Below are positions 1 through 62,938 of a stretch of DNA of 62,938 nt, in pieces. A program made the position numbers and the translations under genes. Every line of letters starts with the position of its first letter. Positions within the stretch are counted from its first letter, which is position 1. The notes under the pieces are model-generated. The model was not told the DNA's origin. It saw nothing but the letters and a program-made list of their open reading frames with translations, and did not search any database. The stretch is from an uncultured Bacilli bacterium (GTDB taxonomy: Bacteria; Bacillota_I; Bacilli_A; RF39; UBA660), in NCBI GenBank assembly GCA_947629235.1, contig CANRCX010000005.1:1-62938 (forward strand), read 5' to 3'.

Positions 1-77
1 CTATATGCTTTAACAGCATAAAATTTTGTGTTTAAATCATGTGGTAAATATCTAATATTTTGTGATATACTATTCAT
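1..77 (-). CDS. 5' end of a leftward gene running off the window (MNSISQNIRYLPHDLNTKFYAVKAY...); function not assignable, possibly an HTH/transposase-type N-terminus
   Basis: ATG at 77 on the minus strand, AAAGGA about 13 nt upstream, open to the window edge; only 25 codons visible. Confidence 0.3.
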   Translation of the reverse strand, partial: MNSISQNIRYLPHDLNTKFYAVKAY

Positions 78-208
78 GTAATTCAAGTCCTTTCGTATTA
101 TTGTTTTCGTTAACTCAATTATACGACTTGAATTACTTTTTTTATATAGAAATGTTTCACATCAATTGTAACACTACAATATGACAAAAAATTATATTAA
201 AACCTGTA

Positions 209-238
209 TTGACTTTATATGCAAATACATGATATACT
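209..238 (+). promoter_or_regulatory. sigma-A type promoter TTGACT-18-TATACT
   Basis: TTGACT 209-214 and TATACT 233-238; no ORF follows. Confidence 0.35.
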
Positions 239-244
239 GCTTAT

Positions 245-316
245 CGATTAGTACTCAGGAAACTTACGAAGCCTTAAGTCAATCTACCTAATTTCTTTTA
301 GAGATTAGGTATTTTT
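245..316 (+). ncRNA. candidate ~70-nt orphan small RNA (promoter plus strong intrinsic terminator, no ORF)
   Basis: Bounded by the promoter at 209-238 and a 12-bp hairpin 285-311 (tacctaatttct/agagattaggta, one G-U) followed by TTTTT; no ATG-initiated ORF inside. Confidence 0.25.
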
Positions 317-383
317 GTTAATTGGTGATTGTGATATAATTAATTTGTATGTTATTGGTAAAATAAGTCTTCAAAGAAGATTT

Positions 384-440
384 ATGTTTAAATATCAATT
401 GCATTCCGAACTTGGCTGTGGTACAAGCTGCTATCAATAA
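384..440 (+). CDS. possible 18-aa micro-ORF MFKYQLHSELGCGTSCYQ
   Basis: Extended -10 TGaTATAAT at 332-340 upstream, weak AAGAAG Shine-Dalgarno, own terminator downstream; locally GC-richer than surroundings; could equally be non-coding. Confidence 0.15.
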   Translation: MFKYQLHSELGCGTSCYQ

Positions 441-454
441 TAAATAAAAGAATA

Positions 455-486
455 AACTAAGATAACACAATTTTATCTTAGTTTTT
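455..486 (+). terminator. intrinsic terminator
   Basis: aactaagata/tatcttagtt 10-bp stem followed by a T-run. Confidence 0.5.
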
Positions 487-502
487 AATTTAAAAAAATT
501 AC

Positions 503-527
503 ATTAAGATTTTAAATAAATCTTAAT
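503..527. repeat. left copy of 25-bp direct repeat (palindromic terminator hairpin) flanking the IS
   Basis: attaagattttaaataaatcttaat, identical to 2181-2205; internally a 10-bp stem with a 5-nt loop. Confidence 0.85.
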
Positions 528-2180
528 CAGACTGTTGACAAAGTAAAAAATGTAAACAGTCTTTTAATTTAAGAAAAAAAGTATTATAATTGAAATAACG
601 AGATAGAACTTTATTCTAACCAAATAAAAGTTATCACATATCTCGTTTTTTTGTAGAAAAAATGATATAATAAAGATGGTTAGAGTAAAGGAATTGATAA
701 AATGATAACAATAAAAAAAAACAATACAAAGTGAAATCGTATTTATGACAATGGAAGAAATGGTGCCAGAAAACAGCATCTATCGAAAAATAGATAAATA
801 CATAGATTTCACTTTTATTTATGAAAAGGTAAAAAACTTATATAGTGAGAATAATGGAAGACCAAGTATAGATCCAGTAGTATTATTTAAATTAGTATTT
901 ATACAAGCAATAGATGGAATAAAATCAATGAGAAAGACATGTGAGAAAATAAAGGTAGATGCAGAATATAGATGGTTTTTAGGAATACCATATGGACAAG
1001 AGACACCTCACTTTTCAACATTTAGTAAAAATTATGAAAGAAGATTCAAGAATACAAATATATTTGAAGAAATATTTGTAGAGATAATAAAACAAGCAAA
1101 GAAATATGGAATGTTGAATGAAGAATTTTTTATGGATTCAACACATAGGAAAGCAAACGCAAATAAAAATAAGTATGAAGATAAAATAGTAGAAGAAATA
1201 AAGAAAAGAAGAAAATATTTAGAAGAAGAAATAAATGAAGAAAGAAAAAAGTTAGGAAAAAAAGAATTTGAATATAAAGATGAATATGAAGAAAAACATA
1301 TAAAAGTAAGTAAGACAGATAAAGAAAGTGGATATTATCATAGAGATAATAAAGAAAAAGGATTTATGTATTTAGAACATAGAACAGTAAATGAAAAATG
1401 TAATATAATAACAGATGCATATGTAACAAAAGGAAATATACATGATTCAGTAGTATGTGAAGAAAGATTAGAATATCAAAAGAAGAAACTAGGATTAAAT
1501 ATTAAAAAAGTAGGATTAGATTCAGGGTATGACACAATAGATATAAAAAGATATTTTGAAGAAGAAGGAATATATGGAGTAATACAATATAGAAGTTATG
1601 GACAAGGAAAAACAGAGATAAGGAAATGGCAATTTGAATATTTAAAAGAAGAAGATGTATATGTATGTCCCAAGACAGGAATAATATTAAGATACAGAAA
1701 TATTAATAAAAATGGATATAAAGAATATTATGACAGAAAACAATGTGAAGGATGTCCATTTAAAAAAGAATGTTGTGGAAAAAATAAATATAGAAAAATA
1801 AGAAGATTAATATGTGAAGAGATAAATGAAAAAGCAAGAGAAAGAAGATTAAGTACAGAGGGAAAAGAATTATTTAAAAAAAGAAAGACAACAGTAGAAA
1901 GAAGTTTTGGAGATTCAAAACAGAATCATGGATATAGATATACATTATACAAGGGTGTGAAAAAGAATCAAGTATATACACACTTAATTTGTGCTGCTCA
2001 AAATATGAAAAATATAGCAATAAAACAAGAAAAAGTTAATGGAGAACCATTAACAAATACTTATTTTCATAAAAATATTAGTAATTTTTTTAAAAAATCA
2101 AAAATTTTTCAAAAAATACAAAAATTATTTTCAAAAGAAAACCTCATATTTTTTCAAATATGGGGTTTGTCTACACTCTG
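528..2180 (+). mobile_element. IS1182-family (IS5 superfamily) insertion sequence, ~1.65 kb
   Basis: Terminal inverted repeats cagactgttgacaaa (528-542) and tttgtctacactctg (2166-2180), 13/15 match. Single transposase ORF. Flanked by 25-bp direct repeats. Confidence 0.85.
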
Positions 2181-2181
2181 A
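745..2181 (+). CDS. IS1182-family DDE transposase
   Basis: N-terminal GRPSIDPVVLFK...YRWFLG (DUF772-type) region and C-terminal VERSFGDSKQNHG DDE-domain signature. The ORF runs to the IS end; stop TGA 2179-2181 uses the first base of the flanking repeat. Confidence 0.9.
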   Translation: MTMEEMVPENSIYRKIDKYIDFTFIYEKVKNLYSENNGRPSIDPVVLFKLVFIQAIDGIKSMRKTCEKIKVDAEYRWFLGIPYGQETPHFSTFSKNYERRFKNTNIFEEIFVEIIKQAKKYGMLNEEFFMDSTHRKANANKNKYEDKIVEEIKKRRKYLEEEINEERKKLGKKEFEYKDEYEEKHIKVSKTDKESGYYHRDNKEKGFMYLEHRTVNEKCNIITDAYVTKGNIHDSVVCEERLEYQKKKLGLNIKKVGLDSGYDTIDIKRYFEEEGIYGVIQYRSYGQGKTEIRKWQFEYLKEEDVYVCPKTGIILRYRNINKNGYKEYYDRKQCEGCPFKKECCGKNKYRKIRRLICEEINEKARERRLSTEGKELFKKRKTTVERSFGDSKQNHGYRYTLYKGVKKNQVYTHLICAAQNMKNIAIKQEKVNGEPLTNTYFHKNISNFFKKSKIFQKIQKLFSKENLIFFQIWGLSTL

Positions 2182-2205
2182 TTAAGATTTTAAATAAATC
2201 TTAAT
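2181..2205. repeat. right copy of 25-bp direct repeat; here followed by a T-run, so a functional terminator
   Basis: Identical to 503-527; followed by ctttttttatttt. Confidence 0.85.
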
Positions 2206-2291
2206 CTTTTTTTATTTTGTTCTGTGTTGAGCAATTTTTTTAAAAATGTGTTATAAAAGAAATAGATACTTATTTAAATAAATTTAAAGTA

Positions 2292-2300
2292 TGTTATAAT
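2292..2300 (+). promoter_or_regulatory. extended -10 promoter element TGtTATAAT for the nuclease operon
   Basis: TG 2292-2293 and TATAAT 2295-2300; GGAG Shine-Dalgarno at 2309-2312. Confidence 0.4.
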
Positions 2301-2317
2301 AATGAAAAGGAGAAAAA

Positions 2318-3541
2318 ATGGAAGTAAAGATTTTAAAAGGTACTAATCAAATTGGTGGATGTATTACAGAAATAACAAGTAAAAAAGGTACAAAAATTAT
2401 TATTGATTTTGGTGAAGATTTAGATGATAGTATTAAAACTAATATTGATATTGATGGTTTAACTAGTGGAAATAAAAAATATGATGCAGTTTTTATTACA
2501 CATAGTCATACAGATCATATTGGTTTAATAAATAATATTCTTGATGATATACCTGTTTATGTAGAAAAATATTCTAAAAAAATATATGTATTAAGTTCAG
2601 TATTCACACATAAAAAAGCTAGATTAAAAACAACTCATATGTATTTTAAAACACCAATAAATATAAAAGATGATATTATTGTGACACCTTATCTTGTTGA
2701 TCATTCATCTTATAATTCTTCTATGCTATTAATTGAAGTAGATGGTAAAAAAATATTACATACTGGGGATTATAGAAGTAATGGTTTAAAAGGTAATGAT
2801 TTTGAACTAACTTTAAAAGAAATAGGGCATGTTGATATGATTATAACAGAAGGTACATCTCTTAGTAAAAATGATGAAGAAAATGAAACTGAAGAAGCAT
2901 TAATGAAAAGAGTAGAAGAAGCATTTAAAAAATATAATCAAGTTTTTATATTACAGTCTTCAACAAATATAGACAGAATTGTAGGTTTTTATAATACCGC
3001 GATTAAAACAAATAAAAACTTTATTCAAGATTTATTTACAGCTAATATTACAAGTTCATTAAAAGATAAAAATGTACCAAAACCTGGTTTTCCTAATCTT
3101 TATGTATGGATACCAACTAAATATAATAAGAAAAGCTTAAAGTTTTATAAAAAATATATTATGCCTTTTAAAAAATATAGTAAGATGATTTCTTATAAAG
3201 ATAATAATTATGCTTTAATGGTTAAAAATACAATGCTAGATGATTTAAAAAAATTATATAATAAAAATCATATAACAAATGCTTGCTTAATATATTCAAT
3301 GTGGAATGGTTATAAAGAAAAAGAAGATATAAATAATTTTTTAGATAAAATTAAAGAATTAGGAATTAAAGAAGTTATTGATTATCATACAAGTGGTCAT
3401 GCTGATAAAAAAACAATTGAATTATTAAATAGTTTAAATGCTAAAAAAGTAATTCCAATTCATACAACTAATCCAGAAAAATTAACAAAAATATTAAATA
3501 ATGTTGTTTTAGTTAAAGACGATGAAGTAATAAAATTGTAG
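2318..3541 (+). CDS. metallo-beta-lactamase fold nuclease of the beta-CASP type
   Basis: THSHTDHIG (HxHxDH), HTGDY, beta-CASP motif A ITEGT, motif B HTSGHAD, motif C IPIHT. Confidence 0.75.
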   Translation: MEVKILKGTNQIGGCITEITSKKGTKIIIDFGEDLDDSIKTNIDIDGLTSGNKKYDAVFITHSHTDHIGLINNILDDIPVYVEKYSKKIYVLSSVFTHKKARLKTTHMYFKTPINIKDDIIVTPYLVDHSSYNSSMLLIEVDGKKILHTGDYRSNGLKGNDFELTLKEIGHVDMIITEGTSLSKNDEENETEEALMKRVEEAFKKYNQVFILQSSTNIDRIVGFYNTAIKTNKNFIQDLFTANITSSLKDKNVPKPGFPNLYVWIPTKYNKKSLKFYKKYIMPFKKYSKMISYKDNNYALMVKNTMLDDLKKLYNKNHITNACLIYSMWNGYKEKEDINNFLDKIKELGIKEVIDYHTSGHADKKTIELLNSLNAKKVIPIHTTNPEKLTKILNNVVLVKDDEVIKL

Positions 3542-3552
3542 TAGAGGTAAAA

Positions 3553-4971
3553 ATGAAAATAGATTATGATTTTAAAACATTTATAGATAAATTTAAAGAA
3601 GAATTCCCTGGCTTTATATTAAGAGTTAGAGATTTAAAAGATAACGGAAATATAGCATATTATAATGGAATAAAAGCTTTTACTATTAAAGAAATTACTG
3701 AAAAAGAAAAAGGAGAAAAAAAAGAATTAAAAAAAGTAGTTTTAGATTTTCCTATAAATACTTATAAATGTAATGTAACTTCAATTAAAGAATGTACAAG
3801 TAAACAAGAATTAAAAGAATATCGTGAAAATATATATAATTTATGTGAGAATATGAGTAACTTATATGACTTTAGTATGTCTTATATATCATATGAAAAT
3901 GCTAAAGAATATAATCATGATGAAACAGAAAAAAGAATGGAAAAATTTATAGACAAAGCTAATGAATATAAACATTATGAAAATTTTAAAATAAATATTA
4001 AACAAGAGAAAAATAAAATAGTATTTGATGGTGAAATGAGTGTATATCAAATAATTATGATGCAGTATTATTTTTTATATTATATGAAAATAAATGAAAC
4101 TAAAAATAAAGATAATACTATTACTTTAAAAGAAAGAAAAGATACTATTAAAAACATTAAATTTAATTTTGAAGCAAATTATAGAAAAAATAGATCTGCA
4201 AAAGAAGATAGAATTAAAAATTTTAGAGAAGGAATTGTAAATTCAATTAACAAATATGAAGGAAAAGGTTTACTTGAAAAAAAATATCAACATATATTTA
4301 TGTTACAAGGAAAAGATAGTAATATTTTTACAAATAAATCTTTAGAACATTTTGAAGAAGAATATGGTATTACAAATAAAAAAAGAGAAAAATCTGGTAG
4401 AATTGATTGTATATTCTATGATTATGAAAAAGATGAATTAAAAAATATATATTTATTAGAAATGAAAGTTGATGATCCTGTTATATTAGGGATGCAAGGT
4501 GTTTTAACTCATTTAGATGATATTAAAGAATTACTAAAAGACGAAAAACAAATTAATAAATTAATTGAAAGAATAGAATATCGCCATAAAATGTTTAGTG
4601 GTAAAAAATTAAATACATCTAAATTTAAAGATGAGTATAATAAAAAAATAGCTAATATTCATTTTTATACAATAGTTGGTTATACTACTGAAGATAAAAT
4701 TAACTCTGCTAAAGATAAATTAAATAGTTTATTAAGTGAAGAAAAAATACAAAAGATTGGTGGACTTCCAAAATGGGCTTTTGATGAAAGCCAAACTATT
4801 CCAAAAATAATGGATGAAATAAATAATGAATATCCTAATACTAAGATTAAATTTTTTATAGAGTCTACTTTATGGAAAAAAGATGGTGATATTACAAAAG
4901 AATTTAAAGAAGGAATAATTAATAAAAATAAAAATGAATTTGAATGGAAAAATATAAGGAGTATAAAATGA
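3553..4971 (+). CDS. hypothetical protein with a PD-(D/E)xK nuclease-like core
   Basis: GRIDCIFYD...NIYLLEMKVD fits D...ExK. The rest is Lys/Glu/Asn-rich with no motif I recognise. 11-nt gap to the upstream gene and ATGA overlap with sbcD. Confidence 0.5.
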   Translation: MKIDYDFKTFIDKFKEEFPGFILRVRDLKDNGNIAYYNGIKAFTIKEITEKEKGEKKELKKVVLDFPINTYKCNVTSIKECTSKQELKEYRENIYNLCENMSNLYDFSMSYISYENAKEYNHDETEKRMEKFIDKANEYKHYENFKINIKQEKNKIVFDGEMSVYQIIMMQYYFLYYMKINETKNKDNTITLKERKDTIKNIKFNFEANYRKNRSAKEDRIKNFREGIVNSINKYEGKGLLEKKYQHIFMLQGKDSNIFTNKSLEHFEEEYGITNKKREKSGRIDCIFYDYEKDELKNIYLLEMKVDDPVILGMQGVLTHLDDIKELLKDEKQINKLIERIEYRHKMFSGKKLNTSKFKDEYNKKIANIHFYTIVGYTTEDKINSAKDKLNSLLSEEKIQKIGGLPKWAFDESQTIPKIMDEINNEYPNTKIKFFIESTLWKKDGDITKEFKEGIINKNKNEFEWKNIRSIK

Positions 4972-6095
4972 AAATATTACATACTAGTGATTTACATTTA
5001 GGTAAAAATTTATCTGAAGAATCATTCTATGAAGATCAAAAATATATACTTGATGAAATAATAAATATAGTAACTGAGAAAAAAATTAATGTTGTTTTAA
5101 TACCAGGAGATATCTACGATAAAAGTATTCCAAGTTCAGATGCAAGTATGTTATTTGATAACTTTTTAACTAGATTATCAAAAATGAATGTTAAAGTTTT
5201 AGTTACTAGTGGTAATCATGATTCTAATGAAAGATTATCATATGGATCTAAAATATTTAATGAATTTAATATACATATTGTAACATCTTATGAAGGACAA
5301 ATTGAAAAAGTTAGTATAGATGATGTTGATTTTTATTTATTACCATTTTTAAAACCATTTCATTTAAAACATTTAATGGATGAAACTGAATATGAAAATA
5401 TTAAAAATTCTAATGATATGATGAAATGGATCTTAGAAAGAGAAAAAATAGATAAAAATAAGAAAAATATATTACTCGCTCATCAATTTGTGATGTGGGA
5501 TGGAAAAATGCCTGAACAATGTGATTCAGAAAGTATTTCTTTTAATAGTGTTGGAACATTAGATGCAATAGACGTTAATTTATTAGATGATTTTGATTAT
5601 GTAGCTTTAGGACATATTCATAGACCACAGAAAATAAAAAGAGACACTGTTAGATATTCAGGTACACCACTTAAATATTCATTTAGTGAAGTTAATGATA
5701 AAAAAAGTGTAGTAATAATTGATAGTGATAATATAGAAAATATTGAATTATTAGAATTAAAACCACTTAGAAATATGCAAGTATTAAGGGGTACTTTTGA
5801 TAGTATTATGAATATGAAAAGTAGTGATGATATTATTAAAGTAGAATTAGAAGATGAAAACACTATTATTTCACCAATGGAAGATATTAAAAAAAGATTT
5901 AAAAATGCTATTTCTTTAGTATTTCTAAATAAATATGAATCCAATATTGAAAATAAATTAGTAGAAATTAAAGAAGATGATAGTCCTTATGAATTATTTA
6001 AATCATTCTTTTTAGAACAAAATGGAAGAGAAATGACTAATGAAGAACAAGAATATATTAAATCAATTATTGAAAATTTAAAGGAGGATATATAA
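4968..6095 (+). CDS. sbcD: SbcD/Mre11-type nuclease
   Basis: MKILHTSDLHLG, GDIYD, GNHDS, GHIH calcineurin-like phosphoesterase motifs. AAGGAG Shine-Dalgarno before ATG 4968; the track's 4944 start is an upstream in-frame ATG. Confidence 0.85.
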   Translation: MKILHTSDLHLGKNLSEESFYEDQKYILDEIINIVTEKKINVVLIPGDIYDKSIPSSDASMLFDNFLTRLSKMNVKVLVTSGNHDSNERLSYGSKIFNEFNIHIVTSYEGQIEKVSIDDVDFYLLPFLKPFHLKHLMDETEYENIKNSNDMMKWILEREKIDKNKKNILLAHQFVMWDGKMPEQCDSESISFNSVGTLDAIDVNLLDDFDYVALGHIHRPQKIKRDTVRYSGTPLKYSFSEVNDKKSVVIIDSDNIENIELLELKPLRNMQVLRGTFDSIMNMKSSDDIIKVELEDENTIISPMEDIKKRFKNAISLVFLNKYESNIENKLVEIKEDDSPYELFKSFFLEQNGREMTNEEQEYIKSIIENLKEDI

Positions 6096-6096
6096 T

Positions 6097-8676
6097 ATGC
6101 AATTAAAAAAATTAACATTACAAGCATTTGGTCCTTTTAAAGATAAAGTTATAATTGATTTTGAAAAAAGAAATATTAATAAAGGTTTACTTTTAATATC
6201 AGGTGATACTGGAGCAGGTAAAACTACAATATTTGATGCAATATGTTATGCTTTATATGGTCAAACATCAGGTGAAACAAGAACAGCTAATTCACTTCGT
6301 AGTGATTGGTCATCATCTGATATAGATACATTTGTTGATTTAGAATTTTATTATAAAAATAAACTTTATGAAGTAAAAAGAAGTCCAGAATATATAAGAA
6401 AGAAAAAAAGTGGTGATGGAGAAACTAAACAAGCAGCCACTGCAGAAATTTGTATAGATGGTAGAATAATTACTAAAGTAACTGATGTAACTAAAGAAAT
6501 AGAAAATTTAATTGGACTTGATTATAAACAATTTAGACAAGTAGCAATGTTATCACAAGGAGAATTTACAAAATTTTTACTTGCTAATTCAGAAGAAAAA
6601 ACAACAATATTTAGAAAAATATTTGCAACTGAATTTTATGATACATTACAAACTAAATTAAAATCTAATATGTTAATAAAAAAAGATGAAATTGAAAGAA
6701 TAAAAGATAAAATAGATACAGAAAAGAAGAATTTAGAACCAATTATAGATGTTTATGGATTAAGTAATGATGAATTATTAAAAACATTAAATAATAAAAT
6801 AAAAGAAGATAATGGTACAGTTTTAATAACTAAAGAATTAAGAGATAAGAAAAATGATGAAAAGACAAAATTATCAACTGAAATATCTAATATAAATAAA
6901 CTAAATAATGATATTTTAACTTATCAAAAATCAAAAGAAGATTTAAGTAATTTATTATCAAATAATCCTAATATTAAAGAAGAAAAAGAAAAATATGAAT
7001 ATAATATTAAAGTAGGAAACACTATTAGTAATATATTAGATAAATTAGATATTACTTCAAAATCTTTAGTAGATAAAAAAGAAAAAGAAATACAAAATAA
7101 AAAAGATTTAGAAAATAGTCAAAAAGAATATAAAGAAAAAGAAAATAAATTTAAATTTATAGATAATTATTCTAAAAATATAGATGTTTTAAATAAAGAA
7201 ATAAATGATTTAATAAATAAAAATAAAGATTATGATAATTATTTAAATAAAGTAAATGAATTAAATAATATAAAAGAAGAATATAAAATTAATACTGATA
7301 ATTATGAACAACAAAATCTTATATATCAAACTATGAGAAAAGAGTATTATTTAAATATTTCTGTAGAAATAGCTGAAACACTAGAAGAAGGTCAAGCATG
7401 TCCAGTATGTGGATCTAAAACACATCCTAAAAAAGCTGTTTCTACTAATAGTAAATATACTAAAGAAGATATAGAAGCATTAGAAAAAGAATTAAAACAA
7501 ATTGATAATTTAAGAAAAACAAATGAAGCTAGTATTGAACAAATTAATAAAGTAATAAAAGAATGTAATATTTCAGAAGATATAGATATATTAGATGAAA
7601 AAAACAAAAATATAAAGTTATTAAAAGAAAAAGAAGAAGAAAAAGAAAATTTAGATATTGAATTTAAAAAATTATCTCTTGAAAAACAAAAGTTATTAGC
7701 AGATATTAAAAGTTATGAAGATAATATTAAGATATATAATGATGATATTAATTCTTTAGAAGAAAGTATTAAAGAATATAATAATAAATTAGATAGTGTA
7801 TATAAAGAAAATAATACTAATTATGAAGAATATACAAATAAAAAACTAAATCAATATGATTTATCTTTATTAAAAACAAAACTAGAAGAATTTGATAATA
7901 CTAAAAAATCACTTGAATCAACTATTAAATTATTAGAAAAAGAAGTAAAAGATAAAGAAATAGTTGATATTAAAGAATATGAAGATAAACTAAATAATGT
8001 TTTAGAAGAATATAAAGAATTAGATGATATGTATACTAATTTAAATGCAACATTAGAAAAATTAAAATCATCTACTAATAATATTGAAAAATATTTAGAA
8101 AGTTATAAAAATATTCAAAAAGAATATGATATTGTTAAAATTTTAAGTGATACAGCTAATGGATCAATTACTGGTAAACAAAAAATTACATTTGAAAATT
8201 TTGTACAATCATATTTTATGAAAACAGTTTTAATTGAAGCAAATAAAAGATTAATTAAAATGACTGATAGTAGATATGAGTTAAAGAGAAAAGAAACAGA
8301 AGCAAAATTAAATGCTAGAACTGGATTAGATTTTTCTATATTTGATTCATATACAGGAAAAGAAAGAGATGCATCATCACTATCTGGTGGTGAAAAATTT
8401 AAAGCATCTTTAGCATTAGCTTTAGGATTAAGTGATACTATTAGTAATAATCGTGGTGGGATTAAAATAGATTCATTATTTATTGATGAAGGATTTGGAT
8501 CATTAGATTCAGAATCATTAAATCAAGCATTAAATATTTTAAATGATCTATCTTCTAATGATAAATTAGTTGGTATAATATCACATGTTTCTGAATTAAT
8601 TAGTAGAATAGATAATAAAATATTAGTAAATAAAACTAATACTGGAAGTATAGTTAATATTGAATCAACTAATTAA
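6097..8676 (+). CDS. sbcC: SbcC/Rad50-type ATPase (859 aa)
   Basis: Walker A GDTGAGKTT, long coiled coil, zinc hook CPVCG, signature LSGGE, Walker B LFIDEGFGSLD, H-loop ISHV. Confidence 0.85.
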   Translation: MQLKKLTLQAFGPFKDKVIIDFEKRNINKGLLLISGDTGAGKTTIFDAICYALYGQTSGETRTANSLRSDWSSSDIDTFVDLEFYYKNKLYEVKRSPEYIRKKKSGDGETKQAATAEICIDGRIITKVTDVTKEIENLIGLDYKQFRQVAMLSQGEFTKFLLANSEEKTTIFRKIFATEFYDTLQTKLKSNMLIKKDEIERIKDKIDTEKKNLEPIIDVYGLSNDELLKTLNNKIKEDNGTVLITKELRDKKNDEKTKLSTEISNINKLNNDILTYQKSKEDLSNLLSNNPNIKEEKEKYEYNIKVGNTISNILDKLDITSKSLVDKKEKEIQNKKDLENSQKEYKEKENKFKFIDNYSKNIDVLNKEINDLINKNKDYDNYLNKVNELNNIKEEYKINTDNYEQQNLIYQTMRKEYYLNISVEIAETLEEGQACPVCGSKTHPKKAVSTNSKYTKEDIEALEKELKQIDNLRKTNEASIEQINKVIKECNISEDIDILDEKNKNIKLLKEKEEEKENLDIEFKKLSLEKQKLLADIKSYEDNIKIYNDDINSLEESIKEYNNKLDSVYKENNTNYEEYTNKKLNQYDLSLLKTKLEEFDNTKKSLESTIKLLEKEVKDKEIVDIKEYEDKLNNVLEEYKELDDMYTNLNATLEKLKSSTNNIEKYLESYKNIQKEYDIVKILSDTANGSITGKQKITFENFVQSYFMKTVLIEANKRLIKMTDSRYELKRKETEAKLNARTGLDFSIFDSYTGKERDASSLSGGEKFKASLALALGLSDTISNNRGGIKIDSLFIDEGFGSLDSESLNQALNILNDLSSNDKLVGIISHVSELISRIDNKILVNKTNTGSIVNIESTN

Positions 8677-8717
8677 TAAAAAATACTCATATATTATATA
8701 AGTATTTAAAAGAATAT

Positions 8718-8740
8718 AAACTAGGGATACCTAGTTTTTT
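8718..8740 (+). terminator. intrinsic terminator after sbcC
   Basis: aaactagg-gata-cctagttt followed by a T-run. Confidence 0.6.
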
Positions 8741-9053
8741 ATATCATATAAAAGTTTTCTGAAGTATCAACAGTTGTACTTTCTAATTTTTGAAGTCTAG
8801 TATCTAAATTTTTAACTTGACGCTCTAATTTACTAATTCTATTTTCATAATCATTAGTGTCTTGATAATAATCATTATTTATAATATTAGGATTATTATT
8901 TGGTATCATATTAGGATTTTGAACTATTGGTACTAAATTTTGACCATAAGCTTGATATTGAGTATTTACATTATATCCACTAGGTGGAATTACAACTCCA
9001 GGATTTTGATAACCTTGTACTGTATTTTGATAATACATATCTCTATTTTTCAT
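8739..9053 (-). CDS. Asn/Gln/Tyr/Pro-rich low-complexity protein with C-terminal coiled coil
   Basis: AGGTGA Shine-Dalgarno 5 nt before ATG 9053 (MKNRDMYYQ...); the track start 9080 lacks an SD. Confidence 0.5.
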   Translation of the reverse strand: MKNRDMYYQNTVQGYQNPGVVIPPSGYNVNTQYQAYGQNLVPIVQNPNMIPNNNPNIINNDYYQDTNDYENRISKLERQVKNLDTRLQKLESTTVDTSENFYMI

Positions 9054-9115
9054 TACATCACCTACAATAATATATGACAAATTGTATATCTTAGTGTATA
9101 ATATTCATAAGCGAG

Positions 9116-9742
9116 GTGGATATTTTGAGACTTAAACATATTAAAAATGCAAGTGAAATAATATCAAAATCAAAATATTTAATAAAGAATCCTATAGAAT
9201 ATAAAGGAAAGTGGAAAAAATTATTTAACAATAATAATGATATTGAAATAGAAATTGGAATGGGAAAAGGAAAATTTATTATAAGTAAAGCTATTAATAA
9301 TCCAAATATAAATTATATTGGAATAGAAAAATATGATAGCCCACTAGTAAGTGCAGTAAAAAAATTAGAAGAATTAGATATACCAAATTTAAAATTAATT
9401 TGTTTTGATGCTAGTAATATAAATGATATATTTGATAAAGAAATTACAAAAATATATCTTAATTTTAGTGACCCATGGCCTAAAAAAAGACATACTAAAA
9501 GAAGACTTTCATCTCCTAATTTTTTAGAAAAATATGATAAAATATTTAAAGATAAAAATGATATTGAAATGAAAACAGATAATGATGAGTTATATGAATA
9601 TTCTTGTAATTCATTTATAGATAATGATTATGAAATTATTAAAACAGATACTAATTATTTAGATGAATATAGAACAGAATATGAAGATAAATTTATTAGT
9701 TTGGGTAAAAATATAAATTATATTCATGTTGTTAAAAAATAA
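9116..9742 (+). CDS. trmB: tRNA (guanine-N7)-methyltransferase
   Basis: IEIGMGKG SAM-binding loop and FSDPWPKKRHTKRRL motif. Start ambiguous (GTG 9116 or TTG 9125 after GAGGTGG). Confidence 0.85.
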   Translation: MDILRLKHIKNASEIISKSKYLIKNPIEYKGKWKKLFNNNNDIEIEIGMGKGKFIISKAINNPNINYIGIEKYDSPLVSAVKKLEELDIPNLKLICFDASNINDIFDKEITKIYLNFSDPWPKKRHTKRRLSSPNFLEKYDKIFKDKNDIEMKTDNDELYEYSCNSFIDNDYEIIKTDTNYLDEYRTEYEDKFISLGKNINYIHVVKK

Positions 9743-9779
9743 ATAATTTGTTATAATTTTATTATATGGAGAATTAAAA

Positions 9780-10400
9780 ATGATTAAGAAAATACTAATT
9801 ATAATTTGTGTATTTATGTTATGTGGTTGTACAGCTATTAACATTAATAAATTATCATTTCATGAAATTGTTGATAATGTAATATCTAAAGAAAATAAAC
9901 AATACAATACAAATAATAAAGGCTATAGATATTTTTTACCAACAGAATTTAGTGTGTCTAAAGATAGTGATTTTGTTCAAGAATTAACATCACATAATAG
10001 TGTTTACTATTTAAATGTAGATATAGTTAGTTATTATTATAAAAATCTAATGAAAACAGAGCATGATTTAAGTGATTATGAATACTTTACATTTGAAAAT
10101 GGTGATAAAATAGGATACTTAAGAATTAGAAAAAATAATGATTACTTTTTTGTTGAAGTGTGTTATAATTATGCTATAATAGAAGTAGAGGTAAAAGAAA
10201 GTGAGCTAAAATATGCAGTATCACGAAGTATGATGATCTTAAATTCTATAAAATATAATGATTTAATAATAGAAAAATATATTAATGAAAATGATATAGA
10301 ATCAAAAGAAACAATATATAAAATACCTGAACCTAAGAATAAAAATGATTCAAAAAATATACTACAGTATATAGAAGAATATGAAGAGTCAGAAGAGTAA
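9780..10400 (+). CDS. lipoprotein, function unknown
   Basis: Signal peptide with lipobox FMLCGC. Confidence 0.7.
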   Translation: MIKKILIIICVFMLCGCTAININKLSFHEIVDNVISKENKQYNTNNKGYRYFLPTEFSVSKDSDFVQELTSHNSVYYLNVDIVSYYYKNLMKTEHDLSDYEYFTFENGDKIGYLRIRKNNDYFFVEVCYNYAIIEVEVKESELKYAVSRSMMILNSIKYNDLIIEKYINENDIESKETIYKIPEPKNKNDSKNILQYIEEYEESEE

Positions 10401-10415
10401 GAAAGAGGTGCTATT

Positions 10416-11291
10416 ATGGGCGTATTTTCAAAGTTAAAAGGTATATTTTATGATGAAGTTGTAGTTGATGAAGATGTACCAGAAGAAGAAATAGATAAAG
10501 TAGACAAAATAGTAAAAAAAGAAATAAAAGAAGATAGACCAAAAGTAGAAGAAATAAAATATAAAACTATTGAACTAGAACCAGAAAAAGAAGAACCAGT
10601 AAAAACAGATAGTACATTTAGTGAAAGAGATTTATTTAAAAGTGAAAGGACATTTAATTTTACAGAATTTGATGATGAAGAAGAAGTTAGTACACCATCT
10701 AGAAGAAATGTATTAAATAATATTGATAATTCTGTAAATAATATTAGTACAACAACAAGAAGTACAGAACCTATTTTACCAGAGCAACCTAAGACATTTA
10801 AACCAAGTCCTGTTATTTCACCAATATATGGTATATTAGATAAAGATTATAAAAAAGATGAAATAAAATCAAAACCTATTAAACCAAATGTAACAACATC
10901 TAGTGTTACTAAATATGATACAGTTAGAAGAAAAGCTTATGGAACACTAGAAGATGAACTAGAAGATACATTAAATTCAATAAACAAGTTGTCAACAACA
11001 ACTATTAAAAAAGAAATTAATAAAGTAGATAAAGAAGTAGATAAATTAGAAAAAACTTCTAAAATTGAAGATTTAATATCTAAAATAGATGATGCAACTC
11101 AAGAATTTGATGATAGTATAACTGTTGGTGATTTAGAAGATAATTTAGAAAGCAATATAAAAATAACAACTTTTGATGATAATAATGAAGATGATAAAGT
11201 AGAAGATGTTCATGAAGATAAAGATCTTGATAGTACATTAGAGCATGATTTATTTAATTTAATAGATTCAATGTATGATAAGGAGAATTAA
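10416..11291 (+). CDS. acidic Glu/Asp/Lys-rich hypothetical protein
   Basis: Good SD (AGAGGTG); no catalytic motif recognised. Confidence 0.55.
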   Translation: MGVFSKLKGIFYDEVVVDEDVPEEEIDKVDKIVKKEIKEDRPKVEEIKYKTIELEPEKEEPVKTDSTFSERDLFKSERTFNFTEFDDEEEVSTPSRRNVLNNIDNSVNNISTTTRSTEPILPEQPKTFKPSPVISPIYGILDKDYKKDEIKSKPIKPNVTTSSVTKYDTVRRKAYGTLEDELEDTLNSINKLSTTTIKKEINKVDKEVDKLEKTSKIEDLISKIDDATQEFDDSITVGDLEDNLESNIKITTFDDNNEDDKVEDVHEDKDLDSTLEHDLFNLIDSMYDKEN

Positions 11292-11294
11292 AAT

Positions 11295-11591
11295 ATGAAT
11301 GAAACATTACTTTTAGCAATATACTTATTATTGATAGTATTAATAGTACTTGCAATTGCTGTATTAATTAAAGTTTTACTTACATTAAACAAAGTTGATG
11401 TAATATTAGAAGATGTTACAACTAAAGTAAAATCACTTGATAAACTATTTAATGTTATTAACTTTGCAAATGATAGAATATCAATGTTAAGTGAAACATT
11501 AGTAGGATTTATAACAAGCGGAGTTAGAAGACTAACAAGAGTATTAAATAAAAATAAAGACAAAGAAATGGAGGAAGATATTGATGAGTAA
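11295..11591 (+). CDS. small N-terminally membrane-anchored protein (DUF948-like)
   Basis: One N-terminal TM helix plus a helical tail, directly upstream of a YtxH-like gene as in the Bacillus ytxG/ytxH pairing. Confidence 0.5.
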   Translation: MNETLLLAIYLLLIVLIVLAIAVLIKVLLTLNKVDVILEDVTTKVKSLDKLFNVINFANDRISMLSETLVGFITSGVRRLTRVLNKNKDKEMEEDIDE

Positions 11592-12012
11592 AAAAGAAAA
11601 AAGTGGTGGATTTGGAAAATTCTTAGGTGGTTTAGCTGTAGGAGCTGGACTTGGAATTCTATTCGCACCAGATAAAGGAGAAAATACAAGAAAAGTTCTT
11701 TCTAAAAAAATAGAAGAATTAATTGCACAATTAAAAGAAGTAGATATGGATGAAGTAAAAGATGAACTTCTTTATAAAGTAGAAACATTACAAGCAGATT
11801 TAAAAGAATTAGATAAAGAAAAAGCTAAAGATTTAGTATTAAAAGAAGCTAAAAATATTAAAGAAAAAGCAGAAGATATCTATGAATATGCTGTAGAAAA
11901 AGGAACTCCTGTTGTAGAACAAGCAGCAGATGAAGTTAGAAAACAAGCACTTAAAGTAGTAAAAGAAATAGAAAAGAAATTAGAATCAGATACTAAAAAA
12001 AGTAAAAAATAA
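11584..12012 (+). CDS. YtxH-like general-stress-type protein
   Basis: GGLAVGAGLGILFAPDKGENTRK motif followed by a coiled coil; GAGGA SD before ATG 11584. Confidence 0.65.
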   Translation: MSKKEKSGGFGKFLGGLAVGAGLGILFAPDKGENTRKVLSKKIEELIAQLKEVDMDEVKDELLYKVETLQADLKELDKEKAKDLVLKEAKNIKEKAEDIYEYAVEKGTPVVEQAADEVRKQALKVVKEIEKKLESDTKKSKK

Positions 12013-12033
12013 AAGACTATAATTAGTCTTTTT
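12012..12033 (+). terminator. intrinsic terminator
   Basis: aaagacta-taat-tagtcttt plus T-run. Confidence 0.6.
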
Positions 12034-12071
12034 GTTTAGTTTGATAAATAATAAGTATTCTATATTAAATA

Positions 12072-12100
12072 TTTACAAATATAATTTTATATGTTAAAAT
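12072..12100 (+). promoter_or_regulatory. promoter TTTACA-17-TAAAAT
   Basis: Hexamers at 12072-12077 and 12095-12100. Confidence 0.4.
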
Positions 12101-12106
12101 TCTAAT

Positions 12107-12310
12107 ATATTAAAATTAAATGCGAAGAAAATATTAATAAATCACTTATTAAAGAGAGCTTATGATGGTGGAAATTAAGTATAATATTTATTAATTCCTA
12201 TTCTTCTTATGCAGATAAATTTAAAGTTTATCCGGGATTTCCCGTTATTAAAATTAAGTAAATTAAAGGATGGTACCGTCTTATTGACTCCTTATATCAT
12301 CCTTTTTATT
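12107..12310 (+). promoter_or_regulatory. T-box leader, proline specifier (CCU)
   Basis: Stem I AGAGA/GA motif, CCT at ~12197-12199, T-box sequence aaaggatggtaccgtc, terminator aaggatg...catcctt plus T-run. Confidence 0.85.
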
Positions 12311-12321
12311 TTGGAGGATTT

Positions 12322-13743
12322 ATGAAAAATGAAAAAATTACTTTAAGAAGTGAAGATTTTGCAAAATGGTATACTGATGTAGTAAAAGCTGCTAGACTTG
12401 CAGATTATTCAACTGTAAAAGGATGTATTATATTTGAACCTAATGGTTATGCAATATGGGAAAAAATGCAAAGTGTACTTGATTCAATGTTTAAAGAATG
12501 TGGTCATCAAAATGTATATTTACCTGTATTAATACCAGAGAGTTTACTTGCAAAAGAAGGAGAATTAATTAATGGTTTTGCACCAGAATGTGCATGGGTT
12601 ACTACTGGTGGACAAGATACTTTAGAAGAAAGACTTGCATTTCGTCCTACAAGTGAAACATTATTTAGTGACTACTATAGTAAAACTGTTAAAACATATA
12701 GAGATTTACCAAAATTATATAATCAATGGTGTAATATAATTAGATGGGAAAAAGAAACAAGACCATTTTTAAGATCAAGAGAATTCTTATGGCAAGAAGG
12801 ACATACAGTTCACTCTACAAGTGAAGAAGCAGAACTTGAAGCAAATAGAATGTTAGATGTATATAAAACATTTTTTGAAAAATATTTAGCAATACCAGTA
12901 ATAACTGGAAAGAAAACAGAAAAAGAAAAATTTGCAGGAGCAGAATACACTCTTACAGTAGAAGCATTAATGCAAAATGGAGTTAGTTTACAATCAGCAA
13001 CAAGTCATTATTTTGGACAAAAATTTTCAAAAGCTTATGATATAAAATTTGTAAATAAAAATAATGAATATGAATATTGTTATCAAACATCTTGGGGAAG
13101 TACAACAAGAATGATAGGTGCATTAATTATGGTACATTCTGATGATAGAGGACTAGTTTTACCACCAAAAATTGCTCCAAAACAAGTATGTATTATACCT
13201 ATTAAAAATGATGAAAAATTATTAGATATCAGTAAAAAAATAAATGAATCATTATTATCAAAAGGAATTAGTTCATATATTGATTATTCAGATAAATCAG
13301 CAGGATTTAAATTTGCAGAAGCAGAAGTTAATGGAATACCACTTAGAATAGAAATTGGTCCAAGAGATTTAGAAAAGAATGAAGTAACTGTAGTTAGAAG
13401 AGATACTTTAGAAAAAGAAATAGTAAAATTAAATGATATAATAAATGTAGTAGTGCAATCATTAGATAAAATGCAAGATAATTTATATAATAGAGCACTT
13501 AAAAATCTACAAGATAGAACATATGATGTTACTACATTAAAAGAAATAGAAGATATCATGAATAATAAACCTGGATTTGTAAATGCATACTGGTGTGGAG
13601 ATAGTGAATGTGAAGTAAAAATGAAAGAAATAAAAGGTACTAAATCTAGATGTATTATTGAAAGTAAAGATTATGAAGATGAAAAATGTGTAGTTTGTGG
13701 TAAAGATGCTAAACATAAAGTAGTATGGGGAATACAATATTAG
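12322..13743 (+). CDS. proS: prolyl-tRNA synthetase, short archaeal/eukaryote-like type (no INS editing domain, C-terminal Cys-rich domain)
   Basis: AFRPTSE, RWEKETRPFLRSREFLWQEGHT, C-terminal CGDSEC...CVVCG, terminal Tyr; 473 aa. Confidence 0.9.
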   Translation: MKNEKITLRSEDFAKWYTDVVKAARLADYSTVKGCIIFEPNGYAIWEKMQSVLDSMFKECGHQNVYLPVLIPESLLAKEGELINGFAPECAWVTTGGQDTLEERLAFRPTSETLFSDYYSKTVKTYRDLPKLYNQWCNIIRWEKETRPFLRSREFLWQEGHTVHSTSEEAELEANRMLDVYKTFFEKYLAIPVITGKKTEKEKFAGAEYTLTVEALMQNGVSLQSATSHYFGQKFSKAYDIKFVNKNNEYEYCYQTSWGSTTRMIGALIMVHSDDRGLVLPPKIAPKQVCIIPIKNDEKLLDISKKINESLLSKGISSYIDYSDKSAGFKFAEAEVNGIPLRIEIGPRDLEKNEVTVVRRDTLEKEIVKLNDIINVVVQSLDKMQDNLYNRALKNLQDRTYDVTTLKEIEDIMNNKPGFVNAYWCGDSECEVKMKEIKGTKSRCIIESKDYEDEKCVVCGKDAKHKVVWGIQY

Positions 13744-13762
13744 TAAAAATATTATAAAATAC

Positions 13763-13792
13763 TTGACAATTACATATAATTTAATATATAAT
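13763..13792 (+). promoter_or_regulatory. promoter TTGACA-18-TATAAT
   Basis: Hexamers at 13763-13768 and 13787-13792. Confidence 0.5.
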
Positions 13793-13798
13793 CTTATT

Positions 13799-13908
13799 TG
13801 TTGAAAAAGAAAGAAAGAGATCCACTCTTCACCAGATGTATTAATACATTGGTATAAAAGCTTATTTATATTAAATATGTTTTTAAGTGGACTCATGTCC
13901 ACTTTTTT
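13799..13908 (+). promoter_or_regulatory. L20-type ribosomal-protein leader with attenuator terminator
   Basis: ~110-nt leader ahead of infC-rpmI-rplT, ending in hairpin aagtggac-tcat-gtccactt plus T6 (13885-13908), 10 nt before the ORF. Confidence 0.55.
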
Positions 13909-13933
13909 AATGTAAAATATGGAGGTGTTAGCA

Positions 13934-14458
13934 ATAGCTAAGCAAAATAATGAAGTTCTAATTAATGAACAAATAACTATACCAGAAGTTATGGTAATTG
14001 GACCTAATGGAGAAAAAATGGGTATCAAAAAAATAGAAGATGCTCTAACTTTATCAAAATATGCTGGACTTGATTTAGTATTATTAAATAGTGATCCTAA
14101 AAATCCTGTTTGTAAAATAATCGATTATAACAAATATCGTTATGAAAAACAAAAACAAATCAAAGAAGCTAAGAAAAAACAAAGAGAACAAAATCTTGAG
14201 TTAAAAGAATATAGACTTAGTGTCTCTATTGATATAGGAGATTTTGAAACTAAATTAAGAAATGCTAAAGCATATTTAGAAAAAGGTCATAAAATTAAAG
14301 TAACTGTTAGATTTAAAGGAAGACAACTTTCACATCCAGAACTTGGTCGTGATGTAATCTTAAGATTTGCAGATAGATTAAGTGATGTTGCTGAAATAGA
14401 GTCTCAACCAAAAATGGAAGGTAGAAGCATGCAGTTATTCTTAACACCAAAAAAATAG
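13934..14458 (+). CDS. infC: translation initiation factor IF-3, probable non-AUG (AUA) start
   Basis: GGAGGTG lies inside the track ORF (13922-13928), 5 nt before ATA 13934. ATG 13919 has no SD and sits directly after the terminator T-run. IAKQNNEVLINEQI...LVLLN is typical IF-3. Confidence 0.8.
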   Translation: MAKQNNEVLINEQITIPEVMVIGPNGEKMGIKKIEDALTLSKYAGLDLVLLNSDPKNPVCKIIDYNKYRYEKQKQIKEAKKKQREQNLELKEYRLSVSIDIGDFETKLRNAKAYLEKGHKIKVTVRFKGRQLSHPELGRDVILRFADRLSDVAEIESQPKMEGRSMQLFLTPKK

Positions 14459-14473
14459 AAAGGAAGATGTAAT

Positions 14474-14665
14474 ATGCCAAAAATGAAATCACATGGTGGT
14501 ATTAGTAAAAAAATTAAAGTAAGAAATTCTGGTTCAACAAAAATTGGACATGTAGGAGCTAATCATAATAGTGGAAAGAAGCCAACAGACTTCAATAGAA
14601 AAGCAAGAAAGGGTTCTAATCTAAGCACAGGAGATGCTAGAAGATATAAAGGACTTTTAGGATAA
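14474..14665 (+). CDS. rpmI: 50S ribosomal protein L35
   Basis: MPKMKSHGG... and operon position. Confidence 0.9.
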   Translation: MPKMKSHGGISKKIKVRNSGSTKIGHVGANHNSGKKPTDFNRKARKGSNLSTGDARRYKGLLG

Positions 14666-14678
14666 GGGGGAAGTATAA

Positions 14679-15209
14679 ATGACAAGAGTTAAAGGTGGAA
14701 ATGTTTCAAAAAACAGAAGAAGAAAAGTATTAAAAAGAGCTAAAGGTTACTTTGGAAGTAAACATAGATTATATAAGACAGCTCAAGAACAATTATTCCA
14801 TAGTGGAGCATATAGTTTCAATGATAGAAAGAAAAGAGCAAATGACTTTAGAAAATTATGGATTACAAGAATTAATGCTGCTTGTAGAAGTAATGATATA
14901 GTTTATTCTAAATTTATTAATGGTCTTAAAAAAGCTAATATTGAAATTAATAGAAAAATGCTTAGTGAACTTGCAATTTATGCACCAGAAGAATTTACTA
15001 AATTAGTTAAATTATCTAAAGATGCATTAGAAGGAAAAGCTCCAGTAAAAGAATCAAAAACTGTAGAAGCTAAAGTTGAAAAAGTAGTTAATGAAAAAAG
15101 AGATTATTCTAAATTAACAGTAGCAGAATTAAAAGAATTATGCAAAGAAAAGAATATTGATACTACTGATATGAAAAAAGCTGATTTAGTAGCTGCTTTA
15201 GAAAAATAA
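14679..15209 (+). CDS. rplT: 50S ribosomal protein L20 with ~57-aa C-terminal SAP/Rho_N-like extension
   Basis: [26 protein letters not shown] core, then [31 protein letters not shown]. Confidence 0.9.
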
Positions 15210-15215
15210 TTATTA

Positions 15216-15243
15216 AAACTTATGAGATTTCATAAGTTTTTTT
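15216..15243 (+). terminator. intrinsic terminator
   Basis: aaacttatga...tcataagttt plus T-run. Confidence 0.7.
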
Positions 15244-15277
15244 GTGTTCTTTTTTGAATAATTAAACATATTATTTA

Positions 15278-16318
15278 TTGATGATTATGATAAAAAAATA
15301 TGCTTTAAATAAAATATCAGTAGCAACATTATGTTTAATATTACTCCTTATGTTTTATTTTATCCCAACAAATAATAATATAGAAACAACTGTTGATGAA
15401 AATAATAATAAATTAAAAGAAAATGTAGTTTATTTATTAGATGAAGATAATTATGTATCTAGAATAACTACTTTTTATGATGAAAAAGATATAACAGAAG
15501 ACATTAAGAAAAAAATAGATATCTTAATTAATGGAAATGATGATATAAATAAATTTTATCCATTAATACCAAAAGAAACTAAAATAAATAATGTTAAAGT
15601 AGAAAAAGATAGTGTTTATATAGATTTTAGTAAAGAAATATTAAATGTTAATAAATATTTAGAAGAATCTATGATAGAGTCTATAGTTTATACATTAACA
15701 GAAATAAATGGTCTTAATAAAATATATATAACTATTGAAGGAGAAAAATTAACAAAACTTCCTAATTCTAATAAAGAAATAGATTATCCATTAACAAGAA
15801 GTATTGGTATTAATAAAGAATATAATTTAACTAGTTTTGATAATATTGATAAAACAACTGTATTCTTTTTAAAAGATAATGAAGATACTACTTATTTTGT
15901 ACCAGTTACTAAAATAAGTAATATAGAAGCAGAAAAAATAGATATTATTATAGAAGAATTAAAAAGTCCAATTAATTCTCAAAATAATTTAAATGGATAT
16001 ATTAGTGATAATTTAGAACTAGTTAGTTTTAATAAAGATAATAATAAAATAGATCTAGTATTTAATAATTATATATTTACAGATAATAAAATATTAGAAA
16101 GTGTAGAATATGTAATATCTAAATCTATATTTGAAAACTATGATGTAGATGAAATAAATTTTAGTAGTGAAGAAAATAAAAATATAGATACTATTAAAAA
16201 AGATGATGATATTGATTTAAATAATGTTTCAAATAATATAAATATTAAAAATGAAAAAGAAACAAAAACAGAAGATAAAATAGAAGATAAAAAAACAAAT
16301 AATTATTATACAAATTAA
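15278..16318 (+). CDS. membrane-anchored protein with two GerM-like modules
   Basis: N-terminal TM, then two similar modules (VVYLLDEDNYVSRITTF... and TVFFLKDNEDTTYFVPVTK...). Start uncertain (TTG/ATG cluster 15278-15287). Confidence 0.4.
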   Translation: MMIMIKKYALNKISVATLCLILLLMFYFIPTNNNIETTVDENNNKLKENVVYLLDEDNYVSRITTFYDEKDITEDIKKKIDILINGNDDINKFYPLIPKETKINNVKVEKDSVYIDFSKEILNVNKYLEESMIESIVYTLTEINGLNKIYITIEGEKLTKLPNSNKEIDYPLTRSIGINKEYNLTSFDNIDKTTVFFLKDNEDTTYFVPVTKISNIEAEKIDIIIEELKSPINSQNNLNGYISDNLELVSFNKDNNKIDLVFNNYIFTDNKILESVEYVISKSIFENYDVDEINFSSEENKNIDTIKKDDDIDLNNVSNNINIKNEKETKTEDKIEDKKTNNYYTN

Positions 16319-16328
16319 AAATAAACTC

Positions 16329-16357
16329 TTGATTTTAAACTAATTCTTTACTATAAT
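16329..16357 (+). promoter_or_regulatory. promoter TTGATT-17-TATAAT
   Basis: Hexamers at 16329-16334 and 16352-16357. Confidence 0.55.
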
Positions 16358-16363
16358 TATTCC

Positions 16364-16600
16364 TATAAACGCGATGAAGTGGAAGAGTAATTATATAATT
16401 AATTTATAGAAAGTTAATGGTTGATGGAAATTAATAATTAATGTATTTTGAAAGACACCACATAAGTGCATGAAGAAATTAAGTAGAACATGCCGGTTAA
16501 AACCCGTTATAATAAATGAGTGACTATATATTAGTAATTAAGGTGGTACCACGGATATAACAATGATTCGCCCTTTGTGTGTAAATCATTGTTTTTTATT
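16364..16600 (+). promoter_or_regulatory. T-box leader, aspartate specifier (GAC)
   Basis: gcgatgaagtggaagagta stem I base, GAC at 16454-16456, T-box aattaaggtggtaccacgg, terminator aacaatgatt...aatcattgtt plus T-run. The track ORF start 16563 lies inside the terminator. Confidence 0.85.
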
Positions 16601-16616
16601 GAAAGGATATGATAAT

Positions 16617-18350
16617 ATGGAAAAAATTAAAAATTATAATATTAAAAACGTAGGTGAAAAAGTAACTATTAATGGATGGGTATCAAGATTAAGAAATTTA
16701 GGTGGAGTTGTATTTATTGACCTTAGAAATAGAAGTGGAATAATACAAATAGTAGTAAAACCAGATAATAAATATTATGAACTTGCTAATACTTTAAAAA
16801 GTGAATATGTTATTAAAGTAGAAGGAACAATAGTAGAAAGAGAAAGTAAAAATAACAAACTTTCTACTGGTGAAATAGAAGTAGATGCAGAAGTATTAGA
16901 ACTTATAAATAAGTCAAAAGAAATACCATTTCAAATAAGTGATGATACTACTGCACTAGAAGATACTAGACTTAAATATAGATATTTAGATTTAAGAAGA
17001 GAAAGTTTAAAGAATAATTTTGTTGTTAGAAATAATATTACTTTTGCTACTAGAAAATTTTTAAATAATTTAGATTTTCTAGAAGTAGAAACTCCAGTAC
17101 TTTGTAAATCAACTCCAGAAGGAGCAAGAGATTATTTAGTACCTAGTAGAGTAAATAAAGGTAAATTTTATGCTCTTCCACAATCTCCACAAATATTTAA
17201 ACAATTATTAATGGTATCAGGATTTGAAAGATATTTTCAAATTGCTAAATGTTTTAGAGATGAAGATTTAAGAGCAGATAGACAACCAGAATTTACACAA
17301 ATTGATGTTGAAATGTCATTTGTTGATGAAGATGATGTTATGACTTTAGGTGAGAATCTAGTAGCAAGTATATTTAAAGATGTTAAAAATATTGATATTA
17401 AATTACCACTTAGAAGAATGAAATATGATACTGCTATTGAAAAATATGGAAGTGATAAACCAGATTTAAGATTCAATATGGAAATAGAAGATATAACAGA
17501 TATATTTAAGAATACTACATTTAGTGTATTTAAAAATGTTATTGATGAAAATGGTGTTATTAATGCAATAGTAGTTAAGAATGCAAGTGATAAATTTTCA
17601 AGAAAAGATTTAGATAAATTAACAGATTTTGTCAAAACTTATAAAGCATCTGGTCTTGCTTATTTAAAATATCAAAGTGAAATAAGTGGTTCAGTATTTA
17701 AAGTTTTAAGTGAAAAAGAAATAAATGATGTTAAAGAAAAATTAAATATTGAAGATAATGATTTAGTGTTAATAATTAGTGGAGAATACAAAGTAGTTAA
17801 AACATCTCTTGGTGCTCTTAGATGTAAAATTGCAAATGATTTGAATTTAATTGATAAAAATAGATATGAATTATTATGGGTAACTGATTTTCCATCATTT
17901 GAATGGAGTGAAGAAGAAAATAGATTTATGGCTTGTCATCATCCATTTACTATGCCAAAAGATGAAGATGTTGATAAATTACTTACAGATAAAGCACATT
18001 GTTATTCAAAAGCTTATGATATTGTAATTAATGGATATGAAGCTGGTGGTGGATCAATTCGTATTCATGATGAAAAAGTACAAGAAACTATGTTTAAAGC
18101 ATTAGAATTAACAGAAGAAGATATTAAAGAAAAATTTGGTTTCTTTGTTGATGCTTTAAAATATGGTTGTCCTCCTCATGGTGGATTTGCACTTGGTCTT
18201 GATAGACTTACAATGATACTATGTGGTACTGAAAATATACGTGATGTTATTGCATTTCCTAAAACTGCTAGTGCTACTGACTTAATGTGTGAATGTCCTA
18301 ATGTAGTAGATCAAAAACAACTAGATGAATTAGGTATAAAACTTAAATAA
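16617..18350 (+). CDS. aspS: aspartyl-tRNA synthetase (bacterial type)
   Basis: FQIAKCFRDEDLRADRQPEFTQID, GGGSIRIH, GLDRL; start at MEKIKNY after the T-box terminator. Confidence 0.92.
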   Translation: MEKIKNYNIKNVGEKVTINGWVSRLRNLGGVVFIDLRNRSGIIQIVVKPDNKYYELANTLKSEYVIKVEGTIVERESKNNKLSTGEIEVDAEVLELINKSKEIPFQISDDTTALEDTRLKYRYLDLRRESLKNNFVVRNNITFATRKFLNNLDFLEVETPVLCKSTPEGARDYLVPSRVNKGKFYALPQSPQIFKQLLMVSGFERYFQIAKCFRDEDLRADRQPEFTQIDVEMSFVDEDDVMTLGENLVASIFKDVKNIDIKLPLRRMKYDTAIEKYGSDKPDLRFNMEIEDITDIFKNTTFSVFKNVIDENGVINAIVVKNASDKFSRKDLDKLTDFVKTYKASGLAYLKYQSEISGSVFKVLSEKEINDVKEKLNIEDNDLVLIISGEYKVVKTSLGALRCKIANDLNLIDKNRYELLWVTDFPSFEWSEEENRFMACHHPFTMPKDEDVDKLLTDKAHCYSKAYDIVINGYEAGGGSIRIHDEKVQETMFKALELTEEDIKEKFGFFVDALKYGCPPHGGFALGLDRLTMILCGTENIRDVIAFPKTASATDLMCECPNVVDQKQLDELGIKLK

Positions 18351-18373
18351 ATTGTCTAAATTTAAAAAAAGTA

Positions 18374-18402
18374 TTGAAAATTACTAAATATTGTTGTATA
18401 CT
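18374..18402 (+). promoter_or_regulatory. promoter TTGAAA-17-TATACT for the tRNA
   Basis: Hexamers at 18374-18379 and 18397-18402. Confidence 0.5.
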
Positions 18403-18426
18403 TTATTAAGTAATTTTCATTAATCT

Positions 18427-18503
<77 letters not shown>

Positions 18504-18513
18504 CTTAGTTAAT

Positions 18514-18537
18514 AATCCCTTTAAAAAGGGATTTTTT
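18514..18537 (+). terminator. intrinsic terminator
   Basis: aatccctt...aagggatt plus T6. Confidence 0.7.
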
Positions 18538-18653
18538 GTTTATAAATATTTAATATATTTATTGTGCATAATTAACACATTATTTTTGGATGATTATGCT
18601 TTGTATATATAAAATTATATGATAAAATGTATGAAGAAATGGGGAATTGTATT

Positions 18654-19388
18654 ATGGATTTAAATAAAATAGGTAAGTTTATTGCAGAGAAGAGAAAAGA
18701 AAAAAATTTAACACAGGAACAATTAGGTAATCTGCTACTTGTTGATAGAAGAACAATATCAAAATGGGAAAATGGAATATATGCTCCTGATATTTCACTT
18801 TTAGAAACTTTAGCTTCATCATTAGATGTTTCTGTAAATGAATTATTACATGGAGAAAAAGAATTTAAAAACAAAAAAGATATAGATAATTCAAATTTTA
18901 TTGAAACAATAAAATATTATAATAAAAATTATAATAAAAAAATTCAAAAGTATTTTGTGTTAATATTATTAGTATTATTTACTTTTATGATTGTATATGT
19001 AGGAATTAATAAATATTTTTCATACAAAATACAACATCTTTCAAATGTTACTGGAAATTATGAAGTGGATGGTATAATAGTTCATAATAATTTAAAAGAA
19101 ATAATATTTTTAAATCAAATTATATATAATGATGTTAATACTGGTACTGATTTAGAAAAAAAAGTAAGTGATTTAAAAATATCATTGTATTTGAATAATG
19201 CTTTATTAAATACACAAAATTTAGAATATTCTGAAAAGACATTTTTAAATGATGCAATAAATGATATTAAGTTTAGTTACATTGAAATTGAAACAAAAGA
19301 AAAGAAAAATAATTTTTATTTATTAGTAGAGTATACCGATGAAAAAGGTGATATTATTATAGATAAAATTATTTTAGATATTAGATAA
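18654..19388 (+). CDS. XRE-family HTH regulator with a TM helix and extracytoplasmic C-terminal domain
   Basis: KRKEKNLTQEQLGNLLLVDRRTISKWENG HTH and TM YFVLILLVLFTFMIVYVGI. The extended -10 TGaTAAAAT (18620-18628) overlaps ATG 18627, so 18654 is the likely start. Confidence 0.75.
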   Translation: MDLNKIGKFIAEKRKEKNLTQEQLGNLLLVDRRTISKWENGIYAPDISLLETLASSLDVSVNELLHGEKEFKNKKDIDNSNFIETIKYYNKNYNKKIQKYFVLILLVLFTFMIVYVGINKYFSYKIQHLSNVTGNYEVDGIIVHNNLKEIIFLNQIIYNDVNTGTDLEKKVSDLKISLYLNNALLNTQNLEYSEKTFLNDAINDIKFSYIEIETKEKKNNFYLLVEYTDEKGDIIIDKIILDIR

Positions 19389-19477
19389 TATCGTTTAATT
19401 CACGACACTATGCGTTCAATAAAATACATAAAATCAGAAAAATGGATATTATAATAATTTATTGAAAGGAGAAAATA

Positions 19478-20206
19478 ATGAAGAAAAATTACTTATTGAT
19501 AATTTCTACTATATTTATATTTATTCCTAATTTAGTGTTTGCTGATACAAATGAAAAGATAATATCAGAAGAAATAAAATATTTTAGAACAACTACAAAT
19601 TATTCAAATAATGATATTTTTTTATTGAACAGTGTTTTATCAAATTCTTATACAGAAGAAATTTCAGAAGAAGAATATCTTAATAGTGATTATTCTTTAA
19701 AAACTAGTGTAAGTGGAAGCGTTGAAAATACTTATAAAAAATTGGTTACGTCAATTATCCAAAATGGTTCAAAATATAAATATAAAGTACAATTAATTTG
19801 GAAAAGTTTGCCAAGTAAAAGAAGTTATGACATTATTGGAATTGGTCACTATTCAAATGTAAAAGTTAGTGGAAAACCAACTTTTCAATTAGTTTACGGA
19901 TCTAATTCAACTTCAAATGCTACAATAAAGAAAACAAGTACAGGTACAACAGCCACATTTAAATTACCTACAGGTTCGTTTAATAATTTGACAGCAACTT
20001 TATATTTCGATGTTGAAAAAAATACTAATAGTAATATTTTAACCCAAAAAGCATTTGGCGATTATTCACATGCAACGTCGACTATAAGTGAAAGTAATGC
20101 CAATAAACACACTATTAATACGTCTGGAATAAAGTTAGATACATCAATAATTAATAACTATGATGAAATTAATACTGCAGTTGCTACGTGGACAGGGAAT
20201 TGGTAA
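19478..20206 (+). CDS. secreted protein, function unknown
   Basis: Signal peptide MKKNYLLIISTIFIFIPNLVFA/DT; Ser/Thr/Asn-rich mature part. Confidence 0.6.
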   Translation: MKKNYLLIISTIFIFIPNLVFADTNEKIISEEIKYFRTTTNYSNNDIFLLNSVLSNSYTEEISEEEYLNSDYSLKTSVSGSVENTYKKLVTSIIQNGSKYKYKVQLIWKSLPSKRSYDIIGIGHYSNVKVSGKPTFQLVYGSNSTSNATIKKTSTGTTATFKLPTGSFNNLTATLYFDVEKNTNSNILTQKAFGDYSHATSTISESNANKHTINTSGIKLDTSIINNYDEINTAVATWTGNW

Positions 20207-20215
20207 AAATATATA

Positions 20216-20260
20216 AGTGTTTCAAAATTGATGTTTTTTGAAACACTCTTTTTCTCTTTT
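20216..20260 (+). terminator. intrinsic terminator
   Basis: 12-bp stem agtgtttcaaaa/ttttgaaacact plus T-rich tail. Confidence 0.75.
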
Positions 20261-20315
20261 TAAACGCTTAATTGCTCTTTTTGAAGTATATAATTATTAC
20301 TGATGGGATGTTATA

Positions 20316-20765
20316 TTGTTTTTAGAAAGGGGAATATATGAAAAAGAAAATTGCATTAATATCTTTAATTCATTGTTGTTAATACCTAATGTTACATTTG
20401 CAACAACATATACAAGTACTTTAACACTCCCATCAGGTAATCAAGTTGATGGTTCAACAAGAAAATATGAAAATGCAAATCATAAAATTACTATATCTGT
20501 AGATGGTGTTGAGACTACTCAATCACCTACAACAGTAATTATTACTTTAAATAAGAAAAATCTTATTGGTTCAACGCAACAAAAAAGAGTAAGTCAAGAT
20601 TTTACAGTTGGTAAGTCATTTACAACAGTTATGGGTAATTATGGTTCAGGTAAAAAATGGTATGGCTTTGGGTCACATTCTAAAGCATATTTAGGTAATG
20701 TTGGCGTTGGAACATGGTATTCTGGATTATATTCAAATAAAGTCACAATGGTAAGTTATGATTAA
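20316..20765 (+). CDS. small secreted beta-rich protein; signal peptide apparently split by a 1-nt frameshift
   Basis: SD-preceded ATG 20338 encodes MKKKIALISLIHCC*. The long ORF, in the adjacent frame, continues SLLLIPNVTFA/TTYTS... Confidence 0.5.
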   Translation: MFLERGIYEKENCINIFNSLLLIPNVTFATTYTSTLTLPSGNQVDGSTRKYENANHKITISVDGVETTQSPTTVIITLNKKNLIGSTQQKRVSQDFTVGKSFTTVMGNYGSGKKWYGFGSHSKAYLGNVGVGTWYSGLYSNKVTMVSYD

Positions 20766-20816
20766 TTAAACTAAAGGAAAGTATTTACTTTCCTTTAGCA
20801 ATTTTATGAGGAGAAT

Positions 20817-21491
20817 ATGGAAATAATTATAAGTAATTTAACAAAAAAATATTTTAAAAAAAATAAAAAAAATATAGTATTAGATAATATAAATGTAAAT
20901 TTTAAATATGGTAAATTATATATGATTATTGGGAAATCTGGAGCAGGTAAAACTTCTTTGCTAAAATGTATTTCTCAAATAACAAAAATAGATTATGGTA
21001 ACATAATGATAAAAAACATTGTTGTTAATAAATTAAATGATAAGGAATTATCTAATTTTAGAAATAATAATATTGGTTTTATATTTCAAAATTATAATTT
21101 GTTAGATTTTTTAACTGTTGAAGAAAATGTAATTTTACCTAGTTTAAAAAATAAAAAGTATTGTAATAAAAGTAAGAAAAGATTAGAAAACTTATTAGAA
21201 TATGTAGGTTTAAAAGATAAAAGTGAATATTTTCCCACTGAATTATCAGGTGGAGAGCAACAAAGAGTCGCAATAGCCAGAGCACTTATAAATGATCCTG
21301 ATATAATACTTGCAGATGAACCTACAGGAAATATAGATAATGAAAATAAAGATAATATAATAAAATTATTTAAAAAATTAACTCAAGAAAATAAGTGTAT
21401 TATTGTTGTTACACATGATAATGAAATATTAAAATATGCTGATGAAATTTATACCCTTAATAAAGGAAAGTTAGATAAGTATGACAAATAG
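20817..21491 (+). CDS. ABC transporter ATP-binding protein (MacB/LolD-like)
   Basis: GKSGAGKTS, LSGGEQQRVAIARAL, ILADEPTGNID. Confidence 0.85.
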   Translation: MEIIISNLTKKYFKKNKKNIVLDNINVNFKYGKLYMIIGKSGAGKTSLLKCISQITKIDYGNIMIKNIVVNKLNDKELSNFRNNNIGFIFQNYNLLDFLTVEENVILPSLKNKKYCNKSKKRLENLLEYVGLKDKSEYFPTELSGGEQQRVAIARALINDPDIILADEPTGNIDNENKDNIIKLFKKLTQENKCIIVVTHDNEILKYADEIYTLNKGKLDKYDK

Positions 21492-22677
21492 TGATAAAAT
21501 AAAATACTGTACAAAGTCAGGTAAAAAATATTATAAACAATTTATGATTTTTATTACTTTATTATCAATTTTGATTATTGGCATTTTTACTTTTAAAAAT
21601 GTACTCTTATCTTATTTATATAATGGTATAATGAAACAATATAATTATAATTATGCTTTTGTTACATATTCATCTATTGATAAAAAAGAAGATGTTATAA
21701 ATAATTTAAACAAAATTAATCATATAAAAGAAACATTTAATGATTATGAAAACGAAATAAGTATTTATTTAGAAAAAATTGATGATAAAGAGTATAAAGG
21801 GAGCTTTTATCTAGTTGGAAAGTCAAATCTTGACTTAAAAAAGATGTCTAAATATTATCAAAATAATAATGATATAATTTGCCCTGCTAATTTTTATTAT
21901 AGTGATGATATAGAGAAAAATAAATTTATAAAAAGAAGTGATGTGCTAAAATTATCTCGTGGAAATAGATTTAAAACATATTATTATAAAATATTAGATA
22001 AAAATGATAATAGCATAAAAACTAATTTGGAGCTAAATGTTATAGACATATTTTCAAATGGTAATTATGAAATAGATGAAAACATATGTTATGCATCTAG
22101 ATCTTTATTAACAGAAATTTTTAATAATGCTTATCCAATTGATTATTTTGGAAATCAAATTGATTCATTAATGATATCAATTGATAATTCTAAAAATCAT
22201 CAATATGTAAAAGAAAAAGTAGAAAGTTTAGGATATGATTTTTCAGATGTTTACTACATTGATTATTCATTTATAAATTCAATTAAAAAGCTATCTGTTC
22301 TGTTAATGATATTATCAATTTTCTTTGTAATTTTATTAATTATTAATATGAATAAAAAAAGATATTATGACAAAATTAAGGAGTTTAATATATTAAGAAC
22401 TATTGGATATTCAAATAAAGAAATAAAATCGATTTTAACATCAGATATTATAATTATACTCTCTAGTAGCATTATTATTTCTTTTGTAGTTATTATATTA
22501 TTAATATGTATAATAAAATTGATTATATATAATTATCCTTTTATTATAGGTAAACTAGTATTACCTTATAATTATAAATCACTAATTTTATTTTATTTAA
22601 TATATACTATAATCTTTATTGGAAGTTCAAAAATATATTATCTTAAGTTGTTAAAAGCACAGGATAAAATAAAATGA
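21481..22677 (+). CDS. FtsX-like ABC permease
   Basis: N-terminal TM, large extracytoplasmic domain, C-terminal FtsX-type TM bundle with FNILRTIGYSNKEIK; overlaps the ATPase gene. Confidence 0.65.
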   Translation: MTNSDKIKYCTKSGKKYYKQFMIFITLLSILIIGIFTFKNVLLSYLYNGIMKQYNYNYAFVTYSSIDKKEDVINNLNKINHIKETFNDYENEISIYLEKIDDKEYKGSFYLVGKSNLDLKKMSKYYQNNNDIICPANFYYSDDIEKNKFIKRSDVLKLSRGNRFKTYYYKILDKNDNSIKTNLELNVIDIFSNGNYEIDENICYASRSLLTEIFNNAYPIDYFGNQIDSLMISIDNSKNHQYVKEKVESLGYDFSDVYYIDYSFINSIKKLSVLLMILSIFFVILLIINMNKKRYYDKIKEFNILRTIGYSNKEIKSILTSDIIIILSSSIIISFVVIILLICIIKLIIYNYPFIIGKLVLPYNYKSLILFYLIYTIIFIGSSKIYYLKLLKAQDKIK

Positions 22678-23369
22678 TAGAAGCATGTATTAAATTTACT
22701 TTAAAAAATAAATACAATTATAATATATATCTGATAATTATATTTATTTTTCTATTTATGTCTGCATTAAATTATATATTTTGTTATTATGATTATAAAA
22801 ATAACCCAAATAATAGTTTTTATGCAAGAATGATAATATTAGTTTCTACTAATAAAATAAATTTACTTAACAATAAAGATTATTTTGAAAATTATAATTG
22901 TAATGAAATTGATGATGTAAATAATTGCTATATAAAATATATAAGAAAAAACGAAAAAAAAGTAATTGATTATTTAGAAAAAAATAATATTAATTACAAT
23001 TTGATATTTGAAAATATTTCTTTAAATAAACTAAAGGTAAGAAATATATTGTTTATGTCTATCGTATTTTTGGAAATAATATTAGCATATATTTATACAA
23101 CAATATTAAATATAATTAATATTAAAGATAGTGATAATTCTAAACTATTATATTATTTAGGATATAGTTTATATGAAATAAAATTGATTAGAATAGGTAC
23201 AATATTTATTATATTATCAATAGTTTTATTAATTAATTTGTTATTTATTACAATAATACATTTAAGTTTTAAATTGTTTAATCCTATATTTACTATAATT
23301 CCATATTTTGTTTTGCTTTTTTTAAATTTATTATATAATATTTTAAAAAGACAGGTAATTTTAAATTAA
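22674..23369 (+). CDS. second FtsX-like membrane protein
   Basis: ATGA overlap with the previous gene; LLYYLGYSLYEIK loop and C-terminal TM helices. Confidence 0.5.
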   Translation: MIEACIKFTLKNKYNYNIYLIIIFIFLFMSALNYIFCYYDYKNNPNNSFYARMIILVSTNKINLLNNKDYFENYNCNEIDDVNNCYIKYIRKNEKKVIDYLEKNNINYNLIFENISLNKLKVRNILFMSIVFLEIILAYIYTTILNIINIKDSDNSKLLYYLGYSLYEIKLIRIGTIFIILSIVLLINLLFITIIHLSFKLFNPIFTIIPYFVLLFLNLLYNILKRQVILN

Positions 23370-23422
23370 AATGATAACTATATTTTAAATCGTATTAAAG
23401 ACACCATATATGATTATAAAAG

Positions 23423-23454
23423 CACTTTAAAGCTCTGAATTTAAAGTGTTTTTT
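23423..23454 (+). terminator. intrinsic terminator
   Basis: cactttaaa...tttaaagtg plus T6. Confidence 0.65.
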
Positions 23455-23542
23455 CATTTTATAGATATGTACACAATATTAATAGAGAGTATTAAAAGTA
23501 AAAATATGGTATAATAATTATAAATTTAAGGAGTGGTATAAA

Positions 23543-23797
23543 ATGATGATTAGTCCTGCATCTTATATTGATACTCAAAAGAACAAAACATATAAAGAAT
23601 TATTAAGAGAACGAAATAAATTATTGAGTGATATTAATAATTTTGAAAATGGTAATATTAAAAAATCAAACATAATAGATCCAAGACCAGAAGTAATTTA
23701 TCAATGGAATTTGATGTATCTTGGAGAATTATGCAAACTTATTTCAAAAAAATATAACAAAGAGTATATAATGTTTGATGAAAGTCAAGATGAATAA
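23543..23797 (+). CDS. 84-aa hypothetical protein, first gene of the SWIM operon
   Basis: TGgTATAAT extended -10 and AAGGAG SD upstream; 2-nt gap to the SWIM gene. Confidence 0.5.
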   Translation: MMISPASYIDTQKNKTYKELLRERNKLLSDINNFENGNIKKSNIIDPRPEVIYQWNLMYLGELCKLISKKYNKEYIMFDESQDE

Positions 23798-23799
23798 GC

Positions 23800-24846
23800 A
23801 TGATTTATAAAAAAGAAGTATTGCCAGAAAAATATATTAGATTTGAGATTCTCCATTCTACTGATTTTGATAATTTATTTGAAAAAAGAATTAAAAGTAG
23901 AGGATTATTCTATTATACTAATGGCAATGTGAAAAATTTTACATTTAAAAATAACATATATTATGCAGATGTAAAAGGTTCAAAAGTATATAGAGTAAAA
24001 GTAAAAATAGATAATAATTCTTTAAAAGAAATTAGTTGTACTTGTCCTTATCATAATGATATCAATAAATATTGTAAACATATATATGCACTTTTATTGG
24101 CAGTTAAAATGCAAAATGAAAGAAAAGATATTATAATATGTATAAAAAATCATATAAATAATATATTAAGTTCAGTAAAAGAAATGAATAATATTATAGA
24201 GAAAAATAAAGATACATTATATCCTTATGAAATTGAATGGTTTAAAAAAAGAATTATAAATTATAAAGAAAAGATTAAATCTTTTAAAAAAGAATATGAA
24301 AAGTTAAAAGATTTTGAATTGTTTAAATTAGTAAGAGAGTTAAATTATTCTTTAAATATGTTATATGATGATTTGAATGAACTAGATACAAGATTAGAAA
24401 ATAACAAAAAAGAGTTAGAAAATGAAAAACAAAAAGATAAATCGCATATAGATACATTTACATACACTTTTGATGATAGCAAACTTTTTGATGCGATTGA
24501 TGACAAATTATCTGACATTGATTTAAAGACTTTATATCAAGTAAAAGAAAAATTAAATGAATCAAATGATGATACTGAACTAATAGATAAAGCAATAGTT
24601 AATAGAAAAAAGAAAGACAAGCAAATAAGAAAGCAAGAAAAAGAAGAAAATCGTTTGACTTTTGGACAAATACTATTGGGAACATTTTTAGGATTATCTA
24701 GTGGTAAGAAAAATAAAGTAGATAAACAAACAGATTATTTAATGCCATGGGAGAAGGAAAAAGTAAACAAAGGAAATTATGACGTTTGGAACTTTGAAGA
24801 AGAAGAACTTGAAGATGATGACTATTATAATGATGATTTAGATTGA
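23800..24846 (+). CDS. SWIM zinc-finger protein with coiled coil and acidic tail
   Basis: CTCPYHNDINKYCKHIYALL (CxCx(n)CxH SWIM signature). Confidence 0.7.
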   Translation: MIYKKEVLPEKYIRFEILHSTDFDNLFEKRIKSRGLFYYTNGNVKNFTFKNNIYYADVKGSKVYRVKVKIDNNSLKEISCTCPYHNDINKYCKHIYALLLAVKMQNERKDIIICIKNHINNILSSVKEMNNIIEKNKDTLYPYEIEWFKKRIINYKEKIKSFKKEYEKLKDFELFKLVRELNYSLNMLYDDLNELDTRLENNKKELENEKQKDKSHIDTFTYTFDDSKLFDAIDDKLSDIDLKTLYQVKEKLNESNDDTELIDKAIVNRKKKDKQIRKQEKEENRLTFGQILLGTFLGLSSGKKNKVDKQTDYLMPWEKEKVNKGNYDVWNFEEEELEDDDYYNDDLD

Positions 24847-25030
24847 TAAATAGAATGATGTTATGAATACTAAAAGCAAATAGTTACCAACTAAAGTAGA
24901 AGATATTGTTAATAGTGTAGCTTTTAATGATAAAACTGTAATTAAGAAAAATCTTGCATATAATATACAATAATTATATGTATTTAACAATATATTACAT
25001 TTATATTAAAATATAAAAAATTCAAAAAAG

Positions 25031-25116
25031 ATCAACAACTGATTTTGGATTGTCAGGTGTTACTCAGTCCAAATAGGTGAGAACACCTGACAATGTTGAT
25101 GTGGTGTTCTTTTTTA
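25031..25116 (+). promoter_or_regulatory. structured RNA element: 12-bp hairpin overlapping an alternative terminator hairpin
   Basis: Three pairings: ttgtcaggtgtt (25050-25061) with aacacctgacaa (25082-25093); outer atcaaca (25031-25037) with tgttgat (25094-25100); competing gaacacc (25081-25087) with ggtgttc (25103-25109) plus T7. Confidence 0.35.
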
Positions 25117-25185
25117 TTTTTATAAGATTAGAGATATGATAAAATAATACTATTAAGAAGAAAACTATAAAAGTAGGTGGTATAT

Positions 25186-26655
25186 ATGAAATTTAATATA
25201 GATGATGGAATATTACTAAGTGTTGAAGGATTAGAGAAGAACGTAAAAATACCAGGATGCGTTACAGAAATTAGTAAGAAAGTATTCAAAAATCATAAAG
25301 AAATTCAAAATATAGAGATTCCTAATAGTTTAAAAAAAATAGGTGCACAAGCATTTTATGATTGTGAGCAACTAACTACAATAAAATTACCAAAGGAATT
25401 AGAAGAAATTGGTAAAGAGGCATTTTCACATTGTGAAAGTTTAAGTTCAATAAATATTCCAAATAAAATAGAAAAAATAAGTGATTGTACATTTAAGGGA
25501 TGTACGAAACTAACAAAAATAAATTTTCTATCGAACTTAAAAGAAATTGGATTTTCAGCTTTTAGTGGTTGTATGAACTTAAAAGAAATCAATTTTCCAC
25601 CAAGTTTAAAACTTATAGGTATTAATGCTTTTACAGATTGTAATAAAATAAATATAACATTACCAAATAATTTAAATGAAATAAAATTTGCTCTTGATTT
25701 AGAAGAGATAGGAATAGATAATTTAGTTTTATCATCCAAAGATAAAAATCACATTATAAAATTTCAAGATAATAAAAAAGAAATTGTATTTAACTATACA
25801 TTATTTCCATTTAAAGAAAATATAAATTATTTAATAAAAACTTTAAATAATAAAAATGAGTACAAAATTTTCTATTTCCTTATAAAATTATGCATATTAT
25901 ATAGTCCGTTAGATGAATTAAGCAAAATGGTATCTTTACTAGATTCTATAATTTCTGTATCATATGCTAAAGAATCAAAAGAAATTAAAAAGTTAGTTTG
26001 TGAGTGCAGATATTTAGAAGATAATAAAGAAAATAATTATTTAAAATTTAAACAAATTGCCGATACATATCGTTATGATTATGACTACTCAGAATTAGAT
26101 AAATTATTATTAAAAAATACTAATATTTTGAATTGTACATCTTGTGGAAAACAATCACTTGTAATTAATAAAGATAAAAATATTTATATATGTTTTAATT
26201 GTAATAAGTATGGTAAAGTAACTGACCTTGATATCGTTAAAAAGACTAAAACAAATAAAAAACTTAAGTATTATGATGAAATATATAATGAGTTAAAAGA
26301 AAATAATTGTTTAAAAACTAAAGAATATGCATTATATGGTATAACATTTTATAAATTAAATAGTTACTTTATTGCACCAGATTTATATGAAGATGAAGAT
26401 ATATTGTATGAACTTATTAAAAATAATTCCTTTGATAATAGGAAAAATATATTTAATAAATTGCAAATATTAGAAAATGATAATTTTAAAAAAAGAATTC
26501 TTGAGTTAGATGAATACAATAAAAGATTCATCGATATGAATAAGAATAAAGATTATAACCCATTTGATGAATTTGCTGATGAAATTGAAATATTTGATGA
26601 TTTTTCATTTGATGACTTAGAATCCAATATATCAGATGATGAACTAATTTTTTAA
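25186..26655 (+). CDS. signal-less BspA-type leucine-rich-repeat protein with internal zinc ribbon and acidic tail
   Basis: Repeats of the IPNSLKKIGAQAFYDCEQLTTIKLP type (x5-6); CTSCGK...CFNCNKYG; AGGTGG SD before ATG 25186. Confidence 0.7.
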   Translation: MKFNIDDGILLSVEGLEKNVKIPGCVTEISKKVFKNHKEIQNIEIPNSLKKIGAQAFYDCEQLTTIKLPKELEEIGKEAFSHCESLSSINIPNKIEKISDCTFKGCTKLTKINFLSNLKEIGFSAFSGCMNLKEINFPPSLKLIGINAFTDCNKINITLPNNLNEIKFALDLEEIGIDNLVLSSKDKNHIIKFQDNKKEIVFNYTLFPFKENINYLIKTLNNKNEYKIFYFLIKLCILYSPLDELSKMVSLLDSIISVSYAKESKEIKKLVCECRYLEDNKENNYLKFKQIADTYRYDYDYSELDKLLLKNTNILNCTSCGKQSLVINKDKNIYICFNCNKYGKVTDLDIVKKTKTNKKLKYYDEIYNELKENNCLKTKEYALYGITFYKLNSYFIAPDLYEDEDILYELIKNNSFDNRKNIFNKLQILENDNFKKRILELDEYNKRFIDMNKNKDYNPFDEFADEIEIFDDFSFDDLESNISDDELIF

Positions 26656-26834
26656 TAAAAAAGGAAATATTATCAATAAATTTATATAAATTATTATCAA
26701 AAAACATTTATAGATAGTCAAGTAAGCTATCTTTTTTTAATGTTTAGATATTTTAAAATGAAATTAACTTAAAGCAATAGGAAAAATATAAAATTATGAT
26801 ATAATTATAAATGTGAGTGAGTAAGAGGTAGTAA

Positions 26835-29800
26835 ATGAAACTGATAGATAATCATATTGAAAAATTAGGCGATGATTTAAAAAAAACAATAACTAATAAT
26901 TCTAAAATTAGAATTTGTGCATCTATATTCTCTATGTATGGATATGAAGCTTTAAAAAAAGAATTATCAAAGATTGATGAATTTAAATTTATATTCACTG
27001 ATCCTACTTTTGTAGAAAAAGCAACAAATAATAAAGAACAGAGATTATTTGAAGTTAATAATAGAAATAGAGAAAAAAGTTTAAGTGGATCACCATTTGA
27101 AGTTAGATTAAAAAATGAATTAAATGGAAAAAGTATTGCAAAAGAATGTGCAGAATGGATAAAGAAAAAAGGAAAATTTAAATCTAATATTGGTGGAGAA
27201 GCTATACAAAGATTTGTGCTTTTACAAAATGAAGCATCAGATATTATTTATACAAATATGGAAGAATTTTCTACTATTGGATTAGGATATGAAAAAGATA
27301 ATGCGATTTATATGCCTATTACTAAGATTGATGATAATTATGAATTTTCAAAAAGATATCTAGATTCATTTGAACAAATATGGAATGATGAAACACATTT
27401 AAAAGATGTTACAAATGAAGTTATAGAATTTATGTCTGACTTATATAAAGAAAATTCACCAGAATTTATTTATTACATAACTCTTTATAATATATTTACT
27501 GAATTTTTAGAAGATATATCAGAAGATGAACTAGCAAATGAAAAAACAGGATTTAAAGAATCAAAAATATGGAATTCACTTTATGAATTTCAAAAAGATG
27601 CAGTTTTAGGAATAATTAATAAATTAGAAAGATTTAATGGATGTATATTAGCAGATAGTGTTGGTTTAGGAAAAACATATACAGCCTTAGCAGTTATTAA
27701 ATATTATCAAGAAAGAAATAAAAGTATATTAGTTTTGTGTCCAAAAAAATTAAGTGAAAACTGGAATACGTTTATTAAGAATTATAAAGATAATCCATTA
27801 CAAGAAGATAGATTTAATTATGATGTATTATTTCATACAGATTTATCAAGAACACATGGAGAATCTAATGGTATGGATTTATCACGAGTTAATTGGGGTA
27901 ATTATGATTTAGTTGTTATAGATGAATCACATAATTTTAGAAATAATCAAGCAAGAAATGATAGAGAAACAAGATATGATAGACTTATGAATGAAGTTAT
28001 GAAAGCTGGGGTTAAAACAAAAGTATTAATGTTATCTGCTACACCAGTAAATAATAAGTTTAATGATTTAAAAAATCAACTTGCTTTAGCATATGAAGGT
28101 AAGACAGATAAAATAGATGAAAAAATTAGTAATACAAAATCTATAGATACTATTTTAAAAAATGCTCAAACTGTATTTAATGAATGGAGTAAATTAGATC
28201 CAAATAAAAGAACTAGTGAAGAATTATTAAGTAGACTTAATTCTAATTTTGATTTCTTTAAATTATTAGATAGTGTTACAATTGCTAGATCAAGAAAACA
28301 TATTGAAAAATATTATGATATGAATTCAATTGGTAAATTTCCAACTAGATTAAAACCTATTAGTAAGTCCCCAGAACTTACAGATATTCAAGGATTTATG
28401 TCAATTAAAGATATTGCTGAAGAATTAAATAAATTAAATATGAGTATTTATGCTCCTTTTGATTATATATTACCAAATAAACTTAGTGAATATGAAGACA
28501 TATATGATATAGAAGTTAAAGGTGGACAATCTAGTTTCCATCAAGCTGATAGAGAAAAAAGTTTACAAATTTTAATGAGAATTAATTTTTTAAAAAGATT
28601 AGAAAGTTCTGTATCTTCTTTTAGAATAACTTTAAATAAAGTTTTAAATCAAATATCATCAACTTTACAATCTATAGAAAATTTTGAAAATAGGGGAATT
28701 AATCAATCATTTGAGAATGTTGAAGTTACAAATTATAATTCAGATGAAGATATTGAAGATTTATTAGAAGACCAATTTAGTATTGGTAAAAAAGTTAAAA
28801 TTAAATTAGAAGATATGAATACAATTGGATGGAAAGAAGATTTACTTTCAGATTATAAAATATTAAAAACATTACTTTATGAAATGGAAAAAGTAACTCC
28901 TGAACATGATACAAAATTAAATGAATTAGTTAATATGATTATTGATAAAATTGATCATCCAATTAATAAAGATAATAAAAAAGTTATTATTTTTAGTGCA
29001 TTTGCAGATACAGCAGATTATATTTATAAAAGTATTGCTAATAATTTAAAAAATCATTATAATTTACAAACTTGTAAAATAACTGGTTCTGGATTTAATG
29101 AATGTACAATTGAAATGAATAAAGAATTTAATAATTTATTATTAAATTTTTCACCAAAATCAAAACATAGGGATATGTTAGATCCAAATTCAAAGAATGA
29201 TATAGATATTTTAATCGCAACTGATTGTATTTCTGAAGGACAAAATTTACAAGATTGTGATTATTTAATAAATTATGATATACATTGGAATCCTGTTAGA
29301 ATAATACAAAGATTTGGCCGTATTGATAGAATAGGATCTCTTAATGATGTTATTCAATTAGTTAATTTTTGGCCTAATATTTCTTTAGATGATTATATTA
29401 ATTTAAAAAATAGAGTAGAAAATAGAATGTTAATGTTAGATATATCAGGAACAGGTGAAGATAATGTTTTAACTAATAAATCTAGTGATATAGAATATCG
29501 TAAAGCTCAATTACAAAAGTTAAAAGAAGAAGTAGTTGATTTAGAAGATATGAATACTGGAATAAGTATTACTGATTTAGGATTAAATGATTTTAGAATG
29601 GATTTAGTTGAATATGTTAAAGAGAATGGAAATTTAGATGGAACACCATTTGGCTTACATTCAGTTGTACATGAAAATAAATCATTAGGAATAGAAAAAG
29701 GTGTAATTTATGTTTTAAAAAATATAAATAATGAAGTTAATATTGATAATATGAATCAATTACATCCATTTTATTTAGTTTATATAAAAGAAGATGGAGA

Positions 29801-30095
29801 GATACTTTCAAATCATTTAAATGTAAAAAATACATTAGATTTATTAAGAACTATGTCTAAAGGTAATACTGAACCAATAAAAACTGCTTATAATATTTTT
29901 AATGAATTTACAAATGATGGAAAAGATATGACAATGTATTCAGAATTATTAAATCAAAGTATTGATTCTATAATTAATATAAAAGAAGAAAATGATATAG
30001 ATAGTTTATTTAAATCAGGTGGTACAACAATGTTAAAAAATAATATAAAAGGTTTAGAAGATTTTGAACTTATCTCATTTATGGTGATAATATGA
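26835..30095 (+). CDS. SNF2-family helicase (1086 aa) with ~240-aa N-terminal domain of unclear function
   Basis: ADSVGLGKTYTA (I), VIDESHNFRN (II), SATPVNN (III), TDCISEGQNLQDC (V), WNPVRIIQRFGRIDRIGS (VI). Confidence 0.85.
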   Translation: MKLIDNHIEKLGDDLKKTITNNSKIRICASIFSMYGYEALKKELSKIDEFKFIFTDPTFVEKATNNKEQRLFEVNNRNREKSLSGSPFEVRLKNELNGKSIAKECAEWIKKKGKFKSNIGGEAIQRFVLLQNEASDIIYTNMEEFSTIGLGYEKDNAIYMPITKIDDNYEFSKRYLDSFEQIWNDETHLKDVTNEVIEFMSDLYKENSPEFIYYITLYNIFTEFLEDISEDELANEKTGFKESKIWNSLYEFQKDAVLGIINKLERFNGCILADSVGLGKTYTALAVIKYYQERNKSILVLCPKKLSENWNTFIKNYKDNPLQEDRFNYDVLFHTDLSRTHGESNGMDLSRVNWGNYDLVVIDESHNFRNNQARNDRETRYDRLMNEVMKAGVKTKVLMLSATPVNNKFNDLKNQLALAYEGKTDKIDEKISNTKSIDTILKNAQTVFNEWSKLDPNKRTSEELLSRLNSNFDFFKLLDSVTIARSRKHIEKYYDMNSIGKFPTRLKPISKSPELTDIQGFMSIKDIAEELNKLNMSIYAPFDYILPNKLSEYEDIYDIEVKGGQSSFHQADREKSLQILMRINFLKRLESSVSSFRITLNKVLNQISSTLQSIENFENRGINQSFENVEVTNYNSDEDIEDLLEDQFSIGKKVKIKLEDMNTIGWKEDLLSDYKILKTLLYEMEKVTPEHDTKLNELVNMIIDKIDHPINKDNKKVIIFSAFADTADYIYKSIANNLKNHYNLQTCKITGSGFNECTIEMNKEFNNLLLNFSPKSKHRDMLDPNSKNDIDILIATDCISEGQNLQDCDYLINYDIHWNPVRIIQRFGRIDRIGSLNDVIQLVNFWPNISLDDYINLKNRVENRMLMLDISGTGEDNVLTNKSSDIEYRKAQLQKLKEEVVDLEDMNTGISITDLGLNDFRMDLVEYVKENGNLDGTPFGLHSVVHENKSLGIEKGVIYVLKNINNEVNIDNMNQLHPFYLVYIKEDGEILSNHLNVKNTLDLLRTMSKGNTEPIKTAYNIFNEFTNDGKDMTMYSELLNQSIDSIINIKEENDIDSLFKSGGTTMLKNNIKGLEDFELISFMVII

Positions 30096-30697
30096 TAGAA
30101 TTACCAAAAAGATGTTTAGTAAATAGAAATATACCTAAAAAAGTTTTTTATGAAAAATTAGGTATTTCAACAAGTATTAAAGATGATTTTGTAAGTATTG
30201 TTGATAAAATTATATGGCTATACAAATTATCAGAAGATACACTAGGAATATCAAAAACAAAAGAAGTAGAAGAAATAGAAGTATTTGAAATTGATTTAAA
30301 AGAAAAAAAGATTCCTAAAAATGTTATTAGAGTAATAGCAAAAGGAATACCATATAAAATATTATTTGTGATAAAATATAATAATGATATATGTTATGGA
30401 GTCAAAATAGAAGATTTATATTTTTCTGAATGGAATGAAGAATTAGAATTCAATTTTGATGGACTTAATCTTGAAACTATATTTGAAAATATAGTTAAAA
30501 CAATTATAAAGGAAAAAGATAATAATAAAGATTTTTCTATTCTTATTGATAATAAATCAAAGAAAGAAGAATTATCAAAAAAAATTGAACAATTAAAAAA
30601 CAAGATTAAGCAAGAAAAACAATTTAATAAAAAAGTTGAATTAAATCAACAATTAAGAAAATTAGAAATTGTTATGGAGGAATTAGTAAATGAATAA
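30092..30697 (+). CDS. small accessory protein, DUF4391-like
   Basis: ATGA overlap with the SNF2 gene and 8-nt overlap with mod. The pattern EEIEVFEIDLKEKKIPKNVIRVIAKGIPYKILFVI recalls DUF4391 from memory only. Confidence 0.4.
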   Translation: MIELPKRCLVNRNIPKKVFYEKLGISTSIKDDFVSIVDKIIWLYKLSEDTLGISKTKEVEEIEVFEIDLKEKKIPKNVIRVIAKGIPYKILFVIKYNNDICYGVKIEDLYFSEWNEELEFNFDGLNLETIFENIVKTIIKEKDNNKDFSILIDNKSKKEELSKKIEQLKNKIKQEKQFNKKVELNQQLRKLEIVMEELVNE

Positions 30698-32588
30698 ATT
30701 AGACATGGAATCTGTTAATATTATAAATGGTAATATAGAAAAGATAGGAAATTTATTTCCAAATGTAATAGTGGAATCAGAAAATGGCAAAGCAATAGAT
30801 TTTGATTTATTAAAACAAGAGTTATCAGATGAAATTGTTGATGAAAGCAAAGAAAAATATCAATTAACTTGGCCAGGAAAGAAAAAATCAATATTAAATG
30901 CCAATACACCATCTAAAAATACATTAAGACCAATAAGAGAAAAATCAGTTGATTTTGATAATACACAAAATATTTATATTGAAGGAGATAATTTAGAAGC
31001 ATTAAAAATATTACAAGAATCATACTTAAATAAAATTAAATGTATTTATATTGATCCACCATATAACACAGGCAATGATTTTATTTATAATGACAATTTT
31101 GATAAAACAAAAGAAAATGAATTGTTAGAATCAGGACAAATTGATGAAGATGGCTATAGACTAGTAAGCAATAATCAATCTAATGGAAGATTTCATAGTG
31201 ATTGGTTATCAATGATGTATTCTAGATTAAAACTTGCAAGGAATTTGTTATCAAATGATGGGGCAATAATTATTAGCATAGATGTAAATGAATTAAACAA
31301 TCTTTGCAAAATTTGTGATGAAATATTTGGTGAAAAAAACTTTTTAGGAATATTCCCAAGAAAAACTACCGAACACATAAGAGTTTTAGCCGATTATGAA
31401 TTACAAAATTTGAATGATTATGTTGTAATATATTGTAAAAATTTAGAAAAAATAAAGTTAAATAAAAAAAATATAGGTGAAATTCAATATGATTACGAAG
31501 ATGATAATGGGAAATATATATTAAAGGCTTTTCAAAATTCTGGTGAAAATGGAACTAGAAAGGCAAGACCAAATTTATATTATCCTATATATTACAATGA
31601 GAAAACAAAAACATTATCTCTTGAAAAAAGCGATAATTCTATTGAGATTTTACCTCGCAAAGTCAAATCAGAAGACGGGAGATGGCTTTGGAGTAAAGAA
31701 AAATTTGTTCAAGATAACAAATTGTTAGAATATAAAAATGGCACAATACATAGAAAAGTTTACTATAATGAAGATGAAGATCAAACAAAATATGAATCAT
31801 TTAAAACGTGGCTAGATATGTATCCTAACAGACTAGGTGCTAAAAAGTTAAATGAATTGGAAATGGGAGAATATTTTGATTATTCGAAACCAGTTGATTT
31901 GATTAAATTTTTGCTTGAACTTATAATTGATAAAAATTCAATTGTTTTAGACTTTTTTAGTGGTAGTGCAACGACAGCACAAGCAGTTATGGAATTAAAT
32001 ATAGAAAAAAAGTATAATTTAAAAAACATTATGGTTCAGTTAAATGAACAGATAGATGAAAACAGTAAAGCATATATAGATGGATATAAAAATATTTGTG
32101 ATATAGGTGAAGAAAGAATTAGAAGAGCTGCAAAGAAAATTAAGGAAGAAACAAATGCAGATATTGATTATGGATTTAGAGTTTATAAAATAGATTCTTC
32201 AAATATGAAAGATGTATATTATAAACCTAATGAGTTACAACAATCACAATTGTCACTATTTGAAACTAATATAAAAGAAGATAGAACAACTGATGATTTA
32301 TTAACACAAGTAATACTTGATTTAGGGTTAACATTAGATTTAAAAATAGAAGAAAAGAAAATACTAAATAATAATGTATATTATGTAGATACTAATTCAT
32401 TGGTAGCTTGTTTTGATGATGAAATTGATATAAATATTGTTGATGAAATCTGTAAAGTTGAACCATTGAAAGTAGTATTTAAAGATTTTTCATTTAAAAC
32501 TGATAAAGATAAAATAAATTTAGAAGAAAAATTCAAAAAATTATTACCTGAAAGGGCAACTGACAAAAATTTTATAAGTATTATATAA
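30690..32588 (+). CDS. Mod-type (beta-class) N6-adenine DNA methyltransferase
   Basis: Motif IV IYIDPPYNTGNDF precedes motif I LDFFSGSATTAQAV, with a long variable region between them. Confidence 0.85.
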   Translation: MNKLDMESVNIINGNIEKIGNLFPNVIVESENGKAIDFDLLKQELSDEIVDESKEKYQLTWPGKKKSILNANTPSKNTLRPIREKSVDFDNTQNIYIEGDNLEALKILQESYLNKIKCIYIDPPYNTGNDFIYNDNFDKTKENELLESGQIDEDGYRLVSNNQSNGRFHSDWLSMMYSRLKLARNLLSNDGAIIISIDVNELNNLCKICDEIFGEKNFLGIFPRKTTEHIRVLADYELQNLNDYVVIYCKNLEKIKLNKKNIGEIQYDYEDDNGKYILKAFQNSGENGTRKARPNLYYPIYYNEKTKTLSLEKSDNSIEILPRKVKSEDGRWLWSKEKFVQDNKLLEYKNGTIHRKVYYNEDEDQTKYESFKTWLDMYPNRLGAKKLNELEMGEYFDYSKPVDLIKFLLELIIDKNSIVLDFFSGSATTAQAVMELNIEKKYNLKNIMVQLNEQIDENSKAYIDGYKNICDIGEERIRRAAKKIKEETNADIDYGFRVYKIDSSNMKDVYYKPNELQQSQLSLFETNIKEDRTTDDLLTQVILDLGLTLDLKIEEKKILNNNVYYVDTNSLVACFDDEIDINIVDEICKVEPLKVVFKDFSFKTDKDKINLEEKFKKLLPERATDKNFISII

Positions 32589-32601
32589 AGAGGTGTAATG
32601 G

Positions 32602-35600
32602 ATGAAATTAAAATTTAAGCAACAACAATATCAAGAAGATGCTGTAATGTCAGTTGTAAATTGTTTTAGTGGTGAAAAAAAAGGAAGCAGAAGAGATTTA
32701 TTATTTAGACGAGTAAGAACAATAGATGAAGGAACATTATTAGAAAGGCAAGAAGATGAAGATTTTGTTTCTTTTGGAAATCATGGCTTTAATCTTACTG
32801 AATCACAAATAAGAAATAATATAAGGAATGTTCAAAGATTAAATGATATAAATTATACAGATAATGCTGGAATTAGAGATTTTACTATTGAAATGGAAAC
32901 AGGTACCGGAAAAACATATACTTATATAAAAACTATGTATGAATTAAATAATGCTTATGGTTGGAGTAAGTTTATTGTAATGGTACCTAGTATTGCTATT
33001 CGTGAGGGTGTACATAAGTCTTTTGAAATAACACAAGATCATTTTCAAGAAATATATCATAAAAAAATTAAATTTTTTGTTTATAATTCTTCTAATATTG
33101 CTAATATAAATGATTTTGTTTCTGATGATTCTATACATGCTATGATAATTAATTATCAAGCTTTTAATACTGAAGAAAAATCAAAAGGAGTTAATAAAAG
33201 AATTTATAAATATTTAGATGAATTACAATCAAGAAGACCAATAGATGTTATTAATAGTGTTAATCCAATATTAATTTTAGATGAACCTCAAAAAATTGGT
33301 GATAAAACAGAAGAAAAATTAAAAGAATTTAAACCATTATTTACAATTCGTTATTCTGCAACTCATAGAAAAGGAAAAGAATACAATAAAATTTATAGAT
33401 TAGATGCAATAGATGCATATAATCAAAAATTAGTAAAAAAGATAAATGTTAAAGGTATAGAAATACTACATAATAAATCAGAAGATACTTATTTATTTTT
33501 AGATAGTGTTAATATCAGTCAAAAGCATGATCCAGAAGCTATTATGGAAATAGAAGTAAAATCATCAAATGGTGTGTCAAGAAAGCTTGTAAAATTAAAA
33601 GCAGGTGATGACCTTTGGTCAAAATCTGGTGAGTTACAACAATATAAAGGATTTGTAGTAAGTGAAATAGATGGAAGATATGATCAATATGATAAAGTTT
33701 TTTTTACTAATGGAGTCGAAATACAAGTTGGGCAAGCATTTGGTGATATAGATGAATCCCATTTAATTAGAATTCAAATTAGAGAAACTATACGTTCACA
33801 TTTTGAAAAAGAAAAAGAACTTCATAAATTAGGAATAAAAGTATTATCATTATTCTTTATTGATGAAGTGTCAAAATATAAATATTATGAAGATGGTATT
33901 GCTTTAAAAGGGGAGTATGCTAAAATATTTGAAGAAGAATATACTAAAGCATTAAATGATTATAGAACATTATTTGATGATGATTATACAAAATATTTAG
34001 ATTCATTTGATACAGGTAAAATTCATGCTGGATATTTTTCAATAGATAAAAAAGGTCATGAAATTGATCCAAGTATAAATGATAAGAAGGAATATTTAAG
34101 TTTTGATGAAGATGCTTATGATTTAATTATGAAAGATAAAGAAAGACTTTTATCATTAGAAGAACCTGTTAGATTTATATTCTCACACTCTGCATTAAGA
34201 GAAGGTTGGGATAATCCAAATATATTTCAAATATGTACTTTAAAACATAGCAATTCAGAAATAAGTAAAAGACAAGAAATAGGTCGTGGTCTTCGTATTT
34301 GTGTTAATAATGATGGAGAAAGAATGGATTATAATGTATTAGAAAATGATTTTTATAATATTAATACATTAACTATTATTGCTAGTGAATCTTATGATAG
34401 TTTTGCTAAAGCACTGCAAACAGAAATAGCAGAAACTTTAACTGCAAGACCAAAAAACTTTACTGCTGAATCATTTATTGGTAAAATTTTAACTAATGAA
34501 TCTGGTGAACATTATGAATTTACACAAGAACATTTTCAAGATTTATTAATATTCAATGTAATGAATGGATATGTAGATCAAAAAGATAATTATAAAATAA
34601 CTGACAAGTTTATTGAAGATATGGAAAATGGAAAATTAGAAGTAATGCCTGCTTTAGTTGGATTTGAAGAACAAGTATCTAGTTTAATGAAGAGATTATA
34701 CTCAACTAATAATACTAAACTTGTTAACAATGAAGGAAAACATAATATCACAAGTCTTGTTCCTAATAAAAATTTTATGAAAAAAGAATTTCAAGATTTA
34801 TGGAATAAAATTAATGTTAAAACAATTTATGAAGTTGATTTTGATACAAAAGAATTGATAGATAAATCAGTACAAGCTATAAATGAAAGATTTAATATTT
34901 CTAAAATGCAAGTTAAAATAACTGAAGGTGAACAAAAAGATAAAATGACTTCTGTATCAGTTAACAGTGGCAGTTCGATGACAGAAGGAAGAACTAAAAC
35001 TGAAACAATTGAAGAGTTTTCTCCATCTCAAATTGAATATGATTTAATAGGTGAAATAACCAGAGATACAGGACTAACAAGAAAAACAGTAATAAATATT
35101 TTGACTAAAATTTCACCTGAAAAATTTAATTATTATCAATATAATCCAGAAGAATTTATAAGAAAAGTTTGTAATTTAATAAATCAAGAAAAAGCAACAA
35201 CTATAATTGATGGTATAACATATCATAAAACAGAACAAAAATATTCAAATGATATATTTACTATAAATAATGTTCAAGGTGAATTAGGTGAAAATGCAAT
35301 AGATGTTAAAAAACATATATATGATTATTTAGTTACAGATTCTAAAAATGAAACTAATTTTGCAAGAAAACTAGAATCTGGTGAAGTAACTGTGTATGCA
35401 AAACTACCTAATGGATTTAAGATACCAACTCCAGTTGGAAATTATAATCCAGATTGGGCTATAGTATTTGATAATCCTACATTTAAATATGTGTATTTTG
35501 TTGCTGAAACAAAAGGAAGTATGGATTCACTTGAATTAAGAGATGTTGAAAAAGCAAAAATAGAATGTGCTAAGAAACATTTTAAATGTATTAGTAATGA

Positions 35601-35661
35601 TGAAGTTAAATATGATGTTGTAGATAGTTATGAATCATTAATTAATATATTAACTGCATAA
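32602..35661 (+). CDS. Type III restriction Res-type helicase-endonuclease
   Basis: ETGTGKTYT (I), LILDEPQK (II), SALREGWDNPNIFQICTL, QEIGRGLRI (VI), C-terminal PD-(D/E)xK NPDWAIVF...FVAETKG. Confidence 0.85.
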   Translation: MKLKFKQQQYQEDAVMSVVNCFSGEKKGSRRDLLFRRVRTIDEGTLLERQEDEDFVSFGNHGFNLTESQIRNNIRNVQRLNDINYTDNAGIRDFTIEMETGTGKTYTYIKTMYELNNAYGWSKFIVMVPSIAIREGVHKSFEITQDHFQEIYHKKIKFFVYNSSNIANINDFVSDDSIHAMIINYQAFNTEEKSKGVNKRIYKYLDELQSRRPIDVINSVNPILILDEPQKIGDKTEEKLKEFKPLFTIRYSATHRKGKEYNKIYRLDAIDAYNQKLVKKINVKGIEILHNKSEDTYLFLDSVNISQKHDPEAIMEIEVKSSNGVSRKLVKLKAGDDLWSKSGELQQYKGFVVSEIDGRYDQYDKVFFTNGVEIQVGQAFGDIDESHLIRIQIRETIRSHFEKEKELHKLGIKVLSLFFIDEVSKYKYYEDGIALKGEYAKIFEEEYTKALNDYRTLFDDDYTKYLDSFDTGKIHAGYFSIDKKGHEIDPSINDKKEYLSFDEDAYDLIMKDKERLLSLEEPVRFIFSHSALREGWDNPNIFQICTLKHSNSEISKRQEIGRGLRICVNNDGERMDYNVLENDFYNINTLTIIASESYDSFAKALQTEIAETLTARPKNFTAESFIGKILTNESGEHYEFTQEHFQDLLIFNVMNGYVDQKDNYKITDKFIEDMENGKLEVMPALVGFEEQVSSLMKRLYSTNNTKLVNNEGKHNITSLVPNKNFMKKEFQDLWNKINVKTIYEVDFDTKELIDKSVQAINERFNISKMQVKITEGEQKDKMTSVSVNSGSSMTEGRTKTETIEEFSPSQIEYDLIGEITRDTGLTRKTVINILTKISPEKFNYYQYNPEEFIRKVCNLINQEKATTIIDGITYHKTEQKYSNDIFTINNVQGELGENAIDVKKHIYDYLVTDSKNETNFARKLESGEVTVYAKLPNGFKIPTPVGNYNPDWAIVFDNPTFKYVYFVAETKGSMDSLELRDVEKAKIECAKKHFKCISNDEVKYDVVDSYESLINILTA

Positions 35662-35673
35662 AAAAGGAGTAAT

Positions 35674-36306
35674 ATGAAAAAAGTTTTAAAAATTACTTTA
35701 ATTGTTATAGGAATTATAATGGGAATTATCTTAATTGATACACTACAAGCTATAATATTTGATAATAGTCCATTATTAAAAATAAGGGATAATTTTGATG
35801 CTGGAAGTATTGATTATATTGATAAAGGTTTATTTGTAAATCATTATCATTGTATTAATGATGAGAATGTTACAACATGGAAAAAAACAAAATTTTCTTG
35901 TTCAATAGAAGAAAATTTAGAAGAATCAACTTATAATATTAATAATGAAATAATAACTACAAGTATTAAGGAAAATACACTAACAAGTTCTTCATTAACA
36001 TTAATTTTTCATAATAATACAAATGAAACATATTATTATGGAGCAGGTAGTGGAATTATAGAAAAAGAAATAGATGGAAAATGGTATAAACTTAATACTA
36101 TCGAAAATGAAAATATTATAGCTATAGCTTATAATATACTTCCAAATACTAGTAAAGAATTTGAAAGTAATTTTGGTAATATTTATGGAAAATTAGCAAA
36201 AGGAAAATATAGAATTATTAAATCATTTTTTAGTGAAAAAGATTTTCATAAAGATGGATTAGCAGAATCTAATATTTATTCAGCTGTTGAATTTGAAATA
36301 AAGTAA
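35674..36306 (+). CDS. N-terminally membrane-anchored extracytoplasmic protein, unknown function
   Basis: TM VLKITLIVIGIIMGIILI, then a beta-rich domain. Confidence 0.55.
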   Translation: MKKVLKITLIVIGIIMGIILIDTLQAIIFDNSPLLKIRDNFDAGSIDYIDKGLFVNHYHCINDENVTTWKKTKFSCSIEENLEESTYNINNEIITTSIKENTLTSSSLTLIFHNNTNETYYYGAGSGIIEKEIDGKWYKLNTIENENIIAIAYNILPNTSKEFESNFGNIYGKLAKGKYRIIKSFFSEKDFHKDGLAESNIYSAVEFEIK

Positions 36307-36317
36307 TTTATTAATAA

Positions 36318-36340
36318 AAGATAGTTAAAACTATCTTTTT
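36318..36340 (+). terminator. intrinsic terminator closing the R-M-like operon
   Basis: aagatagtt/aactatctt plus T5. Confidence 0.6.
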
Positions 36341-36344
36341 AAAT

Positions 36345-36373
36345 TTGACACTTTTTATAACTTGTGGTATAAT
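36345..36373 (+). promoter_or_regulatory. consensus promoter TTGACA-17-(TGg)TATAAT for sigma paralogue 1
   Basis: Hexamers at 36345-36350 and 36368-36373 with TG at 36365-36366. Confidence 0.65.
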
Positions 36374-36419
36374 CTAGTCATTTAAAAAGAAGACATTATT
36401 ACATAAAAAGGGGGTTTTT

Positions 36420-37289
36420 ATGGAAGAAGAATATTATGATTATATGAATAATAATTCAGGTGTTGAACTATACATTAAAGAGCTTATGGAAATTCCTATG
36501 CTAACAGAAGAAGAAAAACAAGAATTACCAATTTTAATATCAAAAGGTGATATTAAAGCTAAAAAAAGATTTGTTGAAGCTAATTTAAGACTTGTTGTAT
36601 ATGAAGTAAATAATTTTATGAAAAATTATTTTATACAAATGAATTTATTTGAAGAATTAATTAGTGTAGGAAATGAAGCTTTAGTTAAAGCAGTAGAAAC
36701 ATTTGATTATAAAAAGGGAATAAAATTTTCAACATATGCGATTAAATTAATTGATAATAAAATATATAGTTATTATTTACAAAATACATATAAATTTAAA
36801 TTTTCTCACAATTTTTATCATGATCTTATGGTTATAGAAAAATATTTAGAAAATGAAAAATTAAATAATAAAAACTATGTAAATATTGATGAAATATCTA
36901 AAAATACTGGTATAAGTTATAAAACTATTTGTATAATTTTTGATATTTTAAAACCAGTAGTATATTTAGATAAACCAGCAAAGGATGAAGATGATTGTAC
37001 TGTTGGTGATTTAATTGAGGATGAAAGAGTAAATGTTGATGAAAAAGCTAAGTATTTACATGATTTTTATAAAGTAGTTATTAATAGTGATAGAATTACT
37101 AAAAGACAATTAAAAATATTATTATATAGAACTGGATTTTATAATAATAGAGTTTATTCATTAAAAGAATTATCTAAAATGTTTAATATTACTCCAAGTG
37201 GTGTAAATTCTGTTTATAAAAGTAGTATTAAAAAGTTATTATTAGACTCTAAAGTATTAAGTTATGCTCCAGATTCTTATAAGATATAA
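36420..37289 (+). CDS. sigma-70 family paralogue 1 (289 aa, divergent, lacks the shared N-terminal domain)
   Basis: Region 2 ANLRLVVYEV and KFSTYA; region 4 SLKELSKMFNITPSGVNSVYKSSIKKL. Confidence 0.7.
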   Translation: MEEEYYDYMNNNSGVELYIKELMEIPMLTEEEKQELPILISKGDIKAKKRFVEANLRLVVYEVNNFMKNYFIQMNLFEELISVGNEALVKAVETFDYKKGIKFSTYAIKLIDNKIYSYYLQNTYKFKFSHNFYHDLMVIEKYLENEKLNNKNYVNIDEISKNTGISYKTICIIFDILKPVVYLDKPAKDEDDCTVGDLIEDERVNVDEKAKYLHDFYKVVINSDRITKRQLKILLYRTGFYNNRVYSLKELSKMFNITPSGVNSVYKSSIKKLLLDSKVLSYAPDSYKI

Positions 37290-37291
37290 TA

Positions 37292-37320
37292 TTGATTTTT
37301 AAAGACTTTTATGTTACAAT
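37292..37320 (+). promoter_or_regulatory. promoter TTGATT-17-(TGt)TACAAT for paralogue 2
   Basis: Hexamers at 37292-37297 and 37315-37320. Confidence 0.5.
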
Positions 37321-37345
37321 CTATTGCGAATATTCGGAGGGATTT

Positions 37346-38653
37346 ATGGAAAAAAATAATTATATTAATGATTTGAGTGAATTTATAAACTCAAATTTTG
37401 AAAGTAGTGATGATTTAAAGATAAATGTTAAAAATATTAGGAATTTATTCAGTTATGTAAGTTATAATAATCCAAATATTGAATTTTCTGTTTTAGATGC
37501 AGAATTATTACTTATAAATTGTCCTTCACTTAGTAAAACAATTAAAACAGTTAAAAGTCATAAAGAACTAAATTCAATATTTAGTGGAAGTGAAAATGAA
37601 ATATTTAAAGATTTATATAATAATTTAATTGAAGCTATTAGTATAGCTGATAAAAAAGAAGAATATTTAAATTCATTAGAAGATGATATTTCATATAATG
37701 CTTATGAAAGAAGAAGTAAAACTGTTAGTGAAGATATTTTTAATTATTATCTTAAAGAAATATCTAAAAGACCACTACTTAGTCCCGAAGAAGAAAAAAT
37801 TTTAGCATATGAAATTAGAAATGGTAATGAAAATGCTAAAATTAGATTTATTGAATCAAATTTACGTTTAGTAGTTAGTATTGCTAAAAGATATACTAAT
37901 CGTGGACTTGATATATTAGATTTAATTGAAGAAGGTAATATAGGTTTAATGATGGCAGTTGATAGATTTGATCCAGATAAGGGATATAAATTTTCAACAT
38001 ATGCAACATATTGGATAAGACAAGCTATGACTCGTTCTATAGCAAAATATGGAAGATCAATAAGAATATCAGTAGATGCAACATATCAATTAAATAGAAT
38101 TAACCGTATTCAAAGATATTTTAAAGATGAATTACAAAGAGAAGCAACTGATGAAGAATTATCTTCAGTTTTAGGTCTATCTCGTGCTAGAATTAAAGAA
38201 TTAAAAGAATTACCTGAAGACTCAATATCTTTAAATGCACCAGTAGGAGAAGATAAAGATACTACTATTATGGATTATGTAGCCGCAGAAGGAAATTTTG
38301 AAGAAGATTTAATTAATGAAATATCTACTGGTGAATTTATGGAAATATTTAATAAAGTAAATCTATCTCCAAAAGAAAGAAAAGTTCTTTTATTAAGAGC
38401 AGGATATTTTGATGAAAAAGAAAGAACTCTAGAAGAAATAGGGGATATGTATGGTGTTACAAGAGAAAGAATTAGACAAGTTGAAGCAAAAGCACTAAAA
38501 AAAGTAAGATCAGACTATGAAGTTAAGAAATTTATTGATAATAGTAGATTATATGTACAAGATTATATAGCACAAAATAAATCTAAAAAAGCTGCCTCTT
38601 TAACAAATTATATAAATAATACAAATATGAGATTACAAAAGAAAAAGAATTAA
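37346..38653 (+). CDS. RpoD-like sigma-70 paralogue 2 with novel N-terminal domain and C-terminal tail
   Basis: [74 protein letters not shown]; GGAGGG SD before ATG 37346. Confidence 0.85.
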   Translation: MEKNNYINDLSEFINSNFESSDDLKINVKNIRNLFSYVSYNNPNIEFSVLDAELLLINCPSLSKTIKTVKSHKELNSIFSGSENEIFKDLYNNLIEAISIADKKEEYLNSLEDDISYNAYERRSKTVSEDIFNYYLKEISKRPLLSPEEEKILAYEIRNGNENAKIRFIESNLRLVVSIAKRYTNRGLDILDLIEEGNIGLMMAVDRFDPDKGYKFSTYATYWIRQAMTRSIAKYGRSIRISVDATYQLNRINRIQRYFKDELQREATDEELSSVLGLSRARIKELKELPEDSISLNAPVGEDKDTTIMDYVAAEGNFEEDLINEISTGEFMEIFNKVNLSPKERKVLLLRAGYFDEKERTLEEIGDMYGVTRERIRQVEAKALKKVRSDYEVKKFIDNSRLYVQDYIAQNKSKKAASLTNYINNTNMRLQKKKN

Positions 38654-38688
38654 ATAATAGTGATAATTTAATAAAAATATACAAAAAC

Positions 38689-38717
38689 TTGATTTTTTTG
38701 TTAAATTGTGTTATAAT
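38689..38717 (+). promoter_or_regulatory. promoter TTGATT-17-(TGt)TATAAT for paralogues 3-5
   Basis: Hexamers at 38689-38694 and 38712-38717. Confidence 0.6.
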
Positions 38718-38752
38718 TTAAGACATTATTAAAAAGGGGGTAAAGGAGAATT

Positions 38753-40147
38753 ATGAGTGAATTTGATGATATGGATCAATTTGGTTATAATGAGAATGAT
38801 CTTGATAATATGGATATTATTGCAATTGATGAAATAATTAATTTTATAAAAACTAATTTTGTTTCAAGTCCAAATATTTCAGTTAATATAAATAATATTA
38901 AAAAATTAATAAAATTTTTAAATGAAAAAAACTTTTCAAATTTAACAGCAGTAGAAGCTCAAACTCTATTAAAAGAATGCCCAAAATTAAAAGATACAAT
39001 TGTTAAAATAAGAAAAGAAAAAGATCTTGATAATATGTTTAGAAAAAGTGAAAATGAAGAATTTAAAACACTTTATATTAATATGTGTAATTTTTTAGAT
39101 AACAAAGTATCAATTAAGGGATATGAAGACATTGATTATGAATCAGATGAAAATGAAGAAAAATCAAATAGAACTTATTATGAAACATTTACTGATGATA
39201 TAGTTAAACAATATTTAAATGAAATAGCTAGAATTCCTTTACTTACACCAGAAGAAGAAAAGGATTTAGCTATAAAAATCTCAAATGGTGATGAAGAAGC
39301 TAGAAAAAAATTCTATGATGCTAATTTACGTTTACCAGTTAGTATTGCTAAAAAATATATTGGAAAAGGAGTTGCATTTTTAGATTTAATACAAGAAGGA
39401 AATATGGGACTTGAAAAAGCAGTTGATAAATTTGATATAAATAAAGGATATAAATTTTCAACATATGCAACTTGGTGGATAAGACAAGCAATAACAAGAG
39501 CTATAGCTGATCAAGGAAGAACTATTAGAATACCTGTTCATGCTTATGAGTCAATTAATAAGATGAAAAGATTTCAAAGAAGTTATTATGAAGAAAATCA
39601 AGTAGAAGCATCTGATAAAGAAATAGCTAAACATATGGGTGTATCAGAAGAAACTATAAAAGAATGGAAAAAATCAGCTCAAGAATTAGTTTCATTAGAT
39701 TCTCCAGTTGGAGATGAAGAAGATAGCACTATAATGGATTTTTATGTTAGTGATGATAATTTAGAAGATGATATAGTAAAACAATTATCAAATGAAGAAT
39801 TTATGAAAGTATTTTTCTCAGTAAAACTAGCTCCAAGAGAAAGAGAAGTTCTATTATTAAGAAATGGTTACTATGATAATAGAGTTTATACTTTAGAAGA
39901 AATTGGTGCTAAATATAAAATTACTAGAGAAAGAGTAAGACAAATAGAAGCAAAAGCACTTAGAAAATTAAGACAAAATAAAGATATTAGAAGATTTTCT
40001 TCAAATCCAGGATATTATGCACAAGATTATAGAAGCGATAGTGTATATAAAAAGATTAGATTTGATGAAGAAGATTATCAAAGAGGAAATGAAATAGATA
40101 AAGAATTAGTAAGGAAATACTATAAATACAACAAGAGGAAATATTAA
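38753..40147 (+). CDS. RpoD-like sigma-70 paralogue 3, closest to the housekeeping SigA consensus
   Basis: [31 protein letters not shown] and [28 protein letters not shown], but [12 protein letters not shown]. Carries the shared N-terminal domain. Confidence 0.85.
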
Positions 40148-40161
40148 AAGGGGTTTTTAAA

Positions 40162-41316
40162 ATGGAAAATATAGAAGAACTAGAAAATAATTTCCTTTTT
40201 GTTAATAATAGTGTATTAGAATATATAAAGAAAAATTTTAAAGATGATAATAAACTATCTTCATATGTTAACAATATTAAAGGATTATTTAATTTTATTA
40301 GAGTAAATAATTTAGATGATTTAATAGTAGATATAGATTATTTAGTAGAAAAATCATCTGTTTTAAAAAAGACTATTGATAATATTAATAATAATAAAGA
40401 ATTAAAAAATGTATTTGTTAATAATGAAGAAGAGAGTATTTCTTCTTTCTTTAAAAGATTTTTATCTTATAGTGAAAAAGAACTTGATGATATTAGTACA
40501 ACTTCTAATGATATAGTTCATGACTATTTAAAACAAATTAAATTTCCATTATTAAGTGATGAAGAATTAAGAGAACTTTATAAAAAGAAAAATGCAGGGG
40601 ATGAAAAAGCAAGAGAAAAGATAATAGAAAGTAATTTGCGTTTAGTAGTTAGTGTTGCAAAAAGATATATGGATAGAGGATTTTCATTTATGGATATAAT
40701 TGGATATGGAAATATTGGATTAATTATTGCTGTTGATAGATTTGATATAAATAAAGGATTTAAATTCTCAACATATGCAACATATTGGATTAAACAATCA
40801 ATAATGCGTTCTATAGAAAATTATTCAAGAATAGTAAGACTTCCATCATATTTACATAATGATGTACAAAACTTTAAATATGTATCAAATAGTTTCTATT
40901 ATAAAAATGGAAGATATCCAACTGAAGAAGAACTTAGTAAATTAATGAATAAAAGTCTTAATGAAATAAATAGAATATTAAAAGTAAAACAAGGAATACT
41001 TTATTTAGATGAACCAGTAGGTGAAGATAAAGATGCAACATTTGGAGATTATATTCCAGATGATATTGATTTAGAAGATGAAAACATATCTAAAGAATAT
41101 TATAGTGAGTTTATGGAAGACTTTAATAAGTCAAACTTAAGAGAAAAAGAAAAACAAGTATTATTATTACGAGTAGGATATTATGATGATAAATCAAAAA
41201 CACTAGAAGAAATAGGGGATATGTATGGTGTTACTAGAGAAAGAATAAGACAAATACAAGCTGAAAGTTTAAGAAAATTAAGACATAATAAAACTATTCA
41301 AAAATATAATAATTAA
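40162..41316 (+). CDS. RpoD-like sigma-70 paralogue 4
   Basis: SNLRLVVSVAKRY, FKFSTYATYWIKQSIMR, TLEEIGDMYGVTRERIRQIQAESLRKLR; 14-nt gap to paralogue 3. Confidence 0.85.
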   Translation: MENIEELENNFLFVNNSVLEYIKKNFKDDNKLSSYVNNIKGLFNFIRVNNLDDLIVDIDYLVEKSSVLKKTIDNINNNKELKNVFVNNEEESISSFFKRFLSYSEKELDDISTTSNDIVHDYLKQIKFPLLSDEELRELYKKKNAGDEKAREKIIESNLRLVVSVAKRYMDRGFSFMDIIGYGNIGLIIAVDRFDINKGFKFSTYATYWIKQSIMRSIENYSRIVRLPSYLHNDVQNFKYVSNSFYYKNGRYPTEEELSKLMNKSLNEINRILKVKQGILYLDEPVGEDKDATFGDYIPDDIDLEDENISKEYYSEFMEDFNKSNLREKEKQVLLLRVGYYDDKSKTLEEIGDMYGVTRERIRQIQAESLRKLRHNKTIQKYNN

Positions 41317-41333
41317 TTATATGAGGTAATAAT

Positions 41334-42539
41334 ATGACATCTAATAAACATATTAACATAATAGAAAATAAAGACTTAGAAAAAATAAGATTATTTATAG
41401 AAGATAATTTTATAGATAGTAAAGATATATCAATAAATATTGTTAATTTAAAGAAACTAATTACTTTTTTAAATAAAAATAATATAAAACTAAATTATTA
41501 TGATTTAAGAAGTTTATTAGAATATTCTTATAAATTAGAAAATACAATAAAAGTAATTAAACAAAGAAAAATAATTAGCAATATTTTTGAAAATATGGAT
41601 AGTGAAGTAAAAAGAATATATAAATATTCAATAAATATTATAGATAAAAATAATTCCAAATCAGATAAAAAAAGTAATAAAATTTATAAAGAGTTTAACG
41701 AATATCAAAGAAACACACGTCATAAAGAAAGATTAACTTATGAAAAACAAAATGAATTATTATTAAGAATTAGTAATGGTGACAAAGAAGCAAAAAATGA
41801 ATTGATAATGTCATATCTTCCTTTAGCTTTAGGTATTGCTGGAAAATATAAATATGCTTGGAATTACGAAGATTTAGTACAAATAGGCACTATTGGATTG
41901 ATTGATGCTATAGAAAATTATGATCCTAAAAAGGGTAAAAATTTCTCACGTTATATAAGTGCATATATTGAAGGTACTATATGTAATAATTTATATAGTG
42001 ATATTAGATTAAGTCCAATAGTATATATAAAAATGAAATTAATGATAAAAATAATGTTAGAAAATTATTTCAAATATGATAAAGTTTTAAGTGAAGAAGA
42101 ACTATCAAAAATTAGTAATTTAAAAATTGAAACAATAGAAAAATATAAAAAAATATTTAAATTACTTGAAAAAGATTCTTCATTTAATAGATTGAATCTT
42201 AATGATGAACTAGTTGATTATATAGAAGAAGATAAATTAATAGATCAAGAATATTATAATGAATTAAATAAATTATTTGATAGTGTTTCTCTTACTTCAA
42301 AAGAACAAAAAGTAATTAAATTAATATATTTTGAAAATATAGAAAATGAAGCTGAAGTAGCTAGAATACTTGGAATAACTAGAGAAAGAGTAAGACAATT
42401 AAAATTAAAAGCATTAAGAAAACTTAGATATGATTTAGAAATTAGAAAATATACAGGACTTAATAATAGATTTATTGAAGATTATAATCAATCAAATAAG
42501 TTTAAAAAAGCTAGAACAAAGTTAACTTATAATAAATAA
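41334..42539 (+). CDS. sigma-70 paralogue 5 (divergent region 2, conserved region 4.2, shared N-terminal domain)
   Basis: IGTIGLIDAIENYDPKKGKNFSRYISAYI and [26 protein letters not shown]. Confidence 0.75.
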   Translation: MTSNKHINIIENKDLEKIRLFIEDNFIDSKDISINIVNLKKLITFLNKNNIKLNYYDLRSLLEYSYKLENTIKVIKQRKIISNIFENMDSEVKRIYKYSINIIDKNNSKSDKKSNKIYKEFNEYQRNTRHKERLTYEKQNELLLRISNGDKEAKNELIMSYLPLALGIAGKYKYAWNYEDLVQIGTIGLIDAIENYDPKKGKNFSRYISAYIEGTICNNLYSDIRLSPIVYIKMKLMIKIMLENYFKYDKVLSEEELSKISNLKIETIEKYKKIFKLLEKDSSFNRLNLNDELVDYIEEDKLIDQEYYNELNKLFDSVSLTSKEQKVIKLIYFENIENEAEVARILGITRERVRQLKLKALRKLRYDLEIRKYTGLNNRFIEDYNQSNKFKKARTKLTYNK

Positions 42540-42550
42540 GTTAGCTTTTT
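42519..42550 (+). terminator. intrinsic terminator ending the sigma array
   Basis: 11-bp stem aagttaactta/taagttagctt (one G-U) plus T-run, overlapping the stop codon. Confidence 0.6.
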
Positions 42551-42602
42551 ATTTTGTTTACTTTAAATGATTAATTTGATAAAATTATACTGAGGTAATA
42601 AT

Positions 42603-43682
42603 ATGAGAAGTGTATATATACATATTCCTTTTTGTAAAAGTATATGTTCTTATTGTGATTTTTGTAAATTCATATATACAGATAAATATGCAAGTTTATA
42701 TTTAGAAATGCTAGAAAAAGAAATAAAAGAATATTATGAAAATGATAAAGTAAGAACAATATATATTGGTGGTGGTACTCCATCTAGTTTAAGTATTAAT
42801 AATTTAATTAAATTATTTAAAATAATTCAAATATTTGATACTTCTTCTTTAGAAGAATTTACATTTGAATGTAATATAAATGATATTAATGAAGAATTAT
42901 TAATATTACTTAAAAATAATAAAGTAAATAGAATTAGTATTGGAGTAGAAAGTTTTAATCCTAAAAATTTAGAATTTTTAAGTAGAGTACATAATAAAGA
43001 AGATATATTTAAGAAGATTAAACTTACTAAAAAATATTTTGATAATATTAATGTTGATTTAATCTATGCACTTCCAACAGAGAATATGAATGTATTAAAA
43101 AGTGATATAAAAAATATATTAAAACTTGGTATTAATCATATTAGTACATACTCATTAATAATAGAAGAACATACTATGATTTATAATGATAAAGTAAAAC
43201 CAATAGATGAAGATTTGGATGCTAAAATGTATAAATATATATGTAAGAAACTTAAGAAAAATGGTTTTATTCATTATGAAGTTAGTAATTTTGCTAAAAA
43301 AGGATATGAAAGTAAACACAATTTAACATATTGGGATAATCTTGAATATTATGGTTTTGGACTAGGTGCTCATGGTTATACTAATAGTATGAGATATGAA
43401 AATACAAGAAATTTCAATAAATATTTAAAAGGTGAATTTAGATTTAATGAATTACTTGTATCAAATAGAGAAGAAATAGAAAATGAATTAATACTTGGTC
43501 TTAGAAAATTAAATGGTGTTAATATTGAAAACTTTAAAAAGAAATTTCATAAAGATATATTTAAAGAATTTAAACTAGATACCGCTATTAAAAAAGGTTA
43601 TTTAATAAATAAAGATGGACAAATATATATAAAAGAAGATAAAATATATATAATGAATGAAATAATAAATATGATTATGTAA
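42603..43682 (+). CDS. hemW: radical-SAM HemW/HemN-like protein
   Basis: HIPFCKSICSYCDFC (CxxxCxxC) and GGGTPS. Confidence 0.8.
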   Translation: MRSVYIHIPFCKSICSYCDFCKFIYTDKYASLYLEMLEKEIKEYYENDKVRTIYIGGGTPSSLSINNLIKLFKIIQIFDTSSLEEFTFECNINDINEELLILLKNNKVNRISIGVESFNPKNLEFLSRVHNKEDIFKKIKLTKKYFDNINVDLIYALPTENMNVLKSDIKNILKLGINHISTYSLIIEEHTMIYNDKVKPIDEDLDAKMYKYICKKLKKNGFIHYEVSNFAKKGYESKHNLTYWDNLEYYGFGLGAHGYTNSMRYENTRNFNKYLKGEFRFNELLVSNREEIENELILGLRKLNGVNIENFKKKFHKDIFKEFKLDTAIKKGYLINKDGQIYIKEDKIYIMNEIINMIM

Positions 43683-43707
43683 ATAAATAGAATAAGAAGG
43701 GAAAAAC

Positions 43708-45420
43708 ATGAAGATATTTAAACTAACTAAAGGTATTAAAAAATATTTAATTGCAATGATAATATTTTCTATATTGCAAGTTTTTTGTGAACTTTATTTA
43801 CCTAATATTATGAGTGATATTGTAGATATTGGTATTGCAAATAGTAATACTTCTTTTATCATAAAAGAAGTTATTTATATGTTTATTATTACAATAATTG
43901 GTTTAGCATCAAATATATTATTGGTGCATGCTACAAGTAAATTTTCTAATTTATATGGCTATAATATAAGAGATGGTTTATATAAAAAAATAAATAGTTT
44001 TAGTAAAAAAGAAATAGATAAATTTGGAGCATCAACTCTAATTACAAGAAGTACAAATAATGTAAGTAATATTACATCAACATTTTCATTTGGTTTAAGA
44101 CTTATAGTTTTTGCTCCAATAATGGGAATAGGAGCTGCAATAATGGGATATACTCAAGCTTCATCCTTAGCTCCAATAGTTTTAATTGCTGTACTTATAT
44201 TAATGCTTGGACTTATACTTATATTTAGTTTAGTATTTCCTAAATTTGAAGTGTTACAACATTTATTAGATAAATTAAATGCATCCACTAGAGAAATACT
44301 ATCAGGTTTAAGAGTAATAAAAGCATTTAATAAACAAGATTATTTTAAGAAAAGATTTAATAAAGTAAATGCAGAAAATAGAGATTTAAATATATTCTTA
44401 AATAAAATACTTTATTTAGTTCAACCTATGATGATATTAATAATTAATATGTCTACTATTATAATTGTATATGTTTCAACTTTATATATAGAAAAAGGTA
44501 CATTAGAAATAGGTTCAATGATAGCATTTATTCAATATATGGGTATAATTTTAACTAGTTTCTTAATTATACTTGTAATTATATTAAATATACCAAGAGT
44601 AATTGTATCATTTAAAAGAATAAATGAAATATTAAATACAGAGACAACTATTAAAAATCAAGGTACTATTAAACTTCATAGTTTAGAAAGTATTGAATTT
44701 AAAAATGTATATTTTAGATATGAAAATGCTAAAAAAGATATGCTTAAAAATTTGAATTTTAAAATAGTAAAAGGAGAAAATGTTGGAATAATAGGATCTT
44801 CTGGAAGTGGCAAAACTACAATAGCTAATTTACTTTTAAGACATATTGATGTAACAAGTGGTGAAATATTAATTAATGGTATTGATATTAAAGATTATGA
44901 TATAGAGTCACTTAGAGATATATTTGCATATACACCACAAAAAGTATTATTATTTAAAGGATCTATTCGTGAAAATTTATTATTTGATTCTAAATATAAT
45001 GTAGATAAATTAAATGCAGCTATGGAAACTGCTGAAATAAAAGATTTTATTGATAATAATAAAGAAGGATATGATTATATAGTAGAACAATCTGCTGTTA
45101 ATTTAAGTGGTGGTCAAAAACAAAGAATGTCAATTGCAAGAGCACTTTTAAGTGGTGGAGAGTGTTTACTTTTTGATGATTCATTCTCTGCAGTTGATTA
45201 TATAACTGATAAAAGAATAAGAGATGCAATAAATAGAAATTATAAAGATAAAATGGTTATATTAATTACTCAAAGGGTCGGAACAATTAAAAATAGTGAT
45301 AAGATTATTGTAATAGATGAAGGAAAAATAGAATCAATAGGTAAATATGAAGAACTTTCTAAAACTAGTAAAGTATTTAAAGAATTTATTGATTCACAAG
45401 AAATGGAGGTAGAATTATGA
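43708..45420 (+). CDS. ABC exporter half-transporter (TMD-NBD) with degenerate catalytic site
   Basis: GSSGSGKTT and LSGGQKQRMSIARAL; Walker B LLFDDS has Asp in place of the catalytic Glu. Confidence 0.85.
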   Translation: MKIFKLTKGIKKYLIAMIIFSILQVFCELYLPNIMSDIVDIGIANSNTSFIIKEVIYMFIITIIGLASNILLVHATSKFSNLYGYNIRDGLYKKINSFSKKEIDKFGASTLITRSTNNVSNITSTFSFGLRLIVFAPIMGIGAAIMGYTQASSLAPIVLIAVLILMLGLILIFSLVFPKFEVLQHLLDKLNASTREILSGLRVIKAFNKQDYFKKRFNKVNAENRDLNIFLNKILYLVQPMMILIINMSTIIIVYVSTLYIEKGTLEIGSMIAFIQYMGIILTSFLIILVIILNIPRVIVSFKRINEILNTETTIKNQGTIKLHSLESIEFKNVYFRYENAKKDMLKNLNFKIVKGENVGIIGSSGSGKTTIANLLLRHIDVTSGEILINGIDIKDYDIESLRDIFAYTPQKVLLFKGSIRENLLFDSKYNVDKLNAAMETAEIKDFIDNNKEGYDYIVEQSAVNLSGGQKQRMSIARALLSGGECLLFDDSFSAVDYITDKRIRDAINRNYKDKMVILITQRVGTIKNSDKIIVIDEGKIESIGKYEELSKTSKVFKEFIDSQEMEVEL

Positions 45421-47183
45421 ATAAAAAAATAAAGATACCTACATTTAAAGAAACAATAACTAAAACTTATAAAATAATAAAAGGTCATAGAAAAAGTTAT
45501 TTATTAATAATATTATTTTGTATACTAGCAGCTATATTTAATTCACTAGCACCTTATTTTTTAGGACTTGCTACAGATAGTTTATATAATTCAGTTACAA
45601 ATCATTTAGCTTTTGATATAAGCTATATAATAAAAATATTATTAATTGTTGCTTCTTGTTATTTAATAGATGCAACCTGTACTTATTTTAAAAGTTTCTT
45701 AGCTTCTTCTTTAGGACAAAAAATAGGATATGATTTAAGAAATAAATTAATAAATAAAATTAATAAAATTAAATTTATGGATTTAGATAAAATGAAAAAA
45801 GGAGATGTTATTAGTAAAATTACTAATGATGTTGAAAGACTTACTGATAATTTAACTGAAATAATACCAGATCTTGTATATAATTTTTCATTAATATTTG
45901 GTGTTATTGTAATGATGTATATATTAGATCCATTACTTGCAACTCTTACTATAACAGTAATTCCAATTACTTATTTCTTACTTTCATATATAGTTAAAAA
46001 AACACAAATTTATTTTGAATTAAATCAAAGAGCTTTAGGTAATGTTAATTCATTTGTAGAAGAAAGTGTTACTAATAATGATGTAATAAAATCATTTAAT
46101 AAAGAAAAATATTTTAATAATAAATTTAATAAAGAAAGTGCTCGTCTTGCTGATTATGGATTTAAAAGTAGTTTTTATAGTTCACTTGCAGTACCTTTTA
46201 ATAAAGCAATTGGTAACTTAAATTATATAATTATAGTTGGAGTTGGTTCAATTTCAGTTATTAAAGGTAAGTTAAGACTAGGAGCTATACAATCATTTAT
46301 ACAATATATGAAAGACTTTAATAAACCAATGAATGTAATAGCACAAGTAATTGCTAATTTACAAATGGCAATTGCATCAGTTGATAGAGTATATGAAATA
46401 TTAGATTTACCTGAAGAAGATAATGGATACTTAGATGATGTTAGATTTGATCATAAAATAGAATTTAAGAATGTTAATTTTGGTTATGAAAAAGGAAAAA
46501 CAGTTCTTAAAAACTTTAATTTAACAATTAATAAAGGTGAAAAAGTAGCACTAGTAGGAAAAACAGGTGCTGGTAAAACTACAATTGTAAATTTACTTAT
46601 GGGATTTTATGATAATTATGAAGGCCAAATTTTAATTGATGGAGTAAGTATTAGAGATTTAGATAAAAACTCATATAGAAAATTAATTAGTATGGTACTT
46701 CAAGATACATGGTTATTTGAAGGCACTATTAAAGAAAATATTGTTTATGATAAAAAAATTAGTGATGATAAATTAAATAGCATTTTATCTAAATCAAAAA
46801 TAGAACATTTAATTGAAAGTTTACCTAAAGGACTTGAGTTCAATATAAATGAAGAAACTGATAATATATCATCTGGTGAAAAACAATTATTAACAATAGC
46901 TCGTGCATTAGTTGCAAATCCTGAAATATTAATTTTAGATGAAGCAACTAGTAATGTTGATACAAGACTTGAATATTTAATAAATACATCTATGGATAAT
47001 TTAATGAAAGATAGAACTTCAATTGTAATAGCTCATAGATTATCTACCATAGTTAAGAGTGATAAAATAATTGTTATTAAAAATGGTCAGATATTAGAAA
47101 CAGGTACTCATAAAGAATTACTTAAAAATAAAGGATATTATTATGAACTTTATACAAGTCAATTTGAAGTAGAAGAAAATTAA
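45417..47183 (+). CDS. ABC exporter half-transporter (TMD-NBD), canonical site
   Basis: GKTGAGKTT, SSGEKQLLTIARAL, ILILDEATSNVD; ATGA overlap with the partner gene. Confidence 0.85.
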   Translation: MNKKIKIPTFKETITKTYKIIKGHRKSYLLIILFCILAAIFNSLAPYFLGLATDSLYNSVTNHLAFDISYIIKILLIVASCYLIDATCTYFKSFLASSLGQKIGYDLRNKLINKINKIKFMDLDKMKKGDVISKITNDVERLTDNLTEIIPDLVYNFSLIFGVIVMMYILDPLLATLTITVIPITYFLLSYIVKKTQIYFELNQRALGNVNSFVEESVTNNDVIKSFNKEKYFNNKFNKESARLADYGFKSSFYSSLAVPFNKAIGNLNYIIIVGVGSISVIKGKLRLGAIQSFIQYMKDFNKPMNVIAQVIANLQMAIASVDRVYEILDLPEEDNGYLDDVRFDHKIEFKNVNFGYEKGKTVLKNFNLTINKGEKVALVGKTGAGKTTIVNLLMGFYDNYEGQILIDGVSIRDLDKNSYRKLISMVLQDTWLFEGTIKENIVYDKKISDDKLNSILSKSKIEHLIESLPKGLEFNINEETDNISSGEKQLLTIARALVANPEILILDEATSNVDTRLEYLINTSMDNLMKDRTSIVIAHRLSTIVKSDKIIVIKNGQILETGTHKELLKNKGYYYELYTSQFEVEEN

Positions 47184-47198
47184 TTTTTCTACTTTTTT
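47168..47198 (+). terminator. intrinsic terminator
   Basis: agtagaa...ttctact plus T6. Confidence 0.6.
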
Positions 47199-47256
47199 AA
47201 TTTTGTAACTTAATTGTAACTTTGATAATATATAATTAACTTGAAAGGGTGATAAT

Positions 47257-47925
47257 ATGGAAATATTAAAAGTAGAAAATTTAACTAAAATTTATGGTAA
47301 AGATTCAACTAAAGTAGTAGCACTAGATCATGTTTCATTTACTGTAGATAAAGGAGAATTTGTAGCAATAGTTGGAGCTTCTGGTAGTGGTAAATCAACT
47401 CTTCTACATTTAATTGGTGGAGTAGATACACCAACTAGTGGAAAAGTATTTATTGATGGAAAAGATATATATTCTCTTGATAGTGATAATTTAGCTATAT
47501 TTAGAAGAAGATATGTAGGCCTTATATATCAATTTTATAATTTAATTTCAATATTAAATGTAGAAGAAAATATAGCTCTAGCACTTAATCTTGATAATAG
47601 AGAAGTTGATAGAGTAAAATTAAATGATTTACTTAAAACTCTAGGACTTTTAAATAGAAGATATCATCTTCCAAGTGAACTATCTGGTGGACAACAACAA
47701 AGAGTTAGTATAGGAAGAGCTTTAATTACTGAACCTACTATTATCTTAGCAGATGAACCAACAGGTAACTTAGATTCTAAATCTAGTGATGAAATAGTTG
47801 AATTATTAAGAAGAGCAAATAAAGAATATAATCAAACAATAATAATGATTACTCATAATATGGAAATAGCTGAATGTGCTGATAGAATAATTAAAATAGA
47901 AGATGGACATATTGTAGGTGATTAA
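47257..47925 (+). CDS. ABC ATP-binding protein (BceA/MacB-like)
   Basis: GASGSGKST, LSGGQQQRVSIGRAL, ILADEPTGNLD. Confidence 0.88.
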   Translation: MEILKVENLTKIYGKDSTKVVALDHVSFTVDKGEFVAIVGASGSGKSTLLHLIGGVDTPTSGKVFIDGKDIYSLDSDNLAIFRRRYVGLIYQFYNLISILNVEENIALALNLDNREVDRVKLNDLLKTLGLLNRRYHLPSELSGGQQQRVSIGRALITEPTIILADEPTGNLDSKSSDEIVELLRRANKEYNQTIIMITHNMEIAECADRIIKIEDGHIVGD

Positions 47926-50557
47926 AATGAATGTTTTAAATAAACTAACAATAAAAAATTTAAAATTAAATAAAAAAAGAAGTATTGTAACAATAATTGG
48001 AATTATTTTATCAGTTGCTCTTATTATGGCAGTAGTAACAATGTATAGTAGTGCGATTGCATCATTAATTAAATTTGAAACTACTGAAAAAGGAAATTAT
48101 CATGCAGTCTTTTATGATGTTCCAAGTAGTGATATAAATACATTTAAACAAAATAGAAAAATAGAAAGTATATATTTAACTCATCATATAGGTTATGCTA
48201 GATTAAATGAATCTAAAAATGAAGATAAGCCTTATGCTCATGTTATGTCTTTTGATGAGAATGCTATTAAGAATTTAGCTATTAATTTAACAGAAGGAAG
48301 ACTTCCAGAAAATGATAGTGAAATACTAATACCAACTCATTTAAAAACAAATGGTAGAGTAGACTTAAAAGTAGGAGATAGTATTACACTAGATATTGGA
48401 GATAGGATATATTTAGAAGATAATGCTATTTTAAATCAAGGTAATCCATTTTTAGAACATGAAGATATAATTAATACAACACCACATACTTATAAAATAG
48501 TAGGTATTGTTAATAGACCACCTAGTACTATTGAAAGTTATAGTGCACCAGGATATACATTTATAACAATAATGCAATCTCTTGAAAATACAAATTATGA
48601 TGTTTATGCTAAATTTACTAAACAAGGTAGTAAAGATGCATATAAAGTAACTGCTGATATTATTGGTATAGATAGTGACTTATATAAAAATATTATGACG
48701 TCTACAATAGATATTAGTGAAGAAGATTGGAATAAATATCTTAATGAAAATGAACATAAAAAATATGAAGAAAATTTAAATACATATTTAATTACATTAG
48801 AAACTAATCCACTTAAAGACTCAACAAGTATGTCTCTTGGTACAGTTGTTATTATAGTATGTATAATTATAATATTTACATCAATATTCTGTATTAAAAA
48901 TAGTTTTGATATTTCAATAACTGAAAAAACAAAACAATATGGTATGTTAAAAAGTATAGGAGCAACATCAAAACAAATTAAAAAGAATGTATTTTATGAA
49001 GCAACTATTTTAGGACTTATTGGGGTGCCTCTTGGTATTCTTAGTGGAATAATTGCCTCACTCATATTAATTATAGTAAGTAATTATTTACTTGCAACAT
49101 CTCTTGAAGAAAATTTAAAACTAATATTTCACTTTTCATACTTTGGACTTATATTTAGTGTAATACTTAGTATTATAACAATATATTTAAGTGCATTTAG
49201 AAGTGCTAAAAAGGCATCTAAAGTTTCTTCAATTGAACTAATTAGAAATAGTGGAGAAATAAAAATAAAAAGAAATAAAATTAAAAGTCCTAAATTTATA
49301 TCTAAACTATTTGGTGTAGGTGGAGTAATATCATATAAAAATATGAAAAGAAATAAAAAGAAATATAGAACAAGTATTATTGCTATTACAGTATCAGTTC
49401 TTGTATTTATTGCTCTATATTCATTTACTTATCTTACATATCAAGGCATAGAAGAAGAATTAAATATAGAAGACTATAATATACTAGTAAAAGCTTCTAA
49501 AATAGATATAGAAAATAAAGAATTTAAAAATAAATTTTTAAGTATAGTTAATCTTGATAATATTAAAGACTATTCTATTGTAAGATCAAGTATGTTTTAT
49601 ATTATTAATCCAAAATATAGTGACTTATATATAGAAAATTATGGTACTGCGGGAGATTATAGTAATGAAGACAATCTTGAATATGCAGAAATTAGAGCAG
49701 TAGGAGATCATGCTTATAAAAAATATTTAGATTCATTAGGACTAGAATATGATAAATTTAAAGATAAAGCAATACTTGTTGATAAAATAAACATGGTTAT
49801 AAAAAATAATGATAATGAGTCAACATTAAAAAAAGAAAGATTATTTGATTATACAGCAAATGATAAAATAACTGGATATGTAGACAATAGAGAAAGTGAA
49901 AATATTGTTAATTTAGAAATAGGTTATATTACTGATACTTTCCCATTTGCAGTATCAAATAATAGTAGTAATAATCCAATATTAATAGTAAGTGATAATG
50001 TGTATGATAAATTTAATGCAGATAATGAAACAAATATTTATATAGATTCATCTAATGCAAATAAATTACAAGATGATATCGATAAATTACTTGCAGGTTA
50101 TAATTATAATTTATACAATTCAGAAGAAAACGCTAAAATAATGAGAAATTTAATTCTATTAATATCAATATTCTTATATGGATTTATAATAGTAATTAGT
50201 TTAATTGGTATAACTACTATATTTAATACAATAACTACAAGTGTTAATTTAAGAAGACAAGAATTTGCAATGTTAAAGTCAATTGGAATGACAAATAAAG
50301 AATTTAATAGAATGATAAGACTAGAAAGTTTATTTATAGGAGTTAAATCATTAGTAATTGGTATAATCGTAGGAAGTATTTTATCTTTCTTAATATATAT
50401 TTCATTTAATGCATCATTTGAATATTCTTATCCATTTAAGGCAGTATTAATATGTATAGTATCTGTATTCTTACTAATTAGTGTTATTATGAAATACTCA
50501 ATAAATAAAATTAATAAACAAAATATAATTGAAACTATAAGAAATGAAAATATATAA
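47918..50557 (+). CDS. FtsX-family permease, 879 aa, two large extracytoplasmic domains
   Basis: Two FtsX modules (GMLKSIGATSKQIKK and AMLKSIGMTNKEFNR), each preceded by a ~250-aa hydrophilic domain. Confidence 0.8.
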   Translation: MIKMNVLNKLTIKNLKLNKKRSIVTIIGIILSVALIMAVVTMYSSAIASLIKFETTEKGNYHAVFYDVPSSDINTFKQNRKIESIYLTHHIGYARLNESKNEDKPYAHVMSFDENAIKNLAINLTEGRLPENDSEILIPTHLKTNGRVDLKVGDSITLDIGDRIYLEDNAILNQGNPFLEHEDIINTTPHTYKIVGIVNRPPSTIESYSAPGYTFITIMQSLENTNYDVYAKFTKQGSKDAYKVTADIIGIDSDLYKNIMTSTIDISEEDWNKYLNENEHKKYEENLNTYLITLETNPLKDSTSMSLGTVVIIVCIIIIFTSIFCIKNSFDISITEKTKQYGMLKSIGATSKQIKKNVFYEATILGLIGVPLGILSGIIASLILIIVSNYLLATSLEENLKLIFHFSYFGLIFSVILSIITIYLSAFRSAKKASKVSSIELIRNSGEIKIKRNKIKSPKFISKLFGVGGVISYKNMKRNKKKYRTSIIAITVSVLVFIALYSFTYLTYQGIEEELNIEDYNILVKASKIDIENKEFKNKFLSIVNLDNIKDYSIVRSSMFYIINPKYSDLYIENYGTAGDYSNEDNLEYAEIRAVGDHAYKKYLDSLGLEYDKFKDKAILVDKINMVIKNNDNESTLKKERLFDYTANDKITGYVDNRESENIVNLEIGYITDTFPFAVSNNSSNNPILIVSDNVYDKFNADNETNIYIDSSNANKLQDDIDKLLAGYNYNLYNSEENAKIMRNLILLISIFLYGFIIVISLIGITTIFNTITTSVNLRRQEFAMLKSIGMTNKEFNRMIRLESLFIGVKSLVIGIIVGSILSFLIYISFNASFEYSYPFKAVLICIVSVFLLISVIMKYSINKINKQNIIETIRNENI

Positions 50558-50575
50558 AGAGCTTTTTGCTCTTTT
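50556..50575 (+). terminator. weak intrinsic terminator or pause
   Basis: aaagagc-ttttt-gctcttt. Confidence 0.4.
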
Positions 50576-50606
50576 ATATTGTATAATTAAATAGAAAGGA
50601 AATATT

Positions 50607-51269
50607 ATGAATATTTTATTAATTGAAGATAATTTAAATATTGTAAAAGGTCTTACATATTCACTTGTAAAAGAAAATTTTAAAGTGACTAGTTTTGATA
50701 CAATTAAAAAGTCTTATGAATATATAAATAAAAATGATAATATTGATTTAATTATTCTTGATATTACACTTCCAGATGGTAATGGAATAGATTTATTTAA
50801 AAATATTATTAAAGATAAAAATATACCTACAATATTTTTAACAGCAATAGATGAAGAAGAAGTAATAGTAAATTCATTAAATTTAGGAATTGAAGATTAT
50901 ATTACAAAACCATTTTCTACAAAAGAATTAATCGCGAGAATGAATAAAATAATTCTTAGAAATAAAAAACAAAATATAATAAATGTTAAAGATATAAAAT
51001 ATGATTTAGATAAAATGATTGTATATAAATCTAATAAAATAATTGAACTTTCTAGTATAGAATTAAAAATATTAAATTTATTATTTACAAATATAAATAA
51101 AGTAGTTAAAAGAGACTTTATACTTGATAAAATATGGGAGTGGACAGGTAATGATGTACTAGAACATACAATTACTGTATATATGAAAAGAATAAGAGAA
51201 AAATTAGGTAGTGATATAATAACTACTGTTAAAGGAATAGGTTATAGAATAGATGAAGAACAAAATTAA
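50607..51269 (+). CDS. OmpR-family response regulator
   Basis: Receiver LIILDITLPDGNG; winged helix VKGIGYRI. Confidence 0.88.
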   Translation: MNILLIEDNLNIVKGLTYSLVKENFKVTSFDTIKKSYEYINKNDNIDLIILDITLPDGNGIDLFKNIIKDKNIPTIFLTAIDEEEVIVNSLNLGIEDYITKPFSTKELIARMNKIILRNKKQNIINVKDIKYDLDKMIVYKSNKIIELSSIELKILNLLFTNINKVVKRDFILDKIWEWTGNDVLEHTITVYMKRIREKLGSDIITTVKGIGYRIDEEQN

Positions 51270-52458
51270 ATTTAAAAATTATTTATTTAGTACTCTAATT
51301 ATTTTATTATTTATGATAATTATGCTTTTAATAATCGATAAATATGAATATAATGCTTATACTAAAAACTATAATAATAAACTTAATATGATAGTTAGTA
51401 CTATTAAAAGTAAATATCCAAATATTGATGATGGAGACATAATTGATATATTTAATAATAAAGATATTAATGAAGAGTTTTTTAAACAATATGGAATTGA
51501 TATAGAAAAAGAAAGTGTTATTATAGAAAATAATCAATTACATAATAAATTTATAATAATTAATATTAGTTTTATAGTTATATTAATATTCATTTTATTA
51601 CTAGTATTTATTAAATATGATTTTAATAAAGATAAAGATATTAAAGAAATAACTAAATATATAAAAGAAATAAATAAGAATAATTATAATATAGATATAG
51701 ATAAATTAAGTGAAGATGAACTCTCTATATTAAAAGAAGAATTATATAAAATAACTGTAATGTTAAAGATGAGTTCTATTAATTCTTTAAATGATAAATT
51801 AGAAGTTAAAAAATCTATTGAAGATATATCTCATCAATTAAAAACACCACTTACATCAATACTTATAATGCTAAATAACATTCTTGATGATGAAGATATG
51901 GATGAAAATGTTAAAAAAGATTTTCTAAGAGATATAAAAAAAGAAGTAATGAAAATAAATTCTTTAATCCAAATATTACTTAAATTATCTAAATTTGATT
52001 CTAATTCAATAGAATTTATAAAGAAAAATAATTCAATTAAAAAAATTATATTAGAAAGTATTAAAAATGTATCTTCTCTTAGTGATTTAAAAAATATAAC
52101 AATTAACTTTAATATTAAAGAAGACATTAAAATTAATTGTGATTATATGTGGGAAGTAGAAGCAATAAGTAATATTATTAAAAATTCTATTGAACATTCA
52201 TATGAAAATAATAAAATAGATATACTAGTAGAAAAGAAAAATACATATACAAGTGTTATTATAAAAGATTATGGTAGTGGTATTAGTAAAACTGATTTAC
52301 CACATATATTTGAAAGATTTTATCAATCTAAAAATAGTAATACTAATAATATTGGAATAGGTTTATGTCTTTCTAAATCAATTATTGAAAAAGATAATGG
52401 TAAAATATATGTAGAATCAAATAATAAAGAAACTAAATTTATAATAAAATATTTTTAA
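51253..52458 (+). CDS. sensor histidine kinase
   Basis: Two TM helices, H-box SHQLKTPLTS, N box NIIKNSIEHS, G boxes DYGSGIS and GIGLCLSKSI; overlaps the regulator gene. Confidence 0.85.
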   Translation: MKNKIKFKNYLFSTLIILLFMIIMLLIIDKYEYNAYTKNYNNKLNMIVSTIKSKYPNIDDGDIIDIFNNKDINEEFFKQYGIDIEKESVIIENNQLHNKFIIINISFIVILIFILLLVFIKYDFNKDKDIKEITKYIKEINKNNYNIDIDKLSEDELSILKEELYKITVMLKMSSINSLNDKLEVKKSIEDISHQLKTPLTSILIMLNNILDDEDMDENVKKDFLRDIKKEVMKINSLIQILLKLSKFDSNSIEFIKKNNSIKKIILESIKNVSSLSDLKNITINFNIKEDIKINCDYMWEVEAISNIIKNSIEHSYENNKIDILVEKKNTYTSVIIKDYGSGISKTDLPHIFERFYQSKNSNTNNIGIGLCLSKSIIEKDNGKIYVESNNKETKFIIKYF

Positions 52459-52582
52459 TGAAGTAAATTATGAATGTTAATAAAAATGATTAAAAATATA
52501 GTTAAAAAAATAAATTCATTTTTATTTGTTAATTATTATTATCAATGGTATAATATATATAGTAAAAGAATAGGTGATAAAA

Positions 52583-53860
52583 ATGAATATTGATGAAATA
52601 ATATTAAAGAAAGAAAATAAAGAACCATTAGAATATAAAGAAATTGAATATATGGTAAACTCATATGTTAAGAATAAAATAAATGATAAAACTATGAGTA
52701 AATTTATATGGGCTATTTATAATAATGGACTTAGTATAAAAGAAACATATTATTTAACTGATGTTATGATTAAAAGTGGAGAAGTAATAGATTTATCTAG
52801 CTTAAATAAAAAGGTTGTTGATAAACATTCAACTGGTGGTGTAGGAGATAAAATTACTTTAATAGTATCTCCAATAGTTGCTGCATCTGGTGTATGTGTA
52901 CCTAAAATGAGTGGAAGAGGTCTTGGGCTTACAGGAGGAACTGTTGATAAATTAGAAAGTATTAGTGGTTATAAATTAAATCTAACTAAAAAAGAATTTA
53001 TTAATGCATTAAAGAAAGTAGGATGTGCAGTTATTAGTCAAAGTGAACAAATAGCTGTAGCTGATAAAAAAATATATGCTCTTAGAAATGAAATTGGAGC
53101 AGTTGATTCAATTCCTTTAATAGCAAGTTCAATTATGTCTAAAAAAATAGCAAGTGGAAGTGACATAATAATAATTGATTTAAAAGTTGGTGAAGGTGCA
53201 TTTATGAAAAACATAAAAGATGCAACTAAACTAGCTAAAACAATGGTTGAAATAGGTAAATATTATAATAAAAAAGTAATTTGTACATTGAGTGATATGA
53301 ATATACCACTTGGTTCTAATATAGGAAATGCACTTGAAGTAAAAGAAGCAATTGATTTCTTTAATGGAAAATATGATAAAAGATTATATGAACTTTCTGT
53401 ATATATTTCAAGTTTAATGATTAGTAGTGCTAAAAATATATCAATGTCTAGAGCTAAAAGATTAGTTATTAATTTACTTGAAAGTGGACATGCTAGAAAT
53501 AAATTTTATGAATGGATTAAAAATCAAGGTGGAGATATTACTAAATTAAAAGATAAAGCTAGAAAATATATTGTTGTTTCTACTAAGAGTGGTTATGTAA
53601 ATGAAATTGATTCACATAAAATATCTCAACTTGTATTTGATCTTGGTGCTGGAAGAGTTAAAAAGACAGATAAAATAGATTATGCAGCAGGTGTTATGCT
53701 AAATAAAAAAATAGGTCAAAGAGTATTAAAAGGTGAAATACTTGGTGTAATATTCTATAATAAAAAAGTAGAAAATATGGATAAAATATTTGAAAGTTCA
53801 TTTATAATTGATAAAAAGAAAAAGAGAGTTAAAAAAATAATTATTAAAACTATAAAATAA
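52583..53860 (+). CDS. pdp: pyrimidine-nucleoside (thymidine) phosphorylase
   Basis: DKHSTGGVGDK and SGRGLGLTGGTVDKLE; AGGTGA SD before ATG 52583. Confidence 0.88.
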   Translation: MNIDEIILKKENKEPLEYKEIEYMVNSYVKNKINDKTMSKFIWAIYNNGLSIKETYYLTDVMIKSGEVIDLSSLNKKVVDKHSTGGVGDKITLIVSPIVAASGVCVPKMSGRGLGLTGGTVDKLESISGYKLNLTKKEFINALKKVGCAVISQSEQIAVADKKIYALRNEIGAVDSIPLIASSIMSKKIASGSDIIIIDLKVGEGAFMKNIKDATKLAKTMVEIGKYYNKKVICTLSDMNIPLGSNIGNALEVKEAIDFFNGKYDKRLYELSVYISSLMISSAKNISMSRAKRLVINLLESGHARNKFYEWIKNQGGDITKLKDKARKYIVVSTKSGYVNEIDSHKISQLVFDLGAGRVKKTDKIDYAAGVMLNKKIGQRVLKGEILGVIFYNKKVENMDKIFESSFIIDKKKKRVKKIIIKTIK

Positions 53861-53888
53861 TTGATTATATTAGAATATTGGAGAAATT

Positions 53889-54533
53889 ATGCAAGTAAAT
53901 GAAGAATTAAAAAAATATATAGATGAAAATGTTTTAAAAGAATATAATAAAAATGAAATAGGACATGGTATAAATCATATTCATTATGTTATTGATAGAA
54001 GTTTTGAATTAATAAAAGAAAATAATTTAGATGTAAATAATGATATGGTTTATACTATTGCTGCATATCATGATATTGGGCATCATATTGATACTAAAAA
54101 ACATGAAATTGTATCTGCTGAAATAATGTATAATGATAAAAATTTATTAAAATTTTTTTCTGATAAAGAATTAACTATAATAAAAGAAGCTATTGAAGAT
54201 CATAGAGCTTCAATGGAAGGTGAACCAAGAAGTATATATGGTAAAATAGTATCTTCTGCAGATAGAAATAATACTGTGGAAGACTGTCTAAGTAGAACAT
54301 ATACATATGGTAAAAAATTGAATCCTAATGCAACTGATGAAGAATTATTTTTAAGAGCATATGATGTTTTGAGTAAGAAATTTGGAGAAAATGGATATGC
54401 TAAATTTTATTTTAAAGATAAAAAATATGAAGAATTTTTAAAAGAAATAAGAAACTTATTAAAAGATAAAGAAAACTATATTAATACACAAAGAAATTAC
54501 ATTATGAAACTAAAAAAGCAAAAGAAAATTTGA
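53889..54533 (+). CDS. HD-domain phosphohydrolase
   Basis: H...HD(IGH) and ...DHR...D pattern. Confidence 0.65.
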   Translation: MQVNEELKKYIDENVLKEYNKNEIGHGINHIHYVIDRSFELIKENNLDVNNDMVYTIAAYHDIGHHIDTKKHEIVSAEIMYNDKNLLKFFSDKELTIIKEAIEDHRASMEGEPRSIYGKIVSSADRNNTVEDCLSRTYTYGKKLNPNATDEELFLRAYDVLSKKFGENGYAKFYFKDKKYEEFLKEIRNLLKDKENYINTQRNYIMKLKKQKKI

Positions 54534-54637
54534 TAGTAATTTAATATTACTATTTTTTATTTAAAACTTAATTTTTTTTGAAAAATTCACTTAAAATTTT
54601 CTTTTATTCTTTTTTTAAATGTTATATAATAAAAGCT

Positions 54638-57172
54638 ATGGAAAGAAAAGATGTAAATTTAAATAATGTTAGTCCAATGATGAGAGAATATCTAAAGACT
54701 AAAAGTGAATATGAAGGAATAATATTATTTTATAGACTAGGTGACTTCTATGAAATGTTTTTTGATGATGCAATTACCGCATCACATGAATTAGAACTTA
54801 CATTAACAGGAAAACAAGCAGGCCTTAAAGAAAAGATTCCAATGTGTGGTGTTCCATATCATGCAGTTAATATTTATTTAGAAAAATTAATAGAAAAAGG
54901 ATATAAAGTAGCTATATGTGAACAAGTTGAAGATCCTAAAACAGCAAAAGGAATTGTTAAAAGAGAAGTAACACAAATAGTAAGTGCTGGTACTATTACA
55001 AATACTGAAATAGTAAATGAAAAAGATTTCAATTTTATCGCGTGTATTAAAGATTATACTTATGCATATGTTTTATCTTATGCAGATTTATTAAGTGGAA
55101 AAGTATATGCTACATATATTAATCATGATGAAGAAAATTTAATAAGTCAAATAGTTAATTTAAATATAAAAGAAATTGTAGTAGAAGATAATTTTGATGA
55201 AAAACTAATATACAAATTTAAAACTAACTATAATATTTATATTTCATATTACAATGATGATAAAATATTTGAAAAAAATAATGTATTTGATGGAATAGAA
55301 GATGAAAAAATAATTAAAACTACATCAATAATTTTAAATTATTTAGTTAATGCTATGAAACAAGATTTAAGTCATTTACAACATTTAGAAATTGTTGATA
55401 AAAAGATGTTTCTAGAACTAAATAAAGAATGTATTAGAAATTTAGAACTTACTGAAACTATGCGAAATAAAGATAGACAAAATAGTTTACTTGGATTTAT
55501 GGATAAAACTAAGACTGCTATGGGAAGTAGATTATTAAAAAGTTATATAATTAGTCCATCTATCGATAAAAAAGAAATATTAAAAAGACATGATTTAGTA
55601 GAAAAACTAATTAAAGAATTTATGCTTAAGAGTGAACTTAAGACATATCTTTATGAAATATATGATTTAGAAAGATTAACTGGAAAAGTAGCATGTTCTA
55701 CACTTAATGCTAGAGATATGTTACAACTTAAAAATAGTTTAAGAGTATTTCCTGATATAAACAATATATTAACAGAACTAGGTCTTGAAGCACTTGAAAC
55801 ATTTGATGATTTATGTGATTTAATAGAAAAATCTATTAAAGAAAATTCACCAGTTACTCTAAAAGAAGGTAATTTAATCAAAGAAGGTTTTAATTCAGAA
55901 ATAGATGAGTTAAGAAGTATTAAAACTAATGGTAAAGACTTTATATCTAATTTTGAAAATGAAGAAAGAGAAAGAACAAATATTAAAGGATTAAAAATTG
56001 GATTTAATAAAGTATTTGGTTATTTTATAGAAGTTCCAAAAGGACAAATAATGTATGTTAAAGATGAATTTCAATATGAAAGAAAACAAACATTATCTAA
56101 TTGTGAAAGATATATAACACCACTTTTAAAAGAAAAAGAAAATATGATATTAAATGCAGAAGATAAACTTAATAATTTAGAATATGAAGTATTCTGTCAA
56201 ATAAAAGATGAAATTAAGAAATATATATCTGGTTTACAAGTTGTATCTGGTAAAATTGCATATTTAGATGTAATGCAGTCTTTTGCGACAATAGCAGAAG
56301 AAAATAATTTTGTAAAACCAACTATTAATGATGATAATATTGTTGAAATTATAGAAGGAAGACATCCAGTAGTAGAAAGTGTTATTGAAAAAGAATATAT
56401 TGATAATGATGTAATACTTGATAAAAATACTAATGTTTTAATAATTACAGGTCCTAATATGAGTGGTAAATCTACTTATATGAGAGAAATGGGAATTATT
56501 GCAATATTAAATCAAATTGGTTCATTTGTACCTGCTAAAAAATGTAATATTCCAATATTTGATAAAATATTTACAAGAATTGGAGCAAGTGATGACTTGG
56601 TAGGTGGAGAGTCAACATTTATGGTTGAAATGAAAGAAAGTGCTAATGCACTTAAAAATGCAACTCATAATAGTTTAATATTATTTGATGAGTTAGGTCG
56701 TGGAACTAGTACTTATGATGGTATGTCACTTGCAGGATCTATAATTGAATATATTGCAAATAATATAAAATGTAAAACTTTATTTTCAACACATTATCAT
56801 GAACTTACATCTATGGAAAGTAAACTTCCAGGTATTAAAAATGTACATGTCACTATTGCTGAAGAAGAAGGAGATATTACATTCTTACATAAAGTATTAG
56901 ATGGAGCAGTTGATAAAAGTTATGGAATTAATGTTGCAAAACTAGCAAATCTTCCAAATGAAGTAATAAAAAGAGCTAATGAGCTTTTAGAAGAATATGA
57001 AAGTAATGATAATAAAAAAGAAAAAAAAGTTCGTCAATTAGAACTTAATTTTGATGAAGACAATAAAAAAGATGAATTAAGAGAATATATAGATACAATT
57101 AATCCACTTGAAGTAACACCAATAGAAGCAATTAATATATTAGATCAAATAAAAAAGAAATCTCTTTTATAG
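54638..57172 (+). CDS. mutS: DNA mismatch repair protein MutS
   Basis: SPMMREYLKTK...FYRLGDFYEMFFDDA, GPNMSGKST, DELGRGTSTYDG. The track start 54578 (TTG) adds a non-MutS hydrophobic extension. Confidence 0.9.
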   Translation: MERKDVNLNNVSPMMREYLKTKSEYEGIILFYRLGDFYEMFFDDAITASHELELTLTGKQAGLKEKIPMCGVPYHAVNIYLEKLIEKGYKVAICEQVEDPKTAKGIVKREVTQIVSAGTITNTEIVNEKDFNFIACIKDYTYAYVLSYADLLSGKVYATYINHDEENLISQIVNLNIKEIVVEDNFDEKLIYKFKTNYNIYISYYNDDKIFEKNNVFDGIEDEKIIKTTSIILNYLVNAMKQDLSHLQHLEIVDKKMFLELNKECIRNLELTETMRNKDRQNSLLGFMDKTKTAMGSRLLKSYIISPSIDKKEILKRHDLVEKLIKEFMLKSELKTYLYEIYDLERLTGKVACSTLNARDMLQLKNSLRVFPDINNILTELGLEALETFDDLCDLIEKSIKENSPVTLKEGNLIKEGFNSEIDELRSIKTNGKDFISNFENEERERTNIKGLKIGFNKVFGYFIEVPKGQIMYVKDEFQYERKQTLSNCERYITPLLKEKENMILNAEDKLNNLEYEVFCQIKDEIKKYISGLQVVSGKIAYLDVMQSFATIAEENNFVKPTINDDNIVEIIEGRHPVVESVIEKEYIDNDVILDKNTNVLIITGPNMSGKSTYMREMGIIAILNQIGSFVPAKKCNIPIFDKIFTRIGASDDLVGGESTFMVEMKESANALKNATHNSLILFDELGRGTSTYDGMSLAGSIIEYIANNIKCKTLFSTHYHELTSMESKLPGIKNVHVTIAEEEGDITFLHKVLDGAVDKSYGINVAKLANLPNEVIKRANELLEEYESNDNKKEKKVRQLELNFDEDNKKDELREYIDTINPLEVTPIEAINILDQIKKKSLL

Positions 57173-57181
57173 GAGGACTTT

Positions 57182-57901
57182 ATGAATATTAGTGAAGAAG
57201 AATTTAAAAAATATTTAATTGAAATAATTAAAAATAATAAAGATGCAGATGAAGAAAAATTATCTGAAGAAATAGATAACTTATTTTTAAATTTAATTAC
57301 AAAATCTATAGAAGAAAATGTAAGTGAAGATGATTTACCAGAAGAATTAAAACAACTAGTAAAAGAAATGTTTGAAAACTCTTCTTCTGTAGATGATGTT
57401 ATTAAACAAAGAAAACAAGAAATTGAAATTAATAAAGAAAGTTTTATTGCTGTAAAAAAGAATTATAGAGTTGCTGCCGCTTCTAGACATATAAATTTAA
57501 CTAATTTAAGACTTTTAAGATTAAGTGTAAAATTCTATAAATTAAAACTACAATTTCTTCAAGATGAAGGATATAAATTATATGAAGAATATGAAAATAG
57601 AATAAATGATAATATAGAAGAAATATATAATTTAAAGTCTATATTAAAGCTAATAAAAATAGCAATAAATAGACTTGAAAAAGTAGAAGAAACTTTATGC
57701 TTAAAAGAAATAAATGAATTAATTTATAATATAATCCAAAAACAAGGTTTAATTTGTGATTATGTTGAAGACTTAGCTGAAAAATATAGTCTTAGATATG
57801 AAGGAATAAACATAACTTCAAATAATAAGTTAGAGCAAGAATTAAATAAAACTGATGAAAATATATTAAATTATATTAGAATATTAAATTTACATGAATA
57901 G
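57182..57901 (+). CDS. coiled-coil acidic hypothetical protein in the position usually held by mutL
   Basis: AGGAGG SD, 9-nt gap to mutS; no GHKL ATPase motifs. Confidence 0.55.
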   Translation: MNISEEEFKKYLIEIIKNNKDADEEKLSEEIDNLFLNLITKSIEENVSEDDLPEELKQLVKEMFENSSSVDDVIKQRKQEIEINKESFIAVKKNYRVAAASRHINLTNLRLLRLSVKFYKLKLQFLQDEGYKLYEEYENRINDNIEEIYNLKSILKLIKIAINRLEKVEETLCLKEINELIYNIIQKQGLICDYVEDLAEKYSLRYEGINITSNNKLEQELNKTDENILNYIRILNLHE

Positions 57902-58060
57902 AGATTTAAGTAATTAATAACAGATCTATATAAAAATATGACTATAAAATATTACAAAATACAAAATATATAAAATTTAAAGTAGGTAGGAGTTAATATC
58001 AAAACTGATATTTAAAAAAAACATAATACTTAAATCTCTACATAACAAATTACATTAGTT

Positions 58061-58105
58061 AAAAAAATAAGTCAAATTGATAAAATTTAATTTTGACTTA
58101 TTTTT
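58061..58105. terminator. bidirectional intrinsic terminator between convergent genes
   Basis: A-run, ataagtcaaa...tttgacttat, T-run. Confidence 0.6.
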
Positions 58106-58187
58106 ATTTACTTAAAATATAATTATTGTATATAAAAAATTAAATAATTAAGTACAAATTTATCATCAAAATAAAAAAATACTGAAT

Positions 58188-59135
58188 TTAAATAATTTTT
58201 TCAGTATTTTTAAAATTTAATTTAGCTATATTATTAAGTTCACTTTTTCCATATTTAGAAACTATTTTTTTAGCTACTTCATTTACACTATCAGATGCAC
58301 CTTTTAAAAGAGTTATTCCATATTTTTCTGATAATTTATCCATATTTTCTAAAAATAAATATCTACTTATAACACTAGCAGCAGCTACACTTAAATGTTT
58401 ACTTTCACCTTTAGTTAAGAATGTTATTTTAGTAACTTTATCAGTAATATTTTCTTGTTTTAAATAACTAAAATAACTTCTTGGACTAGTAAACTCGTCA
58501 ATTATTATTTTATGATAAGGTATACCTTTATTAGATAGTTCAAATAAAACTCTATTATGAAGAATAGCTTTTATTTTATTCATATTAAATCCTTTATTTG
58601 ATAGTTCATTATATTTAGTATTAGAAAGAGTAAATGTAACATATGGAAGTTTTTTCATAATAATTGGAGCACATCTTCTAATTTTATCATCAGTCATTTT
58701 TTTAGAGTCCATAATTTTTAAATCTTCAAGTAATTTTCTTGTTTCTTTATTAACGAGTGTAGCTGTTACAATAATAGGTCCAAAATAATCTCCTGTTCCA
58801 ACTTCATCACTACCAATAGCATCATAATAATAGTATGTTTTATCATCTTCTTTTTGTTCTTTTGCTTTTAATTCCTCATCTATATTTCTATTATTAAAGT
58901 GACTTTCTAAATCTTTCCACATATTAGCATCAACATCAGCAGAAATTCCTTGAAACATTACTTTGCCACTTTCATATAAAGTAATTATTGTTCCACCTTC
59001 TTCAGCTTGAAAAACAGAATAAGGAGGCTTTTTATCTCTTCTTAATAAATCATAGTATTCAATCATTTTTTCTTTGATATTATCGCTTACTTTAAATACT
59101 ATTGTTTTTTGTTTTTCCATACTTTTCACATCCAT
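58188..59135 (-). CDS. rnhC: ribonuclease HIII
   Basis: N-terminal DUF3378-like domain and GSDEVGTGDYFGPI catalytic motif; start may be ATG 59120 (MEKQK...). Confidence 0.85.
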   Translation of the reverse strand: MDVKSMEKQKTIVFKVSDNIKEKMIEYYDLLRRDKKPPYSVFQAEEGGTIITLYESGKVMFQGISADVDANMWKDLESHFNNRNIDEELKAKEQKEDDKTYYYYDAIGSDEVGTGDYFGPIIVTATLVNKETRKLLEDLKIMDSKKMTDDKIRRCAPIIMKKLPYVTFTLSNTKYNELSNKGFNMNKIKAILHNRVLFELSNKGIPYHKIIIDEFTSPRSYFSYLKQENITDKVTKITFLTKGESKHLSVAAASVISRYLFLENMDKLSEKYGITLLKGASDSVNEVAKKIVSKYGKSELNNIAKLNFKNTEKII

Positions 59136-59177
59136 TTATATTTTATCATGAAAAATGTAAAAAAAATATAATTTTTA

Positions 59178-59205
59178 TTGAATTTGAAAAACATTATGTT
59201 ATAAT
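59178..59205 (+). promoter_or_regulatory. promoter TTGAAT-16-(TGt)TATAAT
   Basis: Hexamers at 59178-59183 and 59200-59205, TG at 59197-59198. Confidence 0.5.
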
Positions 59206-59225
59206 TTTTAGTAGAGGTAATATTA

Positions 59226-59285
59226 ATGTTAATGACTTACTTTATTAACATGTTTTTTCCTCATGTTAATTTTTTTTGGAGGTAA
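59226..59285 (+). promoter_or_regulatory. three-segment attenuator plus 19-codon uORF ahead of tmk-thyA-folA
   Basis: atgttaat (59226-59233), attaacat (59244-59251), catgttaa (59262-59269) plus T8. uORF MLMTYFINMFFPHVNFFWR ends at TAA 59283-59285, 1 nt before the tmk ATG. Confidence 0.45.
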
Positions 59286-59286
59286 A

Positions 59287-60027
59287 ATGAGTAGGGCAAA
59301 AATCATAGTTATTGAAGGAACTGATGGTTCTGGAAAAGAAACACAAAGTAAATTATTAAAAGAAAAACTTGAAAAAAAGGGTCTTAAAGTAAAAAGTTAT
59401 TCTTTTCCAATTTATGAATCTGCGACTGGTAAAATAGTAGGTGGTTCATATTTAGGAAAAAGTGAAATTTCACCTTCAGTTTTTGAAGAAACATCAGCTA
59501 ATGTAGATCCTCTTGTTAGTTGTTTATATTATGCAGCTGATAGGAGATATAATTTACTTAAATATATAGAAGATGAGATATATAAAAATGATGTAATTAT
59601 ATTTGATAGATATGTAACTTCAAATATGGGACATCAAGCAGGAAAAGCAAAAACAAAAGAGCAAAGAGAAAAAATAATAAATTTTATTCACACATTAGAA
59701 TATGATTTATGTGAACTTCCAAAACCAGATATTGTCGTATTTTTATATATGCCACTTTTAGCTACTAAGTTTTTAAGAAAAGATAGAGTTTCAGATGGAA
59801 ATGAAAGTAATGATGAACATGTGAAAAATGCAGAAAGTACTTATTTATATCTTGCTAAAAAATATGATTGGTATTCAATTAATTGCTTAAAATCAAAAGA
59901 ATTTAAAACTATTGAAGATATAAAATCAATTGATGAAATAAGTAATGAAATTAATGAATATATAGATTCAAAATTAAATGAATCTTATATAGATGATTCT
60001 TATATTAAAAGAATGACACGATTTTAA
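59287..60027 (+). CDS. tmk: thymidylate kinase family protein (246 aa, longer than typical Tmk)
   Basis: IEGTDGSGKETQ P-loop, FDRYVTSNMGHQ; GGAGG SD. Confidence 0.75.
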   Translation: MSRAKIIVIEGTDGSGKETQSKLLKEKLEKKGLKVKSYSFPIYESATGKIVGGSYLGKSEISPSVFEETSANVDPLVSCLYYAADRRYNLLKYIEDEIYKNDVIIFDRYVTSNMGHQAGKAKTKEQREKIINFIHTLEYDLCELPKPDIVVFLYMPLLATKFLRKDRVSDGNESNDEHVKNAESTYLYLAKKYDWYSINCLKSKEFKTIEDIKSIDEISNEINEYIDSKLNESYIDDSYIKRMTRF

Positions 60028-60040
60028 AGGAGGTAATATT

Positions 60041-60943
60041 ATGTCAAAATTTGATAAAGAATATTTAAAATTATGTAAAAAAATATTAAATGAAGGAGAA
60101 GAAGTAGAAAATAGAACAGGTACTAATTCTATAAAAATACCAGCGTATCATTTTGAATTCAATTTAGAAGAAGAATTTCCATTTTTAACAACTAAACAAT
60201 TATTTTATAGACAAGCTATTTTAGAAATGTTATGGATCTATCAAGTTCAAAGTAATGATGTAAGATGGCTACAAGAAAGAGATGTTAAAATTTGGAATGA
60301 GTGGGAAATAGGTGAAGATGGAATATGGAGAGCTACTCAATGGTTACCAGATGGTAAAGGTCATTTAGTTGAAACTAAAGTTGAAAAAGATTTTGGAAAA
60401 GAGTGGGCTCATACAATTGGCACTGCTTATGGATGGATTGTAAACAAATATAAGCTAATGGATAAATTAATAGATATACTTAAAAATAATCCAAAAGATA
60501 GAAGAGCGGTTATTAGTTTATGGCAAAATGATTATTTAGATACAGCAGTTTTACCATCTTGTGTGTGGTCAAGTGAATGGGATGTAACAAATGGACACTT
60601 AAATGCTTGGGTTCATCAAAGAAGTTGTGATGTAGGACTAGGACTTCCATTTAATGTTACACAATATTCTGTTTTACTATATATGTTAGCTCAAGTATGC
60701 GGTTTAAAACCTGGAACATTAAATTGGTCTATTAAAGATGCTCATATTTATGTAGATCATGTTAATCAAATAAAAGAGCAAATTAGACGTGGTGATGAAC
60801 TTGAAGATTTACCAGCACCAGAATTATGGCTAAATCCTGAAATAAAAAATTTTTATGATTTTGATAATAGCAAAGATTTAAAAGATATTAAAATATTAAA
60901 TTATCGTCATCATGGTAAGCTTCCTCTTAAAATCAGTCAATAG
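60041..60943 (+). CDS. thyA: thymidylate synthase ThyA (divergent active-site context LPSCVW)
   Basis: RTGT, RSCDVGLGLPFNV (Asn retained), KDAHIY. Confidence 0.8.
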   Translation: MSKFDKEYLKLCKKILNEGEEVENRTGTNSIKIPAYHFEFNLEEEFPFLTTKQLFYRQAILEMLWIYQVQSNDVRWLQERDVKIWNEWEIGEDGIWRATQWLPDGKGHLVETKVEKDFGKEWAHTIGTAYGWIVNKYKLMDKLIDILKNNPKDRRAVISLWQNDYLDTAVLPSCVWSSEWDVTNGHLNAWVHQRSCDVGLGLPFNVTQYSVLLYMLAQVCGLKPGTLNWSIKDAHIYVDHVNQIKEQIRRGDELEDLPAPELWLNPEIKNFYDFDNSKDLKDIKILNYRHHGKLPLKISQ

Positions 60944-60950
60944 GTGAAAT

Positions 60951-61433
60951 ATGAGTTATTCAATAATAGCCGCGATTGGAAAAAATAGAGAACTTGGAAA
61001 AGATAACAACTTAATATGGCATCTTCCAAATGATTTAAAATTTTTTAGAGAAGTTACAACTGGTAAAACAATAATAATGGGAAGAAAAACATTTTATTCT
61101 CTTCCAAAAATGTTACCAAATAGAAAACATGTAGTAATTTCAAGTAGTAACAATTTTAATAGTGAAGTAAAAGTATATAATAACTTAGAAGAATTACTTG
61201 AAGATTATAAAAATTCTGATGATGAATTATTTGTAATAGGTGGTGCTAGTATATATAAATTATTTATAGATATAGCAGAAAAATTATATTTAACTGAAAT
61301 AGATGCAGAATGTATGGATGCTAGTGTTTATTTTCCAGAATTCGATAAAAATAATTACGAAAGAACAATTTTAAAAGAAAATGAAGATGATGGTATTAAA
61401 TATAAACATGTTTTATATAAAAAACTAAAATAA
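60951..61433 (+). CDS. folA: dihydrofolate reductase
   Basis: IAAIGKNRELGKDNNLIWHLPNDLKFFREVTTGKTIIMGRKTF, VIGGASIY. Confidence 0.88.
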   Translation: MSYSIIAAIGKNRELGKDNNLIWHLPNDLKFFREVTTGKTIIMGRKTFYSLPKMLPNRKHVVISSSNNFNSEVKVYNNLEELLEDYKNSDDELFVIGGASIYKLFIDIAEKLYLTEIDAECMDASVYFPEFDKNNYERTILKENEDDGIKYKHVLYKKLK

Positions 61434-61466
61434 AAATAGAAGCTTTGACTTCTATTTTCTTTTTTA
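61434..61466. terminator. intrinsic terminator between convergent folA and the small membrane peptide gene
   Basis: aaatagaag-ctttga-cttctattt plus T-run. Confidence 0.65.
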
Positions 61467-61470
61467 TTTA

Positions 61471-61686
61471 TTAGTTATTACAGCCACAGCCACAGCCATT
61501 GTTACCATTACCAAATCCATTACCATTATTTACAAATCCTACACCAAATATTATAACTAATAAAATGAATAATACTAATACAAATGCAGCACCATAACCA
61601 TATCCACCATTATTATAACCTGGATAAGTATTATAGTACATGCTATTTCCACCAGCATATCCACCATTATATCCATAATAATACAT
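61471..61686 (-). CDS. tiny Gly/Tyr/Asn-rich membrane protein, YjcZ-like sporulation-type peptide
   Basis: AAGGAGGT SD, one central TM (AAFVLVLFILLVIIFGVGF), C-terminal GCGCGCNN. Confidence 0.6.
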   Translation of the reverse strand: MYYYGYNGGYAGGNSMYYNTYPGYNNGGYGYGAAFVLVLFILLVIIFGVGFVNNGNGFGNGNNGCGCGCNN

Positions 61687-61804
61687 AATATATTACCTCC
61701 TTATAATTTTATCTATATTATTTTATGGAATATGGTGTTTTATTGACACTACAAAAACATAAATAATTTACATTTTAATTTATTTTTTATATAATTTATA
61801 TAGT

Positions 61805-62938
61805 ATGAAAAATAGCAAAAAGAGAAAAATTAGTTTAATAAAGAATTTAAATAAGCCAATTTTATTATTGACTTTGATTTTTGCTATTTGTGGTGCTTTT
61901 TTAATATTAGATGCATCTAGTATATCAGCAGTATTAACTTATGGAGAAGATACATACTATTTTTTTGAAAGACAACTTTTGTTTATAGCAATAGCATTAG
62001 TTTTATCTGTTATAATAATTAAATTTCCAACTAAATATTATAAAGGCATATCGCTTTTACTATCTCTTATATTTATGGGAGCTTTATTAATTGTATATTT
62101 AAAAAATTCACTTTTTAGTAGTGATGTAAATGAAGTTACATTATCTTTATTTGGTGGAAGATTTCAACCAGCTGAATTTTTAAAAGTATTTTTAATTATG
62201 TATATGGGTTCTTTTTATGGTAGTTGGGCTAATAGTAAAGTACATATAAAATATTCATTTTTTGTACCAATTATTTTATGTGTAGTATCTGCTGGTCTTA
62301 TATTTTTAGGTGGTGACTTTGGTAGTGCTGCAATTATGGCTGCTTTATATGCACTTGTATTTATGTGTGTACCTACTAAAGATAAACTATTTAATAGACT
62401 TAAAATAATAGCTTGTACTTTATTAGTTTTAGCAGTAGTTGTATTAAAATTTGCATATTTAATAATACCAGAAAGTATATTAACAAGTGATTATAGATTA
62501 AATAGATTTATTTATAAAAATCCATGTGATAGATATGAAGAAAATTCAGGTTATCAAGTTTGTAATGGATATATAGCTATGGATAATGGTGGTATTTTTG
62601 GAAGTGGAATAGGAGAGTCAGTACAAAAATATTTATATTTACCAGCAAGTCATACAGATTTTATCTTTCCAATAGTAGTAGAAGAGTTAGGAGTAATTAC
62701 TGGTATTGCTATTATAATAGGATATATGGTACTTATATTTTTAGTATTTAAAGTCGCGATAAATTCATATTCACTTCAAAATTCAATAATTTGTTATGGA
62801 ATTGGAATATACTTTATGTTGCATATATTTGTTAATTTAGGTGGAGTACTTGGAATTATTCCATTAACTGGTGTTCCACTTCCATTCTTAAGTTATGGTG
62901 GTAGTTTTTGTATAACAGTTATTTGTTCATTTGCAGTA
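61805..62938 (+). CDS. SEDS-family protein (FtsW/RodA/SpoVE), 3' end outside window
   Basis: QPAEFLK, HTDFIFP, GVPLPFLSYGGS; open for 378 codons to the window edge; not in the ORF track because it lacks a stop. Confidence 0.85.
   Translation, partial: MKNSKKRKISLIKNLNKPILLLTLIFAICGAFLILDASSISAVLTYGEDTYYFFERQLLFIAIALVLSVIIIKFPTKYYKGISLLLSLIFMGALLIVYLKNSLFSSDVNEVTLSLFGGRFQPAEFLKVFLIMYMGSFYGSWANSKVHIKYSFFVPIILCVVSAGLIFLGGDFGSAAIMAALYALVFMCVPTKDKLFNRLKIIACTLLVLAVVVLKFAYLIIPESILTSDYRLNRFIYKNPCDRYEENSGYQVCNGYIAMDNGGIFGSGIGESVQKYLYLPASHTDFIFPIVVEELGVITGIAIIIGYMVLIFLVFKVAINSYSLQNSIICYGIGIYFMLHIFVNLGGVLGIIPLTGVPLPFLSYGGSFCITVICSFAV

Follow-up and report, generated by a model that had tools for sequence, protein, structure and literature searches.

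A four-gene cassette joining a SNF2-family ATPase and a DUF4391 protein to a Type III-like restriction-modification pair

Results

Gene organisation of the cassette

The window analysed here is a 62,938 nt stretch of DNA from an uncultured Bacilli bacterium (GCA_947629235.1, CANRCX010000005.1:1-62938), in which four overlapping or tightly spaced plus-strand genes encode a SNF2-family ATPase, a DUF4391 protein, a beta-class Type III methyltransferase (Mod) and a Type III-like restriction subunit (Res) (Table 1). The limits of all four reading frames agreed with those in a preliminary description of this DNA, and the junctions reported there were read directly in the sequence: the SNF2 and DUF4391 genes share an ATGA at positions 30092-30095, the DUF4391 gene overlaps mod by 8 nt (ATG at 30690, TAA at 30695-30697), and a 13 nt gap containing AGAGG separates mod from res. 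The start/stop overlaps bear out the translational coupling of the cassette genes that had been proposed.

The unit had been described as bounded by a TGaTATAAT promoter near 26795 and a terminator at 36318. The extended -10-like element TGATATAAT is present and is plausibly the promoter of the cassette; promoter-like matches are, however, no commoner in the window (22% G+C) than expected (116 found, 121 expected from shuffled sequences), making the element statistically indistinguishable from the AT-rich background. The hairpin and U-run at the proposed terminator are real, the stem being too poor in G-C pairs to register in a consensus scan, but a fifth, unconserved gene lies between res and the hairpin. 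The likely transcript therefore comprises five genes rather than four, since the hairpin follows this Big_14 gene, which itself starts only 12 nt from res. No homologue of the Big_14 gene was kept beside the cassette in 80 other loci (see below); the gene is probably co-transcribed with the cassette, yet outside the system.

Table 1 Features of the cassette and its boundaries (positions counted from the first nucleotide of the window)
Feature	Position	Strand	Evidence or remarks
Extended -10-like element TGATATAAT	26797..26805	+	29 nt 5′ of SNF2 start codon; read from sequence
Ribosome-binding site AAGAGG	26822-26827	+	5′ of SNF2 gene
Gene 1, SNF2-family ATPase, 1086 aa	26835..30095	+	Pfam SNF2-rel_dom and Helicase_C
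PLD-superfamily-fold domain, aa 1-200 of SNF2 protein	26835..27434	+	AF2 model and Foldseek
SNF2 ATPase core, about aa 245-850	27567..29384	+	Motifs I, II, III and VI intact
C-terminal region of SNF2 protein, aa 851-1086	29385..30092	+	Mean column conservation 0.71-0.74
Gene 2, DUF4391 protein, 201 aa	30092..30697	+	Pfam PF14335, E 2.8e-42
Gene 3, Mod, beta-class N6-adenine (Type III) DNA methyltransferase, 632 aa	30690..32588	+	PF01555 (N6_N4_Mtase)
Target-recognition region of Mod, aa 226-399	31365..31886	+	Hypervariable between cassettes
Gene 4, Res, SF2 ATPase with C-terminal PD-(D/E)xK nuclease, 1019 aa	32602..35661	+	Pfam ResIII and RE_endonuc
Passenger gene, 210-aa protein with Big_14 Ig-like domain	35674..36306	+	Pfam Big_14; begins 12 nt past res stop; AAGGAG upstream
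Hairpin with 10-bp stem, then U-run; likely intrinsic terminator	36316..36345	+	RNA fold dG -8.6 kcal/mol, z -2.68 vs shuffles

Mod and Res form an intact Type III-like pair

Mod carries motif IV (DPPY, aa 122-125, within IDPPYNTG at aa 121-128) and motif I (FSGSATTA, aa 423-430, within DFFSGSATTA at aa 421-430), both kept in 48 orthologues, and the order of DPPY, a variable target-recognition domain (TRD) and FSGSATTA is that of the beta class. In Res, the RE_endonuc domain spans aa 903-1008 (E 1.2e-33), and the TGTGKT, DEPQ, QEIGRGLR and PDW...AETKG motifs are kept among orthologues. The PADLOC Type III models cover both proteins at full length (MTase_III, PDLC03634, E 8.5e-203 for Mod; REase_III, PDLC03647, E 7e-297 for Res). 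Domains, motifs and models thus all match the complete Type III-like pair recognised in the preliminary description, and it can be read directly from the sequence that Mod is an intact beta-class adenine methyltransferase and that Res, likewise intact, joins an SF2 ATPase to a PD-ExK nuclease. Against the NCBIfam equivalog PRK15483 (type III endonuclease) Res scored 367 bits, under the cutoff of 564. The E. coli orthologue of Res is now called 'type III restriction-modification system endonuclease' by RefSeq.

The TRD is the exception to the conservation of Mod, with a mean pairwise identity of 21% vs 61% for the remainder of the protein, and it does not co-vary with the remaining components (rho about 0), not even among cassettes with 99% identical SNF2 proteins; the recognition domain is evidently swapped freely between cassettes.

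In canonical Type III enzymes, Mod and Res suffice, a short asymmetric site is hemimethylated, and DNA is cut only with ATP and a pair of unmodified sites in inverse orientation. The cassette resembles EcoP15I and EcoP1I (Mod2Res) in its mod to res order within one operon, in a beta-class Mod (DPPY, TRD, FxGxG) and a Res with an SF2 ATPase and a C-terminal PD-(D/E)xK nuclease, in the full-length matches of both proteins to REBASE-derived PADLOC models, and in the shuffling of the TRD as in R-M. It differs in having two extra co-inherited genes, for the PLD-fold SNF2 ATPase and DUF4391, and in a Res of a distinct clade, about 29-35% identical to P1-type Res, mostly in the helicase half.

The SNF2 protein carries a PLD-fold domain that lacks the catalytic histidine

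The SNF2 protein is the most conserved of the four (60-93% identity across phyla) and consists of an N-terminal PLD-fold domain, the SNF2 core, and a conserved C-terminal region that is without fold assignment and gave zero Pfam matches (aa 851-1086) at E values up to 10. The LADSVGLGKT, VIDESHNFRN, LSATPVNN and QRFGRIDRIGS motifs are kept across 59 orthologues, and PDB sequence matches of the core are to Rad54/SNF2, Sth1, SMARCA5 and RapA. The PADLOC model PDLC01075, 'C3a139 HKD+Snf2', covers the protein at full length (E 2.9e-133; aa 7-1085 against profile positions 11-947 of 948); the name comes from Shah et al. 2018 (PMC6546367), where members of the family were first noted beside type III CRISPR-cas loci.

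The extra N-terminal domain that had been noticed on this protein is present, and its AF2 model (aa 1-200; pLDDT 75.6, with residues 62-93 at low confidence) points to a PLD-nuclease fold. The best Foldseek match in the PDB was SauUSI (7clg, E 8.7e-5, prob 1.0), followed by NgoAVII R (4rct), Zucchini and BfiI, with modest TM-scores of 0.43-0.47. No invariant His of the PLD motif HxK(x)4D was found anywhere in aa 1-250 across 85 SNF2 homologues; within aa 55-135, His reaches 32% at most, in the column of position 73, where the protein in the window has E73. The domain is apparently catalytically inactive, to judge from these alignments; because the low-confidence part of the model, residues 62-93, is just where an active site would be expected, a non-canonical active site may exist. 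This predicted PLD fold, with no conserved catalytic His, is new relative to the preliminary description.

The cassette had been likened to DISARM class 1, which also combines a SNF2-family ATPase with an adenine methyltransferase recognising asymmetric sites, and a variant of that system, with the SNF2 protein as DrmD, Mod as DrmMI, Res replacing DrmA/B/C and a DISARM-like mechanism, would fit the NCBIfam search with the SNF2 protein, in which DrmD ranked first among the named families (E 5.6e-45). The resemblance proved superficial, and such a variant is very unlikely: the DrmD score lies far under its cutoff (NF038317, 154 bits vs 610; NF038318 gave 100 vs 950), DUF4391 and Res are not among the DISARM components, and the cassette Mod belongs to PF01555 vs PF13659 for DrmMI (bioRxiv 10.1101/2021.12.28.474362). 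A scan of the cassette proteins and 15 neighbours gave no DrmA, DrmB or DrmC, and none of the three was conserved beside the cassette in 80 loci. In favour of the variant, a bona fide DrmA (1010 bits vs cutoff 950) and DrmB lie directly upstream of a SNF2-DUF4391-Mod-Res cassette on B. cereus pMRY14-0057_1, the one relative with these two genes. With the core genes drmA, drmB (DUF1998) and drmC (PLD) missing, membership of DISARM class 1 was rejected. The earlier remark that PLD partners are lacking was not borne out, as the SNF2 protein itself has a PLD-fold domain.

The DUF4391 protein

PF14335 is the only Pfam match of gene 2 (145.7 bits vs a gathering threshold of 29.9, aa 3-192). The AF2 model is confident (pLDDT 87.2) and comprises an alpha/beta domain (aa 1-140) and a C-terminal helical hairpin (aa 148-200) in which the conserved EKQFNKKVELN motif sits. 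A structural search with this model returned nothing significant, the best E values being 0.086 in the PDB and 0.15 in BFVD, a PDB sequence search returned designed coiled coils only, and a literature search on DUF4391 / PF14335 returned nothing relevant. The preliminary description had no such model; the modelled fold has no significant structural match and offers no functional lead.

The four genes are inherited together and spread horizontally

Loci were seeded on DUF4391 alone, from at least 496 species genomes, and the closest 80, which span many bacterial phyla, CPR and archaea, were kept. SNF2 lay upstream of DUF4391 in 54 of 55 testable loci, while downstream Mod was found in 57 of 59 and Res in 42 of 42; the loci that break the DUF4391-Mod linkage are degraded or recoded. 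Owing to this seeding and to the restriction to the closest 80 loci, the counts speak in one direction: the presence of DUF4391 implies that of its three partners, and not the converse. Gene order and strand were constant (SNF2-DUF4391-Mod-Res), and the same order was found on annotated plasmids of E. coli, Acinetobacter, Mycolicibacterium, Phaeobacter, B. cereus, Vibrio and the archaeon Methanomethylovorans. No flanking gene was common to the cassettes among the 80 loci. The four proteins co-vary in pairwise identity (rho 0.80-0.93), and this co-variation without the TRD fits an active R-M system. The pairing of the SNF2 and small proteins with Mod and Res is thus no accidental juxtaposition, and the four-gene co-occurrence in order that the preliminary description had suggested checking across genomes held in these loci; its refuting condition, a lack of co-conservation in other genomes, was decisively contradicted. 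On this comparative evidence the cassette is a real, self-contained, horizontally mobile unit in bacteria and archaea, its DUF4391 gene almost always accompanied by SNF2, Mod and Res.

The pattern also bears on whether two defence systems merely travel together, a two-gene Type III R-M system and a separate, independently triggered SNF2/DUF4391 system, adjacent through co-selection or synergy rather than as one machine. Defence genes do cluster and synergise, the SNF2 family was first noticed in another defence context, and the commonest place for inserted accessory genes is the DUF4391-Mod junction (about 20 of 52 loci), suggesting a seam between a SNF2-DUF4391 and a Mod-Res module. Related Mod-Res pairs also occur alone (Aeromonas; P1-like). 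We nonetheless consider two separate systems improbable: where the flank could be tested, DUF4391 never occurs without Mod and Res apart from the degraded or recoded exceptions, the fixed order, overlapping start/stop codons and strong co-evolution extend from E. coli to archaea, and no effector can be recognised in SNF2/DUF4391 itself, as the PLD domain lacks the His. One relative has the arrangement SNF2-Mod-DUF262-Res without DUF4391, which is therefore not indispensable everywhere.

Genes for RhuM, Bro-N, ORF6N and Schlafen proteins were found inserted within cassettes; Type I R-M operons likewise carry such genes. Embedded Abi- and R-M-associated genes of this kind argue against a role outside defence, as do the patchy, HGT-driven and often plasmid-borne distribution of the cassette, its hypervariable TRD, the intact nuclease motif of Res, and the absence of simple-sequence repeat tracts from both mod and res. 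Type III mod genes may be phase-variable regulators, and housekeeping functions are known for SNF2 ATPases, RapA among them, but a phasevarion-like Mod regulator, or a DNA repair or remodelling module using R-M-like parts, is extremely improbable here.

Discussion

The closest characterised analogue of the cassette is MANTIS (Gao_RL, BREX-related type 2; MtsA-D), although the defining MANTIS proteins are absent. Both combine two ATPases, an adenine methyltransferase and a small protein of novel fold; in both, one ATPase is SauUSI-like, its SF2/SNF2 motor preceded by a PLD-fold domain at the N-terminus, and occasional fusions link the small protein family to ASCH/PUA reader domains (in the cassette, a DUF4391-ASCH fusion in P0246, ASCH being a PUA-like reader, and a PUA-like ORF after DUF4391 in L016). 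Hemimethylation at asymmetric sites is reported for MANTIS and would be expected here from a Type III Mod. In contrast, the cassette has neither the DUF499 ORC/Cdc6-type AAA+ protein (MtsA) nor DUF3780/DUF3870 (MtsB), and contains instead a Type III Res that brings a PD-ExK nuclease of its own; no MtsA-type protein was found in the cassette or its neighbours, and PADLOC listed no RL-type match. MtsD keeps its catalytic His (H122), whereas the cassette PLD domain has none, though fold and domain order match.

Two further systems recall the SNF2 protein's design. SauUSI (Type IV, ATP-dependent), its best structural match at the N-terminus, also has a PLD domain followed by an SF2 motor, but it is a single modification-dependent protein that has a target-recognition domain and an active HKD site, whereas the cassette protein has no conserved His and is encoded within a Mod/Res operon. 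In lactococcal AbiR, AbiRc is described as having a restriction-endonuclease-like N-terminal domain and a SNF2 ATPase, and its toxicity is controlled by a DNA methylase, LlaKR2I, on which it depends; its partners are sigma70-like and ParB-like proteins vs DUF4391 and Res.

The analogy with MtsA and MtsB raises the possibility, in our view a rather doubtful one, that SNF2 and DUF4391 serve modification and self-protection rather than restriction. They might load or activate Mod, read methylation, or remove Res from unmodified host sites, with less autoimmunity (restriction alleviation) and easier establishment after transfer as the benefit. MANTIS methylation requires an ATPase together with a novel-fold small protein, the start of mod lies inside the DUF4391 gene, the reader-domain associations above follow the same pattern as DUF3780 of BREX-related type 2, and safe establishment matters for so mobile a cassette. 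Yet MtsA is an ORC/Cdc6-type AAA+ protein and not a SNF2 ATPase, the PLD and SF2 protein of MANTIS is the effector MtsD and not a loader, a canonical Type III Mod methylates unaided, the related Mod-Res pairs have no helper, and DUF4391 divergence does not track that of the TRD (rho -0.05).

As to restriction, the chances appear about even that the cassette is a Type III-derived four-component R-M system with an obligate accessory motor and adaptor, whose exact role we infer. The existence of related Mod-Res pairs on their own makes Mod-Res the ancestral core and SNF2/DUF4391 an add-on, and MANTIS would be a precedent, by analogy, for a need for two ATPases, a small protein and a methyltransferase. 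The preliminary description called the cassette a methylation-dependent defence, which is imprecise, as the architecture predicts restriction of unmethylated DNA; it was correct that no mechanism had been described for the SNF2 and small subunits, none being found in the literature on DUF4391 / PF14335, and the literature yielded neither a paper describing the cassette nor an experiment on any member. In a restriction system of this kind, a Mod dimer would read a short asymmetric site and methylate one strand of host DNA, and unmodified foreign DNA would engage Mod-Res in the Type III manner. We attribute the nuclease chemistry to Res, as the nucleophile is missing from the PLD domain. The SNF2 protein would dimerise, probably via its PLD-like domain without the histidine, much as active PLD domains mediate dimerisation of SauUSI and MtsD, and the coiled-coil hairpin protein DUF4391 may tether the SNF2 protein to Mod/Res. 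The motor's specific job, be it translocation, roadblock removal, loading or regulation, is conjectural; by ATP-driven true dsDNA translocation, or by stripping bound proteins, it could provide long-range communication, such that cutting by Res would no longer rely solely on passive sliding between head-to-head sites.

Organisation of the cassette and its surroundings

The window has a G+C content of ~22% and carries almost all of its genes on the + strand. The four ORFs were re-read in it and agreed exactly in position with the preliminary description, as did the junctions: an ATGA overlap (30092-30095) between the SNF2 and DUF4391 genes, an overlap of 8 nt between the DUF4391 stop and the mod start (30690-30697), and a 13-nt gap, containing AGAGG, ahead of res. 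The cassette is compact, at about 8.8 kb. The promoter proposed upstream corresponds to TGATATAAT at 26797-26805, and promoter-like matches in the window DNA occur at chance level. The terminator proposed for the unit is a real hairpin (36316-36345; dG -8.6 kcal/mol, z -2.7), which lies 3′ of a fifth gene encoding a Big_14 protein. Because this hairpin, the only terminator-like one, comes after the Big_14 gene, the transcript probably spans five genes; the Big_14 gene is not kept beside the cassette in other loci.

Directly downstream, at 36420-42539 (+), are five tandem sigma-70-family paralogues of 289, 453, 464, 384 and 401 aa, preceded by a promoter-like site (36345-36373) with a perfect TTGACA-17-TATAAT and a TG extension; no other site in the scanned region matched at 12/12 positions. 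Upstream, the segment 18427-26655 starts with a tRNA-Arg gene, followed by an HTH_3 protein and an ABC-transporter/FtsX pair, and at 21-24 kb of the window G+C falls as low as 0.18. The stretch from the tRNA gene to the cassette may be a genomic island with the cassette at its end; no integrase was seen among the scanned window proteins.

Coordinates of the cassette, its neighbours and features of related loci (L numbers denote loci or plasmid regions elsewhere)
Feature	Location	Coordinates	Strand	Remarks
SNF2	window	26835-30095	+	1086 aa
DUF4391	window	30092-30697	+	201 aa
Mod	window	30690-32588	+	632 aa
Res	window	32602-35661	+	1019 aa
Passenger gene, Big_14 (bacterial Ig-like)	window	35674-36306	+	210 aa, hydrophobic N-terminus; starts 12 nt past res
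tRNA-Arg(tct)	window	18427-18503
SWIM zinc-finger protein	window	23800-24846		weak PADLOC PDC-S62 match
BspA-type LRR protein	window	25177-26655
Gene inserted in cassette	L021	7733-8770
Gene inserted in cassette	L032	12741-13769
Gene inserted in cassette	L031	3289-4134
Gene inserted in cassette	L059	10620-11552
Gene inserted in cassette	L094	11581-13236
Gene inserted in cassette	L018	8467-9999
ORF next after DUF4391	L016	10596-11078		weak Pua-like match
SNF2-Mod-DUF262-Res	L095, Rhizobium p7	1338-10476		DUF4391 absent
Mod-Res	L096, Aeromonas plasmid	5482-10506		neither SNF2 nor DUF4391
DrmA, DrmB and cassette	L091, B. cereus pMRY14-0057_1 (NZ_AP022875.1)	12724-26457		no DrmC
Region with RVT_1 reverse-transcriptase gene	L001-L004	5593-6525 and flanks		adjoins cassette

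Domains and motifs of the four proteins

Pfam recovered, in gene order, SNF2-rel_dom and Helicase_C, DUF4391 (E 2.8e-42), N6_N4_Mtase, and ResIII with RE_endonuc. Both Mod (E 8.5e-203) and Res (E 7e-297) were matched along their whole length by REBASE-derived Type III models of PADLOC, and Res scored below the NCBIfam equivalog cutoff (367 vs 564 bits). The motifs of SNF2 (GLGKT, DESH, QRFGRIDRIGS), of Mod (DPPY, a variable region and FSGSATTA, in this order) and of Res (TGTGKT, DEPQ, QEIGRGLR, PDW...ETK) are intact and conserved among orthologues. A search of mod and res for phase-variation repeats found none.

The SNF2 protein matched PADLOC PDLC01075 ('C3a139, HKD+Snf2') from end to end (E 2.9e-133), the name C3a139 going back to a 2018 survey of the gene neighbourhoods of type III CRISPR-cas loci (PMC6546367). 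Its N-terminal and C-terminal regions had no Pfam match (to E 10) and an N-terminal profile had none among PDB sequences; as sequence methods gave nothing, the fold of the N-terminal domain was revealed by structure prediction only. The AlphaFold2 model of aa 1-250 (pLDDT 75.6, residues 62-93 at low confidence) best matched the PLD-superfamily nucleases SauUSI (E 8.7e-5), NgoAVII R-protein, Zucchini and BfiI, all with a match probability of at least 0.99 and with TM-scores of 0.43-0.47, the model being disordered where the active site would lie. These matches indicate that a PLD-fold domain does exist in the system, fused to the SNF2 motor, contrary to the earlier statement that PLD partners are lacking. 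No column in aa 1-250 holds an invariant His across 85 homologues, and the top His column within aa 55-135 (position 73, His in 32% of the 85) has Glu in the window protein. The HKD histidine thus appears to be missing, the model being of low confidence around residues 62-93. G85, E89, N94 and A102 are invariant and E104, C105, W108, K112 and N118 nearly so, which argues that what selection maintains in the domain is not PLD catalysis.

In the DUF4391 model (pLDDT 87.2), an alpha/beta domain spans aa 1-140 and is followed by a helical hairpin at the C-terminus (aa 148-200), where the most conserved motif, EKQFNKKVELN, is located. Foldseek gave no significant match in PDB or BFVD; the weak top matches, to Hjc resolvase, tRNA-splicing endonuclease and SPARDA nuclease (E 0.09 or worse), are a hint of, and not evidence for, a restriction-endonuclease-like fold. 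Among PDB sequences, designed coiled coils alone were matched, via the C-terminal hairpin. A DUF4391 homologue of 380 aa (P0246) carries a C-terminal ASCH (PUA-like) domain, and in L016, a metagenome-assembled relative, a separate Pua-like ORF comes next after DUF4391; both are hints that point to the reading of modified bases. The same association with reader domains has been reported for DUF3780, the small protein of BREX-related type-2 systems (PMC12839542).

Conservation and spread of the four-gene unit

One genome from each of 185,579 species was scanned with the DUF4391 alignment alone (11 sequences) as seed, and at least 496 species encoded a relative. The best 80 of these DUF4391-seeded loci, on which the linkage counts rest, come from Bacilli, Clostridia, Proteobacteria, Bacteroidota, Fibrobacter, Spirochaetes, Planctomycetota, Omnitrophota, several CPR phyla, and Nano- and Woesearchaeota. 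When the four window proteins were compared with these loci by tblastn (genetic code 11) and counted where the flank was long enough, SNF2 lay immediately upstream of DUF4391 in 54/55 loci, and Mod and Res lay downstream in 57/59 and 42/42, respectively. The exceptions were one degraded locus and one from an organism which we take to use a recoded genetic code. Gene order and strand were constant wherever testable, so the juxtaposition seen in the window is not accidental. Genes beside the cassette that could enlarge the system (SWIM, LRR, Big_14, DrmAB) were sought and none was common across loci; the conserved unit is therefore exactly four genes, with the SWIM, LRR and Big_14 genes of the window outside it.

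The same order was found on annotated plasmids of E. coli, Acinetobacter, Mycolicibacterium, Phaeobacter, Vibrio, B. cereus and the archaeon Methanomethylovorans, the PLSDB gene tables used being incomplete, and the copy on Listeria pLI100 is disrupted by an IS. In E. coli the cassette is present in 10 of 5,426 complete genomes, 10 of the 11 places being plasmids, among them pHH194M-140K (NZ_CP101514.1, 92379-101407); DUF4391 is rare in phages (2/50,697 records). The DUF4391 family comprises 1450 clusters at 50% identity (E up to 1e-3) and at least 4031 at 90% identity (E up to 1e-10). The closest complete-genome relatives (L001-L004, contigs of ~1.14 Mb) have flanks wholly unlike those of the window, indicating that the cassette moves. 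Alongside the reverse-transcriptase gene, these flanks hold further defence-like genes (DUF4325, DUF3800), and the opposite strand of L004 bears a second SNF2 copy as a 31% fragment.

SNF2 is the best-conserved component (60-93% identity across phyla), followed by Res (~53%), Mod (~47%) and DUF4391 (~45%); an accessory gene is thus better conserved than the Res nuclease itself. Pairwise identities rise and fall together for SNF2, DUF4391, the Mod core and Res (Spearman 0.80-0.93). The target-recognition region (TRD) of Mod, with a mean identity of 21%, is uncorrelated with the other parts, even where SNF2 is 99% identical. This is the pattern expected of a machine inherited as a unit with its specificity under diversifying selection. 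That the cassette instead joins two independent, co-selected systems is considered improbable. DUF4391 was also tried as a specificity partner of the TRD and rejected, as the two showed no co-evolution (rho -0.05).

Insertions, variants and relatives of Res

Some cassettes contain additional genes. Those at the DUF4391-Mod junction encode Bro-N or ORF6N proteins, and those at the Mod-Res junction RhuM or Schlafen/AlbA_2 proteins. Hitch-hiker genes of such kinds are a usual feature of Type I R-M operons, and their presence further suggests that the cassette acts as an R-M unit. A second DUF4391-domain ORF, of 510 aa, lies between SNF2 and DUF4391 in one locus, and tandem Mod pairs occur in L009, L013, L036 and L045. 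L016 (JAUNNO010000008.1) shares 93% identity with the window in SNF2 and 85% in Res, 55% in DUF4391 and 49% in Mod, and has an extra ORF between DUF4391 and Mod, which suggests replacement of the central DUF4391-Mod segment by recombination.

Plasmid Res homologues fall in tiers. Those of at least 43% identity sit in SNF2-DUF4391-Mod-Res cassettes, as do several at 34-36% (B. cereus, Vibrio, E. faecium). A Rhizobium plasmid has a DUF262 gene between Mod and Res, and an Aeromonas plasmid has Mod and a Res of 34% identity alone. The P1-type Res, of about 29-35% identity, mostly in the helicase half, belongs to a classical two-gene system. As the Aeromonas and P1-type pairs exist without SNF2 and DUF4391, Mod-Res is probably the ancestral, self-sufficient core, to which SNF2 and DUF4391 would be an add-on fixed in a large branch.

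Comparison with known systems and proposed mechanism

Mod and Res carry the defining sequence features of Type III R-M; in gene content, with two further genes linked to the pair, the cassette departs from its two-subunit definition. Judged from its sequences, the cassette appears to work like a Type III R-M system and to derive from one.

The likeness to DISARM class 1 drawn in the preliminary description did not hold: DrmA, DrmB and DrmC are absent from the cassette and the 15 neighbouring proteins scanned, the DrmD score is 154 bits where 610 are required, and the methylase family differs, DrmMI being PF13659 (bioRxiv 10.1101/2021.12.28.474362) and the cassette Mod PF01555. Assignment to DISARM class 1 was rejected on these defining features. 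In the B. cereus plasmid, DrmA (1010 bits, NCBIfam cutoff 950) and DrmB are packed directly upstream of the cassette, a six-gene hybrid which suggests that DISARM genes and the cassette are combinable and which is not representative of the loci. A DISARM variant is considered very improbable.

The closest mechanistically studied analogue is MANTIS (Gao_RL, BREX-related type 2), which likewise has two ATPases, a methyltransferase and a small novel protein, and whose MtsD has a PLD-fold domain on an SF2 motor, an arrangement that the cassette SNF2 protein shares in predicted fold and domain order but without a conserved catalytic His. Assignment to MANTIS itself was rejected, as neither DUF499 nor DUF3780 is present in the cassette. 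A PLD-fold domain is also fused to a motor in SauUSI, and lactococcal AbiRc likewise joins a nuclease-like N-terminal domain to a SNF2 ATPase, its toxicity being methylase-dependent.

In textbook Type III restriction, two subunits are enough and the link between two sites is made by passive 1D sliding. In the mechanism proposed for the cassette, Mod would mark one strand of an asymmetric site and Res (PD-ExK) would be the sole credible nuclease. The SNF2 protein would be an ATP-driven dsDNA motor, probably dimerising via its PLD-like domain on the model of SauUSI and MtsD, and DUF4391 would bridge it to Mod/Res by its coiled-coil hairpin, so that active translocation or roadblock removal would replace or supplement passive sliding. 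Such an effector-side role for SNF2 and DUF4391 is favoured, at about even probability, because the MANTIS protein with the same architecture is an effector and not a loader. The main rival, a role in modification or self-protection modelled on MtsA/MtsB, is rather unlikely; it draws on the need of MANTIS methylation for an ATPase and a small novel-fold protein, on the DUF4391-ASCH fusions and on the overlap of the DUF4391 gene with mod. On the evidence gathered, the co-selected-systems and DISARM readings are less likely, as is a role outside defence, which is given hardly any weight.

We tentatively propose, at somewhat below even probability, that SNF2(PLD-dead)-DUF4391-Mod-Res is a distinct pan-prokaryotic, ATP-dependent restriction sub-type, 'Type III plus', with the dsDNA translocase and novel-fold adaptor as obligate holoenzyme subunits.

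Novelty and implications

No description of the four-gene system was found in the full-text literature, whose coverage is thin for subscription journals and supplements, so that an earlier comparative-genomic mention is possible. In full text, 'DUF4391' occurred in irrelevant contexts only and 'PF14335' was absent, and published work on Listeria ICR, lactococcal R-M, MORC, YprA/ARMADA and domain-centric discovery does not describe the cassette. Its pieces are already in databases (Pfam DUF4391, the PADLOC SNF2 family and Type III models for Mod and Res), and RefSeq labels for its genes are generic. The cassette is widespread and uncharacterised, yet not categorically new.

The Type III branch concerned is large, with at least 496 species genomes and about 1450 DUF4391 clusters (50% identity) across bacteria, CPR and archaea. 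If SNF2 and DUF4391 are required, pipelines calling just 'RM type III' miss half of the machine, and phage-escape rules (site number, orientation) may differ. The compact size and carriage on E. coli plasmids make the role of the extra genes directly testable in E. coli, and solving the cassette would give a function both to DUF4391 and to a PLD domain that lacks its histidine. DNA with single sites, or with sites all in one orientation, escapes classical Type III enzymes; 'Type III plus', if true, would mean altered site communication, for example restriction of such DNA, and the pairing of a PLD-fold SNF2 motor with an adenine methylase in MANTIS, AbiR and the cassette would reflect one shared mechanistic principle.

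Follow-up and report, generated by a model that had tools for sequence, protein, structure and literature searches.

A tandem array of probable accessory, SigA-derived sigma factors with a distinct N-terminal domain in uncultured gut Bacilli

Five adjacent + strand open reading frames (36420-42539) encode sigma-70 proteins on a 62,938-nt stretch of DNA from an uncultured Bacilli bacterium, called the window below. On the evidence presented here, we consider it likely that this array represents a lineage-restricted and copy-number-variable family of accessory, group-2-like sigma factors that stem from SigA and have exchanged region 1.1 for a new domain. The family belongs to uncultured gut Bacilli with very AT-rich DNA, a clade that probably falls within the order RF39, and no prior description of such a sigma array or family was found in the literature. 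The five genes (S1-S5), the shared N-terminal domain (N-domain) and the features around them are as follows.

36345..36373, + strand: P1, predicted promoter upstream of S1 (TTGACA, 17-nt spacer, TGgTATAAT; consensus scan)
36420..37289, + strand: S1, 289-aa sigma-70 protein without N-domain (Pfam region 2; region 3 just below gathering score)
37292..37320, + strand: possible internal promoter for S2 (TTGATT, 17-nt spacer, TGtTACAAT; weak evidence)
37346..38653, + strand: S2, 435-aa SigA-like sigma factor, its open reading frame reaching upstream to TTG 37292 (Pfam regions 1.2, 2, 3 and 4)
38689..38717, + strand: P2, predicted promoter in the gap between S2 and S3 (TTGATT, 17-nt spacer, TGtTATAAT; consensus scan)
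38753..40147, + strand: S3, 464-aa sigma factor, the most SigA-like member (Pfam, NCBIfam, alignment with Bacillus subtilis SigA)
38807..39106, + strand: structured core of the N-domain of S3 (aa ~19-118), predicted to form six helices
~37346-37645, ~40162-40461 and ~41334-41627, + strand: equivalents of the N-domain in S2, S4 and S5, respectively
40162..41316, + strand: S4, 384-aa SigA-like sigma factor with N-domain and without extended tail
41334..42539, + strand: S5, 401-aa sigma factor with N-domain, the fastest-evolving member
42603..43682, + strand: hemW (radical-SAM heme chaperone), conserved downstream anchor of the slot (NCBIfam TIGR00539, 297 bits vs a cut-off of 205)

The open reading frames together with Pfam confirm what had been read from the sequence alone, namely five consecutive sigma-70 genes on one strand. 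Sigma70_r2 is matched by all five proteins and Sigma70_r4 by S2-S5 (4 of 5), the region 4 of S1 being picked up solely as a generic HTH; Sigma70_r3 exceeds the gathering score in S2-S4 and falls just under it in S1 (21.7 vs 25.3 bits), while Sigma70_r1_2 is matched by S2 and S3. The proteins thus belong to the sigma-70 family by PF04542 and PF04545, and all five score above the cut-off of the superfamily model TIGR02937. Each gene is preceded by a ribosome-binding site. For S2, whose protein corresponds to P0004 in public data, the start is most likely ATG 37346, which follows a GGAGG ribosome-binding site, rather than TTG 37292. P1 has 12/12 consensus matches plus the extended -10 TG, and its hexamers and TG are conserved in two related loci, L001 and L002, as is P2. 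Neither a dnaG nor an anti-sigma-like gene is present in or adjoining the array, in agreement with the first reading; the immediate neighbours are a gene for a Big_14-domain protein and hemW.

The five paralogues differ in how closely they follow the primary sigma factor. Primary-sigma motifs, including one that ends in [YW]WI[RK]Q and TLEEIG..Y..TRER.RQ, are found on alignment in S2-S4 as had been claimed, and S2-S4 share 42-51% identity with the SigA of this lineage over regions 1.2-4. S3, which carries NLRLPVS, is, again as expected, the closest: two of its core motifs are identical or nearly so to those of B. subtilis SigA, and its -10, extended -10 and -35 contact residues are all retained and identical to SigA's, so some overlap with the housekeeping function is possible. 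S4 is altered at -10 and core-binding positions (Y425F, W433Y, R436K, T440M, Q406G and E407Y in E. coli numbering). In S5, regions 2.3/2.4 are strongly diverged and the 4.2 motif TRERVRQ is retained, while in S1 the alignment places K and L at the equivalents of W433 and W434 in region 2.4, and TPSGVNS in region 4.2 in place of TRERIRQ. S1 had been called degenerate, a description we would replace with divergent: the gene is intact and has orthologues in two other genomes that are 62-65% identical, with dN/dS of 0.38-0.50. The tail following region 4.2 has the motif Y.QDY in S2 and S3 and FIEDY in S5, and these are conserved in the orthologues; the proposal of a tail shared by the three proteins holds to this extent, but its first part (Y.QDY) corresponds in the alignment to LKDFL, where canonical SigA ends, and only the basic extension beyond it is extra.

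Group 2 comprises primary-like, non-essential sigma-70 factors, such as cyanobacterial SigB-E, Streptomyces HrdA/C/D and Corynebacterium SigB. Similarity to this group extends in S2-S4 across regions 1.2-4.2, including the helices of 2.4 and 4.2, and breaks down in S1 and S5, where regions 2.3/2.4, and in S1 also 4.2, have diverged. Like group 2 factors, the array sigmas are derived from a primary sigma with regions 1.2-4.2 kept and, in S2-S4, 2.4 and 4.2 near consensus, occur, in related genomes, beside a separate housekeeping sigma, may be dispensable and lack an anti-sigma of their own. Unlike group 2 factors, in which region 1.1 is truncated or absent, they bear a conserved six-helix N-terminal domain; they also stand apart in their tandem arrangement at one locus, in a copy number that differs even among close species (0 to 6), in their unusually fast evolution, and in the drift of S1 and S5 toward group-3-like DNA-recognition regions. 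To our knowledge, group 2 genes are normally dispersed, and we know of no description of group 2 sigmas in small-genome gut Bacilli.

None of the five proteins reaches the NCBIfam cut-offs for RpoD, RpoS, sporulation sigma, FliA or MzaA. The models of group 1 SigA/RpoD from Bacillota are nevertheless the best matches of S2-S4, although the RpoD scores (NF006666, cut-off 572) are 339 bits for S3, 280 for S2, 260 for S4, 123 for S1 and 72 for S5; with scores below the cut-off, no PF03979, no dnaG link and low conservation between species, the array sigmas do not qualify as group 1. Group 3 does not fit either, as the NCBIfam scores relative to the cut-offs are 81/299 (SigK) and 75/372 (SigG) for S1, and 84/190 (FliA_WhiG) and 65/321 (SigF) for S5. 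An ECF (group 4) identity was also rejected, given the region 3 in S1-S4, the region 1.2 in S2 and S3, the lengths of 289-464 aa and the lack of an anti-sigma neighbour. A sporulation or developmental cascade re-invented in place of sigma H/F/E/G/K could be imagined from the gerM-like gene that flanks the slot, the number of five sigmas, the group-3-like region 2.4 of S1 and S5 and their weak matches to SigK, SigE, SigG, SigF and FliA. We find it hardly credible, since scores with sporulation models lie far below the cut-offs and never exceed those with RpoD or RpoS, the members cluster together and adjacent to SigA in a neighbour-joining (NJ) tree, and 0-6 copies among close relatives are at odds with a core developmental cascade. 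Also counting against it, spoIIGA and related genes have been noted in RF39 for canonical sigma-E and sigma-G activation.

An N-terminal block of about 100 aa is, on alignment, common to S2-S5 and absent from S1. With the N-terminal pieces alone, BLASTP gives E = 1e-13 for S3 vs S5 and E = 2e-9 for S2 vs S4; the shared domain first noticed in place of region 1.1 is therefore significant, and it has no known match. In S2 the layout is approximately N-domain (aa 1-100), acidic linker, regions 1.2-4.2 and basic C-terminal tail, and in S3 the N-domain (aa ~20-118) and an acidic linker are likewise present, with a basic C-terminal tail of 54 aa. The AlphaFold model of S3 aa 1-130 gives a confident six-helix fold, with block-mean pLDDT of about 76-94 over residues ~20-120. 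This fold has no match in PDB or BFVD, and no region 1.1 structure appears among the 50 Foldseek PDB matches listed, the best of which has E of about 1. No match to the N-domain was obtained in Pfam, PHROGs or PADLOC, nor in phage and plasmid collections, and a profile search of 1.84 billion proteins returned 26 representatives, mostly sigma factors.

As for region 1.1 itself, PF03979 has no match in the array proteins at E <= 0.01, and hhalign of the N-domain against the lineage's own region 1.1 gives a probability of 2.8%. The net charge ranges from -5 to +5 in the N-domain vs -15 to -20 in the first ~95-100 residues of SigA, which comprise region 1.1 and the acidic linker. A local similarity spanning 16 columns links the N-domain to the final helix of region 1.1 (P = 0.016), so that it may be an extremely diverged and enlarged region 1.1. 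Judged from sequence comparison and the predicted fold, these results support the conclusion that the N-domain stands in place of region 1.1 with no detectable relation to it or to a known domain. Mycobacterium tuberculosis SigA is reportedly a primary sigma with a lineage-specific N-terminal region. In both cases the N-terminus departs from the classical region 1.1 and is likely to have a function of its own; unlike in that essential primary sigma, the unusual N-terminus here marks accessory paralogues, and the primary sigma keeps region 1.1.

That the array itself holds the housekeeping sigma, with S3 being SigA under a lineage-specific N-terminus and the others recent sigA duplicates, would agree with the motifs of S3, with RpoD being its best NCBIfam match (339 bits as against the 572 required) and with the lack of another sigA within the 63-kb window. 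Several related genomes, however, speak against this. The sister MAG, which has the L002 array, carries a canonical dnaG-sigA operon (609 and 364 aa) on another contig, CANRBS010000012, whose GC content matches that of the array contig (0.238 vs 0.228); its SigA has GFLTYEQIAKK in region 1.1 and ends in RHPSRAKKLKDFLIE. In this sister genome it is the kind of dnaG-rpoD locus that the sequence-only reading proposed to look for. It also answers the doubt raised in that reading, whether the N-domain is just the usual region 1.1 of the lineage: the real SigA has an ordinary one. Two more MAGs, SUG1194 and CASFKI, contain a canonical SigA (L133, L136) together with a smaller N-domain sigma array (L215, L231); the gene next to sigA was read in the L002 MAG only, where sigA follows dnaG. 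The primary-sigma motifs are hence not limited to the array. Moreover, orthologues of S3 are 64-67% identical (72-79% in the sigma-2 region) while the neighbouring genes are 90-96% identical, and the real SigA retains 91-94% identity even between relatives that are far less close, the same genome pairs having 67-74% in hemW and 32-43% in the best-matching array sigmas. Since the slot is, in addition, empty in several relatives, we regard a housekeeping role of S3 as very unlikely. Coexistence with a primary sigma is observed in three MAGs related to the window genome; by extrapolation, and subject to binning errors in those MAGs, the window organism would have a separate housekeeping sigA of its own.

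The array occupies a fixed chromosomal slot, bordered on one side by hemW and on the other by a gerM-like gene, which in this subclade is joined by aspS. The hemW synteny is seen in L001, L002, L007, L215, L217, L219, L221, L223, L228 and L231, and L007, for example, has four sigmas followed by hemW and then an ABC gene. From 80 hemW loci fetched and scanned, 0, 1, 2, 4, 5 or 6 N-domain sigma genes are found upstream of hemW in relatives with hemW identity of at least 65%, and none in relatives that are further removed. The empty slots in relatives suggest that the array genes may be dispensable. Directly upstream of the array is an island of ~18 kb inserted beside tRNA-Arg, with SNF2/DISARM-like, DUF4391, methyltransferase and type III Res genes.

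This island had led to the proposal of a transcription take-over module carried by a mobile island, and more broadly the array could be cargo of a phage or mobile element, a take-over or defence module tied to the R-M/SNF2 island, or an anti-phage sigma of the MZA type. The variable copy number, the matches of the sigma cores to the MzaA model and to the phage sigma family phrog_351, and the fast evolution, which would suit an arms race, are in line with it. On the other hand, L002 holds the array in the same position with the island absent, and homology blocks stop at tRNA-Arg and resume near P1, at window position 36333 for L001 and 36343 for L002. Because relatives without the island hold the array at the same site upstream of hemW, its place beside the R-M island is a coincidence. 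The synteny with hemW is kept across many species, the GC content of the array equals that of its flanks, and the matches of full-length S3 in IMG/VR viral contigs are confined to the generic sigma core, the N-domain being absent from the phage, plasmid, PHROG and PADLOC data; a phage or mobile sigma was rejected on these grounds. MzaA resembles the array sigmas in fusing a sigma-70 core to a non-canonical N-terminal part, and the core is their sole PADLOC match. The MZA system was rejected as well, for the match covers only profile positions ~390-710 (the sigma core) with 82-286 bits vs a cut-off of 800, the MzaA N-terminal region of ~400 aa and the partner mza genes are absent here, and no annotated neighbour matches an MZA component, integrase or phage structural family. 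Overall, a mobile or anti-phage origin seems to us quite unlikely. The two other suggestions of the first reading, alternative primary-like sigmas and a diversifying paralogue family, fit best among its three.

The evolutionary rate of the array genes is unusually high relative to their surroundings. When L001, L002 and the window are compared, sigma orthologues share 50-67% identity (82% in one pair), as against 90-96% for hemW and the two ABC genes; dN/dS is 0.38-0.87 in the array sigmas vs 0.09-0.18 in the neighbours, with dS broadly overlapping. Protein-altering change is 5-10 times faster in the array genes than in their neighbours, also at residues in contact with core RNA polymerase or the -10 element, and the acceleration is distributed across all domains. 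The highest values belong to S5 (0.57-0.87), in which omega exceeds 1 along short stretches of region 4. As dN/dS of 0.4-0.9 fits relaxed constraint and diversifying selection alike, the array might consist of redundant duplicates that are drifting to loss, barely functional or non-functional and with no distinct regulons, for which the stretches above 1, the dispensability indicated by the empty slots and the differences between orthologues at residues near-invariant in other sigma factors could be cited. Yet all open reading frames are intact (five in the window, five in L002 and six in L001), every copy has been retained even though the duplications are older than the split of the genomes, whole-gene dN/dS is below 1 for every array gene, and core residues of the N-domain, promoters and ribosome-binding sites are conserved. 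Near-identical copies are, furthermore, seen again in independent metagenome samples. Plain decay is therefore unlikely in our view.

In the NJ tree, all array sigmas group in a single clade that is separate from SigA. Orthologues of S1-S5 are present in three genomes, and other lineages have expansions of their own. The tree is distance-based, and the positions of the long branches of S1 and S5 may be artefacts. Our analysis shows that the array genes go back to one SigA-like ancestor whose region 1.1 gave way to a near-neutral six-helix domain of ~100 aa, and that the contents of the slot reflect both old and lineage-specific duplications.

For the accessory, SigA-derived family favoured here, a mechanism may be proposed. 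The array would be transcribed by the SigA holoenzyme from P1 and P2, and its products would challenge SigA for binding to the core polymerase. With their -35 contact residues intact and most of those for -10 retained, S2-S4 are expected to read SigA-like promoters with shifted preferences, while S1 and S5, with changed -10 determinants and in S1 also -35 determinants, may read different promoters. The N-domain could assume the regulatory role of region 1.1 via auto-inhibition or partner binding, and such a role would account for the absence of a linked anti-sigma gene. More tentatively, and with only a small chance of being right, the N-domain may be a built-in sensor or auto-inhibitor of self-contained, 'one-component' primary-like sigmas that can do without an anti-sigma partner. 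Their tandem expansion, turnover in copy number and fast change at residues that bind core and promoter would then reflect an arms race, e.g. against phage proteins by which SigA is inhibited or hijacked, and not mere redundancy; if so, gut bacteria with reduced genomes would have a new way of diversifying their sigma factors.

Few bacterial proteins are as conserved as primary-type sigma factors, whose duplication is described in textbooks as rare and slow. This clade is unusual in three respects, having up to six tandem SigA-derived copies, a swapped region 1.1 and several-fold faster evolution beside a near-invariant SigA. The N-domain may represent a new protein family and is worth studying structurally. 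Provided that the copies are active, they would be a natural experiment in rewiring how sigma-70 selects promoters, binds core and is regulated through its N-terminus, and the locus may explain how transcription programmes diversify in gut bacteria with small genomes and few regulators.

The window, 62,938 bases long, is a chromosomal contig with a GC content of 22%, and nearly all of its genes are on the + strand. Ordinary housekeeping genes are found on it, namely sbcCD, trmB, proS, infC, aspS (preceded by a T-box leader), mutS, rnhC, a two-component system and ABC transporters. The main features are listed below, where L002 denotes the corresponding locus in one of the two closest relatives.

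745-2181, IS1182-family transposase gene close to the contig start (367 bits against a cut-off of 270)
16365-16578, T-box leader (Rfam RF00230, 106 bits), upstream of a 595-aa ORF corresponding to aspS of L002
18427-36340, island of restriction type, right after tRNA-Arg(TCT), absent from L002
36420-42539, + strand, five closely packed ORFs, the sigma-70 array (S1 to S5)
57000-60000, drop in GC skew (about +0.3 down to about 0) at rnhC (58188-59135), the one minus-strand gene of any size; the rest of the window has uniformly positive skew and co-oriented genes

In the array, Pfam Sigma70_r2 is matched by all five proteins (5/5), sigma region 4 by S2-S5 and region 1.2 by S2 and S3, while sigma region 3 lies above the gathering score in S2-S4 and just below it in S1. 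A Shine-Dalgarno sequence precedes every one of the genes; for S2 the most likely start is ATG 37346, not TTG 37292. This confirms the five consecutive same-strand sigma-70 genes proposed by the sequence-only reading, and every one of the sigma motifs that it cited is found in the array proteins.

None of S1-S5 reaches the curated RpoD cut-off, the nearest being S3 with 339 bits vs 572. The reference genomes were scanned for the universal SigA motif by means of a DNA pattern with AT bias. Among the matches listed is a second contig of the MAG holding the L002 array (Lapin-028__bin55), which encodes a textbook dnaG-sigA pair, so that the canonical locus to be looked for outside the array is found in a sister MAG. 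The SigA there has 364 aa, a normal region 1.1 and a canonical C-terminus, and the GC of its contig matches that of the array contig. Since the MAGs SUG1194 and CASFKI likewise carry both a canonical SigA and an array of sigmas with the same N-terminal domain, a binning artefact is unlikely to explain the co-occurrence, and from these related MAGs we infer a separate sigA in the window organism too. That the array includes the housekeeping sigma is therefore extremely unlikely, given the canonical SigA of the related MAGs and the poor conservation of the array sigmas.

S2-S5 have in common a block of ~100 aa (the N-domain), then an acidic linker, then region 1.2; in the alignment S1 is without it. 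The N-terminal pieces alone remain significantly similar (BLASTP E = 1e-13 and 2e-9), which, with the alignment, bears out the N-terminal domain ascribed earlier to paralogues 2-5. AlphaFold predicts a compact six-helix domain over residues ~20-120 (block-mean pLDDT ~76-94). Foldseek finds no match for it in the PDB (best E ~1, TM <= 0.36) or among the viral structures of BFVD (best E 0.4), a sequence profile search of the PDB gives nothing significant, and the structure and PDB profile searches together yield nothing better than E ~0.03-1. In Pfam, PHROGs and PADLOC the N-domain is also unmatched, the PHROGs and PADLOC matches being to the generic sigma core only. A word-indexed profile search of a protein database returns only a 57-aa fragment although the collection contains the window proteins, probably an index limitation, and its place was taken by an exhaustive HMMER search. 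Among 1.84 billion representative proteins, this detects only 26 N-domain matches, most with sigma-factor-like length, and 18 of the 19 retrieved are sigma-70 proteins or fragments. The profile search with full-length array sigmas is dominated by canonical SigA. In three public entries of canonical SigA (P0029, P0031 and P0035), internally duplicated segments, probably from misassembly, inflate the profile scores above those of genuine relatives.

Compared with SigA region 1.1 of the same lineage, the N-domain profile obtains a probability of 2.8%, the sole match being a 16-column local stretch in one helix. Its net charge is near neutral (-5 to +5), and the first ~95-100 residues of SigA (region 1.1 plus acidic linker) have a charge of -15 to -20. 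With this result and the normal region 1.1 of the sister-MAG SigA, the N-domain does not turn out to be the ordinary region 1.1 of the lineage. The conserved positions of the N-domain are for the most part hydrophobic, which suggests a role in structure or protein binding and not in catalysis. The earlier proposal of a new domain replacing region 1.1 stands at the limit of detection of these fold, profile and HMMER searches; a very diverged, enlarged region 1.1 is formally possible.

In two species-level relatives, L001 and L002, the array recurs with its gene order unchanged, again followed by hemW and a pair of ABC genes; it has five genes in L002 and six in L001, the sixth being SigA-like. 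This sixth member (L001 6358-7761, 467 aa, between S5 and hemW) has the N-domain and a long basic tail, and groups with the S2/S3 clade. Divergence in the array and in its surroundings is compared as follows.

Divergence of array sigmas and of other genes
Window, L001 and L002, amino-acid identity: array sigmas 50-67% (one pair 82%); hemW, abc1 and abc2 90-96%
Window and L002, identity of two genes upstream of the island: gerM-like gene 91%; aspS 95%
Window, L001 and L002, dN/dS: array sigmas 0.38-0.87; flanks and controls 0.09-0.18
More distant MAGs, identity over one common set of genome pairs: array best match 32-43%; SigA 91-94%; hemW 67-74%

The dS of the array exceeds that of the flanks only modestly, and the excess change is therefore at protein-changing sites. 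Faster change is seen in every domain of the array sigmas: identity in sigma region 2 is only 69-84% for S2-S4 and 52-56% for S5, and in the N-domain 48-61%, except for the L001-L002 S4 pair (84%). Omega exceeds 1 over short stretches in the linkers and in region 4 of S5. The core-polymerase contacts (Q406, E407, N409) and the -10 contacts (Y425, W433, W434, R436, Q437, T440), in E. coli sigma-70 numbering, vary among paralogues and even among orthologues, and the RER.RQ motif of region 4.2 is retained in S2-S5. That the array consists of decaying duplicates is unlikely in view of its intact ORFs, long retention and dN/dS below 1. The S4 orthologues of L001 (3963-5147) and L002 (11419-12597) are 82% identical with a dS of 0.16; this is far below the ~0.40 of the flanking genes in that genome pair, which suggests that this one paralogue was recently exchanged, or converted, between lineages.

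The distribution of the family was surveyed in 80 reference loci anchored on hemW. Among relatives with hemW identity >= 65%, the slot directly upstream of hemW holds 0, 1, 2, 4, 5 or 6 N-domain sigma genes; in the more distant genomes of the survey (hemW < 65%), no N-domain sigma is found upstream of hemW. The upstream boundary of the slot is the gerM-like gene, with aspS as well in the subclade of the window. In L230, one of the surveyed loci, four copies lie ~4 kb upstream of hemW and not directly adjacent, and a metagenome contig with ~21% N-domain identity to S3 has four such sigmas, then hemW and an ABC gene. In a distant relative (L006 1719-5783), three tandem paralogous small membrane proteins (156-159 aa), with a common C-terminal ...KKYQDMSTSEKLEYLRKERD..., precede the array, and an 852-aa secreted glycine-rich protein (Pfam ALK_LTK_GRD) is likewise encoded ahead of it. 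As for phylogeny, a distance tree places all array sigmas in one clade apart from SigA, with orthologues of each of S1-S5 in the three closest genomes and lineage-specific expansions in other lineages. Among the titles of the related-genome records are Clostridium sp. CAG:1000, Candidatus Coprovivens and 'uncultured Tenericutes', which presumably point to the order RF39. Members of this order are reported to retain peptidoglycan, and sporulation under unusual regulation is predicted for them (PMC10868615). A replacement sporulation cascade is a scarcely credible reading of the array, whose scores with sporulation models are far below the cut-offs and whose copy number varies.

Similarity between L002 and the window runs up to tRNA-Arg (18427-18503) and resumes at 36343; the ~18 kb between are an insertion. 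The island encodes an HTH_3 regulator, an ABC ATPase with an FtsX-like permease, a SWIM protein, a BspA-type LRR protein, an SNF2/DISARM-DrmD-like helicase (1086 aa), DUF4391, a methyltransferase (632 aa), a type III R-M (Res) endonuclease (1019 aa) and a Big_14 membrane protein. At this site L002 has one minus-strand gene of 460 aa, of uncharacterised type. A conserved promoter marks the exact start of the array. The N-domain is unmatched by tblastn in phage and plasmid collections, IMG/VR viral contigs scanned with full-length S3 give the generic sigma core only, and the model of MzaA, the sigma component of the MZA anti-phage system, matches nowhere but in the sigma core, with scores far under the cut-off. 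A mobile or defence module is thus very unlikely, synteny being conserved without the island, and the take-over module carried by a mobile island, as first suggested, is not upheld.

Two promoters are found, one ahead of the array and one inside it.

P1, 47 nt upstream of S1: TTGACA, 17 nt, TGgTATAAT, a perfect extended -10 SigA promoter
P2, in the S2-S3 gap: TTGATT, 17 nt, TGtTATAAT, extended -10

Both are conserved in L001 and L002, and since they match the promoter consensus, the SigA holoenzyme would transcribe the array. A terminator scan within the array gives none convincing, with one weak intragenic site only. Downstream of both P1 and P2 (36374-36400 and 38718-38735) is a shared GACATTAT box, whose distance from the -10 hexamer is 18 nt at P1 and 4 nt at P2. 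In L001 the box is conserved at both promoters, and in L002 the P2 box is GACATTTAT-like and the P1 box degenerate. It may be an operator or leader element of both promoters. The translation-start context of S5 is identical to that of hemW, TGAGGTAATAATATGA (41319-41336 and 42588-42605), which may be a footprint of a tandem-copy insertion ahead of hemW.

Primary-like extra sigmas are known from cyanobacteria and actinobacteria. Our literature searches turned up no account of such sigmas in tandem arrays, of the N-domain, or of SigA derivatives in Bacilli that evolve this fast, and the array proteins are unnamed in public collections, each on only 1-3 contigs. On the whole, the best-supported reading is that the array represents a lineage-restricted, copy-number-variable and fast-evolving family of accessory sigma factors, group-2-like and derived from SigA, which is marked out by a new N-terminal domain and sits at a fixed locus. 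Such sigmas would compete with SigA for core polymerase and read shifted or new promoter preferences, and the N-domain may have a regulatory role.
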